From contig CALURI010000013.1 of the NCBI GenBank assembly GCA_944323135.1, positions 1,039 through 65,038 of the forward strand: a DNA stretch of 64,000 bases. The letters are read 5' to 3'. The notes under the pieces are model-generated. The model searched no databases. It worked only from the letters and a program-made list of their open reading frames with translations, and was not told where the DNA came from. The DNA comes from Candidatus Gastranaerophilales bacterium (GTDB taxonomy: Bacteria > Cyanobacteriota > Vampirovibrionia > Gastranaerophilales > Gastranaerophilaceae). The position numbers were made by a program, and so were the translations under genes. Positions 1 to 64,000 of the stretch are shown piece after piece (position 1 is the first letter of the stretch; each line of letters begins with the position of its first letter).

Positions 1-801
1 AAAAAACAAGCTAAAGATGCTGCTGAAGCTGCAAGTCTTATTGGTGAAGGCTTACAAGCATTTTGTGTGCCAGGTTCAGTTGGTGACACAAGAAAAGTTG
101 GTTTAGGCCATGGTAATTTGGCAGCTATGTTGTTAAGAGAAGAAACTCAATGTTTCTGCTTCTTGGCTGGTCACGAATCTTTCGCAGCTGCTGAAGGCGC
201 AATAGGTATTGCAAGAAACGCTAACAAAGTTAGAAAAAATCCTTTGAGAGTTATCTTAAACGGTTTAGGAAAAGATGCTGCTTATGTAATCTCAAGAATT
301 AACGGTTTTACATCTGTTGAAACTCAATACAATTACAAAACAGGCGAATTAAAAATCGTAAAGGAACAAAGATTCTCTGATGGTGAAAGAGGAGAAATCA
401 AATGCTATGGTGCAGATGATGTATCAGAAGGTGTTGCTATTATGATTAAAGAAGGTGTTGATGTTTCTATTACTGGTAACTCAACTAACCCAACTCGTTT
501 CCAACACCCTGTTGCAGGTACTTACAAAAAATGGTGCTGGGAAAACGGTAGAAAATACTTCTCAGTAGCATCTGGTGGTGGTACTGGTAGAACTCTTCAC
601 CCTGATAACGTTGCAGCTGGTCCTGCTTCTTACGGTATGACTGATACTATGGGTAGAATGCATGGTGATGCTCAATTCGCAGGTTCATCTTCTGTTCCTG
701 CTCACGTAGAAATGATGGGTATTATCGGTATGGGTAACAACCCAATGGTAGGTGCTACTGTTGCAGTTGCTGTTGCAGTTGATCAAGCTTTACGTAAATA
801 G
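1..801 (+). CDS. GGGtGRT-motif family protein (uncharacterised family); 5' end lies outside the window
   Basis: Frame 1 is open from base 1 (KKQAKDAAEAASLIGEG...) to TAA at 799-801. It contains the literal motif SVASGGGTGRTLHPDN. Strong GGT/GCT/GTT codon bias. A hairpin terminator follows. Confidence 0.6.
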   Translation, partial: KKQAKDAAEAASLIGEGLQAFCVPGSVGDTRKVGLGHGNLAAMLLREETQCFCFLAGHESFAAAEGAIGIARNANKVRKNPLRVILNGLGKDAAYVISRINGFTSVETQYNYKTGELKIVKEQRFSDGERGEIKCYGADDVSEGVAIMIKEGVDVSITGNSTNPTRFQHPVAGTYKKWCWENGRKYFSVASGGGTGRTLHPDNVAAGPASYGMTDTMGRMHGDAQFAGSSSVPAHVEMMGIIGMGNNPMVGATVAVAVAVDQALRK

Positions 802-822
802 TCTAAAGCAACTATAAAAGTT

Positions 823-856
823 AAAAAATCCTCCTATTTTTAGGAGGATTTTTTTT
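823..856 (+). terminator. Rho-independent terminator
   Basis: AATCCTCCTA-tttt-TAGGAGGATT stem followed by a T-run. Confidence 0.75.
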
Positions 857-903
857 GCATTTGATTTATTTAAACTTGATATCTTGATATAAAGTAAAAA
901 AAA

Positions 904-912
904 TGTTATAAT
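904..912 (+). promoter_or_regulatory. Extended -10 promoter element (TGTTATAAT) of a pilin-like gene
   Basis: TGTTATAAT lies 25 nt upstream of the ATG at 937. The same ATGTTATAAT/ATGTTATGAT context recurs upstream of the pilin genes at 25808 and 34138. Confidence 0.55.
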
Positions 913-936
913 AAAAATATTAAAGGGATTAATTGT

Positions 937-1668
937 ATGCTGATATTTAATAAGAAATTTTTTGCATTTACTTTGGCGGAAGTTTTGGTAACTTTAGGGA
1001 TTTTAGGAGTTGTTTCCGCAATGACTATGCCTACATTGATGTCAAATCATCAAAAGAAAGTTTATGCTGTTGAGATGAATAAAGTTTATAATGAGCTTCA
1101 ACAAGCATTTATGAAATATAAAAATGATCAAAATGCAGTAACTTTATCTGAGGCTGGGTTAACATCTCAGGCAACTGTAAACCAATTTTTGAAAGATTAT
1201 TTCAAAACAGTTACTGTTTGCGACAAGCTTGAGCCTCCTTGTATTCCAAATACTGAATATAAAAATTTAAGAGGTTCTTCTGTCTCGGGCGGCGGTGTTG
1301 AAAATGTTAAAAATTGGTGGGGTAATGTAAATTGTGCTATTTTAGGAAGCGGTGCAAGCATCTGCATTGAAGCTTTGTCAAACCATTCTTCTAATGGTGT
1401 TAAATGGTCACATATACTTGTTGACACAAATGGTATGAAAAAACCAAATACTGCAGGAAGGGATGTTTTCTTTATTGCATATTATGAAAACGGCACTATT
1501 GATGAAGAAGGTGTTGTTCCTGTATGTGATGCTATGAAAATATGTACATTACCGACTGATGCGGCTGATAAAAGAGAACAGTTATTTAATAATATGTGTA
1601 AATCAAGTACTCGTTTCAGAGGTTGTTTCGGAAAACTAATAAATGATAATTGGGTAATGAATTATTAA
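937..1668 (+). CDS. Type IV pilin-like / pseudopilin protein with prepilin N-terminal cleavage-methylation motif
   Basis: N-terminus MLIFNKKFFA|FTLAEVLVTLGILGVVSAMTMPTL has Glu at +5 and a hydrophobic helix. The C-terminus GKLINDNWVMNY is shared with the paralogue at 34171. Confidence 0.8.
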   Translation: MLIFNKKFFAFTLAEVLVTLGILGVVSAMTMPTLMSNHQKKVYAVEMNKVYNELQQAFMKYKNDQNAVTLSEAGLTSQATVNQFLKDYFKTVTVCDKLEPPCIPNTEYKNLRGSSVSGGGVENVKNWWGNVNCAILGSGASICIEALSNHSSNGVKWSHILVDTNGMKKPNTAGRDVFFIAYYENGTIDEEGVVPVCDAMKICTLPTDAADKREQLFNNMCKSSTRFRGCFGKLINDNWVMNY

Positions 1669-1690
1669 CTAAATTTCGAATTAATAAATT

Positions 1691-4657
1691 TTATATTTTA
1701 ATGTTATTCATTACACAAAAAGTTGAAAGAGCTTTTGATGCTTGTTTAAGTTCTTTGAATACAGAATTATTTTTGGTTTGGACAATAACTTCTTCTGCTT
1801 GTGAATACATTTTTTGTGCAGCTTCAAGGTATTCTGTTTGTTGAGGAGATCTTACAAGTCCAAGTTCTTGAAAATATTTGCCATATAAAATATAAAGTCT
1901 TGAAAGAAGTTCATTAAGGTTGTATCTTTTTGCCAGAGCAATTGCTGTTTCCAGATTAATTTTTGCGGTTTCAAAATCAGAAGTTGTAATTGCGCATTGT
2001 GCAATTGTCATCCTAAATAGAATTATAAAGAAATAATTATCTATTTTAGGATTTTGAGCAACTTCAAGAGCTTGTTCAGCAATTTCAAGAGCGTTTTCCG
2101 GCCCTTCAGTCACGAGTGTTGCATCTGCAATTAAATACCAAGTTAAAAGTGCTCCTACTGCCATTTTTTCTTTTGCAAAATAAGCTATTTGATCGTTATA
2201 AATTTCGATTGCTTGTTTTGTATTGTCATTATCTTTAAATACTTTACCAAGAAGTGTTTTTAAAATATTTTTTGTAAAATTATCTCCGTTATTATTCGCA
2301 AATGTTACTATTTGGAATAAATCTTCTTGAATACCGTTATATTGTTTTCTGAAGAAATTATTTATTATGTTTATGAAATTCCATTTTAAAATGGTTTCAT
2401 TATCCATAATATTTTCACGGTATGATTTTAAAACTTCTTCAAGCATTTGTTCTGAAGCTTTAAAGTTCCCTTTCATAGTATTTGCATAGGCAAGTGTAAG
2501 TTTACATTTACATATAAATAATTCATCTTGAATTTGATTTCTTTCAATAATGTCGAAAAGTATTGTTAAAATTTCAAAAGATCTGTCATTCCCTTGCATT
2601 ACAAGCGCATTTGCAAGAATCAGATAGATTTTAAGCCAGTTTTCGTACATGAATATAAATTGCGGATCTTTAACATTGTGTTTTTTATTAAAATACTGAT
2701 CCAAAACAGGCATAATTTCGTTATCTATCATATTAATAACCTGTCCGCAATTTCCGATATTTAAAAGTGCATTTAATTTTGTTATTTTAACAAGAACTGC
2801 TTCTAAGGTATTTTCAGGTTTAATCTTACTTAATACGGAATCTACACATTCAACTTCTCCAAAATAATTTCCGGTTTTTCTGCAGCAAAATGACAAATAT
2901 GCAAGCAGTTCTATTTCTTTTGGACTGTCACCGACAGCTTGGGCATTTGAGATAGCATCAGGCAGGTATTCTATTGCTTCAATAGGATTTGAATTAGCAA
3001 GAAGTTTACCTAGTCTTTCCGAGATATTATATCTTATTTTTAATGTTTGGCTTTCATCAAATTCATTAATTAATGCGAGTGATTGTTTTTGTGATATTGC
3101 ATATAAATTCATATCACCTATATATGATGCAAAACGGGTATTTTTAGTCCATATATCAAGTGCTAATCTTGTCTCTTTAAGGTTTTGTGCGATAATAGCC
3201 AGTATTGCATTTGAGTTAAGTGTAAATTCTTTTAAATATTTGAAAATTCTTTTATTTATTTGAGCGTAATGAATATCATTTTTTGCAGTTTTTACAATAG
3301 TTTCCCACAGCATAAGAGAGCTGAATTCACAATATATATCATTTAAAGGAGTTATATAATCCATTTTTTTCAAATAAATCATAATCTCTCTAAATTTTGT
3401 ATCATCTATTTCAAATATTTCTTTTATAAGATTCATATTGATTTTATCGCCAATCATGGCAGAACCCAGAAGTATGTCATAAGCAACGGGGTTAAGATGT
3501 GATAGTAACGACAGCCTGAATTCCAAAAGACCTGCAAAACTTGTTGCAATTTCAAATTCTGTTCCGCTTAATTGGCAGTCGAAGCATAAATCAAGAGCGT
3601 GATTTATATACGATGGATTTCCTTTACTTATTTTATAAATTTCTTCTAGTTCAAAAATATTTAAATTTGGAAAACCTTCAATTTTGTTTGTTTTTTGTTC
3701 AACAAGCATGTTTATTTGCTTGAATTCTAATGGCGCAATGCCGACATCAAGATATATATTGTCATCTTTAACTTGCGGGAAGTAAAAATATCCTTTAGCT
3801 GGTTTTGATTCGTTATATAGTAAAAGCAATTTTAAATTGTCCCAAACATTGTCTTTTTGTATATAACGGCTTATAAATTCATAAGAAAATCCGTCAATAA
3901 AATCAAAATTATCTATTACAAATATAAATTTTCCTGTAGATGTTATCTTGTCAAATATTTTGTTTATAAAAGTGAAAGTATTGTGCTTTGAAGACAATAT
4001 ATCTTCAAATTTTCCTTCTTTGGCAGGATAGAGAAAATTGATTAAATCAAATATTTCATTATTATCAAGTTCCGGAAATTCATTTTTCAAAAATTTGGAG
4101 GCATCTTTTTTAAACTGCAAATTTGCAAGGCAAAAATTCGGTAAATTAAACAGATTTAATAATATATCTTGAATAAGTCCGCCTGGTGTAATTTGAGTAA
4201 TAGGTGTACATTTACCGTAAAGCCAAGAATAGTTTTTGTTATTAAAATCATGCATTAATGCTTTTAAAACAACAGTTTTACCTATTCCTTTTTCACCGTT
4301 TAAAGAAAATATTTTTTTATCTTTAGATAAAATACCTTTAACAAGGATATTTTTAGCATTTTGTTGTGAAACAAGATTTGACGGATATTCAAGTTTAATT
4401 TCCTTATGATTGTCAGTTTCAGGGGAAATTTTGGAAAAAGTATAACCGCATTTTCTGCATTTTTCTACATTAGGAAAATTAACGCTGTTGCAATTTGGAC
4501 AAATACGTAAGATTTCATTGCCGCAGTTTTTGCACTTAAAATCAAAAATTGAATTAACCGTATTACAATTTTTACAGATTAAACCTGTACGGGTTTTGCA
4601 ATACGGACACTTCAGAACATTGTCAGGAATTGTTTTTTTGCATATTGGACATTTCAT
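1691..4657 (-). CDS. Zinc-ribbon / P-loop NTPase / helical-repeat (STAND-like) protein
   Basis: There are 8 CxxC pairs in the first ~72 aa (CPICKK..CPYCK, CKNC..CKNCG, CPNC..CRKCG). Walker A is GEKGIGKT. A Walker-B-like FIFVIDNFDFID is present. About 650 aa of TPR-like helical repeats follow. It is the last gene of the operon with 4671-5267 and 5280-8339. Confidence 0.75.
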   Translation of the reverse strand: MKCPICKKTIPDNVLKCPYCKTRTGLICKNCNTVNSIFDFKCKNCGNEILRICPNCNSVNFPNVEKCRKCGYTFSKISPETDNHKEIKLEYPSNLVSQQNAKNILVKGILSKDKKIFSLNGEKGIGKTVVLKALMHDFNNKNYSWLYGKCTPITQITPGGLIQDILLNLFNLPNFCLANLQFKKDASKFLKNEFPELDNNEIFDLINFLYPAKEGKFEDILSSKHNTFTFINKIFDKITSTGKFIFVIDNFDFIDGFSYEFISRYIQKDNVWDNLKLLLLYNESKPAKGYFYFPQVKDDNIYLDVGIAPLEFKQINMLVEQKTNKIEGFPNLNIFELEEIYKISKGNPSYINHALDLCFDCQLSGTEFEIATSFAGLLEFRLSLLSHLNPVAYDILLGSAMIGDKINMNLIKEIFEIDDTKFREIMIYLKKMDYITPLNDIYCEFSSLMLWETIVKTAKNDIHYAQINKRIFKYLKEFTLNSNAILAIIAQNLKETRLALDIWTKNTRFASYIGDMNLYAISQKQSLALINEFDESQTLKIRYNISERLGKLLANSNPIEAIEYLPDAISNAQAVGDSPKEIELLAYLSFCCRKTGNYFGEVECVDSVLSKIKPENTLEAVLVKITKLNALLNIGNCGQVINMIDNEIMPVLDQYFNKKHNVKDPQFIFMYENWLKIYLILANALVMQGNDRSFEILTILFDIIERNQIQDELFICKCKLTLAYANTMKGNFKASEQMLEEVLKSYRENIMDNETILKWNFINIINNFFRKQYNGIQEDLFQIVTFANNNGDNFTKNILKTLLGKVFKDNDNTKQAIEIYNDQIAYFAKEKMAVGALLTWYLIADATLVTEGPENALEIAEQALEVAQNPKIDNYFFIILFRMTIAQCAITTSDFETAKINLETAIALAKRYNLNELLSRLYILYGKYFQELGLVRSPQQTEYLEAAQKMYSQAEEVIVQTKNNSVFKELKQASKALSTFCVMNNIKI

Positions 4658-4670
4658 TATATTAAAAATC

Positions 4671-5267
4671 CTAATTAAATGTCTGTTTTACTTTTTCCAT
4701 CAGCTTGAATAATCTTTTAGAAACCTCTGATTGAGATAGTGACAATTCTTCTGCTATTTCTTTTTGAGTCATACCTTTTTCATATCTTAAATCATATAAT
4801 TTAAGATAATTTTTTTCAGGTTCTTTTTCATCAATTTCGTAAACAGAATTAACAATAAGCTGTAAGATTTCTTTTTTTACGGCGTAATCTTCCGGCGTAT
4901 CTTGAATTGATACAGCATCATAATTTACATCAATTTTAGAATAATCAGGTATACTTGATTCTACTATAGATTCAAGAGGTACGGTATTGGAAGACATATA
5001 TCCGCTTTTACTTCTTCTTAACCTGCCTTCATTTTTAAGAACATTTAAAATTGATGTTGTTGCAATCTTTTTCAAATATGCTTCGAGTGTTACGTCTGAT
5101 GTAACAGTTTTTACAATCAAAAGTGAACGTTTGCAAGTTTCATTAAAAAAGTCATCGTACAAATCTTCGTTATTTGTAAATTTTCTATCGCTTTTAATTA
5201 TTTTTTCTATTAAATCTATTTTATCTTGAGCTAATTCCACGTTTAAGGTTCCTTTTATTCTTACCAC
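4671..5267 (-). CDS. Sigma-70 family RNA polymerase sigma factor (ECF-like size)
   Basis: 198 aa. The C-terminal region-4-type HTH is GMTQKEIAEELSLSQSEVSKRLFKLMEKVK. The N-terminal part is region-2-like. Gaps to the flanking genes are 12 and 13 nt. Confidence 0.6.
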   Translation of the reverse strand: MVRIKGTLNVELAQDKIDLIEKIIKSDRKFTNNEDLYDDFFNETCKRSLLIVKTVTSDVTLEAYLKKIATTSILNVLKNEGRLRRSKSGYMSSNTVPLESIVESSIPDYSKIDVNYDAVSIQDTPEDYAVKKEILQLIVNSVYEIDEKEPEKNYLKLYDLRYEKGMTQKEIAEELSLSQSEVSKRLFKLMEKVKQTFN

Positions 5268-5279
5268 ATTATAGCATAA

Positions 5280-8200
5280 TTAAAAGTATATGATAAGACT
5301 TAAATTGAAATCAGGGGTCTTAATCTCACTGCTAGGCGGTTTTACGACACTTAATGTATTTTTAACAGATTGTAACACAATGTTATCAATTTGTGTTGAG
5401 CCACTGCTGGAAACAATTTTTGAATCTAAAATATTTCCGTCTTTACTTAATTTTAAGCTAACTTTTACCTGATTTGTATATGCATATTCATTTGCAAGCA
5501 GTAAATCTGCAGAAAGTGATAATTTTATACTTTTACCTGCTGTTCTAAAATAATTTTGCATTTTAGGATTATATGAAAGAGTGTTTGGTACATCCCATAC
5601 GAGTTTATTTACATCCATATATGCACTTGTTTTATTTTGTTTTGGTTTAAGCGCTGTATTTTTTAATTCTTTAGTTGTTTGATTTGTTGCTATTGTTTCT
5701 TTTACGTTATTATTATTTAAATCAGGAACATTGGTTGCAAGTGTATTTGATTCAGCAGAAGTCGGTTCTGTAGAAGCCGATTCTGATAGAGGGCTTTCAT
5801 TGACTTCAGCTCCTGTATTTTGTGATGTAATAGGTTCTATATCACCAATAGTATCATCTTTTGGCTTTAATATCATAACTGCTGATGCTGCTGCTATAAT
5901 TGTGATTAAAGCAGTGGTAATCAGTATTGCACCTTTATTATTGCGTGATTTTTTATTGTACAGAGCTGCTCCAGGAATATTTTGCATCTGATTTTCATCA
6001 ATTGGTTCTTGTTCTTCTGAATTAAACTCTTCCATATTGTCAAGTTCTGCATCTGTTACAGGATCAGTATCATTAAATAAGACCCCTATGTTATCATTTT
6101 CAGAGTCGACAGGTTGATTATCATCATCATTATTTAGGAGTTCATCAATTGATGTATCATCAGTATTTTCAGCAGAATCCAAATTTCCAGATATAGAAGG
6201 CATATCATCTTCTAATTCAGGAGTATCTGTTAATTCTGATATTTCCGGAATTGAATCAAAATCTTCACTTGAAATATTTTCGTTACTTTCTTCTAATCCA
6301 TTTTCATCTTGTGTGTTTTCAGCTATAGCATAAGATTTATCAGATGATGTTAAAATATCATCAACTTGAGATAATAAATCATTAGAAGATATGTTTTCTG
6401 CATTTTTTTGAGTTATTTCAGTATTATCAAGATTTAAATTTTCTATTGATATATCATCAAGATTTTCAGATGATAAATTTTCAAGAAGGTTTTTACCAAA
6501 GCCTTCATTATTTGTTGATGGAATATCTTCTGCCGGTAATGTATCTTCTACTATTTCCGGTTCTTGATTTAGTGGTTCCGAATTAGTTTCAGTAGTGGAA
6601 ATAATATTATCTGGAGTGATTTCTTCATTAATTCCCGTATTATTTTCAAGATTTTCTGTTAAGTCGGTTGTATCCGGTTGTTCTTCTAAATTATTATTTT
6701 CCGGCAGATTTGTTTCTTCTTCTATATTATCCAGTGTTAATGTATCATCAAGAAAGTCATCCATTTCTTCATTTTCATTAATAATTTTATCAGTGTTTGC
6801 TTCTTCTTTGCTTTCTTTTTCATTGTCGAAAGATTCAAATGAAATGGTTTCTTCTTGATAATTTTCTTCCTTGTCTTGGGAGATATTTTCTTGTTGAATA
6901 TTATCAAAAGAAATCACATTATCAACTGTATCAATGTTGGAGGAATCTATTTCTGGGATATTATTTGAAATATCAATATTATCTAAAGATATTGTTTCAT
7001 CTGAGAAATTTTCTTCACTGTTAAGAGGTGTGACATCAGATATGTTTATATTATCTAAAGATATTTTTTCTTCATTTAAATTTAATGGAGCAGGTTCTTC
7101 TAAAGATTTTTCAATATCCGGTACATCGTTGAAAGAAATTTTATTGTCAATAGAGTCAATATAGTCAGTTTGTACGGTATTTTCAGGTATTTCAACATCA
7201 TTTAAAGATATTGGGTCTTCTTGGAAAGTTTCTTCAGAAGTTTCTATATTGTCAAGTTCAGTAGTGTCAATATTTTCAAATGAAATAGATTCATTATCTT
7301 CAATATTTGATGTATTTGCTGATAATTCAGAATCCCCGTCAGGTAAATCAGTGAAATCTAGTGCAGTTTCTGCTAAATCAACACTTTTATCAATAGTATT
7401 AAAAATTTCATCTGCCGCTTGAGCACCTGCAATTGCTGCAGCTCCCTCGATAGCTGTTTCTGCAATATCTGATATAATATTGTCAGTGTTTGCGTTATTA
7501 AACTCTTTGTGGCTTTCAACAGATTGTTCAGAAGTAAGATTTTCAATATCTTCAAGATTGCTTATTGCTTCTTGTGTATTTGTTTCTGTCAAATTTTCAA
7601 TTTCATTGGCAGATAATTTTTCTTCTATATTTTTACGATCAATTTTTGGATCTGTCATTGCTTTATATGAAAGTGTTTCAAAATTTTCATATTCTAAAAA
7701 TCTGTCTCTTAATTCAGCACTTTTCGTAAGTTGTTGAATTAAATATTTTTTATCGTTTTCAGAAATATCATTATCAGCCATTGCGATAATAATGCGTTCA
7801 GAATTTGTCAATTCTTCATCTGATAATTTTTCTGATGTACTGCCTTTGAAAGATTCAATATAATGTTTTAAATCTTTCACTGAATTTAATTTTTCTTTTT
7901 CAATAAAATAATATTTGTCATTAGCATTATTTTTATTTATAAGTTTAGGTTCGAAGAATCCTAAAAATTTCACATGAGAAAAATCTTTTGCAAGGTTTAA
8001 TACAAGGTAAATATCGGGAACAAGATTATATTCAAAATGAGATTTAGGAATAAATATTACATTTTCATCAAAAACAACTCTTACATCAATGTGAATATTC
8101 GGGAGCATTATATCAGAAATGTCTATTTCTTCAAGAATTTTTTTAATTGAATGGATATTGTGTATATTTGAAATGTCAATATTTTCTGCTGCAAGATATT

Positions 8201-8339
8201 TTAATGCAAGCTCTGCTCCTAGAGTATTTATATATGCTCTGTTTTTAGTATCTTTGTGTGCAAATGCGTTAGCTGCAACGCTTGCATCATGTTTATCCTG
8301 ATTTTCAATGTAAATTAATGTATCTTGTTCTGTAACCAT
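5280..8339 (-). CDS. Giant acidic single-pass membrane protein with a TonB-C-terminal-like domain (possible anti-sigma-like partner)
   Basis: 1019 aa. Layout: ~190-aa N-terminal globular part, ~600 aa of D/E/N/S-rich low complexity with ISLDNI-type repeats, a TM helix GAILITTALITIIAAASAVMIL (aa ~803-824), and a C-terminus VKVSLKLSKDGNILDSKIVSSSGSTQIDNIVLQSV..KPP. That C-terminus parallels the TonB C-terminus in this window (LLFKIAKDGRLLSCSVFKSSGLPGADKAAINAV). Confidence 0.6.
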   Translation of the reverse strand: MVTEQDTLIYIENQDKHDASVAANAFAHKDTKNRAYINTLGAELALKYLAAENIDISNIHNIHSIKKILEEIDISDIMLPNIHIDVRVVFDENVIFIPKSHFEYNLVPDIYLVLNLAKDFSHVKFLGFFEPKLINKNNANDKYYFIEKEKLNSVKDLKHYIESFKGSTSEKLSDEELTNSERIIIAMADNDISENDKKYLIQQLTKSAELRDRFLEYENFETLSYKAMTDPKIDRKNIEEKLSANEIENLTETNTQEAISNLEDIENLTSEQSVESHKEFNNANTDNIISDIAETAIEGAAAIAGAQAADEIFNTIDKSVDLAETALDFTDLPDGDSELSANTSNIEDNESISFENIDTTELDNIETSEETFQEDPISLNDVEIPENTVQTDYIDSIDNKISFNDVPDIEKSLEEPAPLNLNEEKISLDNINISDVTPLNSEENFSDETISLDNIDISNNIPEIDSSNIDTVDNVISFDNIQQENISQDKEENYQEETISFESFDNEKESKEEANTDKIINENEEMDDFLDDTLTLDNIEEETNLPENNNLEEQPDTTDLTENLENNTGINEEITPDNIISTTETNSEPLNQEPEIVEDTLPAEDIPSTNNEGFGKNLLENLSSENLDDISIENLNLDNTEITQKNAENISSNDLLSQVDDILTSSDKSYAIAENTQDENGLEESNENISSEDFDSIPEISELTDTPELEDDMPSISGNLDSAENTDDTSIDELLNNDDDNQPVDSENDNIGVLFNDTDPVTDAELDNMEEFNSEEQEPIDENQMQNIPGAALYNKKSRNNKGAILITTALITIIAAASAVMILKPKDDTIGDIEPITSQNTGAEVNESPLSESASTEPTSAESNTLATNVPDLNNNNVKETIATNQTTKELKNTALKPKQNKTSAYMDVNKLVWDVPNTLSYNPKMQNYFRTAGKSIKLSLSADLLLANEYAYTNQVKVSLKLSKDGNILDSKIVSSSGSTQIDNIVLQSVKNTLSVVKPPSSEIKTPDFNLSLIIYF

Positions 8340-8527
8340 GCTATTTCTCCTATTCTATATAATAAGATGACATTCAATTAAAAAATATTCCAATTATTTT
8401 GTAAATTTTTGTAACAATTGTTGAAAAAGTTTTAATTTTTAGACAAAATTAATTTATCAGTCGTTTTTTTTATAATGTGAAATTGAATTATTTTGAAAAG
8501 TGTGTAATATAAAAGGAGGTTTCCAAA

Positions 8528-8968
8528 ATGATAAGTTCTGTTTCCAATATTAATTTCCGTGGAGATGCGGCTCCTGTAAATCATCAGGATTTGATTAATT
8601 CTCCGGGTAAATTTACTACTCAGGCTCCAAAAGCTGATGCACCTGCTGATTCTTTTGAAAAGAATGACGGTGTTGAAAAATCCAAAAGCAAAACTCCGGT
8701 AATTTTAGCTTCTGTTGCAGCTTTGTTACTTGCAGCTTATGTAGGTTTGAGTGTTGCTGTTGGTAAAGGTAGTATTGTTGAAAAAACAGGTGCAGATCTT
8801 AAATTTGGTGACAAAGTTAAAAACTTCTTCTACAAAGTTGGTAAAAGCGGAGATGATCTTTGGAACAAAATCAGAGGCAAAAAGGTTGAAGGAGATGAAA
8901 CTCCGAAGAAAACTCCTGATGCAGCTGATGCACCGGAAGCTGCAAAAGCAGAATCTGCTGAAGTTTAA
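8528..8968 (+). CDS. Small single-pass membrane protein, paralogue of 59740-60612
   Basis: RBS AAGGAGG lies upstream. The TM/core LLLAAYVGLSVAVGKG...VKNFFYKVGKSGDDLWNKI aligns with LLAAAYIGLSVAVGKK...VKNVFVAIGESGVKLWKSI. Confidence 0.5.
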   Translation: MISSVSNINFRGDAAPVNHQDLINSPGKFTTQAPKADAPADSFEKNDGVEKSKSKTPVILASVAALLLAAYVGLSVAVGKGSIVEKTGADLKFGDKVKNFFYKVGKSGDDLWNKIRGKKVEGDETPKKTPDAADAPEAAKAESAEV

Positions 8969-9002
8969 GAAGAAAAATAACATATTTTATATATATATAA
9001 AT

Positions 9003-9046
9003 AGAAATTCCGGTATTAATATTAATACTGGAATTTCTTATTTTTA
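9003..9046. terminator. Bidirectional hairpin terminator between convergent genes
   Basis: An ~18-bp stem AGAAATTCCGGTATTAAT/ATTAATACTGGAATTTCT is followed by a T-run and preceded by an A-rich stretch. Confidence 0.7.
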
Positions 9047-10132
9047 GTCTAAAAATTCCGATAATATTGTATTACTTATTAAGATTCCTTGATTTGTTAA
9101 AGTAAAACCTTCATTAGTTTCTTTTAGAAACTTATATGAAACATACTTATCTATAATAGGGGCGTACTTTTTACGGAAGTCTATATTAAATTTTTGATTT
9201 ATTTTTTCAATATTTATTCCGTCTGTTTTTCTAAATCCTAGAAAAATTTCTTCTTCTAATTGTTCTTGTTTAGAGAGTTTATGTATGTGTTTGTGTTTTA
9301 TTGGATTTTTTATATACTCCTCCAGGTTTGTTGTATTTGAATATCTTATATCTCCTTCATAACCGTGAGATGCAAGGCCAAAACCGTAGTATGTGTTGTT
9401 ATCCCAATAGTTGAGGTTGTGTTTTGAGCTGTAACCTGATTTGGCAAAATTACTTATCTCATAATGTAAAAAGTTATTTTTTGTTAAAATTTCTATTGCT
9501 TTTAAATACATTTCTGCTTGCATATCATCATCAGGTAAATTGGAAGGCAAGTGTTTTGCAAAATAACAATTTTTATCAATTTTTAAACCGTATAATGAAA
9601 TATGTTGGATTCCAAGACTTATTGCATGTTTTAAATCTTTTTCAAAATCATTAATTGTTTGGTTTGGTAATCCGTATATAAAATCGAGATTAACATTTTG
9701 AAAATCTGCATCAAAAGCATAATTTAGCGCATTTTCAACATCTTTGGAATTATGGCGTCTGCCTATAAGTTTTAAAATTTTATTATTAAATGTTTGGCAT
9801 CCGAAGCTTAGTCTGTTTATTTTTAAAGCTTTAAGACTTTTTAAATAATCCAAATTTATTGTTTCGGGATTAAGTTCTGTTGTAATTTCGGTTGTTGAAT
9901 TTATGTTAAAAAGGTTAATAATTTTTGCAAAATCATCAGATGTCAACAATGACGGTGTCCCTCCGCCAAAGTAAAGAGTATTGAGAAGTTCACCTTTGTA
10001 AGAATTTTTTATTTCATTTATTAAAGCTTTTATATAGTTTTCTTTTAGTTCAAGTTTTGGATATGAAACAAATGAACAGTATTTACATTTTGATTTACAA
10101 AATGGTATGTGTATATAAACATTTTTTGTCAT
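9044..10132 (-). CDS. hemW: Radical SAM HemN-like heme chaperone / oxygen-independent coproporphyrinogen oxidase family
   Basis: The CxxxCxxC motif sits in HIPFCKSKCKYCSF, followed by GGGTPS. The length is typical at 362 aa. Confidence 0.85.
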   Translation of the reverse strand: MTKNVYIHIPFCKSKCKYCSFVSYPKLELKENYIKALINEIKNSYKGELLNTLYFGGGTPSLLTSDDFAKIINLFNINSTTEITTELNPETINLDYLKSLKALKINRLSFGCQTFNNKILKLIGRRHNSKDVENALNYAFDADFQNVNLDFIYGLPNQTINDFEKDLKHAISLGIQHISLYGLKIDKNCYFAKHLPSNLPDDDMQAEMYLKAIEILTKNNFLHYEISNFAKSGYSSKHNLNYWDNNTYYGFGLASHGYEGDIRYSNTTNLEEYIKNPIKHKHIHKLSKQEQLEEEIFLGFRKTDGINIEKINQKFNIDFRKKYAPIIDKYVSYKFLKETNEGFTLTNQGILISNTILSEFLD

Positions 10133-10268
10133 AAATATATTTTATATAGAAAGTTGATTTTTTCAAAATATCCATTAAATGATTGATGTGAAGTTTTTAC
10201 AAATATTCTATTGTATTTATGGGGAAAGCTCATTATTACAGACTTGAACAAGGGATAAAAATTAAAGT

Positions 10269-11471
10269 ATGGGAAATGAAAAAATCAATTCAATAGATTA
10301 TAAAGAATTGTATGCGCAGTACAATTGGTTTGCCAATTCTTATTTGCCCGCTGTTCAGGCATCTTGTGATGAATTTTTCCTGCCCGGGTTCAAGTTTATA
10401 TTATTAGGGATAAGTAAAAATATTAATACATTAATGGATAAGGATGCGTATTTTGTTACCAAAATTCGTGTAGATAAATTGCATGATATGTTTTTCCGTA
10501 CTTCTGAAGAGGCTGTTGGAATTATTTTTGATAAAATACTCGGCAGATCAAATTCCAGATTTAATTTGAATAAGTTAACAGATTTGGAAGCTAAAATAAT
10601 TACTTCATTTAATGATTTTATGTTTAATACACTTTCCCAATTTTTAATCCCTTCGCCTCCTGTTTTAAAGAGGACGAATTTTGATGTTATTCATTTAACT
10701 TTTTTGCTTAAAGATGTTGCATCAAATAAAGTTGCAAAGTTTATTATTACTTTACCCGAAGAGCTTTTAAACCCTGATGTTGTTACATCAAGTGAAGATA
10801 AATTTGAATACGGAGATTTTGAAACAAGTGTAATTGATGTAGCCGTTAAAATTGGAACTACAAGATTTAAATTAATAGATGTTAAAAATATTGAAGTGGA
10901 TGATATTGTAGTTTTTGATGACAGTAACATAAATCGTATGGTTTTAAAGTTTAAAGATTACGAAACAGATATAAATTTAAACCCAAATTTGGGACTGGTT
11001 ATGCCGGTGGATAACGATGGAGGAAATGAGAATATGGCAGGAGAAAATACAAATCTCTGGGACAGTATTGAAGTTGATATGAGTGCCCAATTTGATACTG
11101 TAAAAATTACTCTTGGCGAATTAAAAAATATAGAAAAAGGGCTTGTTGTGGATTTGACATCTATTTATGACAACAAGGTAACATTACGTGTTGAAGATAA
11201 ACCTATAGCTCGCGGAGAACTTGTTATCGTAAATGACAGATATGGTGTAAAAATTGATGAAGTTATTGCACCTACTCCAAAAGCTGATGTAAATCAAAAT
11301 TCTTTGCCGCAGCAAAATGATGAGTTTGAATCTCAAAGTTCAGATATGGATTTTGATGATAATGTGTCTGACAATTTGCCTGAACAGACTGAAATTCCAC
11401 AGGGAGTTCAAAACCCAGAAGAAGATGAATTTGATTACAGTGATTTTGAACTTGAGGACGAAGATATATAG
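10269..11471 (+). CDS. Flagellar motor switch protein, FliM/FliY-like, with C-terminal FliN (SpoA) domain
   Basis: The FliN-type C-terminus is VKITLGELKNIEKGLVVDLTS..VTLRVEDKPIARGELVIVNDRYGVKIDEVI. The middle region is FliM-like (NKLTDLEAKIITSF). It sits directly upstream of fliO-P-Q-R. Confidence 0.75.
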   Translation: MGNEKINSIDYKELYAQYNWFANSYLPAVQASCDEFFLPGFKFILLGISKNINTLMDKDAYFVTKIRVDKLHDMFFRTSEEAVGIIFDKILGRSNSRFNLNKLTDLEAKIITSFNDFMFNTLSQFLIPSPPVLKRTNFDVIHLTFLLKDVASNKVAKFIITLPEELLNPDVVTSSEDKFEYGDFETSVIDVAVKIGTTRFKLIDVKNIEVDDIVVFDDSNINRMVLKFKDYETDINLNPNLGLVMPVDNDGGNENMAGENTNLWDSIEVDMSAQFDTVKITLGELKNIEKGLVVDLTSIYDNKVTLRVEDKPIARGELVIVNDRYGVKIDEVIAPTPKADVNQNSLPQQNDEFESQSSDMDFDDNVSDNLPEQTEIPQGVQNPEEDEFDYSDFELEDEDI

Positions 11472-11491
11472 AATATTTTTTCGGAGGGATA

Positions 11492-11899
11492 ATGAGTACT
11501 TATTTGTTAAATTTCATAGTTTATACGGCAGCAATGATAGGAATTATATTTGTAGCTGTTTTTGTGTATAAAAAGTTTTCTCTTACTGGAAATTTAAAAT
11601 CAAAGTTTTTAAATGTAGAAGAATGCATAAGTCTTGCACCGAGAAAAGAACTTTATGTTGTACGAGCCGGTAGTGAAAGATTTTTAGTCGCATCTGATGT
11701 CGGCAGGACAACTCTTATATCAAAACTTTCAGATAGTGAAACAATTCCATCACAAATAAATTCTGAAAACGGAGCTTCTGTATTAAAAACTCAAAATAAA
11801 TGCAGTGTTGATGATTTGCCGACAATCGTTGATTTTCAAAAAGCTTCTGCTCAAAAAGTACCGAAAAAAGTTTTCAAAAATATTATAAATAACATTTAG
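11492..11899 (+). CDS. fliO: Flagellar biosynthesis protein FliO
   Basis: A single N-terminal TM helix is followed by a LAPRKELYVVRAGSERFLVAS-type motif. Its position immediately upstream of fliP supports the call. Confidence 0.6.
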   Translation: MSTYLLNFIVYTAAMIGIIFVAVFVYKKFSLTGNLKSKFLNVEECISLAPRKELYVVRAGSERFLVASDVGRTTLISKLSDSETIPSQINSENGASVLKTQNKCSVDDLPTIVDFQKASAQKVPKKVFKNIINNI

Positions 11900-11909
11900 A
11901 GGAATAAAA

Positions 11910-12551
11910 ATGGATACGATAATAAAAGATATGAACCCTGTTTTACAAATGCTGATATTAATGACGGTTTTCTCATTAATACCACTTATTTTTTGCTGTA
12001 TGACAAGCTTTTTAAGATTTGTTATAGTTTTTTCAATGTTAAAAACAGCAATGGGTACTCAGCAAGTTCCTCCTTCTATTGTAATTGTAGGTTTAGCAAT
12101 GATTTTGACATTTTATACAATGGGCGGAACATTCCAAAAAATGTATGAAATGGGTTCTGTTCCGTATCACAAAAATCAAAATATTGTAGAGGCAATTAAT
12201 GAGGGTTCAAAACCTTTAAAAGAATTTATGATGAAACAAACAAGGGAAAGTGATTTGGCATTCTTTATTGAAGCTTCAAAAGGACAAGCACCTAAAAACC
12301 CTGAGGAAATTACGGTTTGGCAAGTTGCGCCTGCGTTTATTATAAGTGAATTGAAAACATCTTTTGAAATCGGATTTATAATTTTTGTTCCGTTCATAGT
12401 ATTAGATCTTGTTGTTGCAAATATTTTGTTAGCACTTGGTATGTTTATGTTGTCCCCGACAATTATATCTTTACCGTTTAAGCTGTTGATATTTATTGCG
12501 GTTGACGGTTGGGCGTTAATTGTTCAGGGACTGGTTACAAGTTACAATTAA
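11910..12551 (+). CDS. fliP: Flagellar export apparatus protein FliP
   Basis: Contains FLRFVIVFSMLKTAMGTQQVPPSIVIVGLAMILTFYTM and FIIFVPFIVLDLVVANILLALGM. Confidence 0.9.
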   Translation: MDTIIKDMNPVLQMLILMTVFSLIPLIFCCMTSFLRFVIVFSMLKTAMGTQQVPPSIVIVGLAMILTFYTMGGTFQKMYEMGSVPYHKNQNIVEAINEGSKPLKEFMMKQTRESDLAFFIEASKGQAPKNPEEITVWQVAPAFIISELKTSFEIGFIIFVPFIVLDLVVANILLALGMFMLSPTIISLPFKLLIFIAVDGWALIVQGLVTSYN

Positions 12552-12565
12552 TATCTATGAATCAG

Positions 12566-12697
12566 ATAATCTACAAAGAGGATAAAAAGCCTCAGACAAA
12601 AATAAAAAAAGGTTACACAATAATCTGTAAAGAGGGTAAAAAAGCCTCAGACAAAAATAAAAAAGGTTACACAATAATCTACAAAGAGGGTAAAAAA
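12566..12697 (+). repeat. 54-bp tandem repeat (~2.4 copies) in the fliP-fliQ spacer
   Basis: Copies start at 12566, 12620 and 12674 (ATAATCT[AC/GT]AAAGAGG[A/G]TAAAAA..GCCTCAGACAAAAATAAAAAAGGTTACACA). Each copy carries the AAAGAGGGTAAAAAA Shine-Dalgarno-like segment. Only the last is followed by ATG. Confidence 0.9.
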
Positions 12698-13186
12698 ATG
12701 GAAGTTTTAGTTGAATATCTGGCAAAAGGCTTTTTAATAATGCTTGCAATATCAATGCCTTGTGTACTTGTAGCTGCAGGTATCGGTCTTGTTGTAGGTA
12801 TTTTACAAGCTGTTACTCAGGTTCAGGAACAGACTATTGCAGCTGCGCCAAAGATTCTTGGGGTTTTCCTTGTTATTGTAATCGGTGGTATAGGTTTTAT
12901 AAATATGTTAAAAAGTTTTACGCTTGATGGAATGTCTATGGCGTTTAATTTAATATCGAAAAATGATACTTATGTACTTCCAGCGGATTATTATAAATAT
13001 ACCAGCCCATTTGAGCATGAAATGTCTGATAAATTTAAAAATCAATCTTCAATTAATGATATGATGAAAAATCCGGGTAAAGTTCCGTTTATAGATCAAC
13101 AGCAAAAAACTAAATATTATGCAAGTCCTCAGACACCTATGCCGCGTCCGAATTTTGTAGAAACAAACCAAATTTTGGGGAGATAG
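12698..13186 (+). CDS. fliQ: Flagellar export apparatus protein FliQ with a ~75-aa C-terminal extension
   Basis: MEVLVEYLAKGFLIMLAISMPCVLVAAGIGLVVGILQAVTQVQEQTIAAAPKILGVFLVIV is canonical FliQ. The ATG at 12698 has a GAGGG RBS. The upstream part of the long ORF from 12509 is repeat-derived. Confidence 0.85.
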   Translation: MEVLVEYLAKGFLIMLAISMPCVLVAAGIGLVVGILQAVTQVQEQTIAAAPKILGVFLVIVIGGIGFINMLKSFTLDGMSMAFNLISKNDTYVLPADYYKYTSPFEHEMSDKFKNQSSINDMMKNPGKVPFIDQQQKTKYYASPQTPMPRPNFVETNQILGR

Positions 13187-13189
13187 AAT

Positions 13190-13531
13190 ATGAAAAAATT
13201 ATTGTTAATTCTTTCTGTAATAATTTTTATTCCTCTTCAGAGTTTTGCGTTTGAAGATTATATTATAACGTCTGACAAACCTGTCAAATCTGTTTCATCA
13301 AGTGATGAAAGTATAATTTCCGTATTGCCTTTTTTTACCATAGATAACAGAAAAGACACAATTATTGTCAAAGCAAAACGTGAGGGAAACGCAGAAATAA
13401 AAGTAGTTCGAGATGACAAAGATATTATTATAAATGTCAAGGTTACACCTGAGCAAACAACTTTTACTTGCGATGATGATTTTGCATATTTCCCGCTGGA
13501 TAGACCTGATGATAAGAAGGAGGGTAAGTAA
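13190..13531 (+). CDS. Small secreted beta-rich protein inserted between fliQ and fliR
   Basis: Signal peptide MKKLLLILSVIIFIPLQSFA. The mature part (VKSVSSSDESIISVLP...IIVKAKREGNAEIKVV..IIINVKV) resembles a pilus-formation N-terminal / Ig-like beta domain pattern. Confidence 0.5.
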   Translation: MKKLLLILSVIIFIPLQSFAFEDYIITSDKPVKSVSSSDESIISVLPFFTIDNRKDTIIVKAKREGNAEIKVVRDDKDIIINVKVTPEQTTFTCDDDFAYFPLDRPDDKKEGK

Positions 13532-13533
13532 AT

Positions 13534-14313
13534 TTGGAACATATCATTGAAGAATTGATGAAGATGTTTCCTATGCTTAATGCTTATTTAGCAGCAGGTA
13601 TATTTATTTTTGCGCGTATGCTGGGATTTTTCAGACTTGCACCGGTATTTAACAGAAAAGAAATCCCAGGTATGGTTAAATTAGGGCTAATTCTCTTGAT
13701 AACCATAGTTTTGACTTGTATTTCAAAACCTGAAGTTACAATAATTAAAGAATCGTTTGCTCTGTCAATTTTGTTGAATATGGTAGTAGGTGCAATGATT
13801 GGTTATATTGCGCAATTAATTTTACTCGCCGTTGATGCCGGCGGAGATATGGTAAATATGCAGATGGGGCTTTCTTCTGCAATGGTTTTAGACCCCACAA
13901 CTTCTTCGCAGGTATCTATTGTAGGTAAATGTTTTCAACTTTTAGGTTTGATAATTTTTATACAGTTAGGCGGTGTTTATTGGCTTTTGTCTGCGCTTAT
14001 AAGAAGTTTTGAAATATTCCCGTTAGATGCTACAATCATTCCTTTACAACAAATTGTAAATATGGACTATATGGTTCAATTGTCATCAAATGTTTTGTTT
14101 ATGGGGCTGCAAATTGCCTCTCCTATACTTCTTGCAACTCTTGGTCAAGATATTATTCTTGGTGTAATTTCAAAAACAGCACCTCAGGTAAACGTTTTTC
14201 AGCTCAGCTTTTTATTCAAACCTGTTTTGGGAGCTGCAATAATGGTTTGGATTTTACCTATGTTAGTTAATATTATTTCAGATTATTTTTTGTCTTTTGC
14301 AAAAATTATTTAA
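13534..14313 (+). CDS. fliR: Flagellar export apparatus protein FliR
   Basis: A polytopic membrane protein in the fliPQR position. The FARMLGFFRLAPVF motif is typical of FliR. The start is uncertain: TTG at 13534 or ATG at 13558/13564. Confidence 0.85.
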   Translation: MEHIIEELMKMFPMLNAYLAAGIFIFARMLGFFRLAPVFNRKEIPGMVKLGLILLITIVLTCISKPEVTIIKESFALSILLNMVVGAMIGYIAQLILLAVDAGGDMVNMQMGLSSAMVLDPTTSSQVSIVGKCFQLLGLIIFIQLGGVYWLLSALIRSFEIFPLDATIIPLQQIVNMDYMVQLSSNVLFMGLQIASPILLATLGQDIILGVISKTAPQVNVFQLSFLFKPVLGAAIMVWILPMLVNIISDYFLSFAKII

Positions 14314-14689
14314 AATTTTTGAAAAAATTTATATCAATAAGTTCAGCTTCTGTTACAAGATCTTCTGTAATCGTTTTTTCTATATCAATGTTGTTTGTGT
14401 AAAGTTCAGGATTGAGAGCAAAGTCAGAGGAACCTTTAACATTAAATTTTGGGGTTTTGGTAAATAAATTTGGAGCTATTTCTTGAATTTTATATTTAAG
14501 ACCGTATTCTACTGCTTTGCCAAAATCACCTTTTGTATTTTTTTTGTATTGTGAAATAAAAAGATCATAATTTTCGCTGATATTTTTTATTACAGTAGAC
14601 TCTTTTAGAGCTGTCTGTACCTCAGGTGAAACGTTTCTTAAATATAATCCGTTAAAATTTTGTTTATTCGGGGTATAATTTATTTTCAT
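14306..14689 (-). CDS. Hypothetical protein
   Basis: 127-aa ORF convergent with fliR. No recognisable motif. Confidence 0.4.
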   Translation of the reverse strand: MKINYTPNKQNFNGLYLRNVSPEVQTALKESTVIKNISENYDLFISQYKKNTKGDFGKAVEYGLKYKIQEIAPNLFTKTPKFNVKGSSDFALNPELYTNNIDIEKTITEDLVTEAELIDINFFKNFK

Positions 14690-14721
14690 AAATGTTATAA
14701 AACCGGTAAAAAAAATTTTTG

Positions 14722-14907
14722 CTAAATTGTATAATAGAATTCCAAAATGTCTGCCAAATCATATTGCCAAGTTCTCAGCTGATAGATTGTATTTCCCGGA
14801 ATTATATCTTCAAGAATTGCATTTGTGTTGCAAAGAAAAATTTTTTTCACCATATCAAGAAAACATTGTTCAAACTCTTCCATAAATTTTAATACTTCCC
14901 GTATCAT
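14722..14907 (-). CDS. Hypothetical small protein divergent from an XRE regulator
   Basis: 61-aa ORF. It shares a palindrome-containing intergenic region with 15005-15208. Confidence 0.3.
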   Translation of the reverse strand: MIREVLKFMEEFEQCFLDMVKKIFLCNTNAILEDIIPGNTIYQLRTWQYDLADILEFYYTI

Positions 14908-14922
14908 ATAAACCTTCTTTAA

Positions 14923-14950
14923 TTTTATGCACTATATATAGTGCATAAAA
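14923..14950. promoter_or_regulatory. Perfect 28-bp palindrome, candidate operator
   Basis: TTTTATGCACTATATATAGTGCATAAAA is its own reverse complement. An extra half-site ATAGTGCA lies ~10 nt downstream. It sits between divergent genes, one of them an XRE HTH regulator. Confidence 0.6.
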
Positions 14951-15004
14951 TATCATACATAGTGCAAAGTGTCAACTTAATTAAAAAAAATTTATAATTT
15001 TATT

Positions 15005-15208
15005 ATGATAGTTTGCAAATTGGACGATATAATTTGGCAGAATAAGACTACTGCTAAAGATATAGCTTTAAAAACCGGAATAGGCAGAAATACATTGTCA
15101 AGATGGCGAAATAATAAAACAACTGCTTATGATGCAAAAACTCTTGATTTGTTATGCAAGTATTTCAACTGCAAGGTTTCTGATTTATTAGAGTTTACTC
15201 CTGATTAA
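15005..15208 (+). CDS. XRE/Cro-C1 family helix-turn-helix transcriptional regulator
   Basis: TAKDIALKTGIGRNTLSRWRNNKTTAYDAKTLDLLCKYFNCKVSDLLEF is a typical short HTH_XRE protein. Confidence 0.8.
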   Translation: MIVCKLDDIIWQNKTTAKDIALKTGIGRNTLSRWRNNKTTAYDAKTLDLLCKYFNCKVSDLLEFTPD

Positions 15209-16358
15209 TTTTCATATTTTTAACAAAATCCCCGATAGCAAAAGCTTCTACCGTACCGACTACTATTTCAAAATCTTTTATTTCTTCTTGCAATTCATCT
15301 TTCATGTGTGCAAGAAGTCCGGGTATAATTATTTTTCTGTTTTTTACTTTGTTTGCAAGATTGAATTTTTTTAGAGTTCTGGCAGCAGTTTGCGCCGTAA
15401 ACTTTTCGGCTGACCAGGCTGTTAGAACGCTCATCCCTTCGGCAGGAGTTACAACAAGATATGATGGAACCGGAAGGCTCTCCAATTCATTTGCAACAGC
15501 AAAAAATGTAAGTGCAAAATTTGTGGTCATAAATATTAGAGAATTTTCATCAGGATTGTTAAACTCATATATTTTCGGTTCAACTTGAAGTGGTTTTTGG
15601 GGATCTGTAAAAATATTTTGTCTTAAAGTCATAAGAGAAGTTATTAAATATGGGTTGAAATCTTCAAATACAAGCATATTTGCATATTTACAGATGTAAT
15701 AAGAAGCTTTTGCACAAAGTTCATTCATATTATCAGTATGCTCAAAATATACATATACAGGATTTGAATAATTTTCATCTTTTTCAATAACCGCTTTTTC
15801 TCTTATTTTGACAAGTTCATCTGCAGTTTCTTCAAAGTTTTTATCGATAATTTCTTTTAGAGGAAGTTTTTTTAATTCGTCATAAGAAATTACGTTTAAT
15901 TCCCCATCAAGGATAACAGATTGAAAATCTTTGATTTTTTTATTTAGTGTCTCCTTAATTATTACCAAATCTACTTTTAAATGCTCGTTTATCCTTGTAA
16001 TTTCAAAGTTTTTTACCTGTTCAAATTTTTCTTTCCAATCAGGTTTTGCAATATCAATAACAACTGCAATTGCACATTTATTAATAAATGTTTTTTCATG
16101 TCTGTACAAAACATTTTCTCCGCCAATTTTAAGTCCGTTTATTTCAACGGTTTTTTGGGGTTCTTTGGAGTTTTGCTCATACATATTTTTCAAGTCTTGC
16201 GGGACGTATGGGCATTTTTCAATATCAATATTATGTTTTGCAAGTTTTAGTGCAAATGCCATGCAGGTTGGACAACTGCATTCTTTACAGTTTGTGTGTT
16301 CAGCTTTTTTTGCTGCCGGAAGATATTTGAAAATTTGTAATCCTGAAAGTTCTGTCAT
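15195..16358 (-). CDS. Corrinoid iron-sulfur protein large subunit-like (AcsC/CdhE-like)
   Basis: The N-terminal Fe-S domain LSGLQIFKYLP..NCKECSCPTCMAFALKLAKHNIDIEKCPYV matches the AcsC N-terminus pattern. The C-terminal segment MTTNFALTFFAVANELES..PSYLVVTPAEGMSVLTAWSAEKF is typical of the AcsC corrinoid-binding domain. At 387 aa it is shorter than canonical. Confidence 0.7.
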   Translation of the reverse strand: MTELSGLQIFKYLPAAKKAEHTNCKECSCPTCMAFALKLAKHNIDIEKCPYVPQDLKNMYEQNSKEPQKTVEINGLKIGGENVLYRHEKTFINKCAIAVVIDIAKPDWKEKFEQVKNFEITRINEHLKVDLVIIKETLNKKIKDFQSVILDGELNVISYDELKKLPLKEIIDKNFEETADELVKIREKAVIEKDENYSNPVYVYFEHTDNMNELCAKASYYICKYANMLVFEDFNPYLITSLMTLRQNIFTDPQKPLQVEPKIYEFNNPDENSLIFMTTNFALTFFAVANELESLPVPSYLVVTPAEGMSVLTAWSAEKFTAQTAARTLKKFNLANKVKNRKIIIPGLLAHMKDELQEEIKDFEIVVGTVEAFAIGDFVKNMKINQE

Positions 16359-17044
16359 GCTAGTCCTTTCATAATTTTAACCGCTTGAGCAATTGTGAGG
16401 ACAATGTAATCTGCACCTGCAGCAAGGACACCTGAGGCTGAAGAGATTTCAAGATATAATGCAAGATTTTTATCTTTTGCTTCTTTTGTTTTAGCGGTCT
16501 CTTCTGTTGCAAAAGATATAATCGGCATATTCAAAAATTTGTCACCTTGTTTATTATCGTTACACTTGCCTTCAAGTTTAATTTTTTCCATAATACTGTA
16601 GCCGTATTCAAAACCATACCCAAGTCCGCCAATGTCAGTATCCATTAATATTTTATCCAAACTAAGCCCCATATCAGAAGTTAAAATATTCATTTCTTTT
16701 GCAAGGTTGATATCAATAGGTGTGCGGATAATGAGTTTGTGCCCTCCTTTTATGACAGGAGGGACAATATTTTTATAATTATTTTCATTTGCAATCCCTA
16801 TTATACATTCTCTGTCAAGAATATCCATAACAGAAGGCAAAAGATTAATGTCAACGGAATCGTTTCCACATCCTCTTAACATTAAAGGCTTATTAATTTT
16901 TGGAAGAAGATTTTTTAATATTATTAATTCTTGTTCCCAATTTTCTTCTGAAAATTTTATACCTAAAATGTCACAATCGTTTGTTAAATTTTTTTCCGCT
17001 TCATAAATCGGAACTTGTAAAATATATTTAACTTTGTCTTTCAC
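16355..17044 (-). CDS. Corrinoid iron-sulfur protein small subunit-like (AcsD/CdhD-like TIM barrel)
   Basis: [12 protein letters not shown]...[10 protein letters not shown]...[14 protein letters not shown] pattern. It has a 4-nt ATGA overlap with the AcsC-like gene and a 17-nt overlap with the ftsH 3' end. Confidence 0.6.
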
Positions 17045-18926
17045 TTGCTACTCTGTTCATAATTTCTTGAAATTCATCAGCATCAATAGTTTCTTTATCA
17101 AGAAGTTCTTTTGCGATAGCTTCAAGCATGTCTCTGTTTTCGTTTAAAAGTCTTTTAGCTTCTTCGTATTTGGCATCAACAATATTTTTCATTTCTTCAT
17201 CAATTTCAAAGGCTACTTGTTCGGAGTAATCTCTTTGATGACCGAAGTCTCTGCCCATAAATACATTTTCTTGATTTTTACCGTATGCCATGTTGCCTAA
17301 TTTATCTGACATACCCCAAGCTGTAACCATTTTTCTTGCAATATTTGTAACGTTTATCAAATCTTGGGATGCGCCTGTGCTTACTCTGTCTTTACCGTAG
17401 ACTATTTCTTCTGCAGCTCTTCCGCCTAAAGATACAGTAATTTGTGCTAATAATTTTGCTTTATTAGTGTGAACTTTTTCATCTTTAGGTTTTGTCCAAG
17501 TAACTCCGAGAGCATAACCTCTTGGAATGATAGAAACTTTGTGTAATTCATCTGCATCATTCAATAATTTTGCAAGAAGTGCATGACCTACTTCGTGGTA
17601 TGATGTTAATTCTTTATCTTCGTCAGTCATTACTTTGCTTTTCTTTTCAATGCCAGCGATAACTCTATCTATTGAATTATCAATATCTTCCATTGAAATT
17701 TTTTCTTTATTATGTCGAGCTGCAAGTAATGCTGCTTCATTAAGCAAGTTTTGTAAATCAGCTCCCGTAAATCCTGGAGTTCTTTTTGCTAAAGTTTTTA
17801 AATCTACTTCAGGTTCAAGTTGTTTATTTTTAGCGTGAACTTTTAGGATTTGTTCTCTCCCTCTTACATCAGGAGCGTTGATATAAATTTGTCTGTCAAA
17901 TCTGCCAGGTCTTAATAATGCGTTATCCAAAATGTCAGGTCTGTTAGTTGCTGCAATTACAATAATATTTGTATTTTCATCAAAACCGTCCATTTCAACA
18001 AGTAATTGGTTCAAAGTTTGTTCGCGTTCATCGTGTCCGCCTCCCATACCTGCACCACGTTGACGGCCTACTGCATCAATTTCGTCAATAAATATAATGC
18101 AAGGCTGATGCTTTTTAGCCTGTTCAAATAGATCTCTTACACGGCTTGCACCTACACCTACAAACATTTCAACAAAATCTGAACCGCTTATTGAGAAAAA
18201 CGGTACACCGGCTTCTCCTGCCACAGCTTTTGCCATTAATGTTTTACCTGTTCCCGGAGGACCTACAAGAAGTACCCCTTTAGGAATTCTTGCGCCTAAT
18301 TTTATGTATTTGTCGCCGTTTTTCAAAAAGTCAACTATTTCTTCAAGTTCTTTTTTCTCTTCGTCAATCCCTGCTACATCTTTGAATGTTGTTTTAACTT
18401 TACTGTCAAGAAGCATTTTGGCTTTGCTTTTTCCAAATGACATTGCCTGAGAGCCGCCTGCTTGAATGCTTTTTGCCATAACTGCAAGAAATACTAAGAA
18501 TAATATCGGTAATAATAAATAACTTAATACATTTGCAAGAGTTTTTGAAGATTCTGTTGCTCTTGTAATTTGAATTTCCGCATTAGATGCATCAAGTTTT
18601 TTCATCAAATCAGGGTCAAATGTCGGAGTTAAAACTTTGTATTTAAGAGTGGGAGCTTTAGTTTGAGGTACTCCAAAAGGGTTATCCATAGTTGGAGTTA
18701 TAGCCTTAGGAGTTTCCGGTTCTGGCTGAACTTTAGGTATTGCTATTAAGAAATCATCTGCTTTTTCTATTTTTTTGAATTCACCTTTATCAAGTCTTTC
18801 CAAAAAGTTTGAATATGAAATTTCTGAAACCTTTGTTGTAGGTCCTGACAAGAATACTGATGAAACAAAAAGAAGTACAACTATAGCTAATACGATGTAC
18901 ATTCCTGCAGATTGACTTTTATTCAT
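17028..18926 (-). CDS. ftsH: ATP-dependent zinc metalloprotease FtsH
   Basis: Walker A GPPGTGKT, the second region of homology, and the zinc motif HEVGHAL. 632 aa with an N-terminal TM helix. Confidence 0.95.
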
Positions 18927-19067
18927 TAAATACCTCTCTTCAATATGTTTTAACTTTTTTATTATAACTCAAAATTATAAAAAATGTTAAAAATGTAAAT
19001 AAAAATAAGATTTCTGAAATAGTTTCTCAAAAAAATTTTTTATATATGCAAGAGAGAGAGTCTGAAT

Positions 19068-19247
19068 ATGAAAATAATAAATTTTGAAACTATTAAAGAA
19101 AAAGTGAACAAACTTGATTCAATGGCAAAAACAGATATGACAAAGCCGAACAGTGTATTCCCGCAAAAAGAAGATAAATCGGTTGCTGAAAAAATGCAGA
19201 AATTTTTTGAAATTGCCGATGGTGAAAATCCGTCTTGGAATGTTTAG
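19068..19247 (+). CDS. Possible small ORF (59 aa)
   Basis: ATG at 19068 to TAG at 19245-19247 (MKIINFETIKEKVNKLDSMAKTDMTKPNSVF...). It falls below the ORF-track cutoff. It overlaps the exbD stop by 4 nt. No family recognised. Confidence 0.25.
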   Translation: MKIINFETIKEKVNKLDSMAKTDMTKPNSVFPQKEDKSVAEKMQKFFEIADGENPSWNV

Positions 19248-19633
19248 ATTGAATCTACAGATATGCTTGTGATTCCTGAATTTCGGGCACTATCCATTAC
19301 TTTTACCATTGCTCCGTGAGAGGAATCTGAATCTGTTCTGATTAAAAGTCCATCAGGATAATTTTTTGCTTGAGATTTCAATGTATTTTCAAGCTTTTCA
19401 GAAGGAATTTCTATTCCGTCAAGGTAAAATTTATCTGAAGCATCGATCATTACTGTCATGATTTTAGTTTCTTTTTGTACTTGTTCTTGCGCAACATTTT
19501 CGGGTACAGTAAGATTTAATCCCTGTTGATCAAGCATGGGGGCTATTACCATCATTATGATTAACAGTACAAGAAAGATATCTGTTAAAGGTGTTATATT
19601 AATTTCATTAAATGTATCTCTGTTGCGTGACAT
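19244..19633 (-). CDS. exbD: Biopolymer transport protein ExbD/TolR
   Basis: EINITPLTDIFLVLLIIMMV TM motif and ExbD-sized periplasmic domain. Confidence 0.85.
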   Translation of the reverse strand: MSRNRDTFNEINITPLTDIFLVLLIIMMVIAPMLDQQGLNLTVPENVAQEQVQKETKIMTVMIDASDKFYLDGIEIPSEKLENTLKSQAKNYPDGLLIRTDSDSSHGAMVKVMDSARNSGITSISVDSI

Positions 19634-19662
19634 AGTTTCTCCGATTTTGAATAAGGTATTTT

Positions 19663-20118
19663 TTAACCTTTCATATTTTTACCTTTTTCAAGGTCTTTTT
19701 GTTCTTTTTTGCTCAAAGGTTCGCCTGCGACAATAAGCTTTTTGTATTCTGCATCTTGAGCGGCATTCATAATTTCCATTATTTTTGCACTTTTAACTTT
19801 TTCATCTGCTTTAACAACAAGTTCAGGTTTTTCAAGCTGAGATTTTAAAGTTACTAATTCATTTGTCAAATTGTCTTCTCTGACAGGTGTACCGTTAAGG
19901 TACATCTTGCCATCTTTGGTTACTGAAACAGTGGCATTTTTTTGCTCAATAGAAATCCCGCTGTTAATCTCAGGCATTGTAATGGAACTGTCATGGGACT
20001 GGAAAGTTGGTGCTACAACCATCATTATGATTAACAGTACAAGAAAAATATCTGTTAAAGGTGTTATATTGATTTCTGTAAAGAGAGCTTCTTTGCCCTT
20101 GTTTGTTTTCATTGACAT
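19663..20118 (-). CDS. exbD: Biopolymer transport protein ExbD/TolR (second copy)
   Basis: EINITPLTDIFLVLLIIMMV motif. Tandem to the first exbD. Confidence 0.85.
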   Translation of the reverse strand: MSMKTNKGKEALFTEINITPLTDIFLVLLIIMMVVAPTFQSHDSSITMPEINSGISIEQKNATVSVTKDGKMYLNGTPVREDNLTNELVTLKSQLEKPELVVKADEKVKSAKIMEIMNAAQDAEYKKLIVAGEPLSKKEQKDLEKGKNMKG

Positions 20119-20187
20119 TTTGGTAACATTACTTACGATTATTTATATCGTAATTTCCTTTCTTTTTTATGTTTAGTAACGTCATTA

Positions 20188-20835
20188 TTATAATGATATG
20201 TTTGCGTTTGAAGGTGTAGTTGATTCATCATTTGAGTCAACAAAGCTTAAGAATAACAATTTAATTAATTGGAAATCATCTTCATAACGTTTAACAATTG
20301 ATTGGAAAGAGTTATAGAAGATAACCGCAACAATTGCAACTCCCAAACCAAATGCAGTAGCAATCAATGCTGAAGCAATACCTGATGCAACTGCTGCTGA
20401 TTGGTTTCCTTGAGCAGCCAAGTCTTGGAATGTAAAAAGAATTCTTACAACTGTACCGAACAACCCTAAAAACGGAGCAACACCGCCAATTGTACCTAAA
20501 ATTGTTAAATGGCTTTCTAATTTTCTTGATGCAAGTGATGCTGCAATATCAAAAGAACGAGAGAATCCATTTTTTTGTTCTGAAAATATTCTGACAGCTT
20601 CTTCCGTAACTTCTCCGATAACTCCGCCGCATTGTATTGCAAGGTTTTGAGCCCCATCAAGATTGTTTTTTACAAGTTCTTTTTGTAATCTTGGAATAAA
20701 TAATACAACATCTCTTTTATTCTTTTTGTAAAAAGAAAATCTGTTGATTACAACGCCTACAACCAATATTGAACAAACTAAAATCGGTAGCAATACTGGC
20801 CAGTCCATTTTGATTGAATTTAACAATAGTTCCAT
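20188..20835 (-). CDS. exbB: MotA/TolQ/ExbB proton channel protein
   Basis: Three TM helices. The LGTIGGVAPFLGLFGTVVRI motif is typical of ExbB/TolQ. Confidence 0.85.
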   Translation of the reverse strand: MELLLNSIKMDWPVLLPILVCSILVVGVVINRFSFYKKNKRDVVLFIPRLQKELVKNNLDGAQNLAIQCGGVIGEVTEEAVRIFSEQKNGFSRSFDIAASLASRKLESHLTILGTIGGVAPFLGLFGTVVRILFTFQDLAAQGNQSAAVASGIASALIATAFGLGVAIVAVIFYNSFQSIVKRYEDDFQLIKLLFLSFVDSNDESTTPSNANISL

Positions 20836-20877
20836 AGTTTTTTATCCTCTTTTTATAACAATAATTTACGATTTTTA

Positions 20878-22065
20878 TTAATAACCTGATGCTCCAAATA
20901 CGTTATAGTCAAACGTAAATTGAATATCAATACTTGAGCCTTTAAATTCAGCAGGCAGCGGTCTGAAAGGTGCTGTTGCCTGAACTGCGTTAATTGCGGC
21001 TTTATCGGCTCCCGGAAGCCCTGATGATTTGAATACGCTACAAGAAAGTAATCTTCCGTCTTTTGCGATTTTGAATAGAAGAACTACACGTTTGCTTTCA
21101 TTTCCTTTTGGCGGATCCCAATTCATTTTTATACGTCTTTGTAATTCTCTCATATAAGGTCCGAAATCAGGTTCTCTTATGGCATCAATACCCGGTCTTC
21201 CGTTAGGATTTCCCGGCCCAGGATTGCCGTAACCGCCTGTTCCGCCGCCCCCGCCTTTAGCGAGTTTACTGCCAGAACCTCCTGTTGGAGCTAGTGACGG
21301 AGTTGGTGCACTTGAACCCTTTCCGGCAGTAGAAGTTCCACCGCCACCACCGCCTTTAGAAGATGTTCCGGAACCGCTTATTGGTCCTGTTGTGTATCTT
21401 CCTGAACCTGTACCACCTTTAGGAACTGGTACTGCAAAAGGACTTGAAGGTTTTGCTACAGGTTTTGGTGTTGTTGGAGGTTTTATAGACGGTCTGGCTG
21501 TTGGCGGAGCCGGTTTAGCCGCTTGCGGGGCTTTAGGACCTGGTGCCGGTTGTTGAGCCGTCTTTTTCGGAGCAGGAGCTTGAACTTGTTCAGTTACCTG
21601 CTTAACAATTTTTTGAAGCGGATTTTGTGCTGCTTGTTTTGCCGGAGCCGGTTTTTTTGCCGGTGCGGAAGCGGTTTGTTTTATAGCTCCCGGTGCCGGA
21701 GATGGCATAGAGACTTTCCTTTTTGGGTCATGATGCCCGCCTGCTCGTGAATTTATGTCTGCTCTATATGGAGTTTTCGGGTTGATAGGTGTTTCTTCTT
21801 TGTCAACAAGCACAAATTCAATATCATTCATTTTTGGTTTTGGTTTGTCAAATATAGTAAGAGTTATCCCTAACATTCCGAGTATTAAAACTATTAAAGC
21901 CCAAATACCTATTGCAGTGGGATGCAATAATGCTGAAATCAGCATTGATTTTTTTAAGCTGATTGCCTCATCGTCTTTTAATACTGCAGGTGTTGTGTAA
22001 CCTGTATTTGTTTCTTGCTCTTCTTCTTCTATAAAGTTTTCGGTATATTTTCCTATTAAGGACAT
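20878..22065 (-). CDS. tonB: TonB family energy transducer
   Basis: N-terminal TM helix, a long Pro/Ala/Lys-rich and Gly-rich spacer, and a C-terminal TonB domain (YMRELQRRIKMNWDPP...FKSSGLPGADKAAINAV...F). Confidence 0.8.
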   Translation of the reverse strand: MSLIGKYTENFIEEEEQETNTGYTTPAVLKDDEAISLKKSMLISALLHPTAIGIWALIVLILGMLGITLTIFDKPKPKMNDIEFVLVDKEETPINPKTPYRADINSRAGGHHDPKRKVSMPSPAPGAIKQTASAPAKKPAPAKQAAQNPLQKIVKQVTEQVQAPAPKKTAQQPAPGPKAPQAAKPAPPTARPSIKPPTTPKPVAKPSSPFAVPVPKGGTGSGRYTTGPISGSGTSSKGGGGGGTSTAGKGSSAPTPSLAPTGGSGSKLAKGGGGGTGGYGNPGPGNPNGRPGIDAIREPDFGPYMRELQRRIKMNWDPPKGNESKRVVLLFKIAKDGRLLSCSVFKSSGLPGADKAAINAVQATAPFRPLPAEFKGSSIDIQFTFDYNVFGASGY

Positions 22066-22143
22066 TATTTTATTTTCCCCAATATCTATTTTCTTATGTG
22101 TTAATTTTATTTTAAAACAAAAATAAAATTATTACCCGATTTT

Positions 22144-22887
22144 CTAATAATTGTTATTAAACATTGCGGGATTAACAGTAATCGGTTGGGTAAGTACAAG
22201 CTCAATTGCTGAATTTGCAGGGATTTCCACATCATTTCCTTTATCCCAAATTGATTTTACAAGTCCTCCTCCTGCACCGACAGCAGTTGCTAAGGCTGTA
22301 CCTTTGCCGATATCACCGCCGGCAAGAGGTGATATTATAACTCCTGCTAAAGCTCCTGCACCTGCTCCTACAGCAAGGTCTTTACCATAATCTTTTGCAA
22401 CATCTAATTTTGTTCCGCCTATTAAAACCCCTGTGTTATCGTTTGTTTTAACTACTGCCGAGATAGGAATTTGCAATCCGTAAGGGGTTGTTATTTGAGT
22501 AAATCTTAAAAGAAGTTTTCCGTTCATACTTCCATGTTTTGCTTTCGAAACTTCAATTGCAGTTCCTGTAACAGAGCTACCTGCAGGTGCTATAAGATTT
22601 CCGTTATAATAAAAATCAGAACCTAATGCTACTGTTACGCTTTGACCTGTAGTCATATTGGCGGAATTTATCGGTGTTGTTACAACAACTGGAACTTTTT
22701 GTCCTGCCGGTACTGTTACAACACTGCCTTTAAGGGTTTGATTTCCGCTTAATGTTTGTGTCGGATAGTAATTTTGCTGAAATAATGGCGCAGGTGTTTG
22801 TTGTTGCACGCTGTAATTTGGAGCAGCATTTGCAATTCCTGCAGATAAAATTATTGCGGTTAAGATTAATCCGTATTTTTTGTTCAT
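22144..22887 (-). CDS. Secreted beta-rich protein with C-terminal glycine-zipper segment
   Basis: Signal peptide MNKKYGLILTAIILSAGIANA and Gly-zipper GAGAGALAGVIISPLAGGDIGKGTALATAVGAGGG. It is the second gene of the tonB operon and a paralogue of 22942-23526. Confidence 0.5.
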   Translation of the reverse strand: MNKKYGLILTAIILSAGIANAAPNYSVQQQTPAPLFQQNYYPTQTLSGNQTLKGSVVTVPAGQKVPVVVTTPINSANMTTGQSVTVALGSDFYYNGNLIAPAGSSVTGTAIEVSKAKHGSMNGKLLLRFTQITTPYGLQIPISAVVKTNDNTGVLIGGTKLDVAKDYGKDLAVGAGAGALAGVIISPLAGGDIGKGTALATAVGAGGGLVKSIWDKGNDVEIPANSAIELVLTQPITVNPAMFNNNY

Positions 22888-22941
22888 AAAATCCCTTTCG
22901 TCTTATTTATTATAACATTTTATTTCACAATTCATTTTAAG

Positions 22942-23526
22942 TCAATTTGTTAAGGTGTGAGTAACCCATAGAGGTGATGTTAAAATTATTAATTCATTTG
23001 AGCCGGGGGCTATTGTTGTATGTGTTCCCATTTTTCTTTCATAAGAGGCACGAATTTGTAGGGTTGTTTTTTTTACTTTTTGTTGTCTTTGTGCCATTCT
23101 TATATATTTTGCCGGTTCGGAAATCCCTCCGCCGAATAAATTATCGTTTGAATTATACAGGTATCCTCTTAAGGGAACTTCATATCCGTCTGTATAAACC
23201 ATTTTGGTAATTCTGATTTTCATTGCCGCATTAGTACCTATTATCGGGGCGTTGATTTTCTCAATATAACCGTAAAAAACGGTATCTTTTGGGATTATAT
23301 TTGTTTCATTGATAAATAAATCATTTGTACAAATAAATTTTACTTTATATCCTTCATCACAACTTTGGGTTGATATTTCCTGAGTGTTCATTACGGGAAT
23401 AAACGTTCCCTCAGGAATTATAATCCCATGATAATCTCTGAGTTTGAGCTGAACGTTTGGAAGATCTGCTGCTTGAACAGATATTGGGATTAATATTAAT
23501 GCTAAGCTTAATAACAATTTTTTCAT
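22942..23526 (-). CDS. Secreted beta-rich protein, paralogue of 22144-22887
   Basis: Signal peptide MKKLLLSLALILIPISVQA. The shared pattern is IPEGTFIPV...S.. / VPAGQKVPVVVTTPINS. Confidence 0.5.
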   Translation of the reverse strand: MKKLLLSLALILIPISVQAADLPNVQLKLRDYHGIIIPEGTFIPVMNTQEISTQSCDEGYKVKFICTNDLFINETNIIPKDTVFYGYIEKINAPIIGTNAAMKIRITKMVYTDGYEVPLRGYLYNSNDNLFGGGISEPAKYIRMAQRQQKVKKTTLQIRASYERKMGTHTTIAPGSNELIILTSPLWVTHTLTN

Positions 23527-23690
23527 AATATTTATTATAACAGTTTTTTCACTATTATCAATATAACGATTTATTTAATAAATTTGGTTCATATTTTTGT
23601 TACAATTGTAAATTTTTAAAAATTTTTGGCAATTTATACAAAAATAAATTTTTTATATAAATGTAGTGTAGTTTATATAGGTAAAAAATT

Positions 23691-24326
23691 GTGTTTAGTC
23701 CAATTGCATCAAGTTATTTTGCAGTAAGGAATGTCGATAAAACTCAAAATGGTGAAGTCGGCAGAAGTACTGTTGCACTTGGACAAGCTGCAGGTTTGGT
23801 AGAAGATGCGGCAAAAGGGAATAGTGTATTTTCGGGAACTGCAAGAAGTATAGTTTCAGGGTGTTCAAATCTTGCAAAAGAGCATAAAGCTTTTAAATAT
23901 GCAGGCAAAGCAATAAAATTTGCTGCAGATAATGTTAATCCTTTAATATGTGTATCAAGTGTAGTAAAAACTGCTATGTCTGATGATAAGGTAGGAACGG
24001 GCATAACAGAAATAGGTGCATTGTCTGCTATGTTTATGGGTGAAGGATTAGTTAAAAATAGTTATGATAAAGCTGTAAATTCCAAAGCTTGTAAGAATTT
24101 ACTAGAAAAAGCTTCTAAAACAAAATATATAAAACCTGTATTTGAATATTTGGAAAAACATAATCTTAATGGTAAAGCAGGAACTGTAATAAAAGGAATT
24201 GTTTTTGTCGGAGCATCGGTAGGCTCTTATGCTGTAGGTCAAAATTTGGGAGAAAATCTTGCCAAAAGAGTTAAAGCAAATTTAGGGATTAAAGCAGAAG
24301 AAAAAAAAGTTGATAAAAAGGCCTGA
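23691..24326 (+). CDS. Hypothetical protein
   Basis: 211-aa ORF with a GTG start, Gly/Ala/Lys-rich. No family recognised. Confidence 0.4.
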   Translation: MFSPIASSYFAVRNVDKTQNGEVGRSTVALGQAAGLVEDAAKGNSVFSGTARSIVSGCSNLAKEHKAFKYAGKAIKFAADNVNPLICVSSVVKTAMSDDKVGTGITEIGALSAMFMGEGLVKNSYDKAVNSKACKNLLEKASKTKYIKPVFEYLEKHNLNGKAGTVIKGIVFVGASVGSYAVGQNLGENLAKRVKANLGIKAEEKKVDKKA

Positions 24327-24389
24327 TTAAAAAAAAATCAATCGCATGACCTAATCCATTTTTTAAACTTATGTGTTATAATCAGCTAT

Positions 24390-25262
24390 GTGAAGAAGAT
24401 TTTAATAACATTTTCAATATTATTTTTAACACAATTTTTTTCTAATCCTTGTTTTGCCATAAAAATTGGGCTTCAAACAGATGTTCAATCCGCAGGAATA
24501 GGGACATCAGTTAAGGGTGTTATTATTGATGCCAATACAAATCATAGTGTTTGTGAACTTGAGGCTATGAAAGGTTATGAAATTAAGCCTTATCATAATC
24601 TTATGGCAATCAGATATAACGGAACATATTATAAAATTAATTCGGATAATATTGTTATAAAAACTTCATCTCCCGGATTTGTCAGTGCAAAAAGCAAATG
24701 GTACAGAGGAATTATAATGATACAAAATAAAAACGGGAAATTAACCGTTATTAATAATGTTCCTCTTGAAGATTATATAAAAGGGGTTGTGCCGTCAGAA
24801 ATGCCTTCCAGCTGGGAATTGGAAGCTCATAAAGCACAAGCAATTGCGGCTAGAAGTTATGCATTAGCAAATCTTGGCAAACGTGCAAGATACGGTTATG
24901 ATTTGAAAGACACCCCTGAAGATCAAGCTTATGGCGGAGCTTCAAAAGAAACTGCCGATACAAATTACGCTGTAGATCTTACAAAAGGTATTGTTTTAAC
25001 TTATAATATGAAAGTTATTAATGCATATTATTCTGCATCTGCAGGAGGTCAAACAACTGCAGGTGGTTGGGGAGCGGATTTGCCGTATCTTCGTTCGGTT
25101 CCTTCGTTTGATGATAATGTTAAAAAAAACGGGCATGGCGTCGGAATGTCACAGCATGGTGCAAATAATTTAGCAAAACAAGGATATAATGCTTATCAAA
25201 TTTTGCAATATTTCTACAAAGATGTAAAATTTGCAAGAGTTGATTCCAAGTCTTATAACTAG
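24390..25262 (+). CDS. spoIID: SpoIID/LytB-domain lytic transglycosylase
   Basis: Signal peptide, then EAHKAQAIAARSYA and YYSASAGGQT motifs. Confidence 0.85.
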   Translation: MKKILITFSILFLTQFFSNPCFAIKIGLQTDVQSAGIGTSVKGVIIDANTNHSVCELEAMKGYEIKPYHNLMAIRYNGTYYKINSDNIVIKTSSPGFVSAKSKWYRGIIMIQNKNGKLTVINNVPLEDYIKGVVPSEMPSSWELEAHKAQAIAARSYALANLGKRARYGYDLKDTPEDQAYGGASKETADTNYAVDLTKGIVLTYNMKVINAYYSASAGGQTTAGGWGADLPYLRSVPSFDDNVKKNGHGVGMSQHGANNLAKQGYNAYQILQYFYKDVKFARVDSKSYN

Positions 25263-25355
25263 CTGAAAATACCTAGTTTAATTGCTTTTTCTTTTTAATA
25301 AATTCTTAAAATGCACAATATAAAACAGGATATATTATTTTTTTTTGAAAAACAC

Positions 25356-25383
25356 TTGCCAAATTGAAATAAAATGCTATAAT
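25356..25383 (+). promoter_or_regulatory. Sigma-70-type promoter of hup
   Basis: TTGCCA, a 16-nt spacer, then the extended -10 TGCTATAAT, about 75 nt upstream of the hup ATG. Confidence 0.55.
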
Positions 25384-25459
25384 AAATCTTGTCGATAAAA
25401 GAGCATGCGGAGAGAGAATGGTTTCATTGCTGTATGCACAAGGTAAAAGGAGGTTCATA

Positions 25460-25732
25460 ATGAACAAAGAAGAATTAGTAAAAGAAGTATCAAAAAAAGC
25501 AAAAGTTTCTCAAAAAGCTACTGCTGACATCATTGCAGCTACTTTAGAAACTATTGAAAAAACTGTATCAAAAGGTAAAAAAGTTACTTTAGTTGGCTTC
25601 GGAACATTCGAACCACGCAAAAGAGCTGCTAGAACTGGTAGAAACCCACAAACTGGTGCTCCTTTGAAAATTGCTGCTAAAACAGTTCCTGCTTTTTCAG
25701 CTGGTAAAAAATTCAAAGAACTTGTTAAATAG
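25460..25732 (+). CDS. hup: DNA-binding protein HU
   Basis: MNKEELVKEVSKK...VTLVGFGTFEPRKRAARTGRNPQTGAPLKIAAKTVPAFSAGKKFKE. The RBS is AAGGAGG. The start was chosen at 25460, not the longer track ORF. Confidence 0.9.
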   Translation: MNKEELVKEVSKKAKVSQKATADIIAATLETIEKTVSKGKKVTLVGFGTFEPRKRAARTGRNPQTGAPLKIAAKTVPAFSAGKKFKELVK

Positions 25733-25756
25733 TTTTTGAATATTCAAAATTTAAGA

Positions 25757-25787
25757 AACAGAGTCTGTTTTCAGGCTCTGTTTTTTA
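25757..25787 (+). terminator. Rho-independent terminator of hup
   Basis: AACAGAGTCTG-tttt-CAGGCTCTGTT followed by a T-run. Confidence 0.8.
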
Positions 25788-25807
25788 TTGAAAAATTTTA
25801 AGAAATA

Positions 25808-25816
25808 TGTTATAAT
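25808..25816 (+). promoter_or_regulatory. Extended -10 element (TGTTATAAT) upstream of the leader mini-ORF and pilin gene
   Basis: Same AAATATGTTATAAT context as the other pilin loci. RBS GAAGGAG and the ATG at 25850 follow. Confidence 0.5.
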
Positions 25817-25849
25817 AAAGATGTTAAAAATAATGAGAAGGAGTTTTTT

Positions 25850-25897
25850 ATGCAGAAATTTATCAGAGTTAAGAATGTCGGGGGGGGGGTGTTTTAA
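25850..25897 (+). CDS. 15-codon leader mini-ORF containing the G10 tract
   Basis: A strong RBS GAAGGAG lies 6 nt upstream. It encodes MQKFIRVKNVGGGVF*. A +1 (or -2) change in tract length would fuse it in frame to the pilin ORF frame, which is open from 25873. Confidence 0.3.
   Translation: MQKFIRVKNVGGGVF
25880..25889 (+). repeat. Homopolymeric G10 tract
   Basis: Ten consecutive G in an otherwise AT-rich intergenic region. It is the only G/C run of this length I found in the window. Confidence 0.95.
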
Positions 25898-25986
25898 GGC
25901 TTCTTTCTTTAAAATTTAGGATTGCAAAAAGTAAAAAAATCTGTTATTATAGTGATATGTATCATTACATAAAAAGAGGATTTTTT

Positions 25987-26688
25987 ATGAAAAGAGGAGC
26001 TTTTACTCTTGCAGAGGTTTTAATTACTCTCGGGGTAATTGGGGTTGTAGCTGCTATGACGATGCCTTCTTTAATTCAAGAGCATAGAGAAAAGGCTACG
26101 GTAGCTAAACTGAAAAAAGTATATTCAACGCTAAATAATGCTTTAATATTGAGTATTAATGAATACGGTCCTTTATCAGATTGGGGAATAACATCGGGTG
26201 ATATTGATAAATCCGGTTCAAATATGTTAGCATCGCGTCTTAAAGAAAATTTAATATCAGTAAAAGACTGTGAAAGTAATGGCGGATGTTTTGGACAAAA
26301 TGCTTATAAAACTCTTGGAAGTGCTAATGAAGCGTTTTCAGGGGATGCAAATAATTTTTCAACATTTGTATTATCTGATGGGACTGCTGTCGGTATTTGG
26401 GGAAGTACCGGATCGACATATGGTTCTATTATAGTCGATATAAACGGTAAAAAAGGTCCGAATACAACAGGTAAAGATGCATTTTGGTTTGCTATACGCG
26501 GTTCATCAATAGTTCCATACGGTATTAAAGATGAATTATCTTATAATAATACGTTTGAAAATTGTATAAATCCTGTTAGTGCTTATTATACTTCAAGAGG
26601 ATGTACTGCTTGGGTTATTTTTAATGAAAATATGGATTATTTACATTGCAAAGACTTAAGTTGGGATGGAAAAACAAGATGTAAATAA
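25987..26688 (+). CDS. Type IV pilin-like / pseudopilin protein
   Basis: MKRGA|FTLAEVLITLGVIGVVAAMTMPSLIQ, with RBS AGAGGA upstream of the ATG at 25987. The DINGKKGPNTTGKDAF motif is shared with the paralogues. Confidence 0.8.
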   Translation: MKRGAFTLAEVLITLGVIGVVAAMTMPSLIQEHREKATVAKLKKVYSTLNNALILSINEYGPLSDWGITSGDIDKSGSNMLASRLKENLISVKDCESNGGCFGQNAYKTLGSANEAFSGDANNFSTFVLSDGTAVGIWGSTGSTYGSIIVDINGKKGPNTTGKDAFWFAIRGSSIVPYGIKDELSYNNTFENCINPVSAYYTSRGCTAWVIFNENMDYLHCKDLSWDGKTRCK

Positions 26689-27204
26689 TTATTTTTGTAA
26701 AAATGTAATAAATTTATCACCGTATTTTTTTTGTTTGATTAATTCAAAATCAGAAAAATTGACATCTGTAACGTGTTCAAGGATTACGATTTTTGAGGAT
26801 ATATTTTTTATTGCATCAAGACTTTGTTCATAAATTCCTGAAAAATATGGCGGATCAATATATATTACATCATATTTATCCTGTAATGTCTTGGTGATTT
26901 TCAGGCTGTCTCCTATTATTAATTTTGGGGCGGGCGAAAAGTGTTTGAAATTTGATTTTATAATTTGAAAAGCTTTGGGATTTTTTTCGATAGCGCAGAC
27001 ATTTATAAATCCCCTTGAAATAGCTTCAAGCCCCATAATTCCTGAACCTGCATACATATCTAAAAAAGAACTTCCTTCAAAGTCAATTATTGCTTGCAAA
27101 GTATTAAAAATACTCATTCTGACCTTTGAAAGGGTTGGTCTTGTTATATTTTCATCAGGTACTGAAACCTTTTGCCCTTTAAATTTACCTGCTGTGATTA
27201 TCAT
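26689..27204 (-). CDS. rsmD: 16S rRNA (guanine966-N2)-methyltransferase RsmD
   Basis: RPT..KVR.SIFN, FLDMYAGSGIMGLEAISRG and IYIDPPY motifs. Confidence 0.8.
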   Translation of the reverse strand: MIITAGKFKGQKVSVPDENITRPTLSKVRMSIFNTLQAIIDFEGSSFLDMYAGSGIMGLEAISRGFINVCAIEKNPKAFQIIKSNFKHFSPAPKLIIGDSLKITKTLQDKYDVIYIDPPYFSGIYEQSLDAIKNISSKIVILEHVTDVNFSDFELIKQKKYGDKFITFLQK

Positions 27205-27271
27205 ATTAACTATTTTACAATGAATAAAATTTGGTGTATAGTTTTGATGTAGAATTTTATTTGGGGCTTTT

Positions 27272-28576
27272 ATGGAAAATCAGGAAAATAAAACAGAGGT
27301 TATAGTTGTCGGCGGCGGGCCTGCAGGAATTTCTTGCGCAATTACAATTGCAAGGGCTGGAAAACAGGTTGTGTTAATAGAAAGAGGCAAATTTTCGGGC
27401 AGCAAAAATGTTTTTGGCGGTGCAATTTATGCTCAGCCGACTCGTGAAATTTTCCCTGATTTTGAAAAAACAGCTCCCCTTGAGAGAAAAAATATAGAAC
27501 ATAAATATGCACTTTTAGGTGAAGATGATGCAACGGTTGTTTCTTATAAGAAAAAATCAGAAATTCCTGAAAGTTATACTGTTATAAGAGCAAAATTTGA
27601 CCGCTGGATGGCGGAAGAAGCTCAAAAAGAAGGTGTAATTCTTGCAGAAGAAACTGTTGTGAGAGAATTGATTGTCAAAGATGGTTTTGTTAAAGGCGTG
27701 AGAACGGAATTGGAAGATTATTACGCTGACATTGTTGTTTTGGCAGATGGAGTTAATTCTTTGCTTGCTAAACAAATTGGGCTTAGAGGTGCATTAAAGC
27801 CTGAAGATGTTGCATTGAGTGTTAAAGAGGTTATTAAGTTACCTGCTGAAAAAATAAATGACAGGTTTAATGTAAATGATGACGAGGGCTGTATTTATGA
27901 GATTTTTGGCGGGCCAATGCTCGGGATGCTCGGATTAGGATTTCTTTATACAAATAAAAATTCCGTAAGCATCGGGCTTGGTGTTACGTTAAGTGAATTA
28001 ATGGAAAAGGGTTTGAAACCGTATGAGCTTTTGGATAAATTAAAAAAACATCCTCAGATTGCACCTTTGATAAAAGACGGAGAATTATTGGAATACTCAG
28101 CACATTTAATACCTGAAGGCGGGTATAAAAAGGTTCCTCTGCTTTTTGGAGCAGGCGTTATGGTTTGCGGAGATGCTGCTATGTTTGTTAATAACATGCA
28201 TTGGGAAGGAACAAATCTTGCAATGATTTCCGGAAAGCTTGCAGGTGAAACTGCAGTTATTGCATTGGGTAAACAGGATTTTTCCGAAAATGCTCTTGCT
28301 CATTATCAAGAAGAACTTGAAGATTCATTTATTATCAAGGATTTGCGTACTTATAAGGATTTGATGAGCGGGGTTGGGGAAAGAGCAGAAGAATTTTTAG
28401 GGTACTATCCAAAGAAAATAAATTCTTTCTTTGAAATGTTTACATCTGTTGACAGCGTTCCAAAACGTGAAAAATACCATAAATTTATAAAAAGTATTTT
28501 TACGGACAGGAAAATAAGTTGTTTATTTAAAGATTTTTGGGCAGTCATTAAATTATTATGGAGTATTTTAAAATGA
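27272..28576 (+). CDS. fixC: FixC-type electron-transfer-flavoprotein:quinone oxidoreductase (FAD-dependent)
   Basis: N-terminal FAD fold VIVVGGGPAGISCA, 434 aa, followed by a 4-nt-overlapping fixX. Confidence 0.85.
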   Translation: MENQENKTEVIVVGGGPAGISCAITIARAGKQVVLIERGKFSGSKNVFGGAIYAQPTREIFPDFEKTAPLERKNIEHKYALLGEDDATVVSYKKKSEIPESYTVIRAKFDRWMAEEAQKEGVILAEETVVRELIVKDGFVKGVRTELEDYYADIVVLADGVNSLLAKQIGLRGALKPEDVALSVKEVIKLPAEKINDRFNVNDDEGCIYEIFGGPMLGMLGLGFLYTNKNSVSIGLGVTLSELMEKGLKPYELLDKLKKHPQIAPLIKDGELLEYSAHLIPEGGYKKVPLLFGAGVMVCGDAAMFVNNMHWEGTNLAMISGKLAGETAVIALGKQDFSENALAHYQEELEDSFIIKDLRTYKDLMSGVGERAEEFLGYYPKKINSFFEMFTSVDSVPKREKYHKFIKSIFTDRKISCLFKDFWAVIKLLWSILK

Positions 28577-28851
28577 GTGATTTAGAAGATAAGTTATATA
28601 CCGTAAAATATTCTCCCGACAGTATTTCTCATCTTCAGCCTGTTCAGGAGTGCTGCAGGGTATGCAAGTCAAAAATATGTACAGTTATTTGTCCGGCAGG
28701 TGTTTATGAATGGGATGACAACAAACAAAAACTTATTGTCAATTATGAAAATTGTCTTGAATGCGGTGCCTGCAGAATAGCTTGTGAAAGCTGTTCTCTT
28801 GGCTGGGAATATCCAAAAGGAACAAAGGGAGTAACATTTAAGCAGGGTTGA
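28573..28851 (+). CDS. fixX: FixX ferredoxin-like protein
   Basis: CxxCxxxxCxxxCP and CLECGACRIAC cysteine clusters. ATGA overlap with fixC. About 92 aa. Confidence 0.8.
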   Translation: MSDLEDKLYTVKYSPDSISHLQPVQECCRVCKSKICTVICPAGVYEWDDNKQKLIVNYENCLECGACRIACESCSLGWEYPKGTKGVTFKQG

Positions 28852-28920
28852 AGTACTTGACATAAATTGAAAAATTTAACATAATAATTTTATTGATTGC
28901 ATTATTTAATGGGAGGCATT

Positions 28921-29301
28921 ATGAAAGAAGAATACACAAATCAGCACAGACGTTGGTATGATAAAGATCCTGTTTTATCTCAGGCTGTAAATACCCTTGA
29001 AGAATCTGATGATGAAACTCAAATTAGAATAGCATTAAATCTTATCAAAATTATTATTGAACACAATATTGAAGATGAAAAATTTGAAGCTGTAGAAGAT
29101 ATTATTAATGCAGTCGGTTCAGGACTTGATGATAACAGAAAAGGCCGCTGGTACGATATAGATTCTACACTTAGAACTGCAATGAATATGTTACAGAGTT
29201 GTCCTGCAGATACACAAAAAATTATTGCAAAAGAAATGGCTGCAATGGTTTTAAATAAAATTAAAAAGGACGAAGATGCAGATAATAATGATGAAGATTA
29301 A
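28921..29301 (+). CDS. Hypothetical acidic protein with an internal two-fold repeat
   Basis: RBS GGGAGG. The repeat units are RRWYDKDPVLSQAVNTLEESDDETQIRIALNLIKII and GRWYDIDSTLRTAMNMLQSCPADTQKIIAKEMAAMV. Confidence 0.5.
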   Translation: MKEEYTNQHRRWYDKDPVLSQAVNTLEESDDETQIRIALNLIKIIIEHNIEDEKFEAVEDIINAVGSGLDDNRKGRWYDIDSTLRTAMNMLQSCPADTQKIIAKEMAAMVLNKIKKDEDADNNDED

Positions 29302-29326
29302 TCTCTAACGGATTATTATTACAAAT

Positions 29327-29365
29327 AAAAAGTCATTTAAAATAACAATTTTAAATGACTTTTTA
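29327..29365. terminator. Bidirectional terminator between convergent genes
   Basis: AAGTCATTTAA-10 nt loop-TTAAATGACTT flanked by an A-run and a T-run. Confidence 0.7.
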
Positions 29366-29369
29366 TTTG

Positions 29370-29930
29370 CTAAAGTTTAATTGTTCTCAGAATCATATAA
29401 TATCTGTAATTTCCCCAATAAAGAACGATTGAAATAAAATTATTTTCTAAATCAGTTGTTTCAAGATAAGTATTTGGGGCTGGTTTACGTTGAGAACTTC
29501 TTACATACTTACCGACAAAATCGTATAATTTAACCTGAAATTTTTGAGATGGAGTCAGTTTTGCTTTCGGAAGGTTTGCTTCATAAAATCCCATAGGCAC
29601 AATTTCTTTATTATAAGCAGGAATTATATATTTAATTTCACCTGCTTCTTTAAATAAAATGTACCAATTCCCTTCATGTTCTCTTGGAGTTAGAAGGTAA
29701 TATCCAGGTTCTATTGTAATGCTTTTAAAATATAAAGGCGATGTTAATCTGAACAGCGGATAAGGAGACCACGATGTATTTTGTACGTCATACATCTCGC
29801 CTGGGTCAATGTTATGTATATATGAAAAATCAGGAACGTCAAGATCTCTGTATATTTGTTCATGTTCCGATTCTGCATATACGCATAAGCCAAATAACAT
29901 TATGCTTAATATTAATAGAAACTTTTTCAT
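29370..29930 (-). CDS. Secreted hypothetical protein
   Basis: Signal peptide MKKFLLILSIMLFGLCVYA. 186 aa. No confident family. Confidence 0.5.
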   Translation of the reverse strand: MKKFLLILSIMLFGLCVYAESEHEQIYRDLDVPDFSYIHNIDPGEMYDVQNTSWSPYPLFRLTSPLYFKSITIEPGYYLLTPREHEGNWYILFKEAGEIKYIIPAYNKEIVPMGFYEANLPKAKLTPSQKFQVKLYDFVGKYVRSSQRKPAPNTYLETTDLENNFISIVLYWGNYRYYMILRTIKL

Positions 29931-30009
29931 ATTTTTTATTTTAATGATTTGATTAAAAAATGCAAGTTTTTTTATGGTAAAATATTCTTACTTATTTATG
30001 GAGGTAAAA

Positions 30010-30846
30010 ATGCTTACAGGACCTTTTTTAGATAGAAATTGGATAGGACAAAATCCTGATTTTAATTCGTCTGATATTATAATGCTCGGACTGCCTTTTG
30101 ACGGCACTGTATCATACAGATCAGGCTCAAGATTTGCTCCTGAACAAATAAGGCTTGCGAGCTGGGGATTGGAAGATTATTCTCCGATATTTGACAAACA
30201 TTTGGAAGATGTGAATTTTCATGATGCGGGTGATTTGGAATTCCCTCTTGGTAACACTTACAAATCTCTTGATTTAATAGAAAAGAATGTTGAAGAAATA
30301 TATAAATATGGTAAAAGAGTTTTTGGTATAGGTGGAGAACATCTTGTAACTTTGCCTGAAATAAAAGCTGTTTCGCGATTTTATAAAGATTTTGCCGTAG
30401 TTCATTTTGATGCGCATACGGATTTGAGAGAAGAATATTTGGGCGAAGAAATGTCTCATTCTGCAGTTATCCGTCACGTTTCCAAGATTGTAGGGGCTGA
30501 AAATATTAAGCAAATCGGTATTCGTTCAGGCATGAAAGAAGAATGGGAATTTATGAAAGAGCATAATACTCTTATTTCTGAATATTCAGGGCTTGATGTA
30601 TTTAAAAATAAAAAGATTTTTGTAACTGTTGATTTAGATGTTCTTGATCCTTCCGTTATGCCTGGTACAGGGACTCCTGAAAGCGGCGGTATGCAATTTA
30701 ATGAACTTATCGGGTGGTTTAAGTATTTGAAAAATTTTGATATAATAGGTGCTGATGTTGTTGAACTTGCTCCTGATTACGATTCATCAGGTGTGTCAAC
30801 AGCAGTGGCAACAAAAGTTATTAGAGAATTATTAATGATTATGTAG
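30010..30846 (+). CDS. speB: Agmatinase (arginase/ureohydrolase family)
   Basis: GGEHLVT, HFDAHTDLR and DLDVLDP metal-binding motifs. RBS GGAGG lies before the ATG at 30010. Confidence 0.85.
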   Translation: MLTGPFLDRNWIGQNPDFNSSDIIMLGLPFDGTVSYRSGSRFAPEQIRLASWGLEDYSPIFDKHLEDVNFHDAGDLEFPLGNTYKSLDLIEKNVEEIYKYGKRVFGIGGEHLVTLPEIKAVSRFYKDFAVVHFDAHTDLREEYLGEEMSHSAVIRHVSKIVGAENIKQIGIRSGMKEEWEFMKEHNTLISEYSGLDVFKNKKIFVTVDLDVLDPSVMPGTGTPESGGMQFNELIGWFKYLKNFDIIGADVVELAPDYDSSGVSTAVATKVIRELLMIM

Positions 30847-30884
30847 CTTTTCATTATAATTTTGTTAAAAAATTACCCGTGTAA

Positions 30885-32876
<1,992 letters not shown>

Positions 32877-32881
32877 GATTT

Positions 32882-33307
32882 ATGAAGAGAAAAACTAGAA
32901 TTATACAAATATCAGGAATACGCGGGCTTTTTTTAGCAATATTTATTGTATCTTGTCTCGGAGCAGGATTTATTTTGTTCCCCGGAATTATTGCTATGAA
33001 AGCGTGGAATTTGGCGGCATCTTATATTGCGCTCCCTTTGATTAATGTTTATCAGGGGTTGCTTTTGTGGGCAATTGTAGCTATTTCAATATTTATTATA
33101 AATGACAGAAAAAAATTCCTGGTTGCTCTCAAAACCCCTGACAGATTGAGTGATAGTGAGATGAAATCTCTTTTGGAACGTATGAAAATTCAATCTCAGA
33201 CTCATGCTATAAATTCAATGATACTAAAATCAGGTGAAATAAAATCTGCAGATAAAAAGATAGATAACTCTGAAGAAAAAACAGAAAAAGAAAAGGAGAA
33301 TGTATGA
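32882..33307 (+). CDS. Hypothetical membrane protein
   Basis: Two or three predicted TM helices, then a charged tail. ATGA overlap with the next gene. Confidence 0.5.
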   Translation: MKRKTRIIQISGIRGLFLAIFIVSCLGAGFILFPGIIAMKAWNLAASYIALPLINVYQGLLLWAIVAISIFIINDRKKFLVALKTPDRLSDSEMKSLLERMKIQSQTHAINSMILKSGEIKSADKKIDNSEEKTEKEKENV

Positions 33308-34047
33308 AGAAGGTTTTGTTATCAATTACGGTACTAAGCTTGCTTTTAGGTTGTGCGTCTTTGTCAACGCAAGCTGTATCTGATGCCATTGAAAGAGGTT
33401 ATATTTCCGTGAATACTTCTGCAAATACGGAATTAACTCCCGATATTGCAGATATTTCCATTGCAGTAAGAACTTATGACTCAAAATCTTTGCAAAAAGC
33501 TACTACTGAAAATAAAGAAATATCACAAAAGGTTTTATCTTCATTAAAAACTATGATTAATCCTTTGCAGGGAGATTATGTTAAAACAATGGATTTTAGC
33601 GCATCTCCTATATATTCATATTCAGGAAGTAAAAGAAATTTTGATAAGTATGAAGTATCAAATACTGTAATTATTCATACAAAATCTATAGAAAATGTAG
33701 GAGCAATGATTGATAAAGCTATATCTTTAGGAGCAACAAATGTTAATAATTTAGCCTTATCAGTATCAAATTATGATGATGAATGTAATGAATTACTTGT
33801 AACAGCTACAAAAAAAGCTCAAACACGTGCTAATTTGCTTGCAAAATCTGCATCAACAACTATTACCGGTGTTCGCTCAATGAATGTAAGTTGCAGCGCA
33901 AATAATTCAGTTACACCGCAATATCGTATGTTAGCAGCTAATTTTGACAGTGCTGAAATGTCACAGGCTAAAGAAGCTTCTACTTCAATTGAAAAAGGAA
34001 TAGTAAAAATTTATGCAAATGTAAGTGCTACATTTTTTGTAAAATAA
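33304..34047 (+). CDS. SIMPL/DUF541-domain periplasmic lipoprotein
   Basis: Lipobox LLLGC. The pattern ISVNTSANTELTPDIADISIAV...KATTENKE is typical of the 26-kDa periplasmic immunogenic protein family. Confidence 0.7.
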   Translation: MKKVLLSITVLSLLLGCASLSTQAVSDAIERGYISVNTSANTELTPDIADISIAVRTYDSKSLQKATTENKEISQKVLSSLKTMINPLQGDYVKTMDFSASPIYSYSGSKRNFDKYEVSNTVIIHTKSIENVGAMIDKAISLGATNVNNLALSVSNYDDECNELLVTATKKAQTRANLLAKSASTTITGVRSMNVSCSANNSVTPQYRMLAANFDSAEMSQAKEASTSIEKGIVKIYANVSATFFVK

Positions 34048-34097
34048 TGAATACAGTTAATTTTATAATTATTGAATAAAATAATTTTACAAATTTT

Positions 34098-34130
34098 AAA
34101 AATCATCCCAATTTATGAGATGATTTTTTT
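34098..34130 (+). terminator. Rho-independent terminator
   Basis: AAATCATC-loop-GATGATTT followed by a T-run. Confidence 0.7.
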
Positions 34131-34137
34131 CTAAATA

Positions 34138-34146
34138 TGTTATGAT
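34138..34146 (+). promoter_or_regulatory. Extended -10 element (TGTTATGAT) of a pilin-like gene
   Basis: AAATATGTTATGAT context shared with 904 and 25808. RBS GGAGG and the ATG at 34171 follow. Confidence 0.5.
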
Positions 34147-34170
34147 TTTAAAAAAATTATGGAGGTTTGA

Positions 34171-34899
34171 ATGTTAAGGTTTAATTGTCAAGAAAAATAT
34201 GCTTTTACTCTTGCAGAGGTTCTGGTTACATTAGGTATTTTGGGTGTTGTGGCTGCTATGACGATGCCTACTTTAGTCGGGAATTATCAAAAAAGAGCTT
34301 ATGTAACACAGTTAAGTAAAGTTTATAATGAACTTCAGCAAGCTGCTTTAAAATATAAAAATAATAAGAATGCCATAAATTTAAGAGAAGCCGGATTAAC
34401 TTCTCAAGCTGAAATAAAAAACTTTTTATATGATAATTTTAAAGTAGTATCAGATTGTGGTTCTACTGTAAAAGAGCCCTGTTTTTCTTCAAAATATACT
34501 GATTTAAAAGGCAATTCTCATAATGCTAATGATTCTTGGGGAGCTGCTTCTAGTGTTACTTTGGCAAGTGGTGTGAGCATTATATTGGATTACCCTGCAT
34601 ATTATACAAAAACTGTTAACGGAGTTACCTCTTATCACGGGCATATGGTTATTGATGTTAATGGTATAAAAGGTCCAAATAAAGGCGGTAGAGATATATT
34701 TCTTGCAGAATTTTATGATGACGGTTCTATAGATGTTGAAGGTGCAACGCCTGAATGTAAAAATCAAGGAATCTGTGAAGGAAATAAAAGTTTAAAAGAA
34801 ATCAGAGAAGCTTACTATAATGCTAATTGCAGAACTGCAAGATATGGAACAGGTTGTATCGGCAAAATTATAAATGATAACTGGGAAATGAATTATTAA
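34171..34899 (+). CDS. Type IV pilin-like / pseudopilin protein (close paralogue of 937-1668)
   Basis: MLRFNCQEKYA|FTLAEVLVTLGILGVVAAMTMPTLVGNYQK and C-terminal GKIINDNWEMNY. Confidence 0.8.
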   Translation: MLRFNCQEKYAFTLAEVLVTLGILGVVAAMTMPTLVGNYQKRAYVTQLSKVYNELQQAALKYKNNKNAINLREAGLTSQAEIKNFLYDNFKVVSDCGSTVKEPCFSSKYTDLKGNSHNANDSWGAASSVTLASGVSIILDYPAYYTKTVNGVTSYHGHMVIDVNGIKGPNKGGRDIFLAEFYDDGSIDVEGATPECKNQGICEGNKSLKEIREAYYNANCRTARYGTGCIGKIINDNWEMNY

Positions 34900-34916
34900 A
34901 AATGAAATTACAGTTT

Positions 34917-35717
34917 TTAATTTATAATAAGGAACGATTTTACACTTCGTCCTGCACCGTCACCAACTGAAGTTACGCTGTATTTGTTAAGGTAATTCAT
35001 AGATGTTGAACTCCCTCCATCAAAAGCCATAGCCCTATCCCAGCCAAGACTTTTTACATAATCATGTACTTCATACATGTCCATAGGGTGTTTGTCTGTT
35101 ATTATTAAGATGTGTGCATCATCACCCTTTAAGCCTATTATTGTTCTTGCTGTTTTATGAAGAACTGAGCAGCTTTCTCTTATAACTTCACCGTCTTTTT
35201 TAGTTATAAATCCCTCTTCTTCCAACCTTAATTGCGGGTATATAAGCGGTCCGCCTTGAGCTGAGGTTATAATGTTGCAGCCGAAATCTACTGAGCTCTT
35301 ATGAGGAACAATTTCATAATGAAATTTTCTGTTGTCACATTCAACTACCCTAAATTCTGTTCTATTGATAATTTTATCCAAATTTTTCATTAAATATGGG
35401 TTTCTTAAAAGATTTTCGTTAACCAAAGGGTCATCTACGGTATTTCTGTCGCTTACGATATATGATATTGATTTTTGATTTTCCGGATCGAAATACCCTG
35501 CATTAACCGTTAATTTTGCTTTTGCACGATTATGAGCTTCTTTGGCAGTAATTAGGCTTTCTGAACTTATAAATTTTACGTGACGTTTTATTTTATCACC
35601 TTTTAATACAATATGATATATTCCGTCATTGTATGTAACATCAATCGGCGGAACTCCCGCATTTACAATATTCACTGTGATAAGTAATGTTGTAATTAAA
35701 AATATTATTTTTTTCAT
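34917..35717 (-). CDS. Phosphodiester glycosidase (NAGPA/DUF2233) family protein
   Basis: Signal peptide. The NAGYFD... and AMAFDGGSSTSM motifs are typical of the family. Confidence 0.6.
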   Translation of the reverse strand: MKKIIFLITTLLITVNIVNAGVPPIDVTYNDGIYHIVLKGDKIKRHVKFISSESLITAKEAHNRAKAKLTVNAGYFDPENQKSISYIVSDRNTVDDPLVNENLLRNPYLMKNLDKIINRTEFRVVECDNRKFHYEIVPHKSSVDFGCNIITSAQGGPLIYPQLRLEEEGFITKKDGEVIRESCSVLHKTARTIIGLKGDDAHILIITDKHPMDMYEVHDYVKSLGWDRAMAFDGGSSTSMNYLNKYSVTSVGDGAGRSVKSFLIIN

Positions 35718-35720
35718 AAT

Positions 35721-36836
35721 TTATAAATCCTTTGATTTGTAAAAACCTATTATAGCACAAAGAAATGCAACCGGAGGGAATATTGCGGTTATTAAAGGAG
35801 GTAAAACCCCTTTTTCTGCCAAAAGATCGAAAAATGGCAGAGTTATATAGTATAAGAATATACAGCCTATTGCAATTGTAAATCCGACCAATCTTTGTTC
35901 TCTCGGTTTGCTAAAACCAAGCAATGCTCCCATTATTGCAAGAAGCACACATACAAATGGGTGGAAAAATCTTTGCAGATATTTATTCAGCATGTATCTG
36001 TATTCTTCATCAAGTCCTTCTTGTTTTAAAAGTTTTATATAGTTGTGTAAATCGTGATTGTTAATTTCACGTTCTTTTTTTACGGAATATGTCATAAGCG
36101 TGAAAGCATTTTTAGCTGATTCTCCTTGTAGAATATCCATTTTGGGTAATTTTTCTATTTCTAAAAATATGCCGTCATTTGAAATATTATATCTTGTTAT
36201 ATTGTATAATTCCCACTTGTCAGGGAAATTTTTTCCTGTTTTTGCGTAGTAAATATTTTGGAGTTGGTGAACATCTGAATATTCTTTAGGAGAAAAATCT
36301 AAAACTATAACATTATACATAGTATCTTTAGAAAATTTTGAAACAACAACTGCTATTGTGGGTACATTATTTTTATCTTTTTGAGTGTAAATATATTGTG
36401 TTGAAATATACCCGCCTTTTAAAGCAACAGCTTTATTAACAGAATATGGAATAAGCTTATCACATGTTACAAAACACATCCAAGTAACAATAAGACTTAA
36501 TGCCAGAACAGGAGCTATAATTCTGTGGAATGAGAGTCCTACGGCTCTAAAAATTGTAAGTTCAGAATCTTTGCTCAGTTTATCGAACGTAAAAAGAGTA
36601 CCAAGAAGCAATCCGACAGGAAATGCTTTCCCAAGAATTTTAGGCAGCTCATAAAATATAACAAGTATTGCTGTTTTAACCCCGAATTCTCCGGCTAATG
36701 TTTTTTTAATGGTATTTAAAAGCATTTCAGGAGCAATCCAAACAACAGTAAACAGTAGTATCGCAACAAAAGTTGCCATTAAAACCTGCGAAAAAATATA
36801 TCTGTCATAAATAGTAATTTTTGGAAAAAGTTTCAT
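35721..36836 (-). CDS. LptF/LptG-family LPS export permease (YjgP/YjgQ)
   Basis: 371-aa polytopic protein with a central periplasmic domain. It lies immediately downstream of lptB with a 1-nt overlap. Confidence 0.8.
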   Translation of the reverse strand: MKLFPKITIYDRYIFSQVLMATFVAILLFTVVWIAPEMLLNTIKKTLAGEFGVKTAILVIFYELPKILGKAFPVGLLLGTLFTFDKLSKDSELTIFRAVGLSFHRIIAPVLALSLIVTWMCFVTCDKLIPYSVNKAVALKGGYISTQYIYTQKDKNNVPTIAVVVSKFSKDTMYNVIVLDFSPKEYSDVHQLQNIYYAKTGKNFPDKWELYNITRYNISNDGIFLEIEKLPKMDILQGESAKNAFTLMTYSVKKEREINNHDLHNYIKLLKQEGLDEEYRYMLNKYLQRFFHPFVCVLLAIMGALLGFSKPREQRLVGFTIAIGCIFLYYITLPFFDLLAEKGVLPPLITAIFPPVAFLCAIIGFYKSKDL

Positions 36837-37561
36837 TACAGAGCAAAATCCTTTCCTAAATAAAATTCTTTTGCCACAGGGTCATTTGCAACATCAACAC
36901 TTTTCCCTTGAATCTTAATTTTTCCGTCAAAAATTACATAAGCTCTGTCTGTAATAGAAAGAGTTGCTTTAGGGTTGTGGTCTGTAATTAATACTCCCAA
37001 GCCTTTTTCTTTAGAAATTTTTCTAATATTATCTTTAATATCGCCGATTGCAATAGGGTCAATACCTGCAAATGGTTCGTCTAATAACATAAAATCAGGA
37101 CTGGCTGCTAATGCACGCGCAATTTCTACTCTTCTTCTTTCTCCGCCGGAAAGTGAAACTGCAGCATAAGAACGTAATTTTAATATGCCAAATTCAGTTA
37201 AGAGTTCTTCTAACTTCTTTTTTTTCTCATTAACTGTAAGTTTGTCATTCATTTCCAAAACAAGTTTTATATTATCTTCAACAGATAATTTTCGGAAAAT
37301 TGATGCTTCCTGCGGGAGATATCCTATACCTGCTTTTGCACGTTCATTCATCGGCCAAGCGGAAATATCTTCTCCATCAAGGAATATGTGTCCTTTATTT
37401 GGTTTTACAAGTCCAACTACCATATAAAATGTGGTAGTTTTTCCTGCTCCGTTTGGACCTAAAAGACAGACAACTTCACCTTTGTTTATATCAAAAGTAA
37501 CGTCATTTACAACGCTTCTGTCTCCGTATATTTTTATAAGGTTTTTAGCTTCAATCCTCAT
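36836..37561 (-). CDS. lptB: LPS export ABC transporter ATP-binding protein LptB
   Basis: Walker A GPNGAGKTT, signature LSGGERRRVEIARAL, Walker B FMLLDEPFAGIDP. 241 aa. Confidence 0.9.
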   Translation of the reverse strand: MRIEAKNLIKIYGDRSVVNDVTFDINKGEVVCLLGPNGAGKTTTFYMVVGLVKPNKGHIFLDGEDISAWPMNERAKAGIGYLPQEASIFRKLSVEDNIKLVLEMNDKLTVNEKKKKLEELLTEFGILKLRSYAAVSLSGGERRRVEIARALAASPDFMLLDEPFAGIDPIAIGDIKDNIRKISKEKGLGVLITDHNPKATLSITDRAYVIFDGKIKIQGKSVDVANDPVAKEFYLGKDFAL

Positions 37562-37677
37562 TTCATACCCCTCAGTTTATAAAAACATTTTACTTGAAAA
37601 AAACTTATATTGCAATTTTTTAGTATATGAGTTTTTTTATTTTTGTTATAATATTTTTGGAAAAGAAAGGGACAGCT

Positions 37678-38679
37678 ATGAAAGAAAGAATTGTTTCAGG
37701 AATGAGACCGACAGGGAAATTACATTTAGGACATTATCTTGGGGTTATTCAAAATTGGGTTAAATTACAACATGAGTATGACAGTTATTTTTTTGTAGCT
37801 GATTGGCACGCTCTTACAACTAAATATGATAAGACAGAAACTTTAAAAGATGATATTAAAGATGTTGTCATAGATTGGCTTTCTTGCGGAATTGACCCGA
37901 ATATATCTACTGTTTATGTTCAATCATTAGTTCCGGAAATCGCTGAATTGAATATATATCTTGGTATGATTACACCGCAAAATTGGGTTGAACGTGATCC
38001 TTGTCTTAAAGATATGGCAAAAATTCTTAAAAATAAAGAAGGTACCTCTTCTCAAATAAATTACGGATTAATGGGGTATCCTGTTTTGATGAGTGCGGAT
38101 ATAATGATGTTTAATGCGACAGCTGTACCTGTCGGTATAGATCAGGTTGCTCATATTGAAATTACTCGTGATATTGCGCGTCGTTTTAATAATTTGTATA
38201 AAACGGAATTTTTTAATGAACCTAAACCGCTTCTTAATAATTGTTCATTAATATGCGGACTTGACGGAAATAAAATGGGAAAATCTTTCCATAATGATAT
38301 TAAAATTTCAGATACAGAAGAAGTTACAGCTAAAAAAATAATGACTGCAATAACTGATAGAAGCAGAATGAGAAAAGATGATCCCGGACATCCTGATGAA
38401 TGCGAAGTCGCATTTAAATACTGGCAAATTTTTGCTAATCAAGAACAGATTGAAACTGTAAGATGTGAATGCGAAAAAGGTATGCGCGGCTGCGCTGATT
38501 GTAAACGTCAATTAGGAGCTTTAGTGAATGAAAAATTTGCTCCTATAAGAGAAAAAAGACGTTATTATGAAGCGCATCCAAAAGAAGTTGAAGATATTAT
38601 TATGCAAGGCTCACAGAAAGCCCGTATACAAGCTCAAAAAGTTCTCGCACAAGTTCGTGACTTAATGGGAATGTATTAA
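37678..38679 (+). CDS. trpS: Tryptophan--tRNA ligase with a C-x22-C-x6-C-x2-C cysteine motif
   Basis: HIGH-type HLGH and KMSKS-type KMGKS motifs. Cysteines sit at residues 242, 265, 272 and 275 of the 333-aa product. The start was chosen at the ATG 37678 (MKERIVSGMRPTG). Confidence 0.9.
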   Translation: MKERIVSGMRPTGKLHLGHYLGVIQNWVKLQHEYDSYFFVADWHALTTKYDKTETLKDDIKDVVIDWLSCGIDPNISTVYVQSLVPEIAELNIYLGMITPQNWVERDPCLKDMAKILKNKEGTSSQINYGLMGYPVLMSADIMMFNATAVPVGIDQVAHIEITRDIARRFNNLYKTEFFNEPKPLLNNCSLICGLDGNKMGKSFHNDIKISDTEEVTAKKIMTAITDRSRMRKDDPGHPDECEVAFKYWQIFANQEQIETVRCECEKGMRGCADCKRQLGALVNEKFAPIREKRRYYEAHPKEVEDIIMQGSQKARIQAQKVLAQVRDLMGMY

Positions 38680-38786
38680 AAACATCAGGCCAGCACAAAA
38701 GATAAACGGAGTATTTGTGCCAGCCTGTAATCCGCGACTATGACTTAATTATGCGGGTATACAATTGTTTGATTTTAATTTTCAAT

Positions 38787-38807
38787 AAAAAAGCCGTTAT
38801 AAACGGC
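38787..38807 (-). terminator. Terminator-like hairpin on the minus strand
   Basis: Minus strand reads GCCGTT-tat-AACGGC followed by TTTTTT. It lies ~155 nt downstream of another minus-strand terminator, so it may end a small independent transcript. Confidence 0.4.
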
Positions 38808-38960
38808 CAATCTCATATTTGGTAAAAGGTTAGTGTGTGTGTAGGAGAAAATAAAGAAAAAGAAAATGGTTTATATTTTCACTATGCCACATATAAAGAT
38901 ATCTATAACATATATTAAGTATATATTTTACAATTGTTAATACAGAAAATTTTTAGTAAT

Positions 38961-38991
38961 AAAAAAAGATGACTTATATTGTCATCTTTTT
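38961..38991 (-). terminator. Rho-independent terminator of 39021-39305
   Basis: Minus strand reads AAAAGATGAC-aatataa-GTCATCTTTTTTT. Confidence 0.7.
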
Positions 38992-39020
38992 AATATTCCT
39001 TTTCCTAATTTCCTATTGAT

Positions 39021-39305
39021 TTATCTAACGACTTTTGATACAAAGTTTGCTATTTCAAAAAATGAATCTTTTACAAATTCTTTTGCTAAAGTTTTTATCG
39101 GTCTGTTTTCAATGACATCAAATACATAATATATTGGATCTCTTGAGTTATTAAAACGCATTCTTCTGTCTTTTTTTTCAAGATAATTGTAATCTTCTAT
39201 ATTAAATTCTTGTGAATTTCTTTTTTTTGTTCTGCGTCTTGTTAATGATCCGAATTGACCGTTGCCGCCGGTATTATTATTTAATTCATTTGTAGTTGGA
39301 AGCAT
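39021..39305 (-). CDS. Hypothetical basic protein
   Basis: 94-aa ORF with an RRRTKKR stretch. No family recognised. Confidence 0.4.
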   Translation of the reverse strand: MLPTTNELNNNTGGNGQFGSLTRRRTKKRNSQEFNIEDYNYLEKKDRRMRFNNSRDPIYYVFDVIENRPIKTLAKEFVKDSFFEIANFVSKVVR

Positions 39306-39517
39306 TTTCTTTTCTCTCTCTTTATATATCTCTTACATATATATAAAGTATATAATGATAAAAAAATTGCTTTTTTAAACTGCATTTTGTAACGAAATGT
39401 TAAATAAATTTATTTGCATTTTGTTTTCCCGTTTATAGACAAATCATCGCAGTGCAAGTAGTCCATGTTGCCATTCATTATTACCCAGCCGGTACAATAG
39501 TGATAGCCTTTGCCGTT

Positions 39518-40111
39518 TTAACAATAGTTTTTAAATTGAGAATCATTTGTTCCGAGAGGATAAATTCTGTTTGGATTAAAGCCAAAGCAGAAAACATTTG
39601 GATTCCAGCTTCCTTTTTTGTCATGTGTAGGTTTGTTATCTACATGTACATATAGATTTCCACAATTTGCATTAGGGTTATCTTCTGTACATTTTGATGG
39701 TAAAAGCCACATCCCGACAATTGCTGTTCCATCAGGCATAATATAACCTTTATTTTGATAACCATCTTTTCCTGCCGTATTATGAATGGGTTCATAACCT
39801 GCTTTTTGCAAATATTTCCCAATAATATTAAAAAATTTGTCATATTGCTGAAGTGTTTCTTCTGTATGAATTTTTTCTCCATCTTCATCTTCTTCAGTTA
39901 CAGAATCTTTTAACCCCCAGTTATCAATAGTACCATTTTCCAAAACAGCCATAGCGTAAGCTTGTGAAAATACGCTGTAAAACTTTTTGACTCGTGCAAC
40001 GATTGCTTGTTCTCTGTAATTTTGAATGAGAGATGGCAAAGTTAAAGCTGCGACTACACCTATTATTCCCAGAGTAATTAAAACTTCTGCTAAAGTAAAG
40101 CCTTTTTTCAT
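39518..40111 (-). CDS. Type IV pilin-like / pseudopilin protein
   Basis: Canonical MKKG|FTLAEVLITLGIIGVVAALTLPSLIQNY. The start is at 40111; the longer track ORF to 40345 overlaps the divergent HTH gene and is rejected. Confidence 0.8.
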   Translation of the reverse strand: MKKGFTLAEVLITLGIIGVVAALTLPSLIQNYREQAIVARVKKFYSVFSQAYAMAVLENGTIDNWGLKDSVTEEDEDGEKIHTEETLQQYDKFFNIIGKYLQKAGYEPIHNTAGKDGYQNKGYIMPDGTAIVGMWLLPSKCTEDNPNANCGNLYVHVDNKPTHDKKGSWNPNVFCFGFNPNRIYPLGTNDSQFKNYC

Positions 40112-40165
40112 TTGCCTGCCTTTCTGTTTATTCTTACTTATCTGACTAATAAAAATTTTTATAAT

Positions 40166-40184
40166 TGTAAGATAACATCTTACA
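40166..40184. promoter_or_regulatory. Inverted repeat, candidate operator in the pilin/XRE divergent region
   Basis: TGTAAGAT-AAC-ATCTTACA has perfect 8-bp arms. It lies between the pilin start (40111) and the XRE start (40200). Confidence 0.5.
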
Positions 40185-40199
40185 TATTTATAAATATTA

Positions 40200-40427
40200 T
40201 TGATGCAAAATGAATTTATGTCAAGACTAGAACAACTAGGACAAAACATTAAAAAATATAGAAAAATGCAAAATTTATCACAAAATGCTTTTGCTGAAAT
40301 GATAAATTTTTCAAGAGAACATCTTGCCTGTATTGAAACCGGCAAGGAGTATATCAGTTTAAGGAAATTATTTTTAATAGCTGATACTTTAGGAATTTCT
40401 CTTAAAGATTTAATAAACTTTGATTAA
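40200..40427 (+). CDS. XRE family helix-turn-helix transcriptional regulator
   Basis: IKKYRKMQNLSQNAFAEMINFSREHLACIETGKEYISLRKLFLIADTLGISLKDLI. Confidence 0.8.
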   Translation: MMQNEFMSRLEQLGQNIKKYRKMQNLSQNAFAEMINFSREHLACIETGKEYISLRKLFLIADTLGISLKDLINFD

Positions 40428-40428
40428 T

Positions 40429-41847
40429 TTATTTCCCTAATTCAACTATATCACCTGTATTTTGGGTTAAATTTTTGCCCACTGCTTTTTCAAGTGATGC
40501 TTTAGCTGAATTATATTGGTATAATGCATCATAATAATTTAGTTGAGCTTGCTGATAATTAATTTGTGCATCCTTTAATTCTGTCGGATTTGCTTCTCCG
40601 ACGCGGTATCTTCCGTATGAAAGCTCATAGTTTTCTTTTGCTTGTTTTACACCAAGCATTGCAACAGGCATTTGATTTTTCTTTTCTTCAAGGAGTAAGA
40701 ATGCATTTTGAATTTCCAAATAAATCTGGTTTTGTGTATTTTTTGCATTTGCAAGTTCTTTATCATACAGGTATCTGGCTTCTTTGATTTCATTTTTTAT
40801 TAACATACCGTTTACTGTCGGGAAATTTAAATAACCTCCGAAATTATAACCGTAATTTGATGCCCAGTTTTTACCGCCGATCTGAAATTGACCTTCAACG
40901 GAGAGTGTTGGAAAATAAGATTTTTTAGTAAGTTTAATTGTTTGGTTTGCGCTTTCTACTTTTAATTCTGCAAGTTTTAATTCCGGACGTGCTTCTCTTG
41001 CAATTTCAATGGCATCATTAAAAGTGATATCAATCGGTTGATAGTTCAGTCTTTCTTGAACGTTATATTTATCTATAAAAGGAACTCCCATAACATTATT
41101 TAATTTTGCTATTGCAAGGTTTACGGCATTGTCTGCCTGGATAAGCTGCAATTTTGCATTACTTAAGTTTACTTCTGCTATTGTGACGTCAACTTTCGGA
41201 TTCATTCCTATTTCATAAAAAGCTTTTGCCTGATTATAAAACATTTCAAATTTTTTAACGGTATCTTCTGCTACTCGTTTATTTTCCATAGCATATAAAA
41301 GATTGTAATAAGAATCTTTAGTTTGGAAGATAATATCATTTATGGTTGCAGCGAGAGTGGTTTTGTTGGCTTCATAATCTAATCTTCTTATTGTTGCCTG
41401 ATTTTGAGTTACCCCGAAATCGTATAGCATTTGTTGAAGGGTTATTTGCCCCAGTATATAATAGTTAAATGTTAAATTTCTTCCGAATACATCTGACAAT
41501 TGTAATTGTCTAATTCTTGTATAGCCGGTTTGCCAACTGAATTGCGGGAAATAGTTAGACCAAACTTGCCTGATTCTTGTATCAGCTGCAAGTATATCGT
41601 GAAATGCCGCATTAATTTGGGGATTATTCCCGAGAGCAAGTTCTATACATTTGTCAAGTGTCATGTCGATATTTTTTTCGACAGAACCTTCTATTATAAA
41701 ATCGGCATTCCCGTTTTGTTTTGGCAATACTGCATCTGCCGGAGGGTATTCTTTTTCATTAACTTCGTTTCCTATATCCTCTGCTGAAAATACATTAATA
41801 CCGGTTAAACTAAATATTAAACTTAATATTATTATTTTTTTTAACAT
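40429..41847 (-). CDS. TolC-family outer membrane efflux protein
   Basis: Signal peptide and two tandem OEP repeats (LTLDKCIELALGNNPQINAA..., ...LYQYNSAKASLEKAVG). It is the last gene of the RND operon. Confidence 0.85.
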   Translation of the reverse strand: MLKKIIILSLIFSLTGINVFSAEDIGNEVNEKEYPPADAVLPKQNGNADFIIEGSVEKNIDMTLDKCIELALGNNPQINAAFHDILAADTRIRQVWSNYFPQFSWQTGYTRIRQLQLSDVFGRNLTFNYYILGQITLQQMLYDFGVTQNQATIRRLDYEANKTTLAATINDIIFQTKDSYYNLLYAMENKRVAEDTVKKFEMFYNQAKAFYEIGMNPKVDVTIAEVNLSNAKLQLIQADNAVNLAIAKLNNVMGVPFIDKYNVQERLNYQPIDITFNDAIEIAREARPELKLAELKVESANQTIKLTKKSYFPTLSVEGQFQIGGKNWASNYGYNFGGYLNFPTVNGMLIKNEIKEARYLYDKELANAKNTQNQIYLEIQNAFLLLEEKKNQMPVAMLGVKQAKENYELSYGRYRVGEANPTELKDAQINYQQAQLNYYDALYQYNSAKASLEKAVGKNLTQNTGDIVELGK

Positions 41848-44800
41848 TTAATTATCCTTTTTTAGTTTTTTTGCTTTATTAGCGGTAAATACTTTAAAGT
41901 TTTCAACCATAACAAAAAACGCAGGAACTAAGAATGTTCCGATAAATGCAACAGCCATCATCCCGCCAAATACTGTCATACCTACGGAATTTCTGCTTGC
42001 TGCACCTGCACCTTTTGCAAATACCAATGGTAAAAGCCCTAAAATAAATGCAATATTTGTCATCATTACAGCTCTGAATCTTAATTTTGCAGCTTGCAGA
42101 GCTGATTCGTTTATTCCCATACCTGATTGGTGTGCATCTTTAGCAAATTCTATGATTAAGATAGCTTGTTTTGTGGATAATCCGATTAACATTACAAGCC
42201 CGATTTGAGAATAAAGGTCAAGTGAATATCCTGAAACATATTGGAAAAACAATGCTCCTACAAGTGCAACAGGAGATATCAAAAGTACAGCGATTGGCAG
42301 CATCCAGCTTTCATATAAACCTACAAGGAAGAGGTATATGAAAACAAGTGACATTGCAAGGATAGGTCCTATTTGTCCGCTTGATTCTTTTTCTTGTAAA
42401 GAACTTCCTGACCATGAATAACCCATATCTTTTGGTAAAATTTCATTGGAAAGTTTTTCCATAGTATTCATTGCTTGTCCTGAACTTACTCCGTTTCTGG
42501 CTTGGCCGTTAATTAATATTGAAGGATACATGTTAAATCTTGTTAAACTGTAAGGCCCTACAATATTGCTTACTTTAACGACAGATGACAATGGCACCAT
42601 TTTACCTGAATTATTTTTTACATATATTTTATCTATGTCTGCAGGTTTTTCTCTAAATTCCGAATCTGCTTGAAGATAAACACGATATACACGACCGTAT
42701 TTATTAAAGTCATTAACGTAAGATTTTCCGAAATATCCCGACAGAGCACTATATATTTCATTTATATCAATCCCTTGAGCAAGGGCTTTTCTCTCATCAA
42801 CTTTTATCAAAAGTTGTGGTAAGTTTGCGGTAAATGATGTATAAACCATTTGGAAATCAGGACTTTTATTTGCTTCTGCAATAATTTTTTGAGCTTCATC
42901 ATAAAGTTCCTGAGGGGTTCTGTCTCCTTTGTCTAAAAGCTGGTATTCAAAACCGCCGAACATACCCAACCCCGAAATTGACGGTGGTGAAAAAGATGCC
43001 ACAGTTGCAGAAGGGTAATTGGCAAATTCTTTTTTAATTTTGCTCAATATACTCTGCATGGATTGATCTTTACTTTTTCTCTCAGACCAATTTTTTAACT
43101 GTGCAACAATAAGTGCTGTATTTTCGCCTGAATATCCGACAAGGTTAATTGTAGTATCAACTCCTGGAATTTCAAGAATTCTTGACTCAACTTCTTTTGC
43201 AACCATTTCGGTTCGTGAAGCTGAAGAGCCATCAGGAAGTTGGATTTGAGAAAATACCGCACCTTTATCTTCTGTTGGTAAAAAGCCTTTAGGGATTAAC
43301 CAAAACATTACTGAGGTAAATATTATAACTACTGTATATAAAATTATTGTAAGTTTTGGTGAGTTAATAAATATTTTAACTCCTTCCAGATACTTATCTC
43401 TGATACCGTTGAACCAGTCATCAAATTTTTGTATAAATTCAAAATCAGCCTTTTCTTCTCCTGATTTTAAAATCATTGCACAAAGTGCAGGTGCAAGAGT
43501 AAGTGCAACAAGAGTTGAAAGACCTATTGATGATGCAATACAAAGTGCAAATTGTCTGAACATTTGACCTGTAATACCTGACATAAATGATACAGGAACA
43601 AATACTGCCATCAATACAAGAGAAGTTGCCAAAACTGCACCAAATACTTCTTCCATTGTAATTTCTGTAGCATCAACAGGTTTTTTGCCTTCTTGAATGT
43701 GCCTTTGAGTGTTTTCAAGTACAACAATAGCGTCATCAACAACCAAACCTACGGCAAGTACAAGTCCGAATAAGATAAGTAAGTTTATGGAAAAACCGAG
43801 AATATTCATAAATATAAATACCCCGATTAAGGAAACCGGTATTGCACAAAATGGAATTAATGCAGCTCTTGCACTCCCGAGAAACATATAAGTTACGATA
43901 CCTACAAGTATAATTGCAAGACCGATTGCATTAATAACTTCTTTAATAGATTCTCTTACAAATTCAGTTTCATCACGTTGAATTTTGTATTCAATTCCTT
44001 GCGGAAAACTTTTGCTTAATTCTGCCATTTTCGCTCTGATTTTATTTGATAAATCGATTGCGTTAGCTTCAGGAAGCTGGCTTATTGATATAATAGCAGA
44101 ATCTCTGCCGCCTATTCTTGAGAAATAAGAATAACTTTCAGCACCTAATTCTACTCTTGCAATATCTTTTAATCTTATTTGAGATCCGTCAGGTTTTGAA
44201 CGTACAATTATATCTTCAAATTCTTCAACATCTTTTAAACGTCCTTTTGTTCTCATTGTAAGTTTAATAAGCTGTTTGTTTTTCATAGGTTCAACACCTA
44301 AATCGCCGGCCGGAACTTGAGTGTTTTGAGCTTGGATTGCTGCATTAACTTCTGAAACAGAAACCCCAAGGTTTGCCATTTTTCCCGCATCAAGCCATAT
44401 TCTCATAGAATAATCTGATGATCCGAATACTGCAACTTTACCAATACCTTTGATACGTGCAAGCTCATCTTTAATATATATTGATGCATAATTGGCTACA
44501 TATAATGAATCGTATGTATGTGTCGGCGAATTAACTGAAATCATCATTAAACCGGGACCGCCTGTTGATTTTTTTACAGATAATCCGTATCTTCTGACTT
44601 CTTCCGGCAAACGTGGCGTAACAAGTTGGAGCTGGTTTTGAACATTTACTACAGCCATATCAGGGTCTGAACCGATTTCAAAGTACAAAGTCAACTGATA
44701 TTGACCATTCTGAGAAGTTGATGACATGTAAATCATATCTTCAACACCGTTTAATTGTGCTTCAACAGGCGCGGCAATTGTATCTTGAATAACATCAGAA

Positions 44801-44976
44801 CTTGCACCTGCATAAGTTGCGGTAACTATTACCTGTGGTGGAGTAATTGAAGGGTATTCTTCCAGAGGAAGAGCTGTTATCATAAGCATACCGGCAAGCA
44901 TAATTGCAAGTGATATTACAATTGCCAGTTTGGGGCGTTTTATAAATATATTTCCTTTATTTTCGTTATGCATCAT
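41848..44976 (-). CDS. RND multidrug efflux transporter, AcrB/HAE1 family
   Basis: 1042 aa with 12-TM architecture. Conserved segments are VDDAIVVLENTQRH and GLSTKQAILIIEFA. Confidence 0.95.
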   Translation of the reverse strand: MMHNENKGNIFIKRPKLAIVISLAIMLAGMLMITALPLEEYPSITPPQVIVTATYAGASSDVIQDTIAAPVEAQLNGVEDMIYMSSTSQNGQYQLTLYFEIGSDPDMAVVNVQNQLQLVTPRLPEEVRRYGLSVKKSTGGPGLMMISVNSPTHTYDSLYVANYASIYIKDELARIKGIGKVAVFGSSDYSMRIWLDAGKMANLGVSVSEVNAAIQAQNTQVPAGDLGVEPMKNKQLIKLTMRTKGRLKDVEEFEDIIVRSKPDGSQIRLKDIARVELGAESYSYFSRIGGRDSAIISISQLPEANAIDLSNKIRAKMAELSKSFPQGIEYKIQRDETEFVRESIKEVINAIGLAIILVGIVTYMFLGSARAALIPFCAIPVSLIGVFIFMNILGFSINLLILFGLVLAVGLVVDDAIVVLENTQRHIQEGKKPVDATEITMEEVFGAVLATSLVLMAVFVPVSFMSGITGQMFRQFALCIASSIGLSTLVALTLAPALCAMILKSGEEKADFEFIQKFDDWFNGIRDKYLEGVKIFINSPKLTIILYTVVIIFTSVMFWLIPKGFLPTEDKGAVFSQIQLPDGSSASRTEMVAKEVESRILEIPGVDTTINLVGYSGENTALIVAQLKNWSERKSKDQSMQSILSKIKKEFANYPSATVASFSPPSISGLGMFGGFEYQLLDKGDRTPQELYDEAQKIIAEANKSPDFQMVYTSFTANLPQLLIKVDERKALAQGIDINEIYSALSGYFGKSYVNDFNKYGRVYRVYLQADSEFREKPADIDKIYVKNNSGKMVPLSSVVKVSNIVGPYSLTRFNMYPSILINGQARNGVSSGQAMNTMEKLSNEILPKDMGYSWSGSSLQEKESSGQIGPILAMSLVFIYLFLVGLYESWMLPIAVLLISPVALVGALFFQYVSGYSLDLYSQIGLVMLIGLSTKQAILIIEFAKDAHQSGMGINESALQAAKLRFRAVMMTNIAFILGLLPLVFAKGAGAASRNSVGMTVFGGMMAVAFIGTFLVPAFFVMVENFKVFTANKAKKLKKDN

Positions 44977-45051
44977 ATCCCTTTGCCTTGGAAGAACGAA
45001 AGTTAAGATATCAGAAATTTTTCTGACTCTTTATTTTCTTCTGTCCTTTTT

Positions 45052-46212
45052 TTATTTTGTTACTTTTTCTGTTTTTATTTTTTTCATTTCTTCTTCTGTT
45101 ACAATTTTGACAGGTTTTCCGGGGACAACTTTTTGTAATCCTTCTGTTATAATTCTGTCACCTTTTTGTAATCCTTCGTTTATAACCCAATTGTCTCCGT
45201 TTTGTTCACCTATTTTTACATAAGTTAATTGCGGTAGATCGTTTTCATCGAGCTTATAAACATATTTACCTGCCTGATTTTCAAGTACTGCTGTTACAGG
45301 TGCTACCGGAACGTCAACAGGATTGTTTGAATATAATTTTACGGTAACAAATTCTCCATGAATAAGTTCATTGTTCGGATTTTGGAATGTAGCTCTCATT
45401 GTAACAGTACCGGTAGATTGATCAACTTTGTTGTCTTGAAAATCTTGAACCCCGTTTGTAGGATATTTTATTCCTCCGCTTAAAATGAGTTCAACTTTTC
45501 TGTTTTTATTGTTATCTTTGTCAGCATTAGCAAGGATTTGAAAATCATTTGAATCCAGAGGGAAAGTTACATATATTGGATTTGTACTGTTGATTGTTGT
45601 TAAAGCTCCGGAAGTCGGAGAAACATAGTTCCCAACTGTTACATTTATAATTCCGACTTTTCCGTCAACAGGGGATTTTACTTTTGTATAACTAAGACTT
45701 CTGTTTGCATCATTATAAGAAGCTTCCGCAGAAGCAAGCTGGGCTTTTAAAGCATCTCTGTTTGATAACATCTGATCATATTGAGCTTTGGCAATATAAT
45801 CTTTTTTTACAAGCTCTGCAGCACGTGCAAGTTGTTTTTCTGCATAAACAAGTTGGGCTTTAAGGTTTTTTACATTAGCTCCTGCAACATTTGCTGCATT
45901 TGTATATTCTGTAGGTTCTATTAAGAATAAAATCTGACCCTGTTTTACATAATCACCTTCTTTGAAATAGCTTTTTTCCAAATAACCGGCAATACGTGCA
46001 AGAACATCAACTCTGTATTTTGAAACAACTCGTCCGGGAGCTTCAAAACTCATTATTACACTTTGAGTGTTGATTTCTTGAACGGTTACACTCGGGGCGG
46101 GTTTATTTTTCATTGATTTATTTTGCATAAAACTTGAAAATTTGGCATATCCAAATCTTAAAAGTATTGCTGCAATAATTATAGACAAAAATATTATAAT
46201 ATTTTTTTTCAT
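45052..46212 (-). CDS. RND efflux periplasmic adaptor (membrane fusion protein)
   Basis: N-terminal TM/lipoyl-hairpin-barrel pattern (GDYVKQGQILFLIEP, coiled-coil AQLASAEASYNDANRSLSYTKVKSPVDGKVG). Confidence 0.9.
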   Translation of the reverse strand: MKKNIIIFLSIIIAAILLRFGYAKFSSFMQNKSMKNKPAPSVTVQEINTQSVIMSFEAPGRVVSKYRVDVLARIAGYLEKSYFKEGDYVKQGQILFLIEPTEYTNAANVAGANVKNLKAQLVYAEKQLARAAELVKKDYIAKAQYDQMLSNRDALKAQLASAEASYNDANRSLSYTKVKSPVDGKVGIINVTVGNYVSPTSGALTTINSTNPIYVTFPLDSNDFQILANADKDNNKNRKVELILSGGIKYPTNGVQDFQDNKVDQSTGTVTMRATFQNPNNELIHGEFVTVKLYSNNPVDVPVAPVTAVLENQAGKYVYKLDENDLPQLTYVKIGEQNGDNWVINEGLQKGDRIITEGLQKVVPGKPVKIVTEEEMKKIKTEKVTK

Positions 46213-46338
46213 TGTCTCTCCCTGTCTGATTTATAGAGTAAATATAATTTATTGTGTTGTTTTTGCAACACTTTTATTTTACTATTAAACATAAACAGGT
46301 GTCAATAAAATTCTTACAAAATTGTCCTGGTGTTTATA

Positions 46339-46629
46339 TTAAAATTCTCTGTTTTTGTGAATGTCAGAAATAATATTTTTGATAAGATGAAGTTCTTGTA
46401 TAGTTGAGGTTTGGATTAAATTATAAATATCATTTCTTAGTGTATCATTTTTTTTATTCTTAAGATTAAAAAATTCATTGATATCAATATCAAGAATTTC
46501 TGAAATTTTAATAAATGTTTCTATTGAAGGAAATGAGTTTCCGTTTTCAATTGTACACATGTGACGTGGAGAAATGTCAATTTTTTCAGAAAGTTCTTCT
46601 TGTGAAAGTCCACGTTCTTTCCTTATTTC
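46339..46629 (-). pseudogene. 5'-truncated XRE-family HTH regulator remnant
   Basis: The minus frame reads stop-EIRKERGLSQEELSEKIDISPRH-M-CTIENG.... The HTH helices lie upstream of the first ATG (46560), and an in-frame TGA (46630-46632) sits just upstream. About 15 N-terminal codons, present in the intact homologue at 40200, are missing. Confidence 0.6.
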
Positions 46630-47125
46630 TCAAGCTGTAACATTAAACGTTGCTCTTGATGAATGGAATTTCGCAGATTTATCAACTGACGATACTTATA
46701 GTTTACAAACAATGCTTAACAGCAGAATGAATGTTGTTAGAACTGAAACCGGTACTTTTGAAGATCCTAAAGGTGCAAAATATGAGGCTAAAATAGGCAA
46801 AGCGAATGCTGGACAAGGTGTTAATGCGGCTCAAGATACTACTGGTAACACTACTTTGTTTTTTAATGACGGTATTATGTTCACATATAAACCAGGTGAT
46901 GCAACAGCATGTACACAAGCTGACGGTGCTACTGCTAAAATATGTTATGGTTTTATCGATGTTAACGGTATCAAAGCTCCTAACAGAATTGTTCAATGTG
47001 ATGGTGGTAATACTGACGATGATTGTGAAATCAAAAACCCGACAGACGTTTATCCTGTTAAATTTTATGATCAAACAGTTTTACCAAACTCTGTTGCTGC
47101 CAGAGCTGTATTGTACAGCAAATAA
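46624..47125 (+). pseudogene. 5'-truncated type IV pilin-like gene remnant (lacks the prepilin leader and hydrophobic helix)
   Basis: ISQAVTLNVALDEWNFADL aligns with FSQAYAMAVLENGTIDNWGL of the pilin at 39518. The motif FIDVNGIKAPNR is retained. No FTLAEV segment is present. Its own terminator is retained. Confidence 0.6.
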
Positions 47126-47161
47126 TAAAATTTTGTATATGAATAAATCGAATCTTTTTGT

Positions 47162-47196
47162 AGACCGGAAAATCTTTTCACGCCGGTCTTTTTTTT
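47162..47196 (+). terminator. Rho-independent terminator
   Basis: AGACCGG-loop-CCGGTCT followed by T8. Confidence 0.75.
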
Positions 47197-47224
47197 GTCC
47201 AATGCATATAGTCCAAAACCAAAT

Positions 47225-47818
47225 TTAAAATTTATTAGAAGAATTATTCAAGTCATTCAAATACTCAAGCACTTTTCTTAGTGCTCTGCTGCGATGAGAA
47301 ATTTCATTCTTTTCTTTTTCTGTCATTTCTGCCATAGTTTGTTTGTAGTCGGTATCTTTTGTAAGAAAAATCGGATCGTAGCCAAAGCCGTTTGCTCCTG
47401 ATTGTTTTTCGGCAATTTGCCCGAAACATTCACCGCGTGTTTGGAATAAAATTTTTCCGTCTTTATCAACTAAAGTCATTGCGCAGACAAATTTTGCTTT
47501 TCTGTTTTTCTCATTTTTTAATACGTTTAATAATTTATCAATTCTTTTTTGAGGGGTTTTGTCATATCTTGCAGAGTAAATACCGGGAGCACCGTCAAGC
47601 ACTTCTACACATAGTCCTGAATCATCTGCAAGTGAAATTTGTCCGCTTATTCTTGCAGCTTCTTGAGCTTTAATTAATGAATTTTCTTCAAAAGTTTTTC
47701 CGTTTTCAACTGGATTAAAATTTTCAGGAGGCAGAATAAATTCAATATCAGTTTTGCCTGCTATTTCTTTAATTTCCTGTAATTTATGAGAATTTCCTGT
47801 TGCAAAAACTATTTTCAT
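47225..47818 (-). CDS. rdgB: Non-canonical purine NTP pyrophosphatase (RdgB/HAM1)
   Basis: MKIVFATGNSHKLQEIKEI, GFGYDPIF, and SHRSRALRKVLEYL at the C-terminus. Confidence 0.85.
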   Translation of the reverse strand: MKIVFATGNSHKLQEIKEIAGKTDIEFILPPENFNPVENGKTFEENSLIKAQEAARISGQISLADDSGLCVEVLDGAPGIYSARYDKTPQKRIDKLLNVLKNEKNRKAKFVCAMTLVDKDGKILFQTRGECFGQIAEKQSGANGFGYDPIFLTKDTDYKQTMAEMTEKEKNEISHRSRALRKVLEYLNDLNNSSNKF

Positions 47819-47819
47819 T

Positions 47820-48548
47820 TTATTTCCCGAATCTTCTTTGGCGATTATGAAATTCTTCAATTGCAAGTATTAGTGAATTTTTATCGAATTCCGGCCAATA
47901 TTGTTTTGTTATATATATTTCAGAATATGCAATTTGCCATAGAAGGTAATTTGATATTCTCATTTCTCCGCCTGTTCTTATAAGTAAATCAGGATCGGGA
48001 ATATTTTTTGTATAAAGATTTTCAGATATTAAATCTTCAGTAATATCTTCGGGTTTCACTCCTTTTGCAATAATATTTTTTACGGCATATACAATTTCAT
48101 CTCTTGAACCGTAGTTAAACGCGATTTGAAGATGTACACCTGTATTATTTTTTGTTGTTTCAACAGAATTAGCAAGAATTTTTTGAAGTTTGTCACTCAA
48201 TTTTGAAATGTCACCGATAAAAGAAATAATAACTCCTTCTGAATGCATTTCTGCAAGCTCATTTGTAAGAGTAATTGCTAAAAGCTCCATTAAAAAATCA
48301 ACTTCTTCTTTTTTTCTGTTCCAATTTTCGGTTGAAAATGCGTAAACTGTTAAATATTTGATTCCAAAATCTTTACAAGCACGTAATGTAGCTTTTAATG
48401 CATCTACACCTTTTTTGTGTCCCATTGCGGAAGGAAGATTTTTTTCTTTTGCCCATCTTCTGTTACCGTCCATAATTATTGCAATGTGCTGAAGATTAGT
48501 TTCTTTTACTGTTTGTGAGGTAATTAAATCTTTTTCTAAAGTTTTCAT
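47820..48548 (-). CDS. uppS: Undecaprenyl diphosphate synthase
   Basis: HIAIIMDGNRRWAKE, FSTENWNR, RTGGEMRISNYLLWQIAYSE. The start is at 48548; the track ORF extension to 48698 is rejected. Confidence 0.9.
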   Translation of the reverse strand: MKTLEKDLITSQTVKETNLQHIAIIMDGNRRWAKEKNLPSAMGHKKGVDALKATLRACKDFGIKYLTVYAFSTENWNRKKEEVDFLMELLAITLTNELAEMHSEGVIISFIGDISKLSDKLQKILANSVETTKNNTGVHLQIAFNYGSRDEIVYAVKNIIAKGVKPEDITEDLISENLYTKNIPDPDLLIRTGGEMRISNYLLWQIAYSEIYITKQYWPEFDKNSLILAIEEFHNRQRRFGK

Positions 48549-48679
48549 AATTTTAATTATATTGCAAATATGTAAAATATCAATAAATGAGTTTGTAAAA
48601 ATATTTGTTTGTGTGATAATTTTCATGAGGCTAAAAATATAATAGCGATGTACACAATATAAAAAAGGAAAAGACAAAA

Positions 48680-50770
48680 ATGGCAAGAAAAACTCCATTA
48701 GAAAAAATCAGAAACATTGGTATTGCCGCTCACATTGATGCCGGTAAAACCACTACAACTGAACGTATTTTGTTTTACACTGGTAAAACACATAAAATTG
48801 GTGAAACTCACGATGGTGCTGCTGTAACAGACTTTATGGAACAAGAAAAAGAACGTGGTATTACAATTCAGTCAGCTGCAGTAACTGCTGAATGGAAAGG
48901 TCACCAAATTAACATTATCGACACCCCGGGACACGTTGACTTTACAATTGAAGTTGAAAGATCTTTACGTGTATTAGATGGTGTTGTTGCAGTATTCTGT
49001 GCTGTAGGCGGTGTTCAATCTCAATCAGAAACTGTTTGGAGACAAGCTAACAGATACGAAGTTCCTCGTATGGTATTCGTTAACAAAATGGATAGAACAG
49101 GTGCTGATTTTTATAGAGTTGTTAATCAAATTAAAAACAGATTAGGAGCAAATGCTGTTCCTATCCAATTACCAATTGGATCAGAAGATAAATTTACAGG
49201 TTTAATTGATCTTATGACAATGAAAGCTGAAATTTATACAAATGATTTAGGTACTGATATTAGAGAAGAAGCTATTCCTGCTGATATGGCTGATAAAGCT
49301 AAAGAATACAGAGATGCTATGGTTGAAGCTATTGCAAGTGAAGACGATGCATTAATGGAAAAATATTTTGAAGATCCTGAATCAATAACAATAGATGAGT
49401 TAAAAGCAGTTTTAAGAAAAGCAGTTTGTGAAAATAAAATAGTTCCTGTAACTTGTGGTACTGCATTTAAAAACAAAGGTGTTCAATTATTATTAAACGC
49501 TGTTGTTGATTATATGCCATCACCTGTTGATGTAAAAGCTATTGAAGGAGAACTTGAAGACGGTACAAAAACTGAAAGACATTCATCAGATTCAGAACCA
49601 TTTTCAGCACTTGCTTTTAAAGTTATGACAGACCCTTATGTAGGTCGTTTAACATTCTTAAGAGTTTATTCAGGTGTAATTAATTCTGGTTCTTATGTTC
49701 TAAATGCTACTAACGGCAAAAAAGAACGTATCGCAAGATTAGTTCGTATGTATGCTGATCAAAGACTTGAAGAACAAGAAGTTTATGCAGGTGACATTTG
49801 TGCAGCTGTAGGTTTGAAAGATACTACTACAGGTGATACATTATGTGATGAAAAAGCACCTATTATCTTAGAAAAAATGACTTTCCCAGAACCTGTTATT
49901 TCTGTTGCAATTGAACCAAAAACAAAAGCAGACCAAGATAAGATGGGTATTGCTCTTCAAAAACTTGCAGAAGAAGATCCTTCTTTCCGTGTTAAATCTG
50001 ATACAGAAACAGGTCAGACAATTATTTCAGGTATGGGCGAACTTCACCTTGATATTATTGTTGACCGTATGCTTAGAGAATTTAAAGTAGAAGCTAACAT
50101 CGGTAAACCGCAAGTTGCATACAGAGAAACTATCAGAGGTAATGCAGATCAGGATTCTAAATTTATCCGTCAGTCAGGTGGTAAAGGTCAATACGGACAT
50201 GTTAAAGTTAAAATTTCTCCTGCTGAAGAAAATGCCGGATTTGTATTTGAAAATAAAATTGTTGGTGGTGCTATTCCTAAAGAATACATTGAACCTGCAA
50301 GAAAAGGTATGGAAGAAGCTTTAGAAGGCGGTATTTTAGCAGGCTTCCCGATGATTGATGTAAAAGTAGAACTTTATGATGGTTCATATCACGAAGTTGA
50401 CTCTTCTGAAATGGCATTTAAAATCGCAGGTTCTATGGCAATAAAAGAAGGTTGTCGCAAAGCTCAACCTTGCATATTAGAACCTATGATGAAAGTTGAA
50501 ATTGAAATTCCTGATGAATTTACAGGTACAATTATCGGAGATATTTCAAGAAGAAGAGGACGTGTTGAAGGTCAAGAACCTGTTGGTAATACAGGAAATG
50601 TTATTGTAAGAGCTCTTGTACCTCTTGCTAACATGTTCGGTTATGCAACTGATTTGAGATCAAATACTCAAGGACGCGGTACTTTCTCAATGGAATTTAA
50701 TCATTATGAACAAGTCCCGCCGAACATTGAAAAAGAAATTATTGAAAAATCAGGCGCAAGCAAATCTTAA
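48680..50770 (+). CDS. fusA: Elongation factor G
   Basis: The G-domain motifs [17 protein letters not shown] and NKMD are all present. 696 aa. It stands alone, with no rpsL/rpsG/tuf neighbours. Confidence 0.95.
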
Positions 50771-50798
50771 TTTTTCTAACTTTTATATATGAAAAAAT

Positions 50799-50834
50799 AA
50801 GCTCCTTAAATTTTTTAAGGAGCTTTTATTTTGT
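50799..50834 (+). terminator. Rho-independent terminator of fusA
   Basis: AAGCTCCTTAA-loop-TTAAGGAGCTT followed by a T-run. Confidence 0.8.
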
Positions 50835-50862
50835 TATGTCTCTTCTCTTCTTATTTTAGTTA

Positions 50863-52884
50863 TTAACCGAATGTCTTGAATGAATTTTCAACGTTTTTAT
50901 CAACTACGTTTTTAACTGAATCATATTCTGTTTGTAATGCAGAATGTTCTGTATCAAGTTTTTTCAATTCAAGATCAAGTTTTTTGTCTTTATTTTCAAG
51001 GTCTGCCATGTCTTGATTATATTTTGTTTCTGCTGCAGCTATAGCTCTTTCATCTGAAACTTCTTGAATACAGTTGTCTTCAGATATTGTTGTTGATACA
51101 AATTCTTTATCTGTTGTTGAGTAGTATTCTAATCTTAAAGTTCCGTCTCTTAAAGCTTCTTCAAATGTTACATTATCTTTAAGCGGAGATTTTTGAACAT
51201 TGCCTGCTGTGCCTGTTCCTATTGAGGCATATATATAATGTTCTGGATCGCTATTTGCTTTAGAGGCAGTAGTTGTATATGTAAAATATCCGTTTGATTG
51301 CATTTTGGTGAATATATTTTTGTAATATTTTAACGCAGCGGTATTATCTGCATTTGAAGCTGATTTATAGTCACTTAAATCATAATATTCATTATAAGCT
51401 TTTTGAGCATCTGTAAGACTTTCTTCTGTTCTCATAAAAACTTCTGTTATTGCCATTGCATAATCATATAAATCTCTTGATTCTTGGGTTGTTCCTTCAT
51501 AATTTATAGGATTATAAACAAATTTACTTTCATCATATTGAATTGTAGATTTTGTTTCGTCAGAGAAAGTATCATAAGGTACTTTTGTACCTGTGGTTTT
51601 GTTATAATATCTTAATTCATAATCCTGATTATATTGTGTATAATCTGAATATGCATCATAATTTTCTTTGACCAAATTGCCGGTTCCGTCATCATAATAG
51701 TAACCTAATGTGCCAAGTTTAGTTGTTTCAGAAAAATCATCATAATCAATTACATTATTATCTGAATCAACATAACGTAAAGTATATTCCGGATTTCCGG
51801 TTATGGCTGTGCTGTAACTGTCGTTTTTATTATCATTATCTGAGTCTGTATCAAAAGGAATTATATTACCGTTTTTATCAACATACATTTCTTTATAAGA
51901 ACTATTATTTTTTACATTGTTAGAATAACCGTCATATTCTGTTATAATAGTTCCATCAGCTTGTTCATAGCCTTTTTTGTATTTATCATTGCTTGTGATA
52001 TCTGCTGAGTATGCATTAAAGCCGACTAAATTCCCTGTTGTTTTATCGAAGTATCTTAATTCATAATTTTGATTTTTTGCGATTTCGTCTGAATAAGCAT
52101 CTTTGTTAATAGGATCTCCGTTTACGTCAAGAATATTTCCGTCTGCATCTGTTTTGTATAGAATATTTCCATCTTTATCGATAGGTTGTCCGTCTTCATT
52201 TAATAAAAGGTAGCTTGTATAACCGCTGCCAACGAATGAATAACCTTGGTTTTGTAAAATTGCGGCAATTTCATCAGCAGTTTTTCCTGCTGTATCTATT
52301 ACATTTCCGTTTTTATCTAAATATTGTCCTTGTTCGTTAGTACTCCAAGTGTTGTTCCATTTAAATTCTTCTAAAAATCCGTCATGTTCTACATCACCGA
52401 GATTAATTCCAATTGTAGCAAAGTATTTATCCCAAGCTTCGTGGAGTTTTTTAGCTGCATTTGCTTTGTCAGTATCAGAAAGAGTTGCTGTATTTTGTAC
52501 AGTCATGTCGGATTGTGAATATCCTAAATTAGCTAAAAATTGGTTGTAATTTCCGTTTGATTTTTTATATGCATTGGCAAGATCTTCTGTTACCAAAATT
52601 CTTCCTTTGGTATCAGTTACGATGTATTGTTTTGTATTTTCTGCCATTTGCAAACCTGTCATTAGGTTATAAGAAATATCGGAATATGTTGCTTCTGCAC
52701 CGTTAAAGCCTGTTAATACGGTAAGTTTTGTAGCAGAAAGAGCTTCATTATATTCATTTGTAATTTGTTGAGTTTGATCTGCTAAACGTTGTTTTGAATA
52801 GGAAATACTCTGACCGCTGTTTTCATTATTGGTCAGTCTGGCTGTTATGCTTAATAGTCTAGCTTGTGATGCTGCCATTCCCAT
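50863..52884 (-). CDS. Large repeat protein with helical N- and C-termini (no family recognised)
   Basis: 673 aa. The N-terminus is MGMAASQARLLSITARLTNNENS..QRLADQTQQITNEYNEAL. The centre has D/N/Y/T-rich repeats (YELRYFDKTTGNLV, YTLRYVDSDNNVI, YELRYYNKTTGTKV; DKNGNVI/DKDGNIL/DADGNIL). The C-terminus is a coiled coil (DLENKDKKLDLELKKLDTEHSALQTEYDSVKN). No signal peptide. Confidence 0.6.
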   Translation of the reverse strand: MGMAASQARLLSITARLTNNENSGQSISYSKQRLADQTQQITNEYNEALSATKLTVLTGFNGAEATYSDISYNLMTGLQMAENTKQYIVTDTKGRILVTEDLANAYKKSNGNYNQFLANLGYSQSDMTVQNTATLSDTDKANAAKKLHEAWDKYFATIGINLGDVEHDGFLEEFKWNNTWSTNEQGQYLDKNGNVIDTAGKTADEIAAILQNQGYSFVGSGYTSYLLLNEDGQPIDKDGNILYKTDADGNILDVNGDPINKDAYSDEIAKNQNYELRYFDKTTGNLVGFNAYSADITSNDKYKKGYEQADGTIITEYDGYSNNVKNNSSYKEMYVDKNGNIIPFDTDSDNDNKNDSYSTAITGNPEYTLRYVDSDNNVIDYDDFSETTKLGTLGYYYDDGTGNLVKENYDAYSDYTQYNQDYELRYYNKTTGTKVPYDTFSDETKSTIQYDESKFVYNPINYEGTTQESRDLYDYAMAITEVFMRTEESLTDAQKAYNEYYDLSDYKSASNADNTAALKYYKNIFTKMQSNGYFTYTTTASKANSDPEHYIYASIGTGTAGNVQKSPLKDNVTFEEALRDGTLRLEYYSTTDKEFVSTTISEDNCIQEVSDERAIAAAETKYNQDMADLENKDKKLDLELKKLDTEHSALQTEYDSVKNVVDKNVENSFKTFG

Positions 52885-53055
52885 TTTTTTTACCCTTTCC
52901 GTAAATTTTGGTGTAAGCTTTCAGTTTGTTATCGGAAGCTGATTTCCTTTCAAATAGTTCCTTTAGTCATGTTTACGGCATAGTTATTGCAAATCTTTAA
53001 ATTCTTATTTGAAAATGTTACAAAATGTTTACAAAATTTTTACAATTTTTTCATA

Positions 53056-53098
53056 AAAAAATCCCCTCTCTAATTATTAGGGAAGGGATTATTTTTTT
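53056..53098 (-). terminator. Terminator hairpin downstream of ileS
   Basis: The AATCCCTTCCC...GGGGATT imperfect stem is flanked by T-runs on both strands. Confidence 0.65.
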
Positions 53099-53108
53099 TA
53101 TTTGAAAT

Positions 53109-55934
53109 TTATTTTACAGCTTCTTCGCATTCTGAGCAGATGCCGTTTGAATTAAGTTTTCTGTATTTCCAGCATCTTGAGCATTTTTCGCCTTCTGCTT
53201 TTGTTACCCAAATTGTATAACCATCTTCTGTATATTCATTTAATACATTTTCAGGTTTTTCATCTGTTACATATGCTTGAGAAGTTATAAATATATTACA
53301 AAGTTCATTTTCATTAGCTTTTAATATAGCATTATCATCTGTTTTTATATATACAGCTACTTCAAGTGAGCTTCCGACTTTTTTGTCAGCGCGCAGAGGC
53401 TCAATTGCTCTTGTAACTACTTCACGTGTTTTAAGAATTTTTGTAAAATCTTCTTCTAATTTTTCATTAGTCCACTGTGGATTTGGTTTAACCCAATTTG
53501 AAAGCAGTATGCTTTCTAGTCCGTTTTTCTGACATTCAGGAACGCTCATCCAAATATCTTCTGCTTGATGAGGCATAACTGGAACAAGCATTCTTACTAA
53601 TGTTTGTAATGTTTCATATAAAACAGTTTGACAAGCTCTGCGTGACAAAGATTTTTTGCCTGCTGTGTATAATCTGTCTTTTACGATATCAAGATAGAAC
53701 GAACTTAAATCAACCGCTGCAAAGTTCTGTAATTGTTGGAAATATTTGTAGAATTCGTAATTATCAAAAGCTTCGGTTACAGTTTCGATTAAGTGGTTTA
53801 ATTTATGAAGAGCAAATTTATCTATTTCTTTTAAGTCTTCATAATTTACATAATCAGTTTTCGGATCGAAGTCAAATAGGTTTCCTACCAAAAATCTTGA
53901 TGTATTTCTTGTTTTCTTAAATATTTCTGCAAGCTGTTTAATTATATTATTTCCGATTTTTGTATCATTTCTGTAATCAACAGATGCAGCCCATAGTCTT
54001 AGAATGTCAGCGCCGTATGTTTTGATGATTTCATCAGGTCTGATGTAATTCCCTAATGATTTTGACATTTTTCTGCCGTCTTCCCCGAATACAAAACCGT
54101 GGGTTAATACTGATTTATATGGGGCAATCCCTTGAGTTGCTACAGATGTTAAAAGAGATGACTGGAACCAGCCTCTGTGTTGGTCAGAACCTTCTAAATA
54201 CATTTCAACAGGAGTTGTACCGAGAACATCTGAACGTTTATTTACAACCGCGCGCCAAGTGATACCAGAATCAAACCATACATCCATAATATCATTTTCT
54301 TTTTTGAAGCAATGAGTTTTACCGCATTTTGGGCATTTAAAACCTTCAGGTAACAATTCATCTGTGGAATATTTTACCCAGGCATCAGAACTTTCTTTTT
54401 CAAATATTTTAGCGACATTTTCAATTGTTTCGTCAGTAACAATTACTTCTCCGCAATCTTCGCAATAGAATACAGGAATTGGAACCCCCCAAGCACGTTG
54501 ACGGGATATACACCAATCTGTTCTGCCTGCTACCATGTTAGAAATTCTTGCTTCTCCGCCTGCAGGAATCCATTTTACTTTTTTTATTTCTTCCAATGCT
54601 TTATCTCTGAATTTGTCAACTTTAACAAACCATTGAGGTGTAGCTCTGTATATTACCGGATTTTTACATCTCCAGCAATGCGGATAACTATGATTTATAT
54701 CTTGAGATTTTAAAAGTGCGCCGCAATTTTGAAGTTTTTCAATAACAATTGAATTACCTTTATAATAAGGAACACCTTCCAAATCTTTATCTTTTACAGT
54801 ATCTGTCCAAATTCCTTTGCTGTCTAATGGTGAAAATACTTCAATACCGTATTTGCATCCGACTTCATAGTCTTCAAGACCGTGTCCCGGAGCTGTGTGA
54901 ACAGAACCTGTACCTGCATCTAATGTAACGTGTTCTCCCAAAATTATTGGAGATTTTCTGTCTACTAATGGATGATTTGTATTTAATAATTCTAAATCTT
55001 GTCCTATGCAAGATCCTAATACTTTAATGTCTTTTTCATCCCATTCAACATCAGCCAAAAAGCTTCCTAAAAGTTCTTGAGCAACAACATATATATCTTT
55101 ATTATATTCAAAGAATGTATATTCAAATTTAGGGTGCATGCTTATTGCCATATTTGAAGGAATTGTCCAAGGAGTTGTTGTCCAAATAACACAATAAATA
55201 TCCTGAGTACAAGAAGACAGGAAGTCAAGTTTATTATGTAATTTATTGGTGCTGTCTACATCAAATTTAAATCTTACATAAATTGATGTTGATGTATGAT
55301 CTGCATATTCAACTTCAGCTTCTGCAAGTGCTGTTTCGCAAGATGCACACCAATAAACAGGTTTCAAACCCTTTTCAATATAACCTTTTTTATACATTTC
55401 TCCGAAAACTCGAACTTGTTCAGCTTCAAATTCCGGTGCGATAGTTAAATAAGGATTTTCCCAATCACCAAGAACTCCAAGGCGTTTGAATTCACTTTCT
55501 TGACCTTTTAAACTTGTATGAGCAAATTCTCTGCATTTTTGTCTTAGTTCATAAGGTGTTAATGCACTTCTTCCGCCTTTTATATTTTTTACAACTTTAT
55601 TTTCAATAGGAAGTCCGTGTCCGTCATATCCCGGCACATAAGGGGTATAATATCCTGCTTGAGCTTTATATTTTAATAAAATATCTTTAAGGATTTTATT
55701 AAGAGCAGTTCCAACGTGAATTTTTTCGGAACTTAAATAAGGAGGTCCGTCGTGTAATATAAATTTATTTGCTTTATCACGGTTGTTTATAATTTTATTA
55801 TAAATATCATGTTCTTCCCAGAATTTTTGAATTTCAAGTTCTCTGACAGTTGCATTAGCTCTCATTGCAAGAGATGTTTGAGGAAGATTTAAAGTATCTT
55901 TGTACTCTATTTTTGTACTTGTTTCGTTAGCCAT
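53109..55934 (-). CDS. ileS: Isoleucine--tRNA ligase
   Basis: HIGH-region HVGT, KMSKS, the editing-domain insert, and C-terminal zinc-binding CxxC pairs (CSRCWKY...CSEC). 941 aa. Confidence 0.95.
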   Translation of the reverse strand: MANETSTKIEYKDTLNLPQTSLAMRANATVRELEIQKFWEEHDIYNKIINNRDKANKFILHDGPPYLSSEKIHVGTALNKILKDILLKYKAQAGYYTPYVPGYDGHGLPIENKVVKNIKGGRSALTPYELRQKCREFAHTSLKGQESEFKRLGVLGDWENPYLTIAPEFEAEQVRVFGEMYKKGYIEKGLKPVYWCASCETALAEAEVEYADHTSTSIYVRFKFDVDSTNKLHNKLDFLSSCTQDIYCVIWTTTPWTIPSNMAISMHPKFEYTFFEYNKDIYVVAQELLGSFLADVEWDEKDIKVLGSCIGQDLELLNTNHPLVDRKSPIILGEHVTLDAGTGSVHTAPGHGLEDYEVGCKYGIEVFSPLDSKGIWTDTVKDKDLEGVPYYKGNSIVIEKLQNCGALLKSQDINHSYPHCWRCKNPVIYRATPQWFVKVDKFRDKALEEIKKVKWIPAGGEARISNMVAGRTDWCISRQRAWGVPIPVFYCEDCGEVIVTDETIENVAKIFEKESSDAWVKYSTDELLPEGFKCPKCGKTHCFKKENDIMDVWFDSGITWRAVVNKRSDVLGTTPVEMYLEGSDQHRGWFQSSLLTSVATQGIAPYKSVLTHGFVFGEDGRKMSKSLGNYIRPDEIIKTYGADILRLWAASVDYRNDTKIGNNIIKQLAEIFKKTRNTSRFLVGNLFDFDPKTDYVNYEDLKEIDKFALHKLNHLIETVTEAFDNYEFYKYFQQLQNFAAVDLSSFYLDIVKDRLYTAGKKSLSRRACQTVLYETLQTLVRMLVPVMPHQAEDIWMSVPECQKNGLESILLSNWVKPNPQWTNEKLEEDFTKILKTREVVTRAIEPLRADKKVGSSLEVAVYIKTDDNAILKANENELCNIFITSQAYVTDEKPENVLNEYTEDGYTIWVTKAEGEKCSRCWKYRKLNSNGICSECEEAVK

Positions 55935-55940
55935 AATAAA

Positions 55941-57245
55941 TTATCCTTCTTTAAATTGTTCTATTGTTTTATGTAAATCGTTACCTAAACTTTCTTCTTT
56001 TGAAAGTCTTACAAATTCATTCATCTTGTCATAATCAAAAACGTTTTCCCAGCGGGCAATAACAACTGTTGCGACACAATTTCCTACAAGATTAATTGCC
56101 GTTCTTCCCATATCAAGGATTTGGTCTATTCCTAAAAGAATTGCAACCCCGAGAATTGGAATATTAAAACTGGCCAAAGTGCCTGCAAGAACTATTAGTG
56201 CAACACGCGGAGCGCCTGCAATACCTTTACTTGTAAGCATTAATGCAAGCATAATAATTATTTGCTGGTTTAAATCAAGATGTATCCCTACAATTTGGGA
56301 AGAAAATAATACGCCCATTGCAAGGTAAATTGTACTTCCGTCAAGGTTAAATGTGTACCCTGTAGGCATTACAAATCCTACAATATTTTTTGGAACACCA
56401 AAACGCTCCATAATTTCCATAGCTTTTGGAAATGCAGCTTCTGAACTTGCAGTTGTGAACGCTAATAATGCTGGTTCTTGAACAGCTCTCAGCAAGTTTC
56501 TGAATGAAATTTTTACTATTTTACAAGCAATAAAAAGTACGAGAAGTACAAATATTGCAAGTGCAAAATACATTGCACCTATTACTTTGAAATAACTTTT
56601 TAATACAGATAATCCGTTTGCACCGATTGTTGATGCAATAGCGCCAAATATCCCTAAAGGTGCAAAATACATAACATATTCGGTGAATTTGAACATTATT
56701 TGTGAAACGGAATTTAAAATATCAATAACAGGTTTTGCAGATTTCCCTACAGCTACCATTGCAAGAGCAAAGAATATTGAAAATACTACAATTTGTAATA
56801 AATTCCCTTGTGCCATTGCATCAATAATACTTGTCGGAAAAATACTTGTAACCATTTCACTAATTGATGTATGTGCTTGTGTTGCAGCCATAAGTCCGGC
56901 TTCCTGCATGTGTATTGCATGCGGGGTATTTCTTGTTACAAAACCTACGCCGGGTTGAAAAATATTTGCCATAGTCAGCCCGATTATTAAAGCTAAAGTT
57001 GTTACAACTTCAAAATAAATAATTGTTTTTAATCCTATTTTTCCAAGCCTTTTTGCATCACCATGTCCTGCAATTCCGACGACCAAAGTCGCAAATAACA
57101 AAGGGGCAATAATCATTTTTACCATTCTAAGAAATATTACGGCAAACGGTCTCATTTTAACCGCAAAATCAGGGGCAAAATGACCTACAATAATTCCTAA
57201 AATTAGCGCTAAAAATATCAGGGCTGTAAGTTTTGAATGTTTCAA
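55941..57245 (-). CDS. Dicarboxylate/amino acid:cation symporter (DAACS; GltP/DctA-like)
   Basis: 434-aa polytopic protein. The segments AFTTASSEAAFP and VATVVIA are typical of the family. Confidence 0.85.
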   Translation of the reverse strand: MKHSKLTALIFLALILGIIVGHFAPDFAVKMRPFAVIFLRMVKMIIAPLLFATLVVGIAGHGDAKRLGKIGLKTIIYFEVVTTLALIIGLTMANIFQPGVGFVTRNTPHAIHMQEAGLMAATQAHTSISEMVTSIFPTSIIDAMAQGNLLQIVVFSIFFALAMVAVGKSAKPVIDILNSVSQIMFKFTEYVMYFAPLGIFGAIASTIGANGLSVLKSYFKVIGAMYFALAIFVLLVLFIACKIVKISFRNLLRAVQEPALLAFTTASSEAAFPKAMEIMERFGVPKNIVGFVMPTGYTFNLDGSTIYLAMGVLFSSQIVGIHLDLNQQIIIMLALMLTSKGIAGAPRVALIVLAGTLASFNIPILGVAILLGIDQILDMGRTAINLVGNCVATVVIARWENVFDYDKMNEFVRLSKEESLGNDLHKTIEQFKEG

Positions 57246-57414
57246 TTGTCTTTCCTCAAAAATATTATATTATAAACATGATTAACTGTATAATTCCTGT
57301 AACGTTTCGTAAAAGTTTTGTAACAGATTTTACCATGCTTTATTATTGTTGATGTAAAATTATAGAACAAGCATGTTAAATGAATTAAAATAAAAAATAT
57401 AAGGGGAGGTTAAT

Positions 57415-59397
57415 GTGACAGATTCCACATGTATGGATAAATTAGATTTATCCGAAAATGCGATTAAAGTTCTTGAAAAAAGATACTTAAAAAGAGATAA
57501 AGAGGGGAAATGTGTTGAAACACCTGCTGATATGTTCAGACGTGTATCTGATACTATTGCTGCGGGAGATTTAAAATTTGGAAAAACTCAGGCTGATGTT
57601 GATAAATTATCTGACAGATTTTATGAAGCTATAACTAACAGATATTTTATGCCTAATTCTCCGACTTTAATGAATGCAGGTCGTGAATTGGGACAATTAG
57701 CAGCTTGTTTCGTACTTCCTGTAGAAGATTCTCTTGAAGGTATTTTTGAAACTGTTAAAAATACTGCTTTAATTCATAAATCAGGTGGCGGTACAGGTTT
57801 TTCTTTCTCAAAATTAAGACCTAAAAACAGTGTTGTAAGATCGACTATGGGAGTATCTTCAGGGCCGGTTTCATTTATGGAAGTGTTTAATGCCGCAACT
57901 GAAGCTGTTAAACAAGGAGGCACAAGACGTGGCGCTAATATGGGAATCTTAAGAGTTGATCACCCTGATATTCTTGATTTCATTGAATGCAAAAGCGATA
58001 ATAATAAATTGAATAACTTTAATATTTCTGTTGCAATTACTGATAAATTTATGGAAGCTTTGAAAAACGGAACAGATTATGAATTAATCAATCCGCAAAA
58101 CAATACTGTTGCAGGGAAATTAAGTGCTAAAAAAGTATTCGATTTAATCGTTGACGGAGCTTGGAGAAACGGTGAACCGGGTATTATATTTATTGATAAA
58201 ATGAATTCAGATAATCCTACTCCGCTTGTTGGTGAAATTGAATCCACAAATCCTTGCGGTGAAGTTCCTTTGTTGGCTTATGAAGCTTGTAACTTAGGTT
58301 CTATAAATTTAGGTAGAATGGTTGAAAACGGTTCAATTAATTGGGATTTACTTGCAAAAACAACAAGAACTGCTATAAGATTTTTGGATAACGTAATCGC
58401 AGTAAATAATTACCCTTTGCCTCAAATTTCTGAAATGGTTCAAAATAACAGAAAAATCGGTCTTGGTGTAATGGGTTGGGCTGACATGCTTATGAAACTC
58501 GGAATCTCTTATGCTTCAGCTGAAGGAACAAAATTGGCCGGTCAAGTTATGGAATTTATTGATTACGAATCAAAATGCGAATCAATTGAGCTTTCAAAAG
58601 AAAGAGGTAGATTTAATAATTTCAAAGGCAGTGTATATGAAAGACCAAATTATTTGTATAATAAATATAGAGGCAAATCTGCAGGTAAGATTTCTGATGA
58701 CCAATGGAAACAATTGGATGAGGAAATTGCAAAAGTTGGAATAAGAAATGCAACAACAACTTGTATTGCTCCTACAGGTACAATATCTATGATTGCATCA
58801 GCTTCCGGTGGTGTTGAACCGTTGTTCGGTCTTGTATTTTCAAGATTGATTATGGACGGTACTGAAATGCTTGAAGTTAATCCTATATTCAAAGATTATG
58901 CTGTTGAACACGGATTCTATTCAGAATCTTTGATGAAAGAAATTGCAAAAACAGGTTCTGTTGCTCATGTTGACGGAGTTCCTGCTGATGCTAAACATAT
59001 TTTTGTAACAGCTCATGATGTTTCTCCATACTGGCATGTAAAAATGCAGGCTGCATTCCAGCTTCATACAGATAATGCCGTATCAAAAACAGTTAACTTT
59101 GAAGAATATGCAACTCGCAAAGACATTGAAGAAGCTTATATTTTAGCTTATGAAAATAACTTAAAAGGAATAACTGTTTACAGAAATAATTCTCGTCAGT
59201 TCCAACCGATGAATTTAGATGACAAGAAAAAAACTGAGGAAGCTAAAAAAGCAGAAACAGTTGTTGAAGAAACTGTTGACTCTGAAGAGCCGACTGGTGA
59301 AATAAAAACAGTTAAATGTCCTGAATGCGGTAATGAAATTAAAATGGCAGAAGGTTGCTTTATCTGTTTAAAATGCGGATATTCCGGTTGTTCATAG
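57415..59397 (+). CDS. nrdJ: Adenosylcobalamin-dependent (class II) ribonucleotide reductase with C-terminal zinc-ribbon tail
   Basis: VLEKRYL, PNSPTLMNAG, CFVLP, NPCGE and TCIAPTGT motifs. The C-terminus is CPECGN..CFICLKCG. RBS GGGGAGG. The start is GTG 57415 or ATG 57433. Confidence 0.9.
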   Translation: MTDSTCMDKLDLSENAIKVLEKRYLKRDKEGKCVETPADMFRRVSDTIAAGDLKFGKTQADVDKLSDRFYEAITNRYFMPNSPTLMNAGRELGQLAACFVLPVEDSLEGIFETVKNTALIHKSGGGTGFSFSKLRPKNSVVRSTMGVSSGPVSFMEVFNAATEAVKQGGTRRGANMGILRVDHPDILDFIECKSDNNKLNNFNISVAITDKFMEALKNGTDYELINPQNNTVAGKLSAKKVFDLIVDGAWRNGEPGIIFIDKMNSDNPTPLVGEIESTNPCGEVPLLAYEACNLGSINLGRMVENGSINWDLLAKTTRTAIRFLDNVIAVNNYPLPQISEMVQNNRKIGLGVMGWADMLMKLGISYASAEGTKLAGQVMEFIDYESKCESIELSKERGRFNNFKGSVYERPNYLYNKYRGKSAGKISDDQWKQLDEEIAKVGIRNATTTCIAPTGTISMIASASGGVEPLFGLVFSRLIMDGTEMLEVNPIFKDYAVEHGFYSESLMKEIAKTGSVAHVDGVPADAKHIFVTAHDVSPYWHVKMQAAFQLHTDNAVSKTVNFEEYATRKDIEEAYILAYENNLKGITVYRNNSRQFQPMNLDDKKKTEEAKKAETVVEETVDSEEPTGEIKTVKCPECGNEIKMAEGCFICLKCGYSGCS

Positions 59398-59550
59398 GAG
59401 CGTAGCCGCTCCACCCGTCACCTTGAAAGTTAGTAAAACTTTTCAGGTCATTGTGAAAAAAGAGCGTAGCCGCTCTACCCGTGACTTGAAAGTTGGTAAA
59501 ACTTTTTAGGTTCTTGTGAAAAAAAGAGCGTAGAAACTCTATCCAACACA
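59398..59550 (+). repeat. 64-bp tandem repeat (~2.4 copies), each unit with two hairpins
   Basis: Units start at 59398, 59462 and 59526 (GAGCGTAGCCGCTC[C/T]ACCCGT..ACTTGAAAGTT[A/G]GTAAAACTTTT.AGGT..TTGTGAAAAAA). The hairpins are GAGCG-tagc-CGCTC and GAAAGTT-n5-AACTTT(T)C. Confidence 0.9.
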
Positions 59551-59602
59551 AAGATAATAGATAAAATTTATAAAAAAGGTTTATCCGTTAAAAAGAGAGC
59601 TA

Positions 59603-59639
59603 AAATACTACCCCTAAAAAATAAGGGGTAGTATTTTTT
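59603..59639 (+). terminator. Rho-independent terminator
   Basis: AAATACTACCCCT-loop-AGGGGTAGTATTT followed by a T-run. Confidence 0.8.
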
Positions 59640-59739
59640 GTAAATATTTGTTAATATATAATTAAAAATTAGCATTTTTTTTCTTTACGTGTTTTCATGA
59701 GTACAAAGTATGTGTGTAAATTTTGAAAGGTAAAAGCGT

Positions 59740-60612
59740 ATGACAGACAACATGACAATCGGACCGTCTCTTGTAATTGGCGGTAACAAAGTCGAAATGA
59801 CTCAAAAGGGGAAAATTCAGGTTACAAATTCTCAAGGTAAAGTAAATACTTTATCAAAAGATGAATTCAAAAAACAATTAATTAAAAATGAAGACAAAAT
59901 TAGATCAGGCGAAGATTTTGAATTCAAAAAAGATAACAAAAATGCAAAAGCATCAGCAGGTGTTGCAGGACTTCTTGCAGCAGCTTATATCGGTTTAAGT
60001 GTTGCAGTTGGTAAAAAAGCATTGACAAGAGCTGTTCCAAAAGCCGGTGAAAAATTAGGCTTTATTGGAAATGTAAAAAATGTTTTTGTTGCAATCGGTG
60101 AAAGTGGTGTGAAACTTTGGAAAAGTATTTCAGGAACTGCTTCAAAACTTAAAGATAAATTTACCGGCAAATCAGAAAAAGCAGCAAGAAATGTTTTTGA
60201 TGGCGAGAGGACTTCCAATGCTGTTTCAAATGACTTAAATGCAAGATTGACAAGCAAAGAAACTACTAGAGTTAAAAATTTAACTATTGCTAAAATGGCA
60301 GATGAAGATGCTAAATCTTTTGAAAAAAGAGTAATAGATTTAGATACAAAGCACAAACAAGTACAAAAAGAATATAATCAGGCTTTAGGTCTTAAAAAGG
60401 GTCAAAAAGATACAGTTGAAATTATTCCGAGAAAATATATGAAACCTGATGGAACTGTTATGACAGAAAAAGAACGTAAAGCGTTTGATGCAGCTCAAAA
60501 AGCAGCAGCGAGTGCTTCAAAAGCTGAAACTCCTAAGGTTGAAATTAAAGTAGATCCTAAAATGAAAGCTAAGTGGGAAGCAGCTCATCCTGAATTAAAA
60601 GAAACAAAATAA
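59740..60612 (+). CDS. Lys-rich single-pass membrane protein, paralogue of 8528-8968
   Basis: Shared core GVAGLLAAAYIGLSVAVGKK...VKNVFVAIGESGVKLWKSI, followed by a long K/E-rich C-terminal tail. Confidence 0.5.
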   Translation: MTDNMTIGPSLVIGGNKVEMTQKGKIQVTNSQGKVNTLSKDEFKKQLIKNEDKIRSGEDFEFKKDNKNAKASAGVAGLLAAAYIGLSVAVGKKALTRAVPKAGEKLGFIGNVKNVFVAIGESGVKLWKSISGTASKLKDKFTGKSEKAARNVFDGERTSNAVSNDLNARLTSKETTRVKNLTIAKMADEDAKSFEKRVIDLDTKHKQVQKEYNQALGLKKGQKDTVEIIPRKYMKPDGTVMTEKERKAFDAAQKAAASASKAETPKVEIKVDPKMKAKWEAAHPELKETK

Positions 60613-60650
60613 TCGCGGTTTAAGATTGAAAATTTACACATAAAATAAAA

Positions 60651-60685
60651 AATCACTCCTAAAATATAGAGGAGTGATTTTTTTG
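60651..60685 (+). terminator. Rho-independent terminator
   Basis: AATCACTCCT-loop-AGGAGTGATT followed by a T-run. Confidence 0.8.
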
Positions 60686-60700
60686 TTGTATGATAATTTT

Positions 60701-61525
60701 ATGAAAATTTCTGTTGTTACGGCAAGTTATAATTATCAAGATTACATAAAAGAAGCGATACAATCGGTGTTAAATCAAACATATCACGATTGGGAATTAA
60801 TTATAGTTGATGATTGTTCTACTGATAATTCTGTAGAGGTTATAAAATCATACAAGGATGATAGAATAAAGTTATTTGTAAATGAAAAGAATTTAGGGCT
60901 TAAAGAAACAGTAAAGCGTGGGATTGAAAAAGCTTCAGGTGAATGGATTGTATTTTTAGAGAGTGATGATATTTTAACTTCTGATAATATTGAAAAAAAA
61001 CTTGAAATCGTAAAAAAATATCCTGAAATTAATTTAATATTTAATGATTGTGAATTTTTTGGAGATGAAGAACGTGTAAAAAAAGTTGAAAATGATTTGA
61101 GAAAAACAAGAAAAATTTTAAGGGATAAAAAATATCCTGCAAATATGTTTTATAATTTTTATTTAAGTAACAAGATTTTTACATTTTCATCTGTTATGGC
61201 AAAACGTAATGATTTATTAAAAATAAATTTTGAAACTCCAATAGATGTTATTTTGGATTGGTGGTTATGGATACAGCTTTCTTATTTGGGTAAATTTTAT
61301 TATATCCCTGAATATTTGACCAAGTGGCGTTTGCATAAGGAGAGTTATGTATTGCAATCGAGTTATTCATCGCCGGATCAATTCCAGATGAAAATATATA
61401 TGGAAATATTTAAAAAACAAAAAAATTTATATATTTTATTGTTTATTTTATTTGAACAATTTATATGGCATTTACAGAAATTTCAACGCGCAATAAAACG
61501 ATTAATCTTTAATAAAACTAAATAA
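60701..61525 (+). CDS. Family 2 glycosyltransferase
   Basis: MKISVVTASYNYQDYIKEAIQSVLNQTYHDWELIIVDDCSTDNS and the ESDD (DxD-like) motif. Confidence 0.85.
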   Translation: MKISVVTASYNYQDYIKEAIQSVLNQTYHDWELIIVDDCSTDNSVEVIKSYKDDRIKLFVNEKNLGLKETVKRGIEKASGEWIVFLESDDILTSDNIEKKLEIVKKYPEINLIFNDCEFFGDEERVKKVENDLRKTRKILRDKKYPANMFYNFYLSNKIFTFSSVMAKRNDLLKINFETPIDVILDWWLWIQLSYLGKFYYIPEYLTKWRLHKESYVLQSSYSSPDQFQMKIYMEIFKKQKNLYILLFILFEQFIWHLQKFQRAIKRLIFNKTK

Positions 61526-62395
61526 TTTGTTTATCAGAATTGCAAATATTTTTCTTATTGGGAACGGGAAATTTGCCAGAGTATCAAATACAAATTTTTT
61601 AATGCGGAATGGTGTTTTTTTTGAAATTTTTCTTGGGAGTTTTATTAAACCTTTTGGATAATCTTTTAGTAATAATTCATAATTTTCAATTGTTGTTGCA
61701 TCATTATTTCTTAAATCAAATAATGATTTTTTGATAAACGGCATATTGTATTTTTCGATAATTTGTCGCCATTTAAGGATTGTTATATTGTTTATATTTT
61801 CATAAGCATTAATAAATGTTTTGTAAATAAAGTCGTTTTTAAGCAATAATTCTGTCAAACCAATTTCGTAGTTTGAGATAATCTGTTTTTTTGTATTTTG
61901 ATGTTTAATAGATTGGATAAAATCAAAAAAGAAATTTTTTGTAAAAATATTTTTGTTAAATACAATAAAGTAACTTTGAATATGAGGACGTTTTACAAAA
62001 CAATGTTGTAAGTTTTTTTTGTATCCAAAATTATTTTTTGTAATACCCCAAAAATCACAATTTTGGTCTTCCATTTTATCAAATACATTTTTCAGCGGAT
62101 ATAAAGGTCCGTAGCAGCTGTCGTTAGCAAAAATAAGTTCATCAAATTCATCGAGTTTTTCTTTAAGATATAAAAACCCTCTTTTGTATGAACCAAAGTC
62201 ATATTCATCATGAAATTTCGCAATTATGTCAGGTGTAATTGTTTTAACTTTTTCAATTTCGTTATCTGAAAGTTCACAACAAGAAACAAAGACTATTGTG
62301 TCTGTGATTTTTTTCAGCTCTTTAAGATAATAAATTACGTAATCATCAACAATAGCATCTTTATCATAATGTGCGAATATTGCTGCTCTTTTCAT
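61502..62395 (-). CDS. Rhamnan synthesis protein F (RgpF)-like glycosyltransferase, copy 2
   Basis: MKRAAIFAHYDKDAIVDDYVIYYLKEL...FVSCCELSDNEIEKVK is a pattern typical of RgpF-family proteins. The start is at 62395. Confidence 0.65.
   Translation of the reverse strand: MKRAAIFAHYDKDAIVDDYVIYYLKELKKITDTIVFVSCCELSDNEIEKVKTITPDIIAKFHDEYDFGSYKRGFLYLKEKLDEFDELIFANDSCYGPLYPLKNVFDKMEDQNCDFWGITKNNFGYKKNLQHCFVKRPHIQSYFIVFNKNIFTKNFFFDFIQSIKHQNTKKQIISNYEIGLTELLLKNDFIYKTFINAYENINNITILKWRQIIEKYNMPFIKKSLFDLRNNDATTIENYELLLKDYPKGLIKLPRKISKKTPFRIKKFVFDTLANFPFPIRKIFAILINKLFSFIKD
62033..62395 (-). repeat. Direct repeat copy A (5' part of the RgpF-like gene)
   Basis: Collinear with 62958-63320 at a constant 925-bp offset with no indels. 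About 240 bp look identical by eye. Roughly ten mismatches cluster in the ~120 bp nearest the start codon. Confidence 0.85.
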
Positions 62396-62402
62396 AAGAG
62401 AA

Positions 62403-63320
62403 TTATAACATGAATTTGTTATAAAATTTTGTAAAAAGATTTTTGGTAATTTTTGGTTGAATTGCAATAAAGTAGCAGAAATATTTTTTTATTAAAAATT
62501 TAAGTTCATTATCTATATTTAATGATTGGAGTTTTGTTCTAATGAGGTTTTTTTCAATAATTTCAATTGGATAGTTAGTATTTTTTTGTAAAATATTTTG
62601 CCAATCTTGAATTGTGGTCATATAATTTGCAGGATTCCTTAAGACGATACATTTTATAAATGGCATGTGAAAAAATCGTATAAGCGGTCGCCAAAAATAG
62701 ATTAAAGTGTTACTAAATTGATTAAATGCCTTGATATAATAACTTGAAGAAAATCCTTTTGCGTGTAATAGTTCCGTTAATCCTATTTCGTAATTTATTA
62801 TTATGTCATTTTTGTTATCGTAATGTTTTATTGAACTGATAAAATTTTGAAAAATTTCACTCATAAAAATATTTTGTTTAAATACTAAAAAGTAGCTTTG
62901 TAAATGTTCTCTTTTAATAAAGTTGTATCCATTGTGTTTTTTTATAATACCAAGACGATTTTTTGTAATACCCCAAAAATCACAATTTTGGTCTTCCATT
63001 TTATCAAATACATTTTTCAGCGGATATAAAGGTCCGTAGCAGCTGTCGTTAGCAAAAATAAGTTCATCAAATTCATCGAGTTTTTCTTTAAGATATAAAA
63101 ACCCTCTTTTGTATGAACCAAAGTCATATTCATCATGAAATTTCGCAATTATGTCAGGTGTAATTGTTTTAACTTTTTCAATTTCGTTATCTGAAAGTTC
63201 ACAGCAAGAAACGAAAACTATTGTGTCTGTGATTTTGTTCAGCTCTTTAAGATAATAAATTACATAATCATCAATAATAGCATCTTTATCATAATGTGCA
63301 AATATAACAGCTCTTTTCAT
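62403..63320 (-). CDS. Rhamnan synthesis protein F (RgpF)-like glycosyltransferase, copy 1
   Basis: MKRAVIFAHYDKDAIIDDYVIYYLKEL.... The N-terminal ~120 aa are nearly identical to copy 2; the C-terminal half is divergent. Confidence 0.65.
   Translation of the reverse strand: MKRAVIFAHYDKDAIIDDYVIYYLKELNKITDTIVFVSCCELSDNEIEKVKTITPDIIAKFHDEYDFGSYKRGFLYLKEKLDEFDELIFANDSCYGPLYPLKNVFDKMEDQNCDFWGITKNRLGIIKKHNGYNFIKREHLQSYFLVFKQNIFMSEIFQNFISSIKHYDNKNDIIINYEIGLTELLHAKGFSSSYYIKAFNQFSNTLIYFWRPLIRFFHMPFIKCIVLRNPANYMTTIQDWQNILQKNTNYPIEIIEKNLIRTKLQSLNIDNELKFLIKKYFCYFIAIQPKITKNLFTKFYNKFML
62958..63320 (-). repeat. Direct repeat copy B (5' part of the RgpF-like gene)
   Basis: See copy A. Confidence 0.85.
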
Positions 63321-63420
63321 AAATTTATTATAACATAAATTTTACCTTTAATTTACATTCCATCTGGTTTGTAGTATCATTCAATTATAGAATAATTAAA
63401 ACGAGAGGGAATTATAAAAA

Positions 63421-64000
63421 ATGCAAGTATCATTAAACTGGTTAAACGAATTTGTTGATTTATCAGATATAGAAGTTGAACAAATAGCTCATGAACTTAC
63501 AATGAGCGGTTTGGAAGTTGAGGCTGTTGAAGAATTAAAACCTAAATTTACAAATATCAAAACGGTTAAAATTGAAAAAATAGATAACCATCCTAATTCT
63601 GACCATCTTCATCTTGTAACCGTTAATACATCAGACGGACTGAAAACTGTTGTATGCGGAGCTCAAAATATTAAAGAAGGTCAAATTGTTCCTTATGCAT
63701 CTGTAGGTTCACAAGTATTGGACAGAAAAACCAGTGAAATGTTTACATTAACTCCTGCCGTAATCAGAGGGGTTGAATCTCAGGGGATGCTTTGCTCTGC
63801 AGATGAACTTGGTGTTTCTGAACGCGGTTATCAGGAAGAAGACGGTATCCTTATTTTAAATAGGATATTCCCTGATGTGAAAATCGGTCAAGATGTTGCA
63901 GATGTTTTAGCTTTTGAAAAAGATTATATTCTTTTTGTTGCACCAACTGCAAACAGAGGCGATCAAATGTCTGTTATCGGTATTGCCCGTGAATTGAGTG
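63421..64000 (+). CDS. pheT: Phenylalanine--tRNA ligase beta subunit, 3' end outside the window
   Basis: MQVSLNWLNEFVDLSDIEVEQIAHELTMSGLEVEAVE, then a tRNA-binding (OB) domain VVCGAQNIKEGQIVPYA..GVESQGMLCSADELG. RBS GAGAGGGA. The frame is open to the window end. Confidence 0.9.
   Translation, partial: MQVSLNWLNEFVDLSDIEVEQIAHELTMSGLEVEAVEELKPKFTNIKTVKIEKIDNHPNSDHLHLVTVNTSDGLKTVVCGAQNIKEGQIVPYASVGSQVLDRKTSEMFTLTPAVIRGVESQGMLCSADELGVSERGYQEEDGILILNRIFPDVKIGQDVADVLAFEKDYILFVAPTANRGDQMSVIGIARELS

Follow-up and report, generated by a model that had tools for sequence, protein, structure and literature searches.

In the FecA-FecR-FecI system, which works with TonB, control of an ECF sigma factor reaches through the inner membrane, and a TonB-type C-terminal domain takes part in contacting the outer membrane. 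In the type III-E CRISPR Craspase-Csx30-RpoE system, a dedicated partner holds an ECF-like sigma factor until a large sensor frees it. Kaur, Iyer, Burroughs and Aravind (2021, eLife; PMC8195603) mention in passing genes for DUF1822 proteins and ECF sigma factors beside EACC2-caspase sensors, some of which carry STAND domains. An earlier note on the DNA described here knew of no module of the same composition. This is to be qualified, as the linkage between DUF1822 and ECF sigma factors had already been mentioned (PMC8195603).

The locus lies in a window of 64,000 nucleotides from Candidatus Gastranaerophilales bacterium (GenBank GCA_944323135.1, contig CALURI010000013.1, positions 1,039 to 65,038) and comprises the genes for a large membrane protein, here termed P1, an ECF-like sigma factor and a STAND NTPase (Table 1). 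On the best reading, this trio and a small neighbouring gene form a conserved sigma-factor module of the gut order Gastranaerophilales (Melainabacteria). The ORF coordinates agree with the earlier description of three co-directional minus-strand genes, separated in their longest forms by 12 nt (P1-sigma) and 13 nt (sigma-NTPase). The trio itself stands, yet the term "three-gene operon" is too simple, because a conserved extended -10 promoter-like element lies between P1 and the sigma gene and a fourth, divergent gene is constantly present.

Table 1. Features of the sigma-factor locus, in window coordinates.
Feature	Position	Strand	Basis
NTPase gene, 988 aa	1691..4657	-	ORF
Sigma gene, longest ORF, GTG start, 198 aa	4671..5267	-	
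Sigma gene from the conserved GTG, ECF-like sigma-70 family, 189 aa	4671..5240	-	
Putative sigma-70-type promoter within the trio, TTATCA, 17 nt, TG-n-TATAAT	5268..5296	-	consensus scan
P1 gene, 1019 aa	5280..8339	-	single ORF
P1 aa 906-1019, TonB_C/TolA-like periplasmic domain	5283..5624	-	
P1 TM helix, aa ~803-825	5865..5933	-	hydropathy
P1 aa 233-795, polyacidic linker, poorly conserved, presumably disordered	5955..7643	-	
Eight ~25-aa repeats, core I-S-[FL]-[DEN]-[DN]-[IV], P1 aa 352-540	6720..7286	-	
P1 aa 1-232, DUF1822 domain	7644..8339	-	Pfam PF08852
Divergent intergenic region, conserved blocks AAAACGACTG, ATTTTGTC, TTGTTACAAAAATTTACA	8340..8527	.	alignment of 74 upstream regions
Putative ECF-type -35/-10 (GGAAT-N15-GTC) in the conserved motif TTGGAATATTTTTT-N-GTGTCATCTTAT, 5' of P1	8362..8393	-	
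Small single-TM protein, 146 aa, N-terminal motif MISSVSNINFRG, divergent	8528..8968	+	

The order, strand and tight spacing of the trio are the same in all 74 informative species-level genomes (i.e., those with enough sequence at the locus), at 58-96% identity, and because of this recurrence the arrangement is more than chance. The order is also kept in lineages of 55% and 48% identity, where the downstream or upstream neighbours differ. Synteny, which the earlier note had set as a test that could refute its proposal, is accordingly found in every relative examined. The 55%-identity lineage encodes P1 in two genes, one for DUF1822 and one for the acidic, TM and TonB_C parts; these genes remain adjacent, which links the two halves of P1 functionally. 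The module is located beside hemN in 68 of the 74 loci, and in many genomes hemN and flagellar export genes are syntenic with the trio as well, so that part of the conservation is plain local gene order. The neighbours downstream of the trio vary, and distant loci carry an intact trio between quite different flanks. The G+C content of the trio is that of its flanks and therefore gives no sign of recent transfer. On the sigma-control reading outlined below, the module would be vertically inherited and dedicated to the Gastranaerophilales.

P1 is encoded by one ORF in 73 of the 74 loci, and its orthologues span 780-1200 aa. The N-terminal globular part, previously put at ~190 aa, extends over ~230 aa and belongs to the Pfam family DUF1822 (PF08852; E = 1.5e-10, 41.2 bits versus a cut-off of 25), of which it covers positions 2-204 of 370, so that the match is confined to the first ~55% of the HMM. 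The family is matched by all 24 P1 orthologues tested. An AF2 model (pLDDT 88.9, pTM 0.84) shows an alpha/beta core at aa ~1-150 and, behind it, four helices at aa 154-229. The modelled core resembles restriction-endonuclease-like phage proteins: in BFVD it finds 18 matches at E <= 1e-3 to phage proteins (best E = 6e-6, TM ~0.6), two of which carry the name restriction endonuclease, and the matches in PDB (HincII, AspBHI, PA-N) are not significant. Invariant residues of the core are E70, D73, D76, H83, D85, R87, K99 and H101. They include the Asp and Lys of a putative PD-(D/E)xK motif (D85, K99), but Ile stands two residues before the Lys, and nuclease activity of P1 is doubtful, since the canonical (D/E)xK reads I-P-K. 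Judged from the model, the fold and the invariant charged residues could serve an enzymatic or DNA-binding role instead of sigma binding.

The linker of P1 (aa 231-795, ~565 aa) consists of 28% D/E and carries a net charge of -144. Across the 74 orthologues, its length ranges from 347 to 741 aa and its net charge from -105 to -220, and column identity is mostly 0.1-0.4. The eight copies of the linker repeat compare with 0.08 expected from 2000 shuffles. Orthologues have a median of 4 copies, and a tandem repeat was not found in this region at the DNA level. Hydropathy yields one peak only (KD 2.46), which is preceded by KKSRNNK, with 4 K/R in the preceding 12 residues, and followed by an S/T-rich stretch. 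The acidic low-complexity region, the single TM helix and the S/T-rich linker pointed out before are all borne out by the sequence, and all 74 orthologues have both the polyacidic linker and the TM helix. The same N-in topology is predicted for all 74, in which a single TM helix joins a large cytoplasmic part to a periplasmic TonB_C-like domain.

The C-terminus of P1 had been said to parallel the TonB encoded in this window, and indeed the two C-termini share 27% identity (E = 3e-7); the genuine tonB-exbB-exbD cluster is located at 19663..22065. The P1 C-terminus belongs to TonB_2 (E = 1.5e-8, 35 bits versus a cut-off of 22) and, when scanned alone, to TonB_C (E = 4.7e-6, 27.4 versus 24.6 bits). 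Among the orthologues, the column identity of this domain is 0.6-0.9. TonB energy transducers are anchored by an N-terminal TM helix bearing a conserved His motif, have a rigid Pro-rich spacer and work with ExbB and ExbD. As a candidate transducer of this kind P1 was rejected, with its TM helix at aa ~803-825 of 1019 devoid of His and its spacer S/T-rich. Without the His motif of TonB in its TM helix, and with an S/T-rich in place of a Pro-rich linker, P1 is unlikely to be energised by ExbBD.

Does this layout represent an anti-sigma factor, as the earlier note proposed? The N-in topology beside a sigma gene fits the proposal; however, RseA_N, zf-HC2 and other anti-sigma Pfam families find no match among 24 P1 orthologues, and searches of P1 against Pfam, NCBIfam and PDB sequences reveal no recognised anti-sigma domain. 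The helices at aa 182-218 show a weak, suggestive resemblance to the sigma-binding helices of MucA: hhalign against MucA 8-44 gives P = 0.014, which is not significant on a database scale, and Foldseek aligns P1 with MucA-cyto (8z6g) at a probability of 0.8 and TM 0.68 over 58 columns. For RseA, the hhalign P is 0.15. The gene order is unusual for a regulator/sigma pair, with the putative regulator P1 preceding the sigma gene. P1 is thus far a putative anti-sigma factor.

The sigma factor belongs to TIGR02937 (sigma70-ECF; 67.2 versus 42.9 bits, over aa 28-195) and matches Sigma70_r4 (E = 4e-8, 33 versus 24.1 bits); the match to Sigma70_r2 is weak (E = 0.11). Profile HMMs thus support both the sigma-70-family protein with a region 4 described before and the TonB_C-like domain of P1. 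A faint match is seen to NF041236, a type III-E CRISPR-associated sigma family (24 bits versus a cut-off of 100). The 198 aa given in the earlier note are correct for the longest ORF; the likely product, however, has 189 aa. The conserved GTG at 5240 is the most likely start, because an in-frame stop precedes this codon in most orthologous loci; a conserved ribosome-binding site, AAGGAAA, supports it, and public gene calls record the 189-aa form. The actual gap between P1 and the sigma gene is therefore 39 nt, with the conserved promoter-like element inside. The sequence "TTATGCTATAAT", which immediately follows the stop codon of P1, hardly varies among the 74 loci, and from its sequence the extended -10 element appears to be a housekeeping-type promoter of the sigma gene.

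The motif upstream of P1 is near-invariant in the 74 loci and has an ECF-like geometry; it is a putative ECF-type promoter. A second copy is found neither in the window nor in 1.4 Mb of flanks, and with this single site no regulon is visible. Across the divergent intergenic region, an ORF occupies the position of the small membrane protein in 73 of 73 loci, and homologues occur in distant loci (L007, E = 6e-11; L094, in a different neighbourhood, E = 4e-4). The protein matches no Pfam or PHROG family. By its constant position and its homologues in distant loci, it is likely a fourth member of the module.

The third gene of the trio codes for a STAND NTPase, as its Walker A and B motifs and its fold establish. 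The protein is composed of zinc ribbons (aa 1-73), a STAND core (aa ~95-480) and TPR-like repeats (aa ~484-988), and its Pfam families are DZR, AAA_16, TPR_12 and TPR_MalT. AAA_16 scores 29.1 bits in the window protein, just below the cut-off of 32.6, and is recorded for most orthologues. Twelve invariant Cys form three zinc ribbons, the Walker A motif G121xxG124xG126K127 is invariant, and Walker B reads hhhhD249-N250, with an invariant Asn at the second acidic position. The AF2 model (pLDDT 87.7) has its best PDB match by Foldseek in the STAND-TPR protein 6mfv (E = 3.8e-11), and further matches include Avs3 (E = 2.5e-8), MalT and Apaf-1 (range 3.8e-11 to 1e-7). The zinc-ribbon, STAND-like character recognised earlier is thereby upheld.

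With a probability of about 0.5, we read the locus as a module for sigma control across the envelope, in which a STAND protein acts as co-regulator. This reading builds on the domain identities, the predicted topology, the strict co-inheritance, the gene order and the conserved promoter-like elements; all contacts between the proteins, the way in which regulation runs, the signal and the regulon are inferred. The ECF-like sigma factor would be its output. P1, bitopic in the inner membrane, would hold or otherwise control the sigma factor at the membrane through its cytoplasmic DUF1822 domain, and its periplasmic TonB_C-like domain would dock on an envelope partner (peptidoglycan, for instance, or an outer-membrane protein with a TonB-box-like strand) and in this way report the envelope state. 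The polyanionic linker with its ~25-aa repeats would be a flexible tether and may also act as a partner platform or DNA mimic. The STAND NTPase would provide a second input, this one from the cytoplasm: binding of a ligand or peptide to its TPR arm would trigger nucleotide-dependent oligomerisation, by which its three N-terminal zinc ribbons would be offered to P1 or to the sigma factor. Once freed, the sigma factor would activate the P1 promoter (GGAAT-N15-GTC) and the regulon. On this reading, the module would turn an alternative sigma factor on and off by a route unlike that of textbook anti-sigma systems.

It is possible, if rather unlikely, that P1 is not the sigma binder at all and that the sigma factor pairs with the triple zinc ribbon of the NTPase or with the small divergent membrane protein. 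P1 would then act downstream or in parallel, e.g., as a membrane-tethered nuclease-like or DNA-binding protein checked by its own polyacidic tail. Such a role would suit a DUF1822 core like that of restriction endonucleases, with its invariant charged and His residues, and the acidic tail, which may be autoinhibitory, adjoins a putative DNA-binding-type fold; the I-P-K sequence, however, speaks against a nuclease. Minimal anti-sigma factors are about as large as the small protein and likewise N-in and single-pass, and an ORF for this protein is there in 73 of 73 loci, but its N-terminus looks low-complexity and not helical. The sigma and NTPase genes lie 13 nt apart below their own promoter-like element, yet nothing ties such zinc ribbons to sigma binding here, and the published link is specifically that of DUF1822 and ECF sigma factors (PMC8195603).

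The same publication places DUF1822-ECF neighbourhoods among conflict systems (PMC8195603), and an anti-invader system as proposed by Kaur et al., with a STAND NTPase that detects a phage or another invader in the manner of Avs proteins, a DUF1822 effector and a sigma-driven transcriptional response, would accommodate the Foldseek matches of the NTPase to Avs3 and other immune STANDs, the possible restriction-endonuclease-like fold of P1 and the faint CRISPR-associated match of the sigma factor. We regard it as unlikely. PADLOC returns no match for P1 or the NTPase and only generic HTH matches for the sigma factor, which do not assign it to a defence system; the locus is stable beside hemN, strongly conserved and without patchiness over 74 loci, has no mobile-element neighbours and does not deviate in G+C. 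Moreover, no caspase or other protease is encoded in or near the module, and the N-terminus of the NTPase consists of zinc ribbons only, without an enzymatic effector. That the genes are neighbours by descent only, with unrelated functions kept together by slow rearrangement in a small, streamlined genome, is very improbable. The synteny of hemN and flagellar export genes with the trio in many genomes would be in keeping with this view, but the trio stays intact and ordered while its downstream neighbours and distant flanks change, the gaps are tight, the halves of a split P1 remain adjacent, and DUF1822 and ECF sigma genes are linked in other phyla according to an independent report (PMC8195603).

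Compared with the systems of Kaur et al., the locus likewise combines a DUF1822 gene with an adjoining ECF sigma gene and a large multidomain sensor, which contains STAND in some of them. It is not an EACC2-caspase system, as no caspase or CHAT domain is found in the trio or its flanks, and the third gene instead starts with three zinc ribbons. Furthermore, P1 has the first ~55% of the DUF1822 profile only and continues into a polyacidic linker, a TM helix and a TonB_C-like domain, and the locus behaves as a core chromosomal one of a single order, not as a variable conflict system. RseA-RpoE and MucA-AlgU resemble the sigma-control reading in that the neighbour of an ECF-like sigma gene codes for an N-in bitopic regulator, with a cytoplasmic and a periplasmic domain on either side of its single TM helix. 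In contrast to the ~70-aa helical anti-sigma domain of these regulators, the cytoplasmic domain of P1 has ~230 aa and an alpha/beta core; P1 also has ~565 aa of acidic linker ahead of the membrane, matches neither RseA_N nor zf-HC2 and is encoded in reversed order.

The Fec system is comparable in that it, too, controls an ECF sigma factor through the inner membrane with the involvement of a TonB-type C-terminal domain. Here, however, P1 itself, the putative regulator, carries the TonB_C-like domain in place of a separate TonB, a FecR domain and a nearby TonB-dependent transducer are missing, and the P1 TM helix has no TonB His motif. The Craspase-Csx30-RpoE system resembles the proposed scheme of sigma factor, partner and sensor, and the sigma factor matches NF041236, if only faintly (24 of the required 100 bits); neither a protease nor a CRISPR context is present here. 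Finally, the NTPase follows MalT, PH0952, Apaf-1 and Avs in its P-loop NOD and TPR-type sensor arm. Unlike these STAND regulators, it carries a triple zinc ribbon in place of an N-terminal DNA-binding, CARD or nuclease effector and an Asn as second acidic residue of Walker B, and its output would need to pass through the neighbouring sigma factor.

Three co-directional minus-strand ORFs occupy 1691..8339 of the window, in agreement with the earlier note, and code for a protein termed P1 (DUF1822 N-domain, polyacidic linker, transmembrane (TM) helix and TonB_C-like domain), an ECF-like sigma-70 family factor (“sigma”) and a zinc-ribbon STAND-TPR protein (“NTPase”). Together with a small divergent membrane-protein gene they constitute a module, the features and surroundings of which are compiled in the table. 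We regard plus-strand ORFs of 80-87 aa within the trio genes as artefacts of mechanical ORF calling on the antisense strand.

Features of the module and its surroundings (window coordinates, except for the split P1 genes, which are numbered within the related locus L007)
Feature	Position	Strand	Remarks
P1 gene	5280..8339	-	1019 aa
Acidic linker repeats in P1	6720..7286		aa 352-540
Segment AIEGAAAIAGAQAADEIF in P1	7400..7460		aa ~295-312
Sigma-family gene, longest ORF	4671..5267	-	198 aa, GTG at 5267
NTPase gene	1691..4657	-	988 aa
Walker B of NTPase	3908..3913		aa 249-250
Extended -10 promoter-like element TTATGCTATAAT	5268..5296	-	TTATCA -35 lies 17 nt upstream
Conserved element TTGTTACAAAAATTTACA	8395..8420	-	upstream of ECF-like motif
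Small single-TM protein	8528..8968	+	146 aa, divergent from P1, N-terminal motif MISSVSNINFRG
Split P1 genes	L007 8001..11018		also L008-L010; DUF1822 with short acidic tail, then acidic/TM/TonB_C protein
Prepilin-motif protein	937..1668	+	243 aa, convergent with NTPase gene
Flagellar export cluster	10269..14313	+	FliN-like, FliO, FliP, FliQ, FliR
FtsH	17028..18926		adjoins tonB-exbB-exbD
tonB, exbB, exbD	19663..22065	-	TonB of 395 aa

The source organism belongs to the Gastranaerophilales (Melainabacteria/Vampirovibrionia). A scan with one genome per species yielded DUF1822-domain relatives in 216 genomes. Among the best 80 of these, every lineage-named genome is assigned to Gastranaerophilales, Gastranaerophilaceae, Melainabacteria or Ca. 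Stercorousia, and the remainder are called “uncultured bacterium” or represent old bins named Clostridium or Brachyspira. The records “Clostridium sp. CAG:768”, “Clostridium sp. CAG:967” and “Brachyspira sp. CAG:484” (L017, L042, L068) carry the Gastranaerophilales locus, and their names are evidently legacy mislabels. Only close Gastranaerophilales orthologues were among the top matches listed for the NTPase and DUF1822-profile searches; what may be said of the distribution outside the order and of the wider DUF1822 context derives from the Pfam match and one paper (PMC8195603).

In all 74 orthologous loci long enough to be assessed, the order DUF1822, TonB_C-like end, sigma and NTPase is preserved on a single strand with minimal gaps, and thus the trio is conserved in related genomes, as the earlier note had proposed to check. 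Identities across these loci range from 59 to 93% in the DUF1822 part and from 45 to 74% over P1 aa 801-1019, used as the C-terminal query; sigma shows 59-96% and the NTPase 58-91%. P1 is a single ORF in 73 of the 74 loci. In a lineage of 55% identity it has undergone fission into two genes, coding for 311-314 aa (DUF1822) and 679-690 aa (acidic/TM/TonB_C), which stay adjacent and upstream of sigma and NTPase. The junction varies by strain: L007 has an in-frame stop, and in L008 the second ORF begins in overlap with the stop of the first. Even in a locus of 48% identity situated in another neighbourhood (SecDF, trigger factor) the order of the trio is unchanged. The upstream neighbour hemN is retained in 68/74 loci, and the downstream neighbours are variable. 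The G+C content of the trio genes (0.28-0.30) is close to that of the flanks (0.27-0.33) and therefore gives no hint of recent import; horizontal acquisition of the locus left no sign by this measure. The convergent gene next to the NTPase, whose product bears a prepilin-type N-terminal methylation motif, is found downstream of the module in some relatives only, and the position of the nearby flagellar export cluster relative to the module varies between lineages.

The second gene product passes the NCBIfam ECF-type model TIGR02937 (67 bits vs 42.9) and also matches Pfam Sigma70_r4, which bears out its assignment to the sigma-70 family. Its originally proposed length of 198 aa requires revision, since most orthologous loci contain an in-frame stop between the position of GTG 5267 and a conserved GTG at 5240. 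The latter is preceded by the ribosome-binding site AAGGAAA and yields the 189-aa form recorded in public gene calls; judged from these alignments, sigma most likely comprises 189 aa, and the longest ORF is probably nine codons too long. Accordingly, of the gaps of 12 and 13 nt initially noticed, the one between P1 and sigma becomes 39 nt. Among plasmids, sigma has a single match, in Nostoc (28% identity), and this match has no DUF1822 neighbour.

The 39 nt between P1 and sigma hold, directly after the P1 stop, the nearly invariant TTATGCTATAAT in about 74 species. The intergenic region upstream of P1 is exceptionally conserved for an AT-rich genome and contains the motif TTGGAATATTTTTT-N-GTGTCATCTTAT (GGAAT-N15-GTC), which has an ECF-like geometry; the 64-kb window and 1.4 Mb of flanking loci yielded no second copy. 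Further upstream, TTGTTACAAAAATTTACA holds a pair of TTACAA-like half-sites at a distance of about 11 bp, to which a response-regulator-type protein may bind. The small divergent membrane-protein gene is present in 73/73 loci and also in distant loci, one with GroEL and TyrRS upstream; no family assignment was found for its product.

P1 is highly conserved at aa 1-232 and 906-1019 and poorly in between. Its layout of an acidic region, one TM helix and a Ser/Thr-rich linker was recognized correctly from the start, yet the conserved N-terminal part spans about 230 aa rather than about 190. Scanned alone, this part is a Pfam DUF1822 domain (41 bits vs a cut-off of 25, E 1.5e-10; profile positions 2-204 of 370), a match missed in the full-length scan because it is masked by the acidic region. 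DUF1822 was matched by 24/24 P1 orthologues tested, among which Pfam at E<=10 returned nothing else recurrent. PHROGs gave no informative match for the N-domain, and tblastn against plasmids gave none.

The AlphaFold2 model of P1 aa 1-243 (pLDDT 88.9, pTM 0.84) comprises an alpha/beta core (aa ~1-150) followed by four helices (154-229). It has no significant match in the PDB, where the top weak matches are the PD-(D/E)xK nucleases HincII, AspBHI and influenza PA-N. Among predicted viral structures, 18 matches at E<=1e-3 (best E 6e-6) were obtained, with a TM-score of about 0.6 and an rmsd of 4-5 A across 170-200 columns. The proteins matched come from phages and measure ~130-325 aa, most of them 150-200 aa; two carry the annotation restriction endonuclease. 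Based on these model matches, the core is probably restriction-endonuclease-like. Invariant residues include E70, D73, D76, H83, D85, R87, K99 and H101, and the canonical (D/E)xK position reads I-P-K, which makes catalytic activity doubtful.

The acidic region (aa 231-795) contains 28% Asp/Glu and 2.8% Lys/Arg, resulting in a net charge of -144. Its polyanionic character is kept among orthologues (347-741 aa, net charge -105 to -220, 23-35% D/E). A recent tandem expansion is ruled out, as there is no DNA-level tandem repeat. At the protein level, eight copies of a short motif with the core I-S-[FL]-[DEN]-[DN]-[IV] recur about 25 residues apart, compared to 0.08 expected from shuffles (orthologue median 4); speculatively, the NTPase might bind this repeat with its TPR arm. 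The first part of the acidic region includes the Ala/Gly-rich, weakly hydrophobic segment AIEGAAAIAGAQAADEIF, and similar segments occur in several orthologues.

A single hydrophobic helix (~aa 803-825) is preceded by KKSRNNK and followed by a Ser/Thr-rich stretch. The helix and the K/R cluster are kept among orthologues, and hence the predicted N-in topology, with a cytoplasmic part, a TM helix and a TonB_C-like end encoded beside sigma, is a conserved property of P1. The C-terminal ~114 aa match TonB_2 (35 bits, cut-off 22) and TonB_C and share 27% identity (E 3e-7) with the C-terminus of the window's genuine TonB, in line with the resemblance first noticed by eye. The genuine TonB has a Pro/Gly-rich spacer and is encoded with ExbB and ExbD, adjacent to FtsH. 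P1 as a TonB protein is ruled out: the TM helix, which has no His, sits at the wrong end, a Pro-rich spacer is missing, and the genuine tonB-exbBD cluster is located elsewhere in the window.

The zinc ribbons, Walker motifs and helical repeats ascribed to the NTPase were all recovered. Twelve invariant cysteines within aa 1-73 form three CxxC...CxxC zinc ribbons, Walker A (GxxGxGK) is invariant, and Pfam matches comprise DZR, AAA_16, TPR_12 and TPR_MalT. In Walker B an invariant Asn replaces the second acidic residue, which may result in slow or absent hydrolysis. The STAND-like nature is supported by the AlphaFold2 model (pLDDT 87.7), whose best PDB match is the STAND-TPR protein 6mfv (E 3.8e-11), followed by Avs3, MalT and Apaf-1.

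Co-inheritance, the fission event and an independent literature link indicate that the trio proteins act together, with sigma as the output. In the preferred model, to which we assign a probability of roughly one half, the DUF1822 domain of P1 would keep or control sigma at the inner membrane, and the TonB_C-like domain would dock to an envelope partner and report the envelope state. The STAND NTPase would add a nucleotide-gated cytoplasmic input via its TPR arm and zinc-ribbon head. Freed sigma would then drive the P1 promoter plus a regulon, and sigma and NTPase may be expressed constitutively from the internal promoter. The analysis establishes the domains, the predicted topology, the synteny and the conserved DNA elements; the anti-sigma role of P1, the protein contacts, the signal and the regulon are what we infer here. 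Compared with the P1 1-243 model, the cytoplasmic domain of MucA (from the AlgU-MucA complex) scores a probability of 0.8 and a TM-score of 0.68 over 58 columns, and a profile-sequence comparison aligns P1 182-218 with MucA 8-44 (P 0.014) in the register expected for sigma-binding helices; the MucA likeness of the P1 helices is suggestive only. The corresponding comparison with RseA gave P 0.15, and a PDB search with the DUF1822 profile for an anti-sigma relative returned only noise (EF-hand proteins). Of the hallmarks of class I anti-sigma factors, neither an RseA_N nor a zf-HC2 domain was matched by Pfam in the 24 orthologues. The earlier note proved correct in its description in all main points, its observation is confirmed, and its interpretation as an anti-sigma layout is partly supported.

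A bolder reading, rather doubtful at present, takes DUF1822 as a new kind of sigma-binding domain (a MucA-like helical hairpin joined to a restriction-endonuclease-like fold) within an undescribed trans-envelope route, where a polyanionic tether would relay a TonB_C-type outer-membrane contact and a zinc-ribbon STAND ATPase would act as the gate for freeing the ECF-like sigma. If true, this would be the first function for DUF1822 across Cyanobacteria and their non-photosynthetic relatives. It is unlikely that sigma has a partner other than P1, namely the zinc ribbons or the small membrane protein, and that P1, given its nuclease-like core, acts as a nuclease-like or DNA-binding protein tethered to the membrane and held in check by the acidic tail. 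A conflict or defence system employing the NTPase as STAND sensor appears quite improbable, as PADLOC gave no informative match for P1 or NTPase, a protease is absent, and the module behaves as a core, positionally stable locus. Mere inherited adjacency of the genes is very unlikely.

The locus represents a clean, single-copy example across an order of human-gut Melainabacteria and offers several handles: a defined sigma, two conserved promoter elements, a natural gene fission, a companion STAND switch and a well-modelled P1 N-domain with invariant charged residues. If P1 controls sigma, the module would exemplify a non-canonical anti-sigma architecture, in which a TonB_C domain serves as sensor or anchor and not as energy transducer. 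Otherwise, the module still constitutes a core regulatory unit in a gut lineage that has not been cultured. The earlier note knew of no described module of such composition. In the literature searched, we came across neither an anti-sigma factor that carries a TonB C-terminal domain nor an experiment assigning a function to DUF1822, and no paper names PF08852. However, one sentence of a comparative-genomics paper links DUF1822 to ECF sigma factors, the respective genes adjoining each other beside EACC2-caspase sensors (PMC8195603). The module has DUF1822 and an ECF sigma in common with the neighbourhoods of Kaur et al.; the EACC2-caspase gene that defines those is absent, and membrane anchoring and a TonB_C-like domain come in addition. 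By analogy to sigma/anti-sigma pairs, it would work likewise through a putative sigma-P1 contact, with an extra STAND input.

Follow-up and report, generated by a model that had tools for sequence, protein, structure and literature searches.

The G10 run and its surroundings

The DNA analysed here, referred to throughout as the window, is a 64-kb stretch (32% GC) from an uncultured gut bacterium of the Gastranaerophilales, non-photosynthetic relatives of cyanobacteria. On its forward strand, a type IV pilin-like gene is preceded by a run of ten G. The features around the two are listed below, and arrows within peptides mark the prepilin cleavage site.

25460-25732, forward strand: HU-type DNA-binding protein gene, upstream neighbour, outside the switch (Pfam Bac_DNA_binding, E=3.6e-31)
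25752-25787, forward strand: intrinsic terminator of the HU gene (16-bp hairpin, -21.3 kcal/mol, z = -7.0 vs shuffles, U-rich 3' arm)
25788-25816, forward strand: promoter P1, TTGAAA-17-TATAAT, with extended -10 TGTTATAAT (11/12 consensus matches plus TG)
25837-25843, forward strand: Shine-Dalgarno sequence GAAGGAG, 6-nt spacer to ATG 25850 (read from sequence)
25850-25897, forward strand: mini-ORF MQKFIRVKNVGGGVF with ATG 25850, ten codons, G10 and TAA at 25895-25897 (read from sequence)
25873-25986, forward strand: stop-free stretch of the pilin frame, from the run to the pilin ATG (0 stops vs 4 and 3 in the other frames)
25880-25889, forward strand: G10 homopolymer, proposed slippage-prone switch element (read from sequence)
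25894-25997, forward strand: segment without a sister-species counterpart, holding P2, RBS2 and the pilin ATG (alignment to the sister-species locus, L011)
25922-25950, forward strand: promoter-like site P2, TTGCAA-17-TATTAT with TG (9/12 matches plus TG)
25975-25980, forward strand: internal ribosome-binding site (RBS2) AGAGGA, 6 nt 5' of ATG 25987 (read from sequence)
25987-26688, forward strand: type IV pilin-like gene, 233 aa, MKRGA↓FTLAEV..., DUF6613 family (TIGR02532, PF20318, AlphaFold)

A sequence-only reading of the locus had described the G run as conspicuous in an AT-rich region, and a scan of all 64 kb bears this out. The run is the single G/C run of at least 7 in the window, where the next-longest are G5 and C6. 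By chance, 0.0015 (base composition) to 0.003 (first-order model) G/C runs of at least 10 would be expected there. At ten bases, it exceeds the instability threshold for homopolymers, which is about 7-8 or more for G/C.

The pilin-type promoter element placed at 25808 by the same reading is present and forms part of P1, whose extended -10 spans 25808-25816. Of the three pilin paralogues that the window contains, two are likewise preceded by a TGTTATAAT-type -10, and P1 is conserved in the syntenic sister species. The ribosome-binding site, start codon, ten codons, run, and stop were all recovered where they had been described, as was the second promoter-like element between the run and the pilin ATG. 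The term leader mini-ORF needs a correction. The ORF exists as described, and its peptide resembles the leaders of window paralogues, MLIFNKKFFA↓FTLAEV and MLRFNCQEKYA↓FTLAEV; it is the off-phase, truncated 5' end of a prepilin leader, not a separate regulatory uORF.

The pilin frame opens at 25873, directly after a TAA at 25870-25872, as had been claimed. Changing the run length in silico confirmed the further claim that G8 or G11 fuses this leader to the pilin: G8 gave a continuous ORF of 278 aa and G11 one of 279 aa, and G7, G9, G10, G12, and G13 each led to a stop within 14-23 codons. The linking stretch is thus joined in frame to ATG 25850 only at run lengths of 8, 11, or 14. The predicted peptide crossing the run reads GGGGVLRLLSLK.

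The product of the downstream gene scores 18.1 against TIGR02532 (cutoff 16.3) and 19.7 against Pfam N_methyl, just below the cutoff of 21.2; PF20318 is among its precomputed hits. It carries the cleavage/methylation motif MKRGA↓FTLAEVLITLGVIGVVAAMT, with Glu at +5 and a hydrophobic helix, and has Ala at position -1 rather than the usual Gly. The AlphaFold model (pLDDT 87.9) shows a 53-residue N-terminal helix (8-60) and a beta-sheet head, with eight strands following the helix. A profile search of the PDB returned matches to the N-terminal helices of type IV pilins, and a structure search of the PDB with the model found nothing significant for the head domain (best 1ay2, E=0.13). Sequence and model together suggest that the switch target is a putative surface gene encoding a pilin-like protein. 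Among the roughly 30 window proteins scanned, there were no prepilin peptidase or pilus-assembly genes.

Upstream, the HU terminator is the apparent left edge of an inserted pilin cassette; in genomes that lack the pilin, rsmD directly follows this terminator. The identical HU protein is very widespread in the protein collection (6902 index blocks), many Gastranaerophilales assemblies included.

Run length and layout across assemblies and relatives

At the window locus, the run reads G10 in all 11 independent assemblies of the window species (99.9% identical strains), and so it is not the artefact of a single assembly. The syntenic run is likewise G10, the off state, in 17/17 covering assemblies from three lineages at 99.9, 91, and 85% identity, which means that assembly consensus sequences show no length variation there. 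In the sister species (85% nucleotide identity), G10 is kept behind a diverged 10-codon peptide. A T/C SNP at 25890 is silent when read in the G11 frame (GGT/GGC); read in the G10 frame, it replaces Val by Ala. The 279-aa form was absent from a 15-billion-protein collection, in which exact-protein look-ups are partly biased against G11 alleles and few are unbiased. A metagenome scan with the pilin returned only relatives at up to 79% identity; it did not recover the window species and added no strain-level data.

The sequence-only reading had also asked whether related genomes share the tract, and orthologous loci do carry a homopolymer. We examined 80 relatives of the window pilin from many Gastranaerophilales species, scoring runs within 700 nt upstream of the pilin, and found the layout of ribosome-binding site, ATG, and G or C run of 8-13 in 37, with about 8-11 codons between ATG and run in most. 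An ATG with a ribosome-binding site was present upstream of the run in 33/37, mostly 21-37 nt away, and the pilin frame was open from the run in 36/37. Across 46 tract-bearing loci, the 2184 codons between run and pilin contained 2 stops in the pilin frame vs 186 and 158 in the other two. All internal G/C runs of at least 8 in the fetched loci are located before a pilin gene of this family; the six in these loci that are not counted above precede another pilin paralogue. Because G and C runs both occur in this layout, it is the homopolymer that is kept, not a peptide or an RNA structure. In many relatives, the leader extends over 100-190 codons without a stop. The palindrome CTACGTACGTAG occurs near the runs in some relatives and is absent from the window even when up to 2 mismatches are allowed.

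The dependence of the frame on run length was reproduced in silico at three other loci. One in-frame allele, L056, encodes a canonical prepilin, MIMKELRIGPPPAKASDIKG↓FTLAEV, and compact off loci modelled in frame yield leaders that end in G↓FTLAEV. A related locus is polymorphic between samples: about 7 contigs carry the G11 product P0006 (a 376-aa continuous ORF) or its variants, and about 30 have out-of-frame ORF calls; in 12 of the latter, G10 was read directly. Two candidates did not contribute. The protein P0122 (N-terminus MKKAFTLAEV) was uninformative, as its contig has 31 nt upstream only. The 'G13' allele of L134 lies beside about 12 substitutions in 45 nt, in a sequence of 4x coverage that is identical elsewhere; it is probably a sequencing-error cluster and was therefore left out of the polymorphism count.

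Run lengths centre near 10 and shun the in-frame length of each locus. Loci with 11 in frame mostly show 10; among those with 10 in frame, 9 and 11 occur four times each and 10 itself twice. Twenty-seven loci are one base short of the pilin frame, 12 are two short, and 3 or 4 are in frame. In-frame consensus states account for 3/36 family loci, vs the one third expected at random. This scarcity fits selection for the off state, and it leaves room for slippage at the RNA level.

Possible roles of the run

We consider it probable, judging from sequence, that the 5' end of the type IV pilin-like gene carries a translational phase-variation switch that works by slipped-strand mispairing, with G10 as its hypermutable element. 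Translation would start at 25850, driven by P1 and the strong ribosome-binding site. With G10, ribosomes would halt two codons past the run, and this would be the off state; if replication added one G (G11) or removed two (G8), the upstream start would come into the pilin frame. The product would be a prepilin of 279 or 278 aa with a leader of 50 or 49 residues, which prepilin peptidase would cut at A↓FTLAEV. The earlier proposal that tract length decides whether upstream translation reaches the pilin is supported by the family layout, the stop-free frame, the in-frame alleles, and the G10/G11 polymorphism. A 50-residue prepilin leader is unusually long, which counts against the switch. We infer that slippage takes place in the window species and that the long-leader prepilin is processed, and likewise how the outputs of the two phases compare. 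Of the DUF6613 pilin genes sampled, about half carry a run and nearly all of these are off in consensus, in keeping with a largely silent repertoire whose individual pilins would be turned on in rare cells.

The segment between run and pilin complicates this picture for the window species. Homology to the sister species stops at 25893, 4 nt past the run, and restarts at 25998 in the FTLAEV region, and the intervening segment probably derives from the 5' region of another pilin gene. P2, which the sister species lacks, resembles the promoter of the tract-less paralogue 1 at 892-913; RBS2, with its 6-nt spacing, equals those of tract-less paralogues, and the hairpin around it is a weak A-U structure, not significant, so that RBS2 is not masked by strong RNA structure. 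Since the gene has its own promoter-like site, ribosome-binding site, and ATG, the pilin may be made at any run length, and because the segment has been replaced, off here is probably a basal output from the internal start and not zero. The switch at the window locus may therefore tune output instead of gating it, or be uncoupled. If uncoupled or vestigial, P1, ATG, and G10 would descend from a phase-variable ancestor, the pilin would be expressed from P2, RBS2, and ATG 25987 irrespective of run length, the run would no longer affect pilin supply, and the open 32-codon frame would be residual or due to chance; the invariance of G10 across assemblies also agrees with this. We regard such an uncoupling as unlikely, though as deserving of some weight. 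Three lineages, with identities as low as 85%, all keep the run, P1, strong ribosome-binding site, and ATG intact. A linking stretch free of stops, where the other frames have 4 and 3, would occur by chance with a probability of about 0.02-0.05, our estimate from the stop density of those frames. The sole SNP adjoining the run is silent in the G11 frame.

Another way to reach the pilin frame would be programmed recoding, in which RNA polymerase slips on G10/C10, or the ribosome shifts by -1 on G GGG GGG, and a fixed minority of products in the pilin frame gives steady low expression; the common form that lacks one base would then be the working state. The prevalence of the one-base-short state (25/36 loci plus L103 and L104), the strict conservation of the syntenic G10 over three lineages, and the general role of homopolymers as transcriptional slippage sites speak for it. 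We nevertheless hold it to be quite improbable. Neither the slippery sequence nor the offset is fixed: run lengths vary from 8 to 13, 12 loci are instead two bases short (or one over), and loci with an in-frame length of 10 are found at 9 and at 11 equally often. In-frame alleles are present and polymorphic at the DNA level. No stimulatory RNA structure adjoins the run, where folds reach z = -0.3 to -0.8 vs shuffled sequences, and the known productive transcriptional slippage sites are mostly runs of A or T.

A role of the run in transcription is very improbable. It could be a spacer or upstream element of P2, whose -35 element lies 32 nt downstream of the run, or a roadblock to P1 transcripts. 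In relatives, however, the distance between run and pilin ranges from 25 to 540 nt, and the run holds no set position relative to a second promoter; its spacing from the upstream ATG is conserved, as is the reading-frame relation. Together with the absence of P2 from the sister species, this leaves the earlier suggestion of an altered promoter-upstream geometry without support. Folding of the leader (25823-25990) and of the run neighbourhood gave structures no better than those of shuffled sequences, so a riboswitch, attenuator, or terminator role is likewise unsupported. Rfam returned no family at the gathering threshold for the whole window, and a terminator scan found none between run and pilin.

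That the run is a sequencing or assembly artefact, such as the poly-G signal of two-colour chemistry, is a near-negligible prospect: some contigs do break in or beside such runs (L020, L147, L045, L069, L097), yet the identical G10 is internal in 11 independent assemblies from various studies and assemblers, on contigs of up to 140 kb and with conserved flanks, and dozens of species have equivalent runs, among them runs of C on the same strand.

Known systems and the pilin repertoire of the lineage

Read as a switch, the window locus is a further case of translational phase variation by a simple repeat, a mechanism familiar from pathogens. Its closest analogue is the pilus G-tract of Bifidobacterium breve. 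In strain UCC2003, the sortase-dependent pilus loci bbr_0113 and bbr_1889 have an intragenic G-tract, which lies before the main pilin ORF and behind a short, strongly expressed upstream ORF with promoter, Shine-Dalgarno sequence, and start codon (Penno et al. 2022, PMC9187656). The default there is out of frame, replication slippage restores the frame and pilus production, and equivalent G-tracts occur throughout the genus Bifidobacterium (PMC9187656). The window locus shares with it the setting in a gut commensal, the upstream ORF, the G-tract, and the default out-of-frame layout. The B. breve pilins, however, are Gram-positive, Sec-exported LPXTG proteins with two loci per genome, whereas the Gastranaerophilales genes encode type IV pilin-like proteins with a class III leader (A/G↓FTLAEV) and are scattered as single genes in many copies. 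Further differences are the long stop-free leaders of many relatives and the internal start at the window locus.

Other comparisons are more distant in target or behaviour. The pilC genes of Neisseria gonorrhoeae and N. meningitidis carry poly-G in the part that encodes the N-terminal signal or leader, where frameshifts turn expression on and off. PilC is a tip-associated adhesin and assembly factor present in one or two copies, and pilin variation in Neisseria proceeds via pilE/pilS recombination. The window locus likewise has a G run in the leader region of a gene for a type IV pilus protein, but its target is pilin-like and belongs to a large family. Campylobacter jejuni, AT-rich at about 30% GC, has poly-G/C contingency loci that switch independently of one another, with runs of 8-13 that cluster at 9-10; their targets are mostly glycan, capsule, and flagellar modification, and consensus lengths differ readily between strains. 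Conspicuous G/C runs of 8-13 in an AT-rich genome at several surface-related genes are common to both, whereas the targets here are pilins and the syntenic run is invariant in the available assemblies. Programmed slippage and frameshift sites, such as dnaX of Thermus, mxiE of Shigella, and insertion-sequence transposases, are mostly fixed-length A/T runs, often with a stimulatory structure. They resemble our loci in that a short upstream frame joins a longer one at a homopolymer and the one-base-short form prevails, and they differ from the G or C runs of 8-13, the two frame offsets, and the in-frame DNA alleles seen here.

Within the literature searched on Melainabacteria, Gastranaerophilales, or Vampirovibrionia together with phase variation, homopolymers, slippage, or pilins, the system is not described. 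We lean slightly towards a wider reading, in which a set of type IV pilin-like genes that switch independently extends throughout the Gastranaerophilales, with the window G10 as a live member. Every gene of the set would be a cassette by itself, in which a dedicated promoter is followed by a start of about nine codons and a G or C run, and together they would form a mostly silent combinatorial repertoire, nearly all off. The cleaved leaders, of up to about 190 codons, would be stop-free and tolerate in-frame insertions of GC-rich palindromic repeats. These would be the first such set of contingency loci to be described in this phylum-level lineage.

A practical point concerns annotation: many of the lineage's pilin genes are mis-annotated, with arbitrary starts or long spurious N-termini. 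Gastranaerophilales are widespread in the gut and uncultured, and their interactions with host and phage are almost unexplored. Run lengths can be scored in existing metagenomes, so that on and off states could be tracked across hosts and time. Individual stochastic switches on a large pilin family would point to strong fluctuating selection on surface filaments, for which antibodies, phages that use pili as receptors, and changing attachment targets are the likely sources.

The G10 run and the anatomy of the window locus

The window has a G+C content of 32%, and its only G or C run of at least 7 nt is the G10 at 25880-25889. The next longest runs are G5 and C6, and the chance expectation for runs of at least 10 in the window is ~0.0015-0.003. 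The sequence-only reading had described this run as standing out in an AT-rich region, which these counts bear out, and as lying inside a mini-ORF with its own RBS and ATG; each element that it listed was found where it had been placed. The only other G or C run that reaches 6 nt is the C6 at 54485-54490; it lies within a minus-strand gene for a class I tRNA synthetase and is too short to act as a switch.

Features of the window locus and further pilin-like genes
25752-25787, plus strand: strong terminator of the HU gene (-21.3 kcal/mol, z = -7)
25788-25816, plus strand: near-consensus promoter TTGAAA-17-TATAAT (P1), 11 of 12 consensus matches plus a TG extension, beginning directly after the terminator and including TGTTATAAT at 25808-25816
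25837-25843, plus strand: RBS GAAGGAG, preceding the ATG at 25850
25850 (ATG) to 25895-25897 (TAA), plus strand: mini-ORF of ten codons, then the run, then TAA; peptide MQKFIRVKNVGGGVF, then stop
From 25873, plus strand: pilin frame open
25922-25950, plus strand: second promoter-like site (P2)
25975-25980, plus strand: internal AGAGGA, before the pilin ATG at 25987
937-1668 (plus), 34171-34899 (plus) and 39518-40111 (minus): three more pilin-like genes, same type as the window pilin (AFTLAEV/GFTLAEV)

When the run was edited in silico, G8 gave a continuous ORF of 278 aa and G11 one of 279 aa, as had been proposed for a fusion of leader and pilin ORF, while all other lengths from 7 to 13 met a stop within 14-23 codons. 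The link between run and pilin contains no stops in the pilin frame, versus 4 and 3 in the other frames. We favor, with some reserve, reading the run as a putative slipped-strand phase switch of translation that belongs to a lineage-wide family and is at present in its off state. In the window gene, the off state would probably leave basal expression from the internal start. In the on state, strong translation driven by the upstream RBS would come on top of this and yield a prepilin with a 50-residue leader. Many relatives (e.g. the syntenic sister species L011 and the related locus L060) lack a start codon close to FTLAEV, so that off would there mean that no pilin is made.

The window pilin has 233 aa with the N-terminus MKRGA/FTLAEVLITLGVIGVVAAMT, scores 18.1 with the NCBIfam prepilin-type cleavage/methylation model, above its cutoff of 16.3, and is assigned to Pfam DUF6613 by precomputed hits. 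Its profile matches solved type IV pilins in the N-terminal helices only. The AlphaFold model (pLDDT 87.9) predicts the usual pilin shape, in which an N-terminal helix of 53 residues leads into a beta-sheet head; for this head no significant PDB match was found. The gene content of the window is that of ordinary chromosome and includes tRNA synthetases, EF-G, FtsH, an RND efflux pump and TonB/ExbBD, among others. The three other pilin-like genes are dispersed among housekeeping genes and have short upstream regions without a homopolymer; two of them have a TGTTATAAT-type promoter ~25 nt upstream of the RBS. A TonB-like protein (20878-22065, minus strand), adjoining exbB and exbD, contains a long linker of low complexity in which Pro, Ala, Lys and Gly abound, and a second large protein of 1019 aa (5280-8339) also ends in a TonB C-terminal domain.

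Origin of the window cassette

By comparison with related assemblies, the whole cassette of promoter, mini-ORF, run and pilin (25788-26688) is an insertion. It exactly occupies the gap from the HU terminator to the stop codon of the convergent rsmD, and rsmD directly follows this terminator in L143 and ten other Gastranaerophilales assemblies (L148-L157), including the complete genome CP017245. The related contig L145 carries a different cassette at this site, also with G10, whose ORF exceeds 629 aa.

Homology to the sister species extends to 25893, 4 nt beyond the run, and restarts at 25998; the intervening 104 nt stand in place of ~330 nt of GC-richer leader. The replacing segment bears P2, which is similar to the promoter of a tract-less paralogue at 892-913, as well as the RBS and the ATG at 25987, so the window gene looks like a phase-variable 5' module fused to an ordinary pilin 5' end. 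That the run is uncoupled or vestigial in the window species, with pilin made from its own start and tract length no longer of consequence, is possible, though we consider it unlikely.

Homopolymer runs across the pilin family

In their annotation, the closest homologues have odd N-terminal extensions (65-143 residues). Their DNA shows the arrangement of the window locus: a promoter and a strong RBS, then an ATG, some ten codons, a run of G or C, and finally a long region without stops in the pilin frame. Public gene calls for such proteins (P0002-P0009, P0021, P0028, P0064, P0096) often have spurious or arbitrary N-termini of 65-190 residues, because the pilin frame stays open through the leader and the true start is out of frame, on the far side of the run. 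Of 80 loci sampled from species-representative genomes, 37 had, in the 700 nt upstream, a run of 8-13 G or C, most often of 10; the pilin frame was open from run to pilin in 36 of these 37, and 33 had an ATG and RBS upstream of the run, in most at a distance of 21-37 nt. The six other internal runs in these loci each lie upstream of an additional pilin paralogue, to which they too are linked without stops. Counted over 46 loci and 2184 codons, only 2 stops fell between run and pilin in the pilin frame, both from one contig-end case, versus 186 and 158 in the other frames. Internal G or C runs of at least 8 elsewhere than before pilin genes were absent from the ~470 kb fetched, which was centered on pilin genes and so is not an unbiased sample; three more runs lay at contig ends with unreadable context.

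The coding-strand run is G in about two-thirds of loci and C in about one-third, so the conserved feature is the homopolymer itself rather than Gly/Pro codons or RNA pairing. At loci where run and pilin lie close together, a textbook prepilin results from in-frame reading; examples are L056 (MIMKELRIGPPPAKASDIKG/FTLAEV) and the modelled G11 form of L060 (MKMLLSFVNRGGGHLTASSQG/FTLAEV).

Several long leaders contain GC-rich palindromic repeat elements, REP/MITE-like (L140 980-1440, L011 3890-4160, L012 4100-4300), none of which brings a stop into the pilin frame. One of these elements is an insertion of 450 nt, bordered by the direct repeats CKTQMAAGTATL and CKTQVLDGTTTL (protein level). The elements may have a safe harbor in the cleaved leader, or may have a regulatory role. 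Many relatives (L052, L011 4150-4240, P0028, P0002) have a tandem pseudo-cleavage site (…G/FTLAEGATHV…RRA/AFTLAEV), which looks as if a phase-variable 5' module with its own FTLAE site had recombined before another pilin gene; the GATHV/GNMHV motif differs between loci by ATG/ACG. A perfect or near-perfect palindrome, CTACGTACGTAG, adjoins the runs of L064 (~4060-4083), L080 (~2410-2429) and L053 (~321-340), is absent from the window, and could be an operator or recombination site.

Run length and the proposed switch

All 11 independent assemblies of the window species (99.9% identical) have G10, across three SNP haplotypes near the run; a T/C SNP at 25890 changes an amino acid in the G10 frame and is silent in the G11 frame. 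With the L146 lineage (91% identity) and five of five sister-species assemblies (~85% identity; L011, L015, L016, L023, L104), the syntenic run thus reads G10 in 17 of 17 assemblies and lacks one base to be in frame, a count to be read knowing that exact-pilin-sequence look-ups are biased against G11 alleles, because gene callers then give a longer protein, and that neighbor-gene look-ups are unbiased but few. Orthologous loci therefore do carry runs, as the sequence-only reading had proposed to check. In the sister species, the ten codons upstream of the run have diverged (MKIIDLLQRR versus MQKFIRVKNV). The 279-aa form was absent from the protein collection searched.

A related locus, adjacent to a cluster of Fe-hydrogenase genes, has G11 in L010; this allele gives a continuous 376-aa protein (P0006), which with its variants occurs on ~7 contigs. 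On ~30 contigs the ORFs of this locus start downstream of the run, indicating an out-of-frame run, and G10 was directly read in 12 of them. Across the family, 3 of 36 consensus states are in frame. Run lengths center on 10, yet avoid the in-frame length of each locus: loci with an in-frame length of 11 are mostly observed at 10, and those with 10 were observed four times each at 9 and 11 and twice at 10. This pattern fits DNA-level switching with off favored in the population majority, and fits less well a fixed recoding signal that invariably requires one extra base. Recoding at the RNA or ribosome level would account for the dominance of the state one base short and for the invariant G10, but frame offsets are mixed, run lengths vary and in-frame alleles are present in DNA; we regard it as improbable. 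An effect of the run on promoter geometry is very improbable, and an artefactual run scarcely credible.

An apparent G13 allele in L134 was discounted as a probable error, given a dense substitution cluster and 4x coverage. In this contig (535-593), about 12 substitutions and a 2-nt insertion are restricted to the 45 nt upstream of the run, in sequence otherwise equal to L129, probably Illumina error beside a long G run, and a caution on run lengths taken from low-coverage contigs. Some contigs end in or at runs (ends of L020 and L147; L045 5-15, L069 1-10, L097 1-16), which could reflect length heterogeneity or coverage loss at homopolymers.

The mechanism proposed, slipped-strand switching, is of the classical contingency-locus type, with Neisseria pilC and Campylobacter poly-G genes as further parallels. 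The closest published analogue found is a pair of sortase-dependent pilus loci in Bifidobacterium breve UCC2003, in which the pilin ORF lacks an SD of its own and is preceded by a G-tract and a short upstream ORF with strong expression; these loci are off by default, and the productive tract length was reported as enriched in mouse gut (PMC9187656). No report for Melainabacteria, Gastranaerophilales or Vampirovibrionia was found in the literature searched. What would be new here is the lineage, the gene class, namely type IV pilin-like single-gene cassettes in many copies, and the very long stop-free leaders in many relatives.
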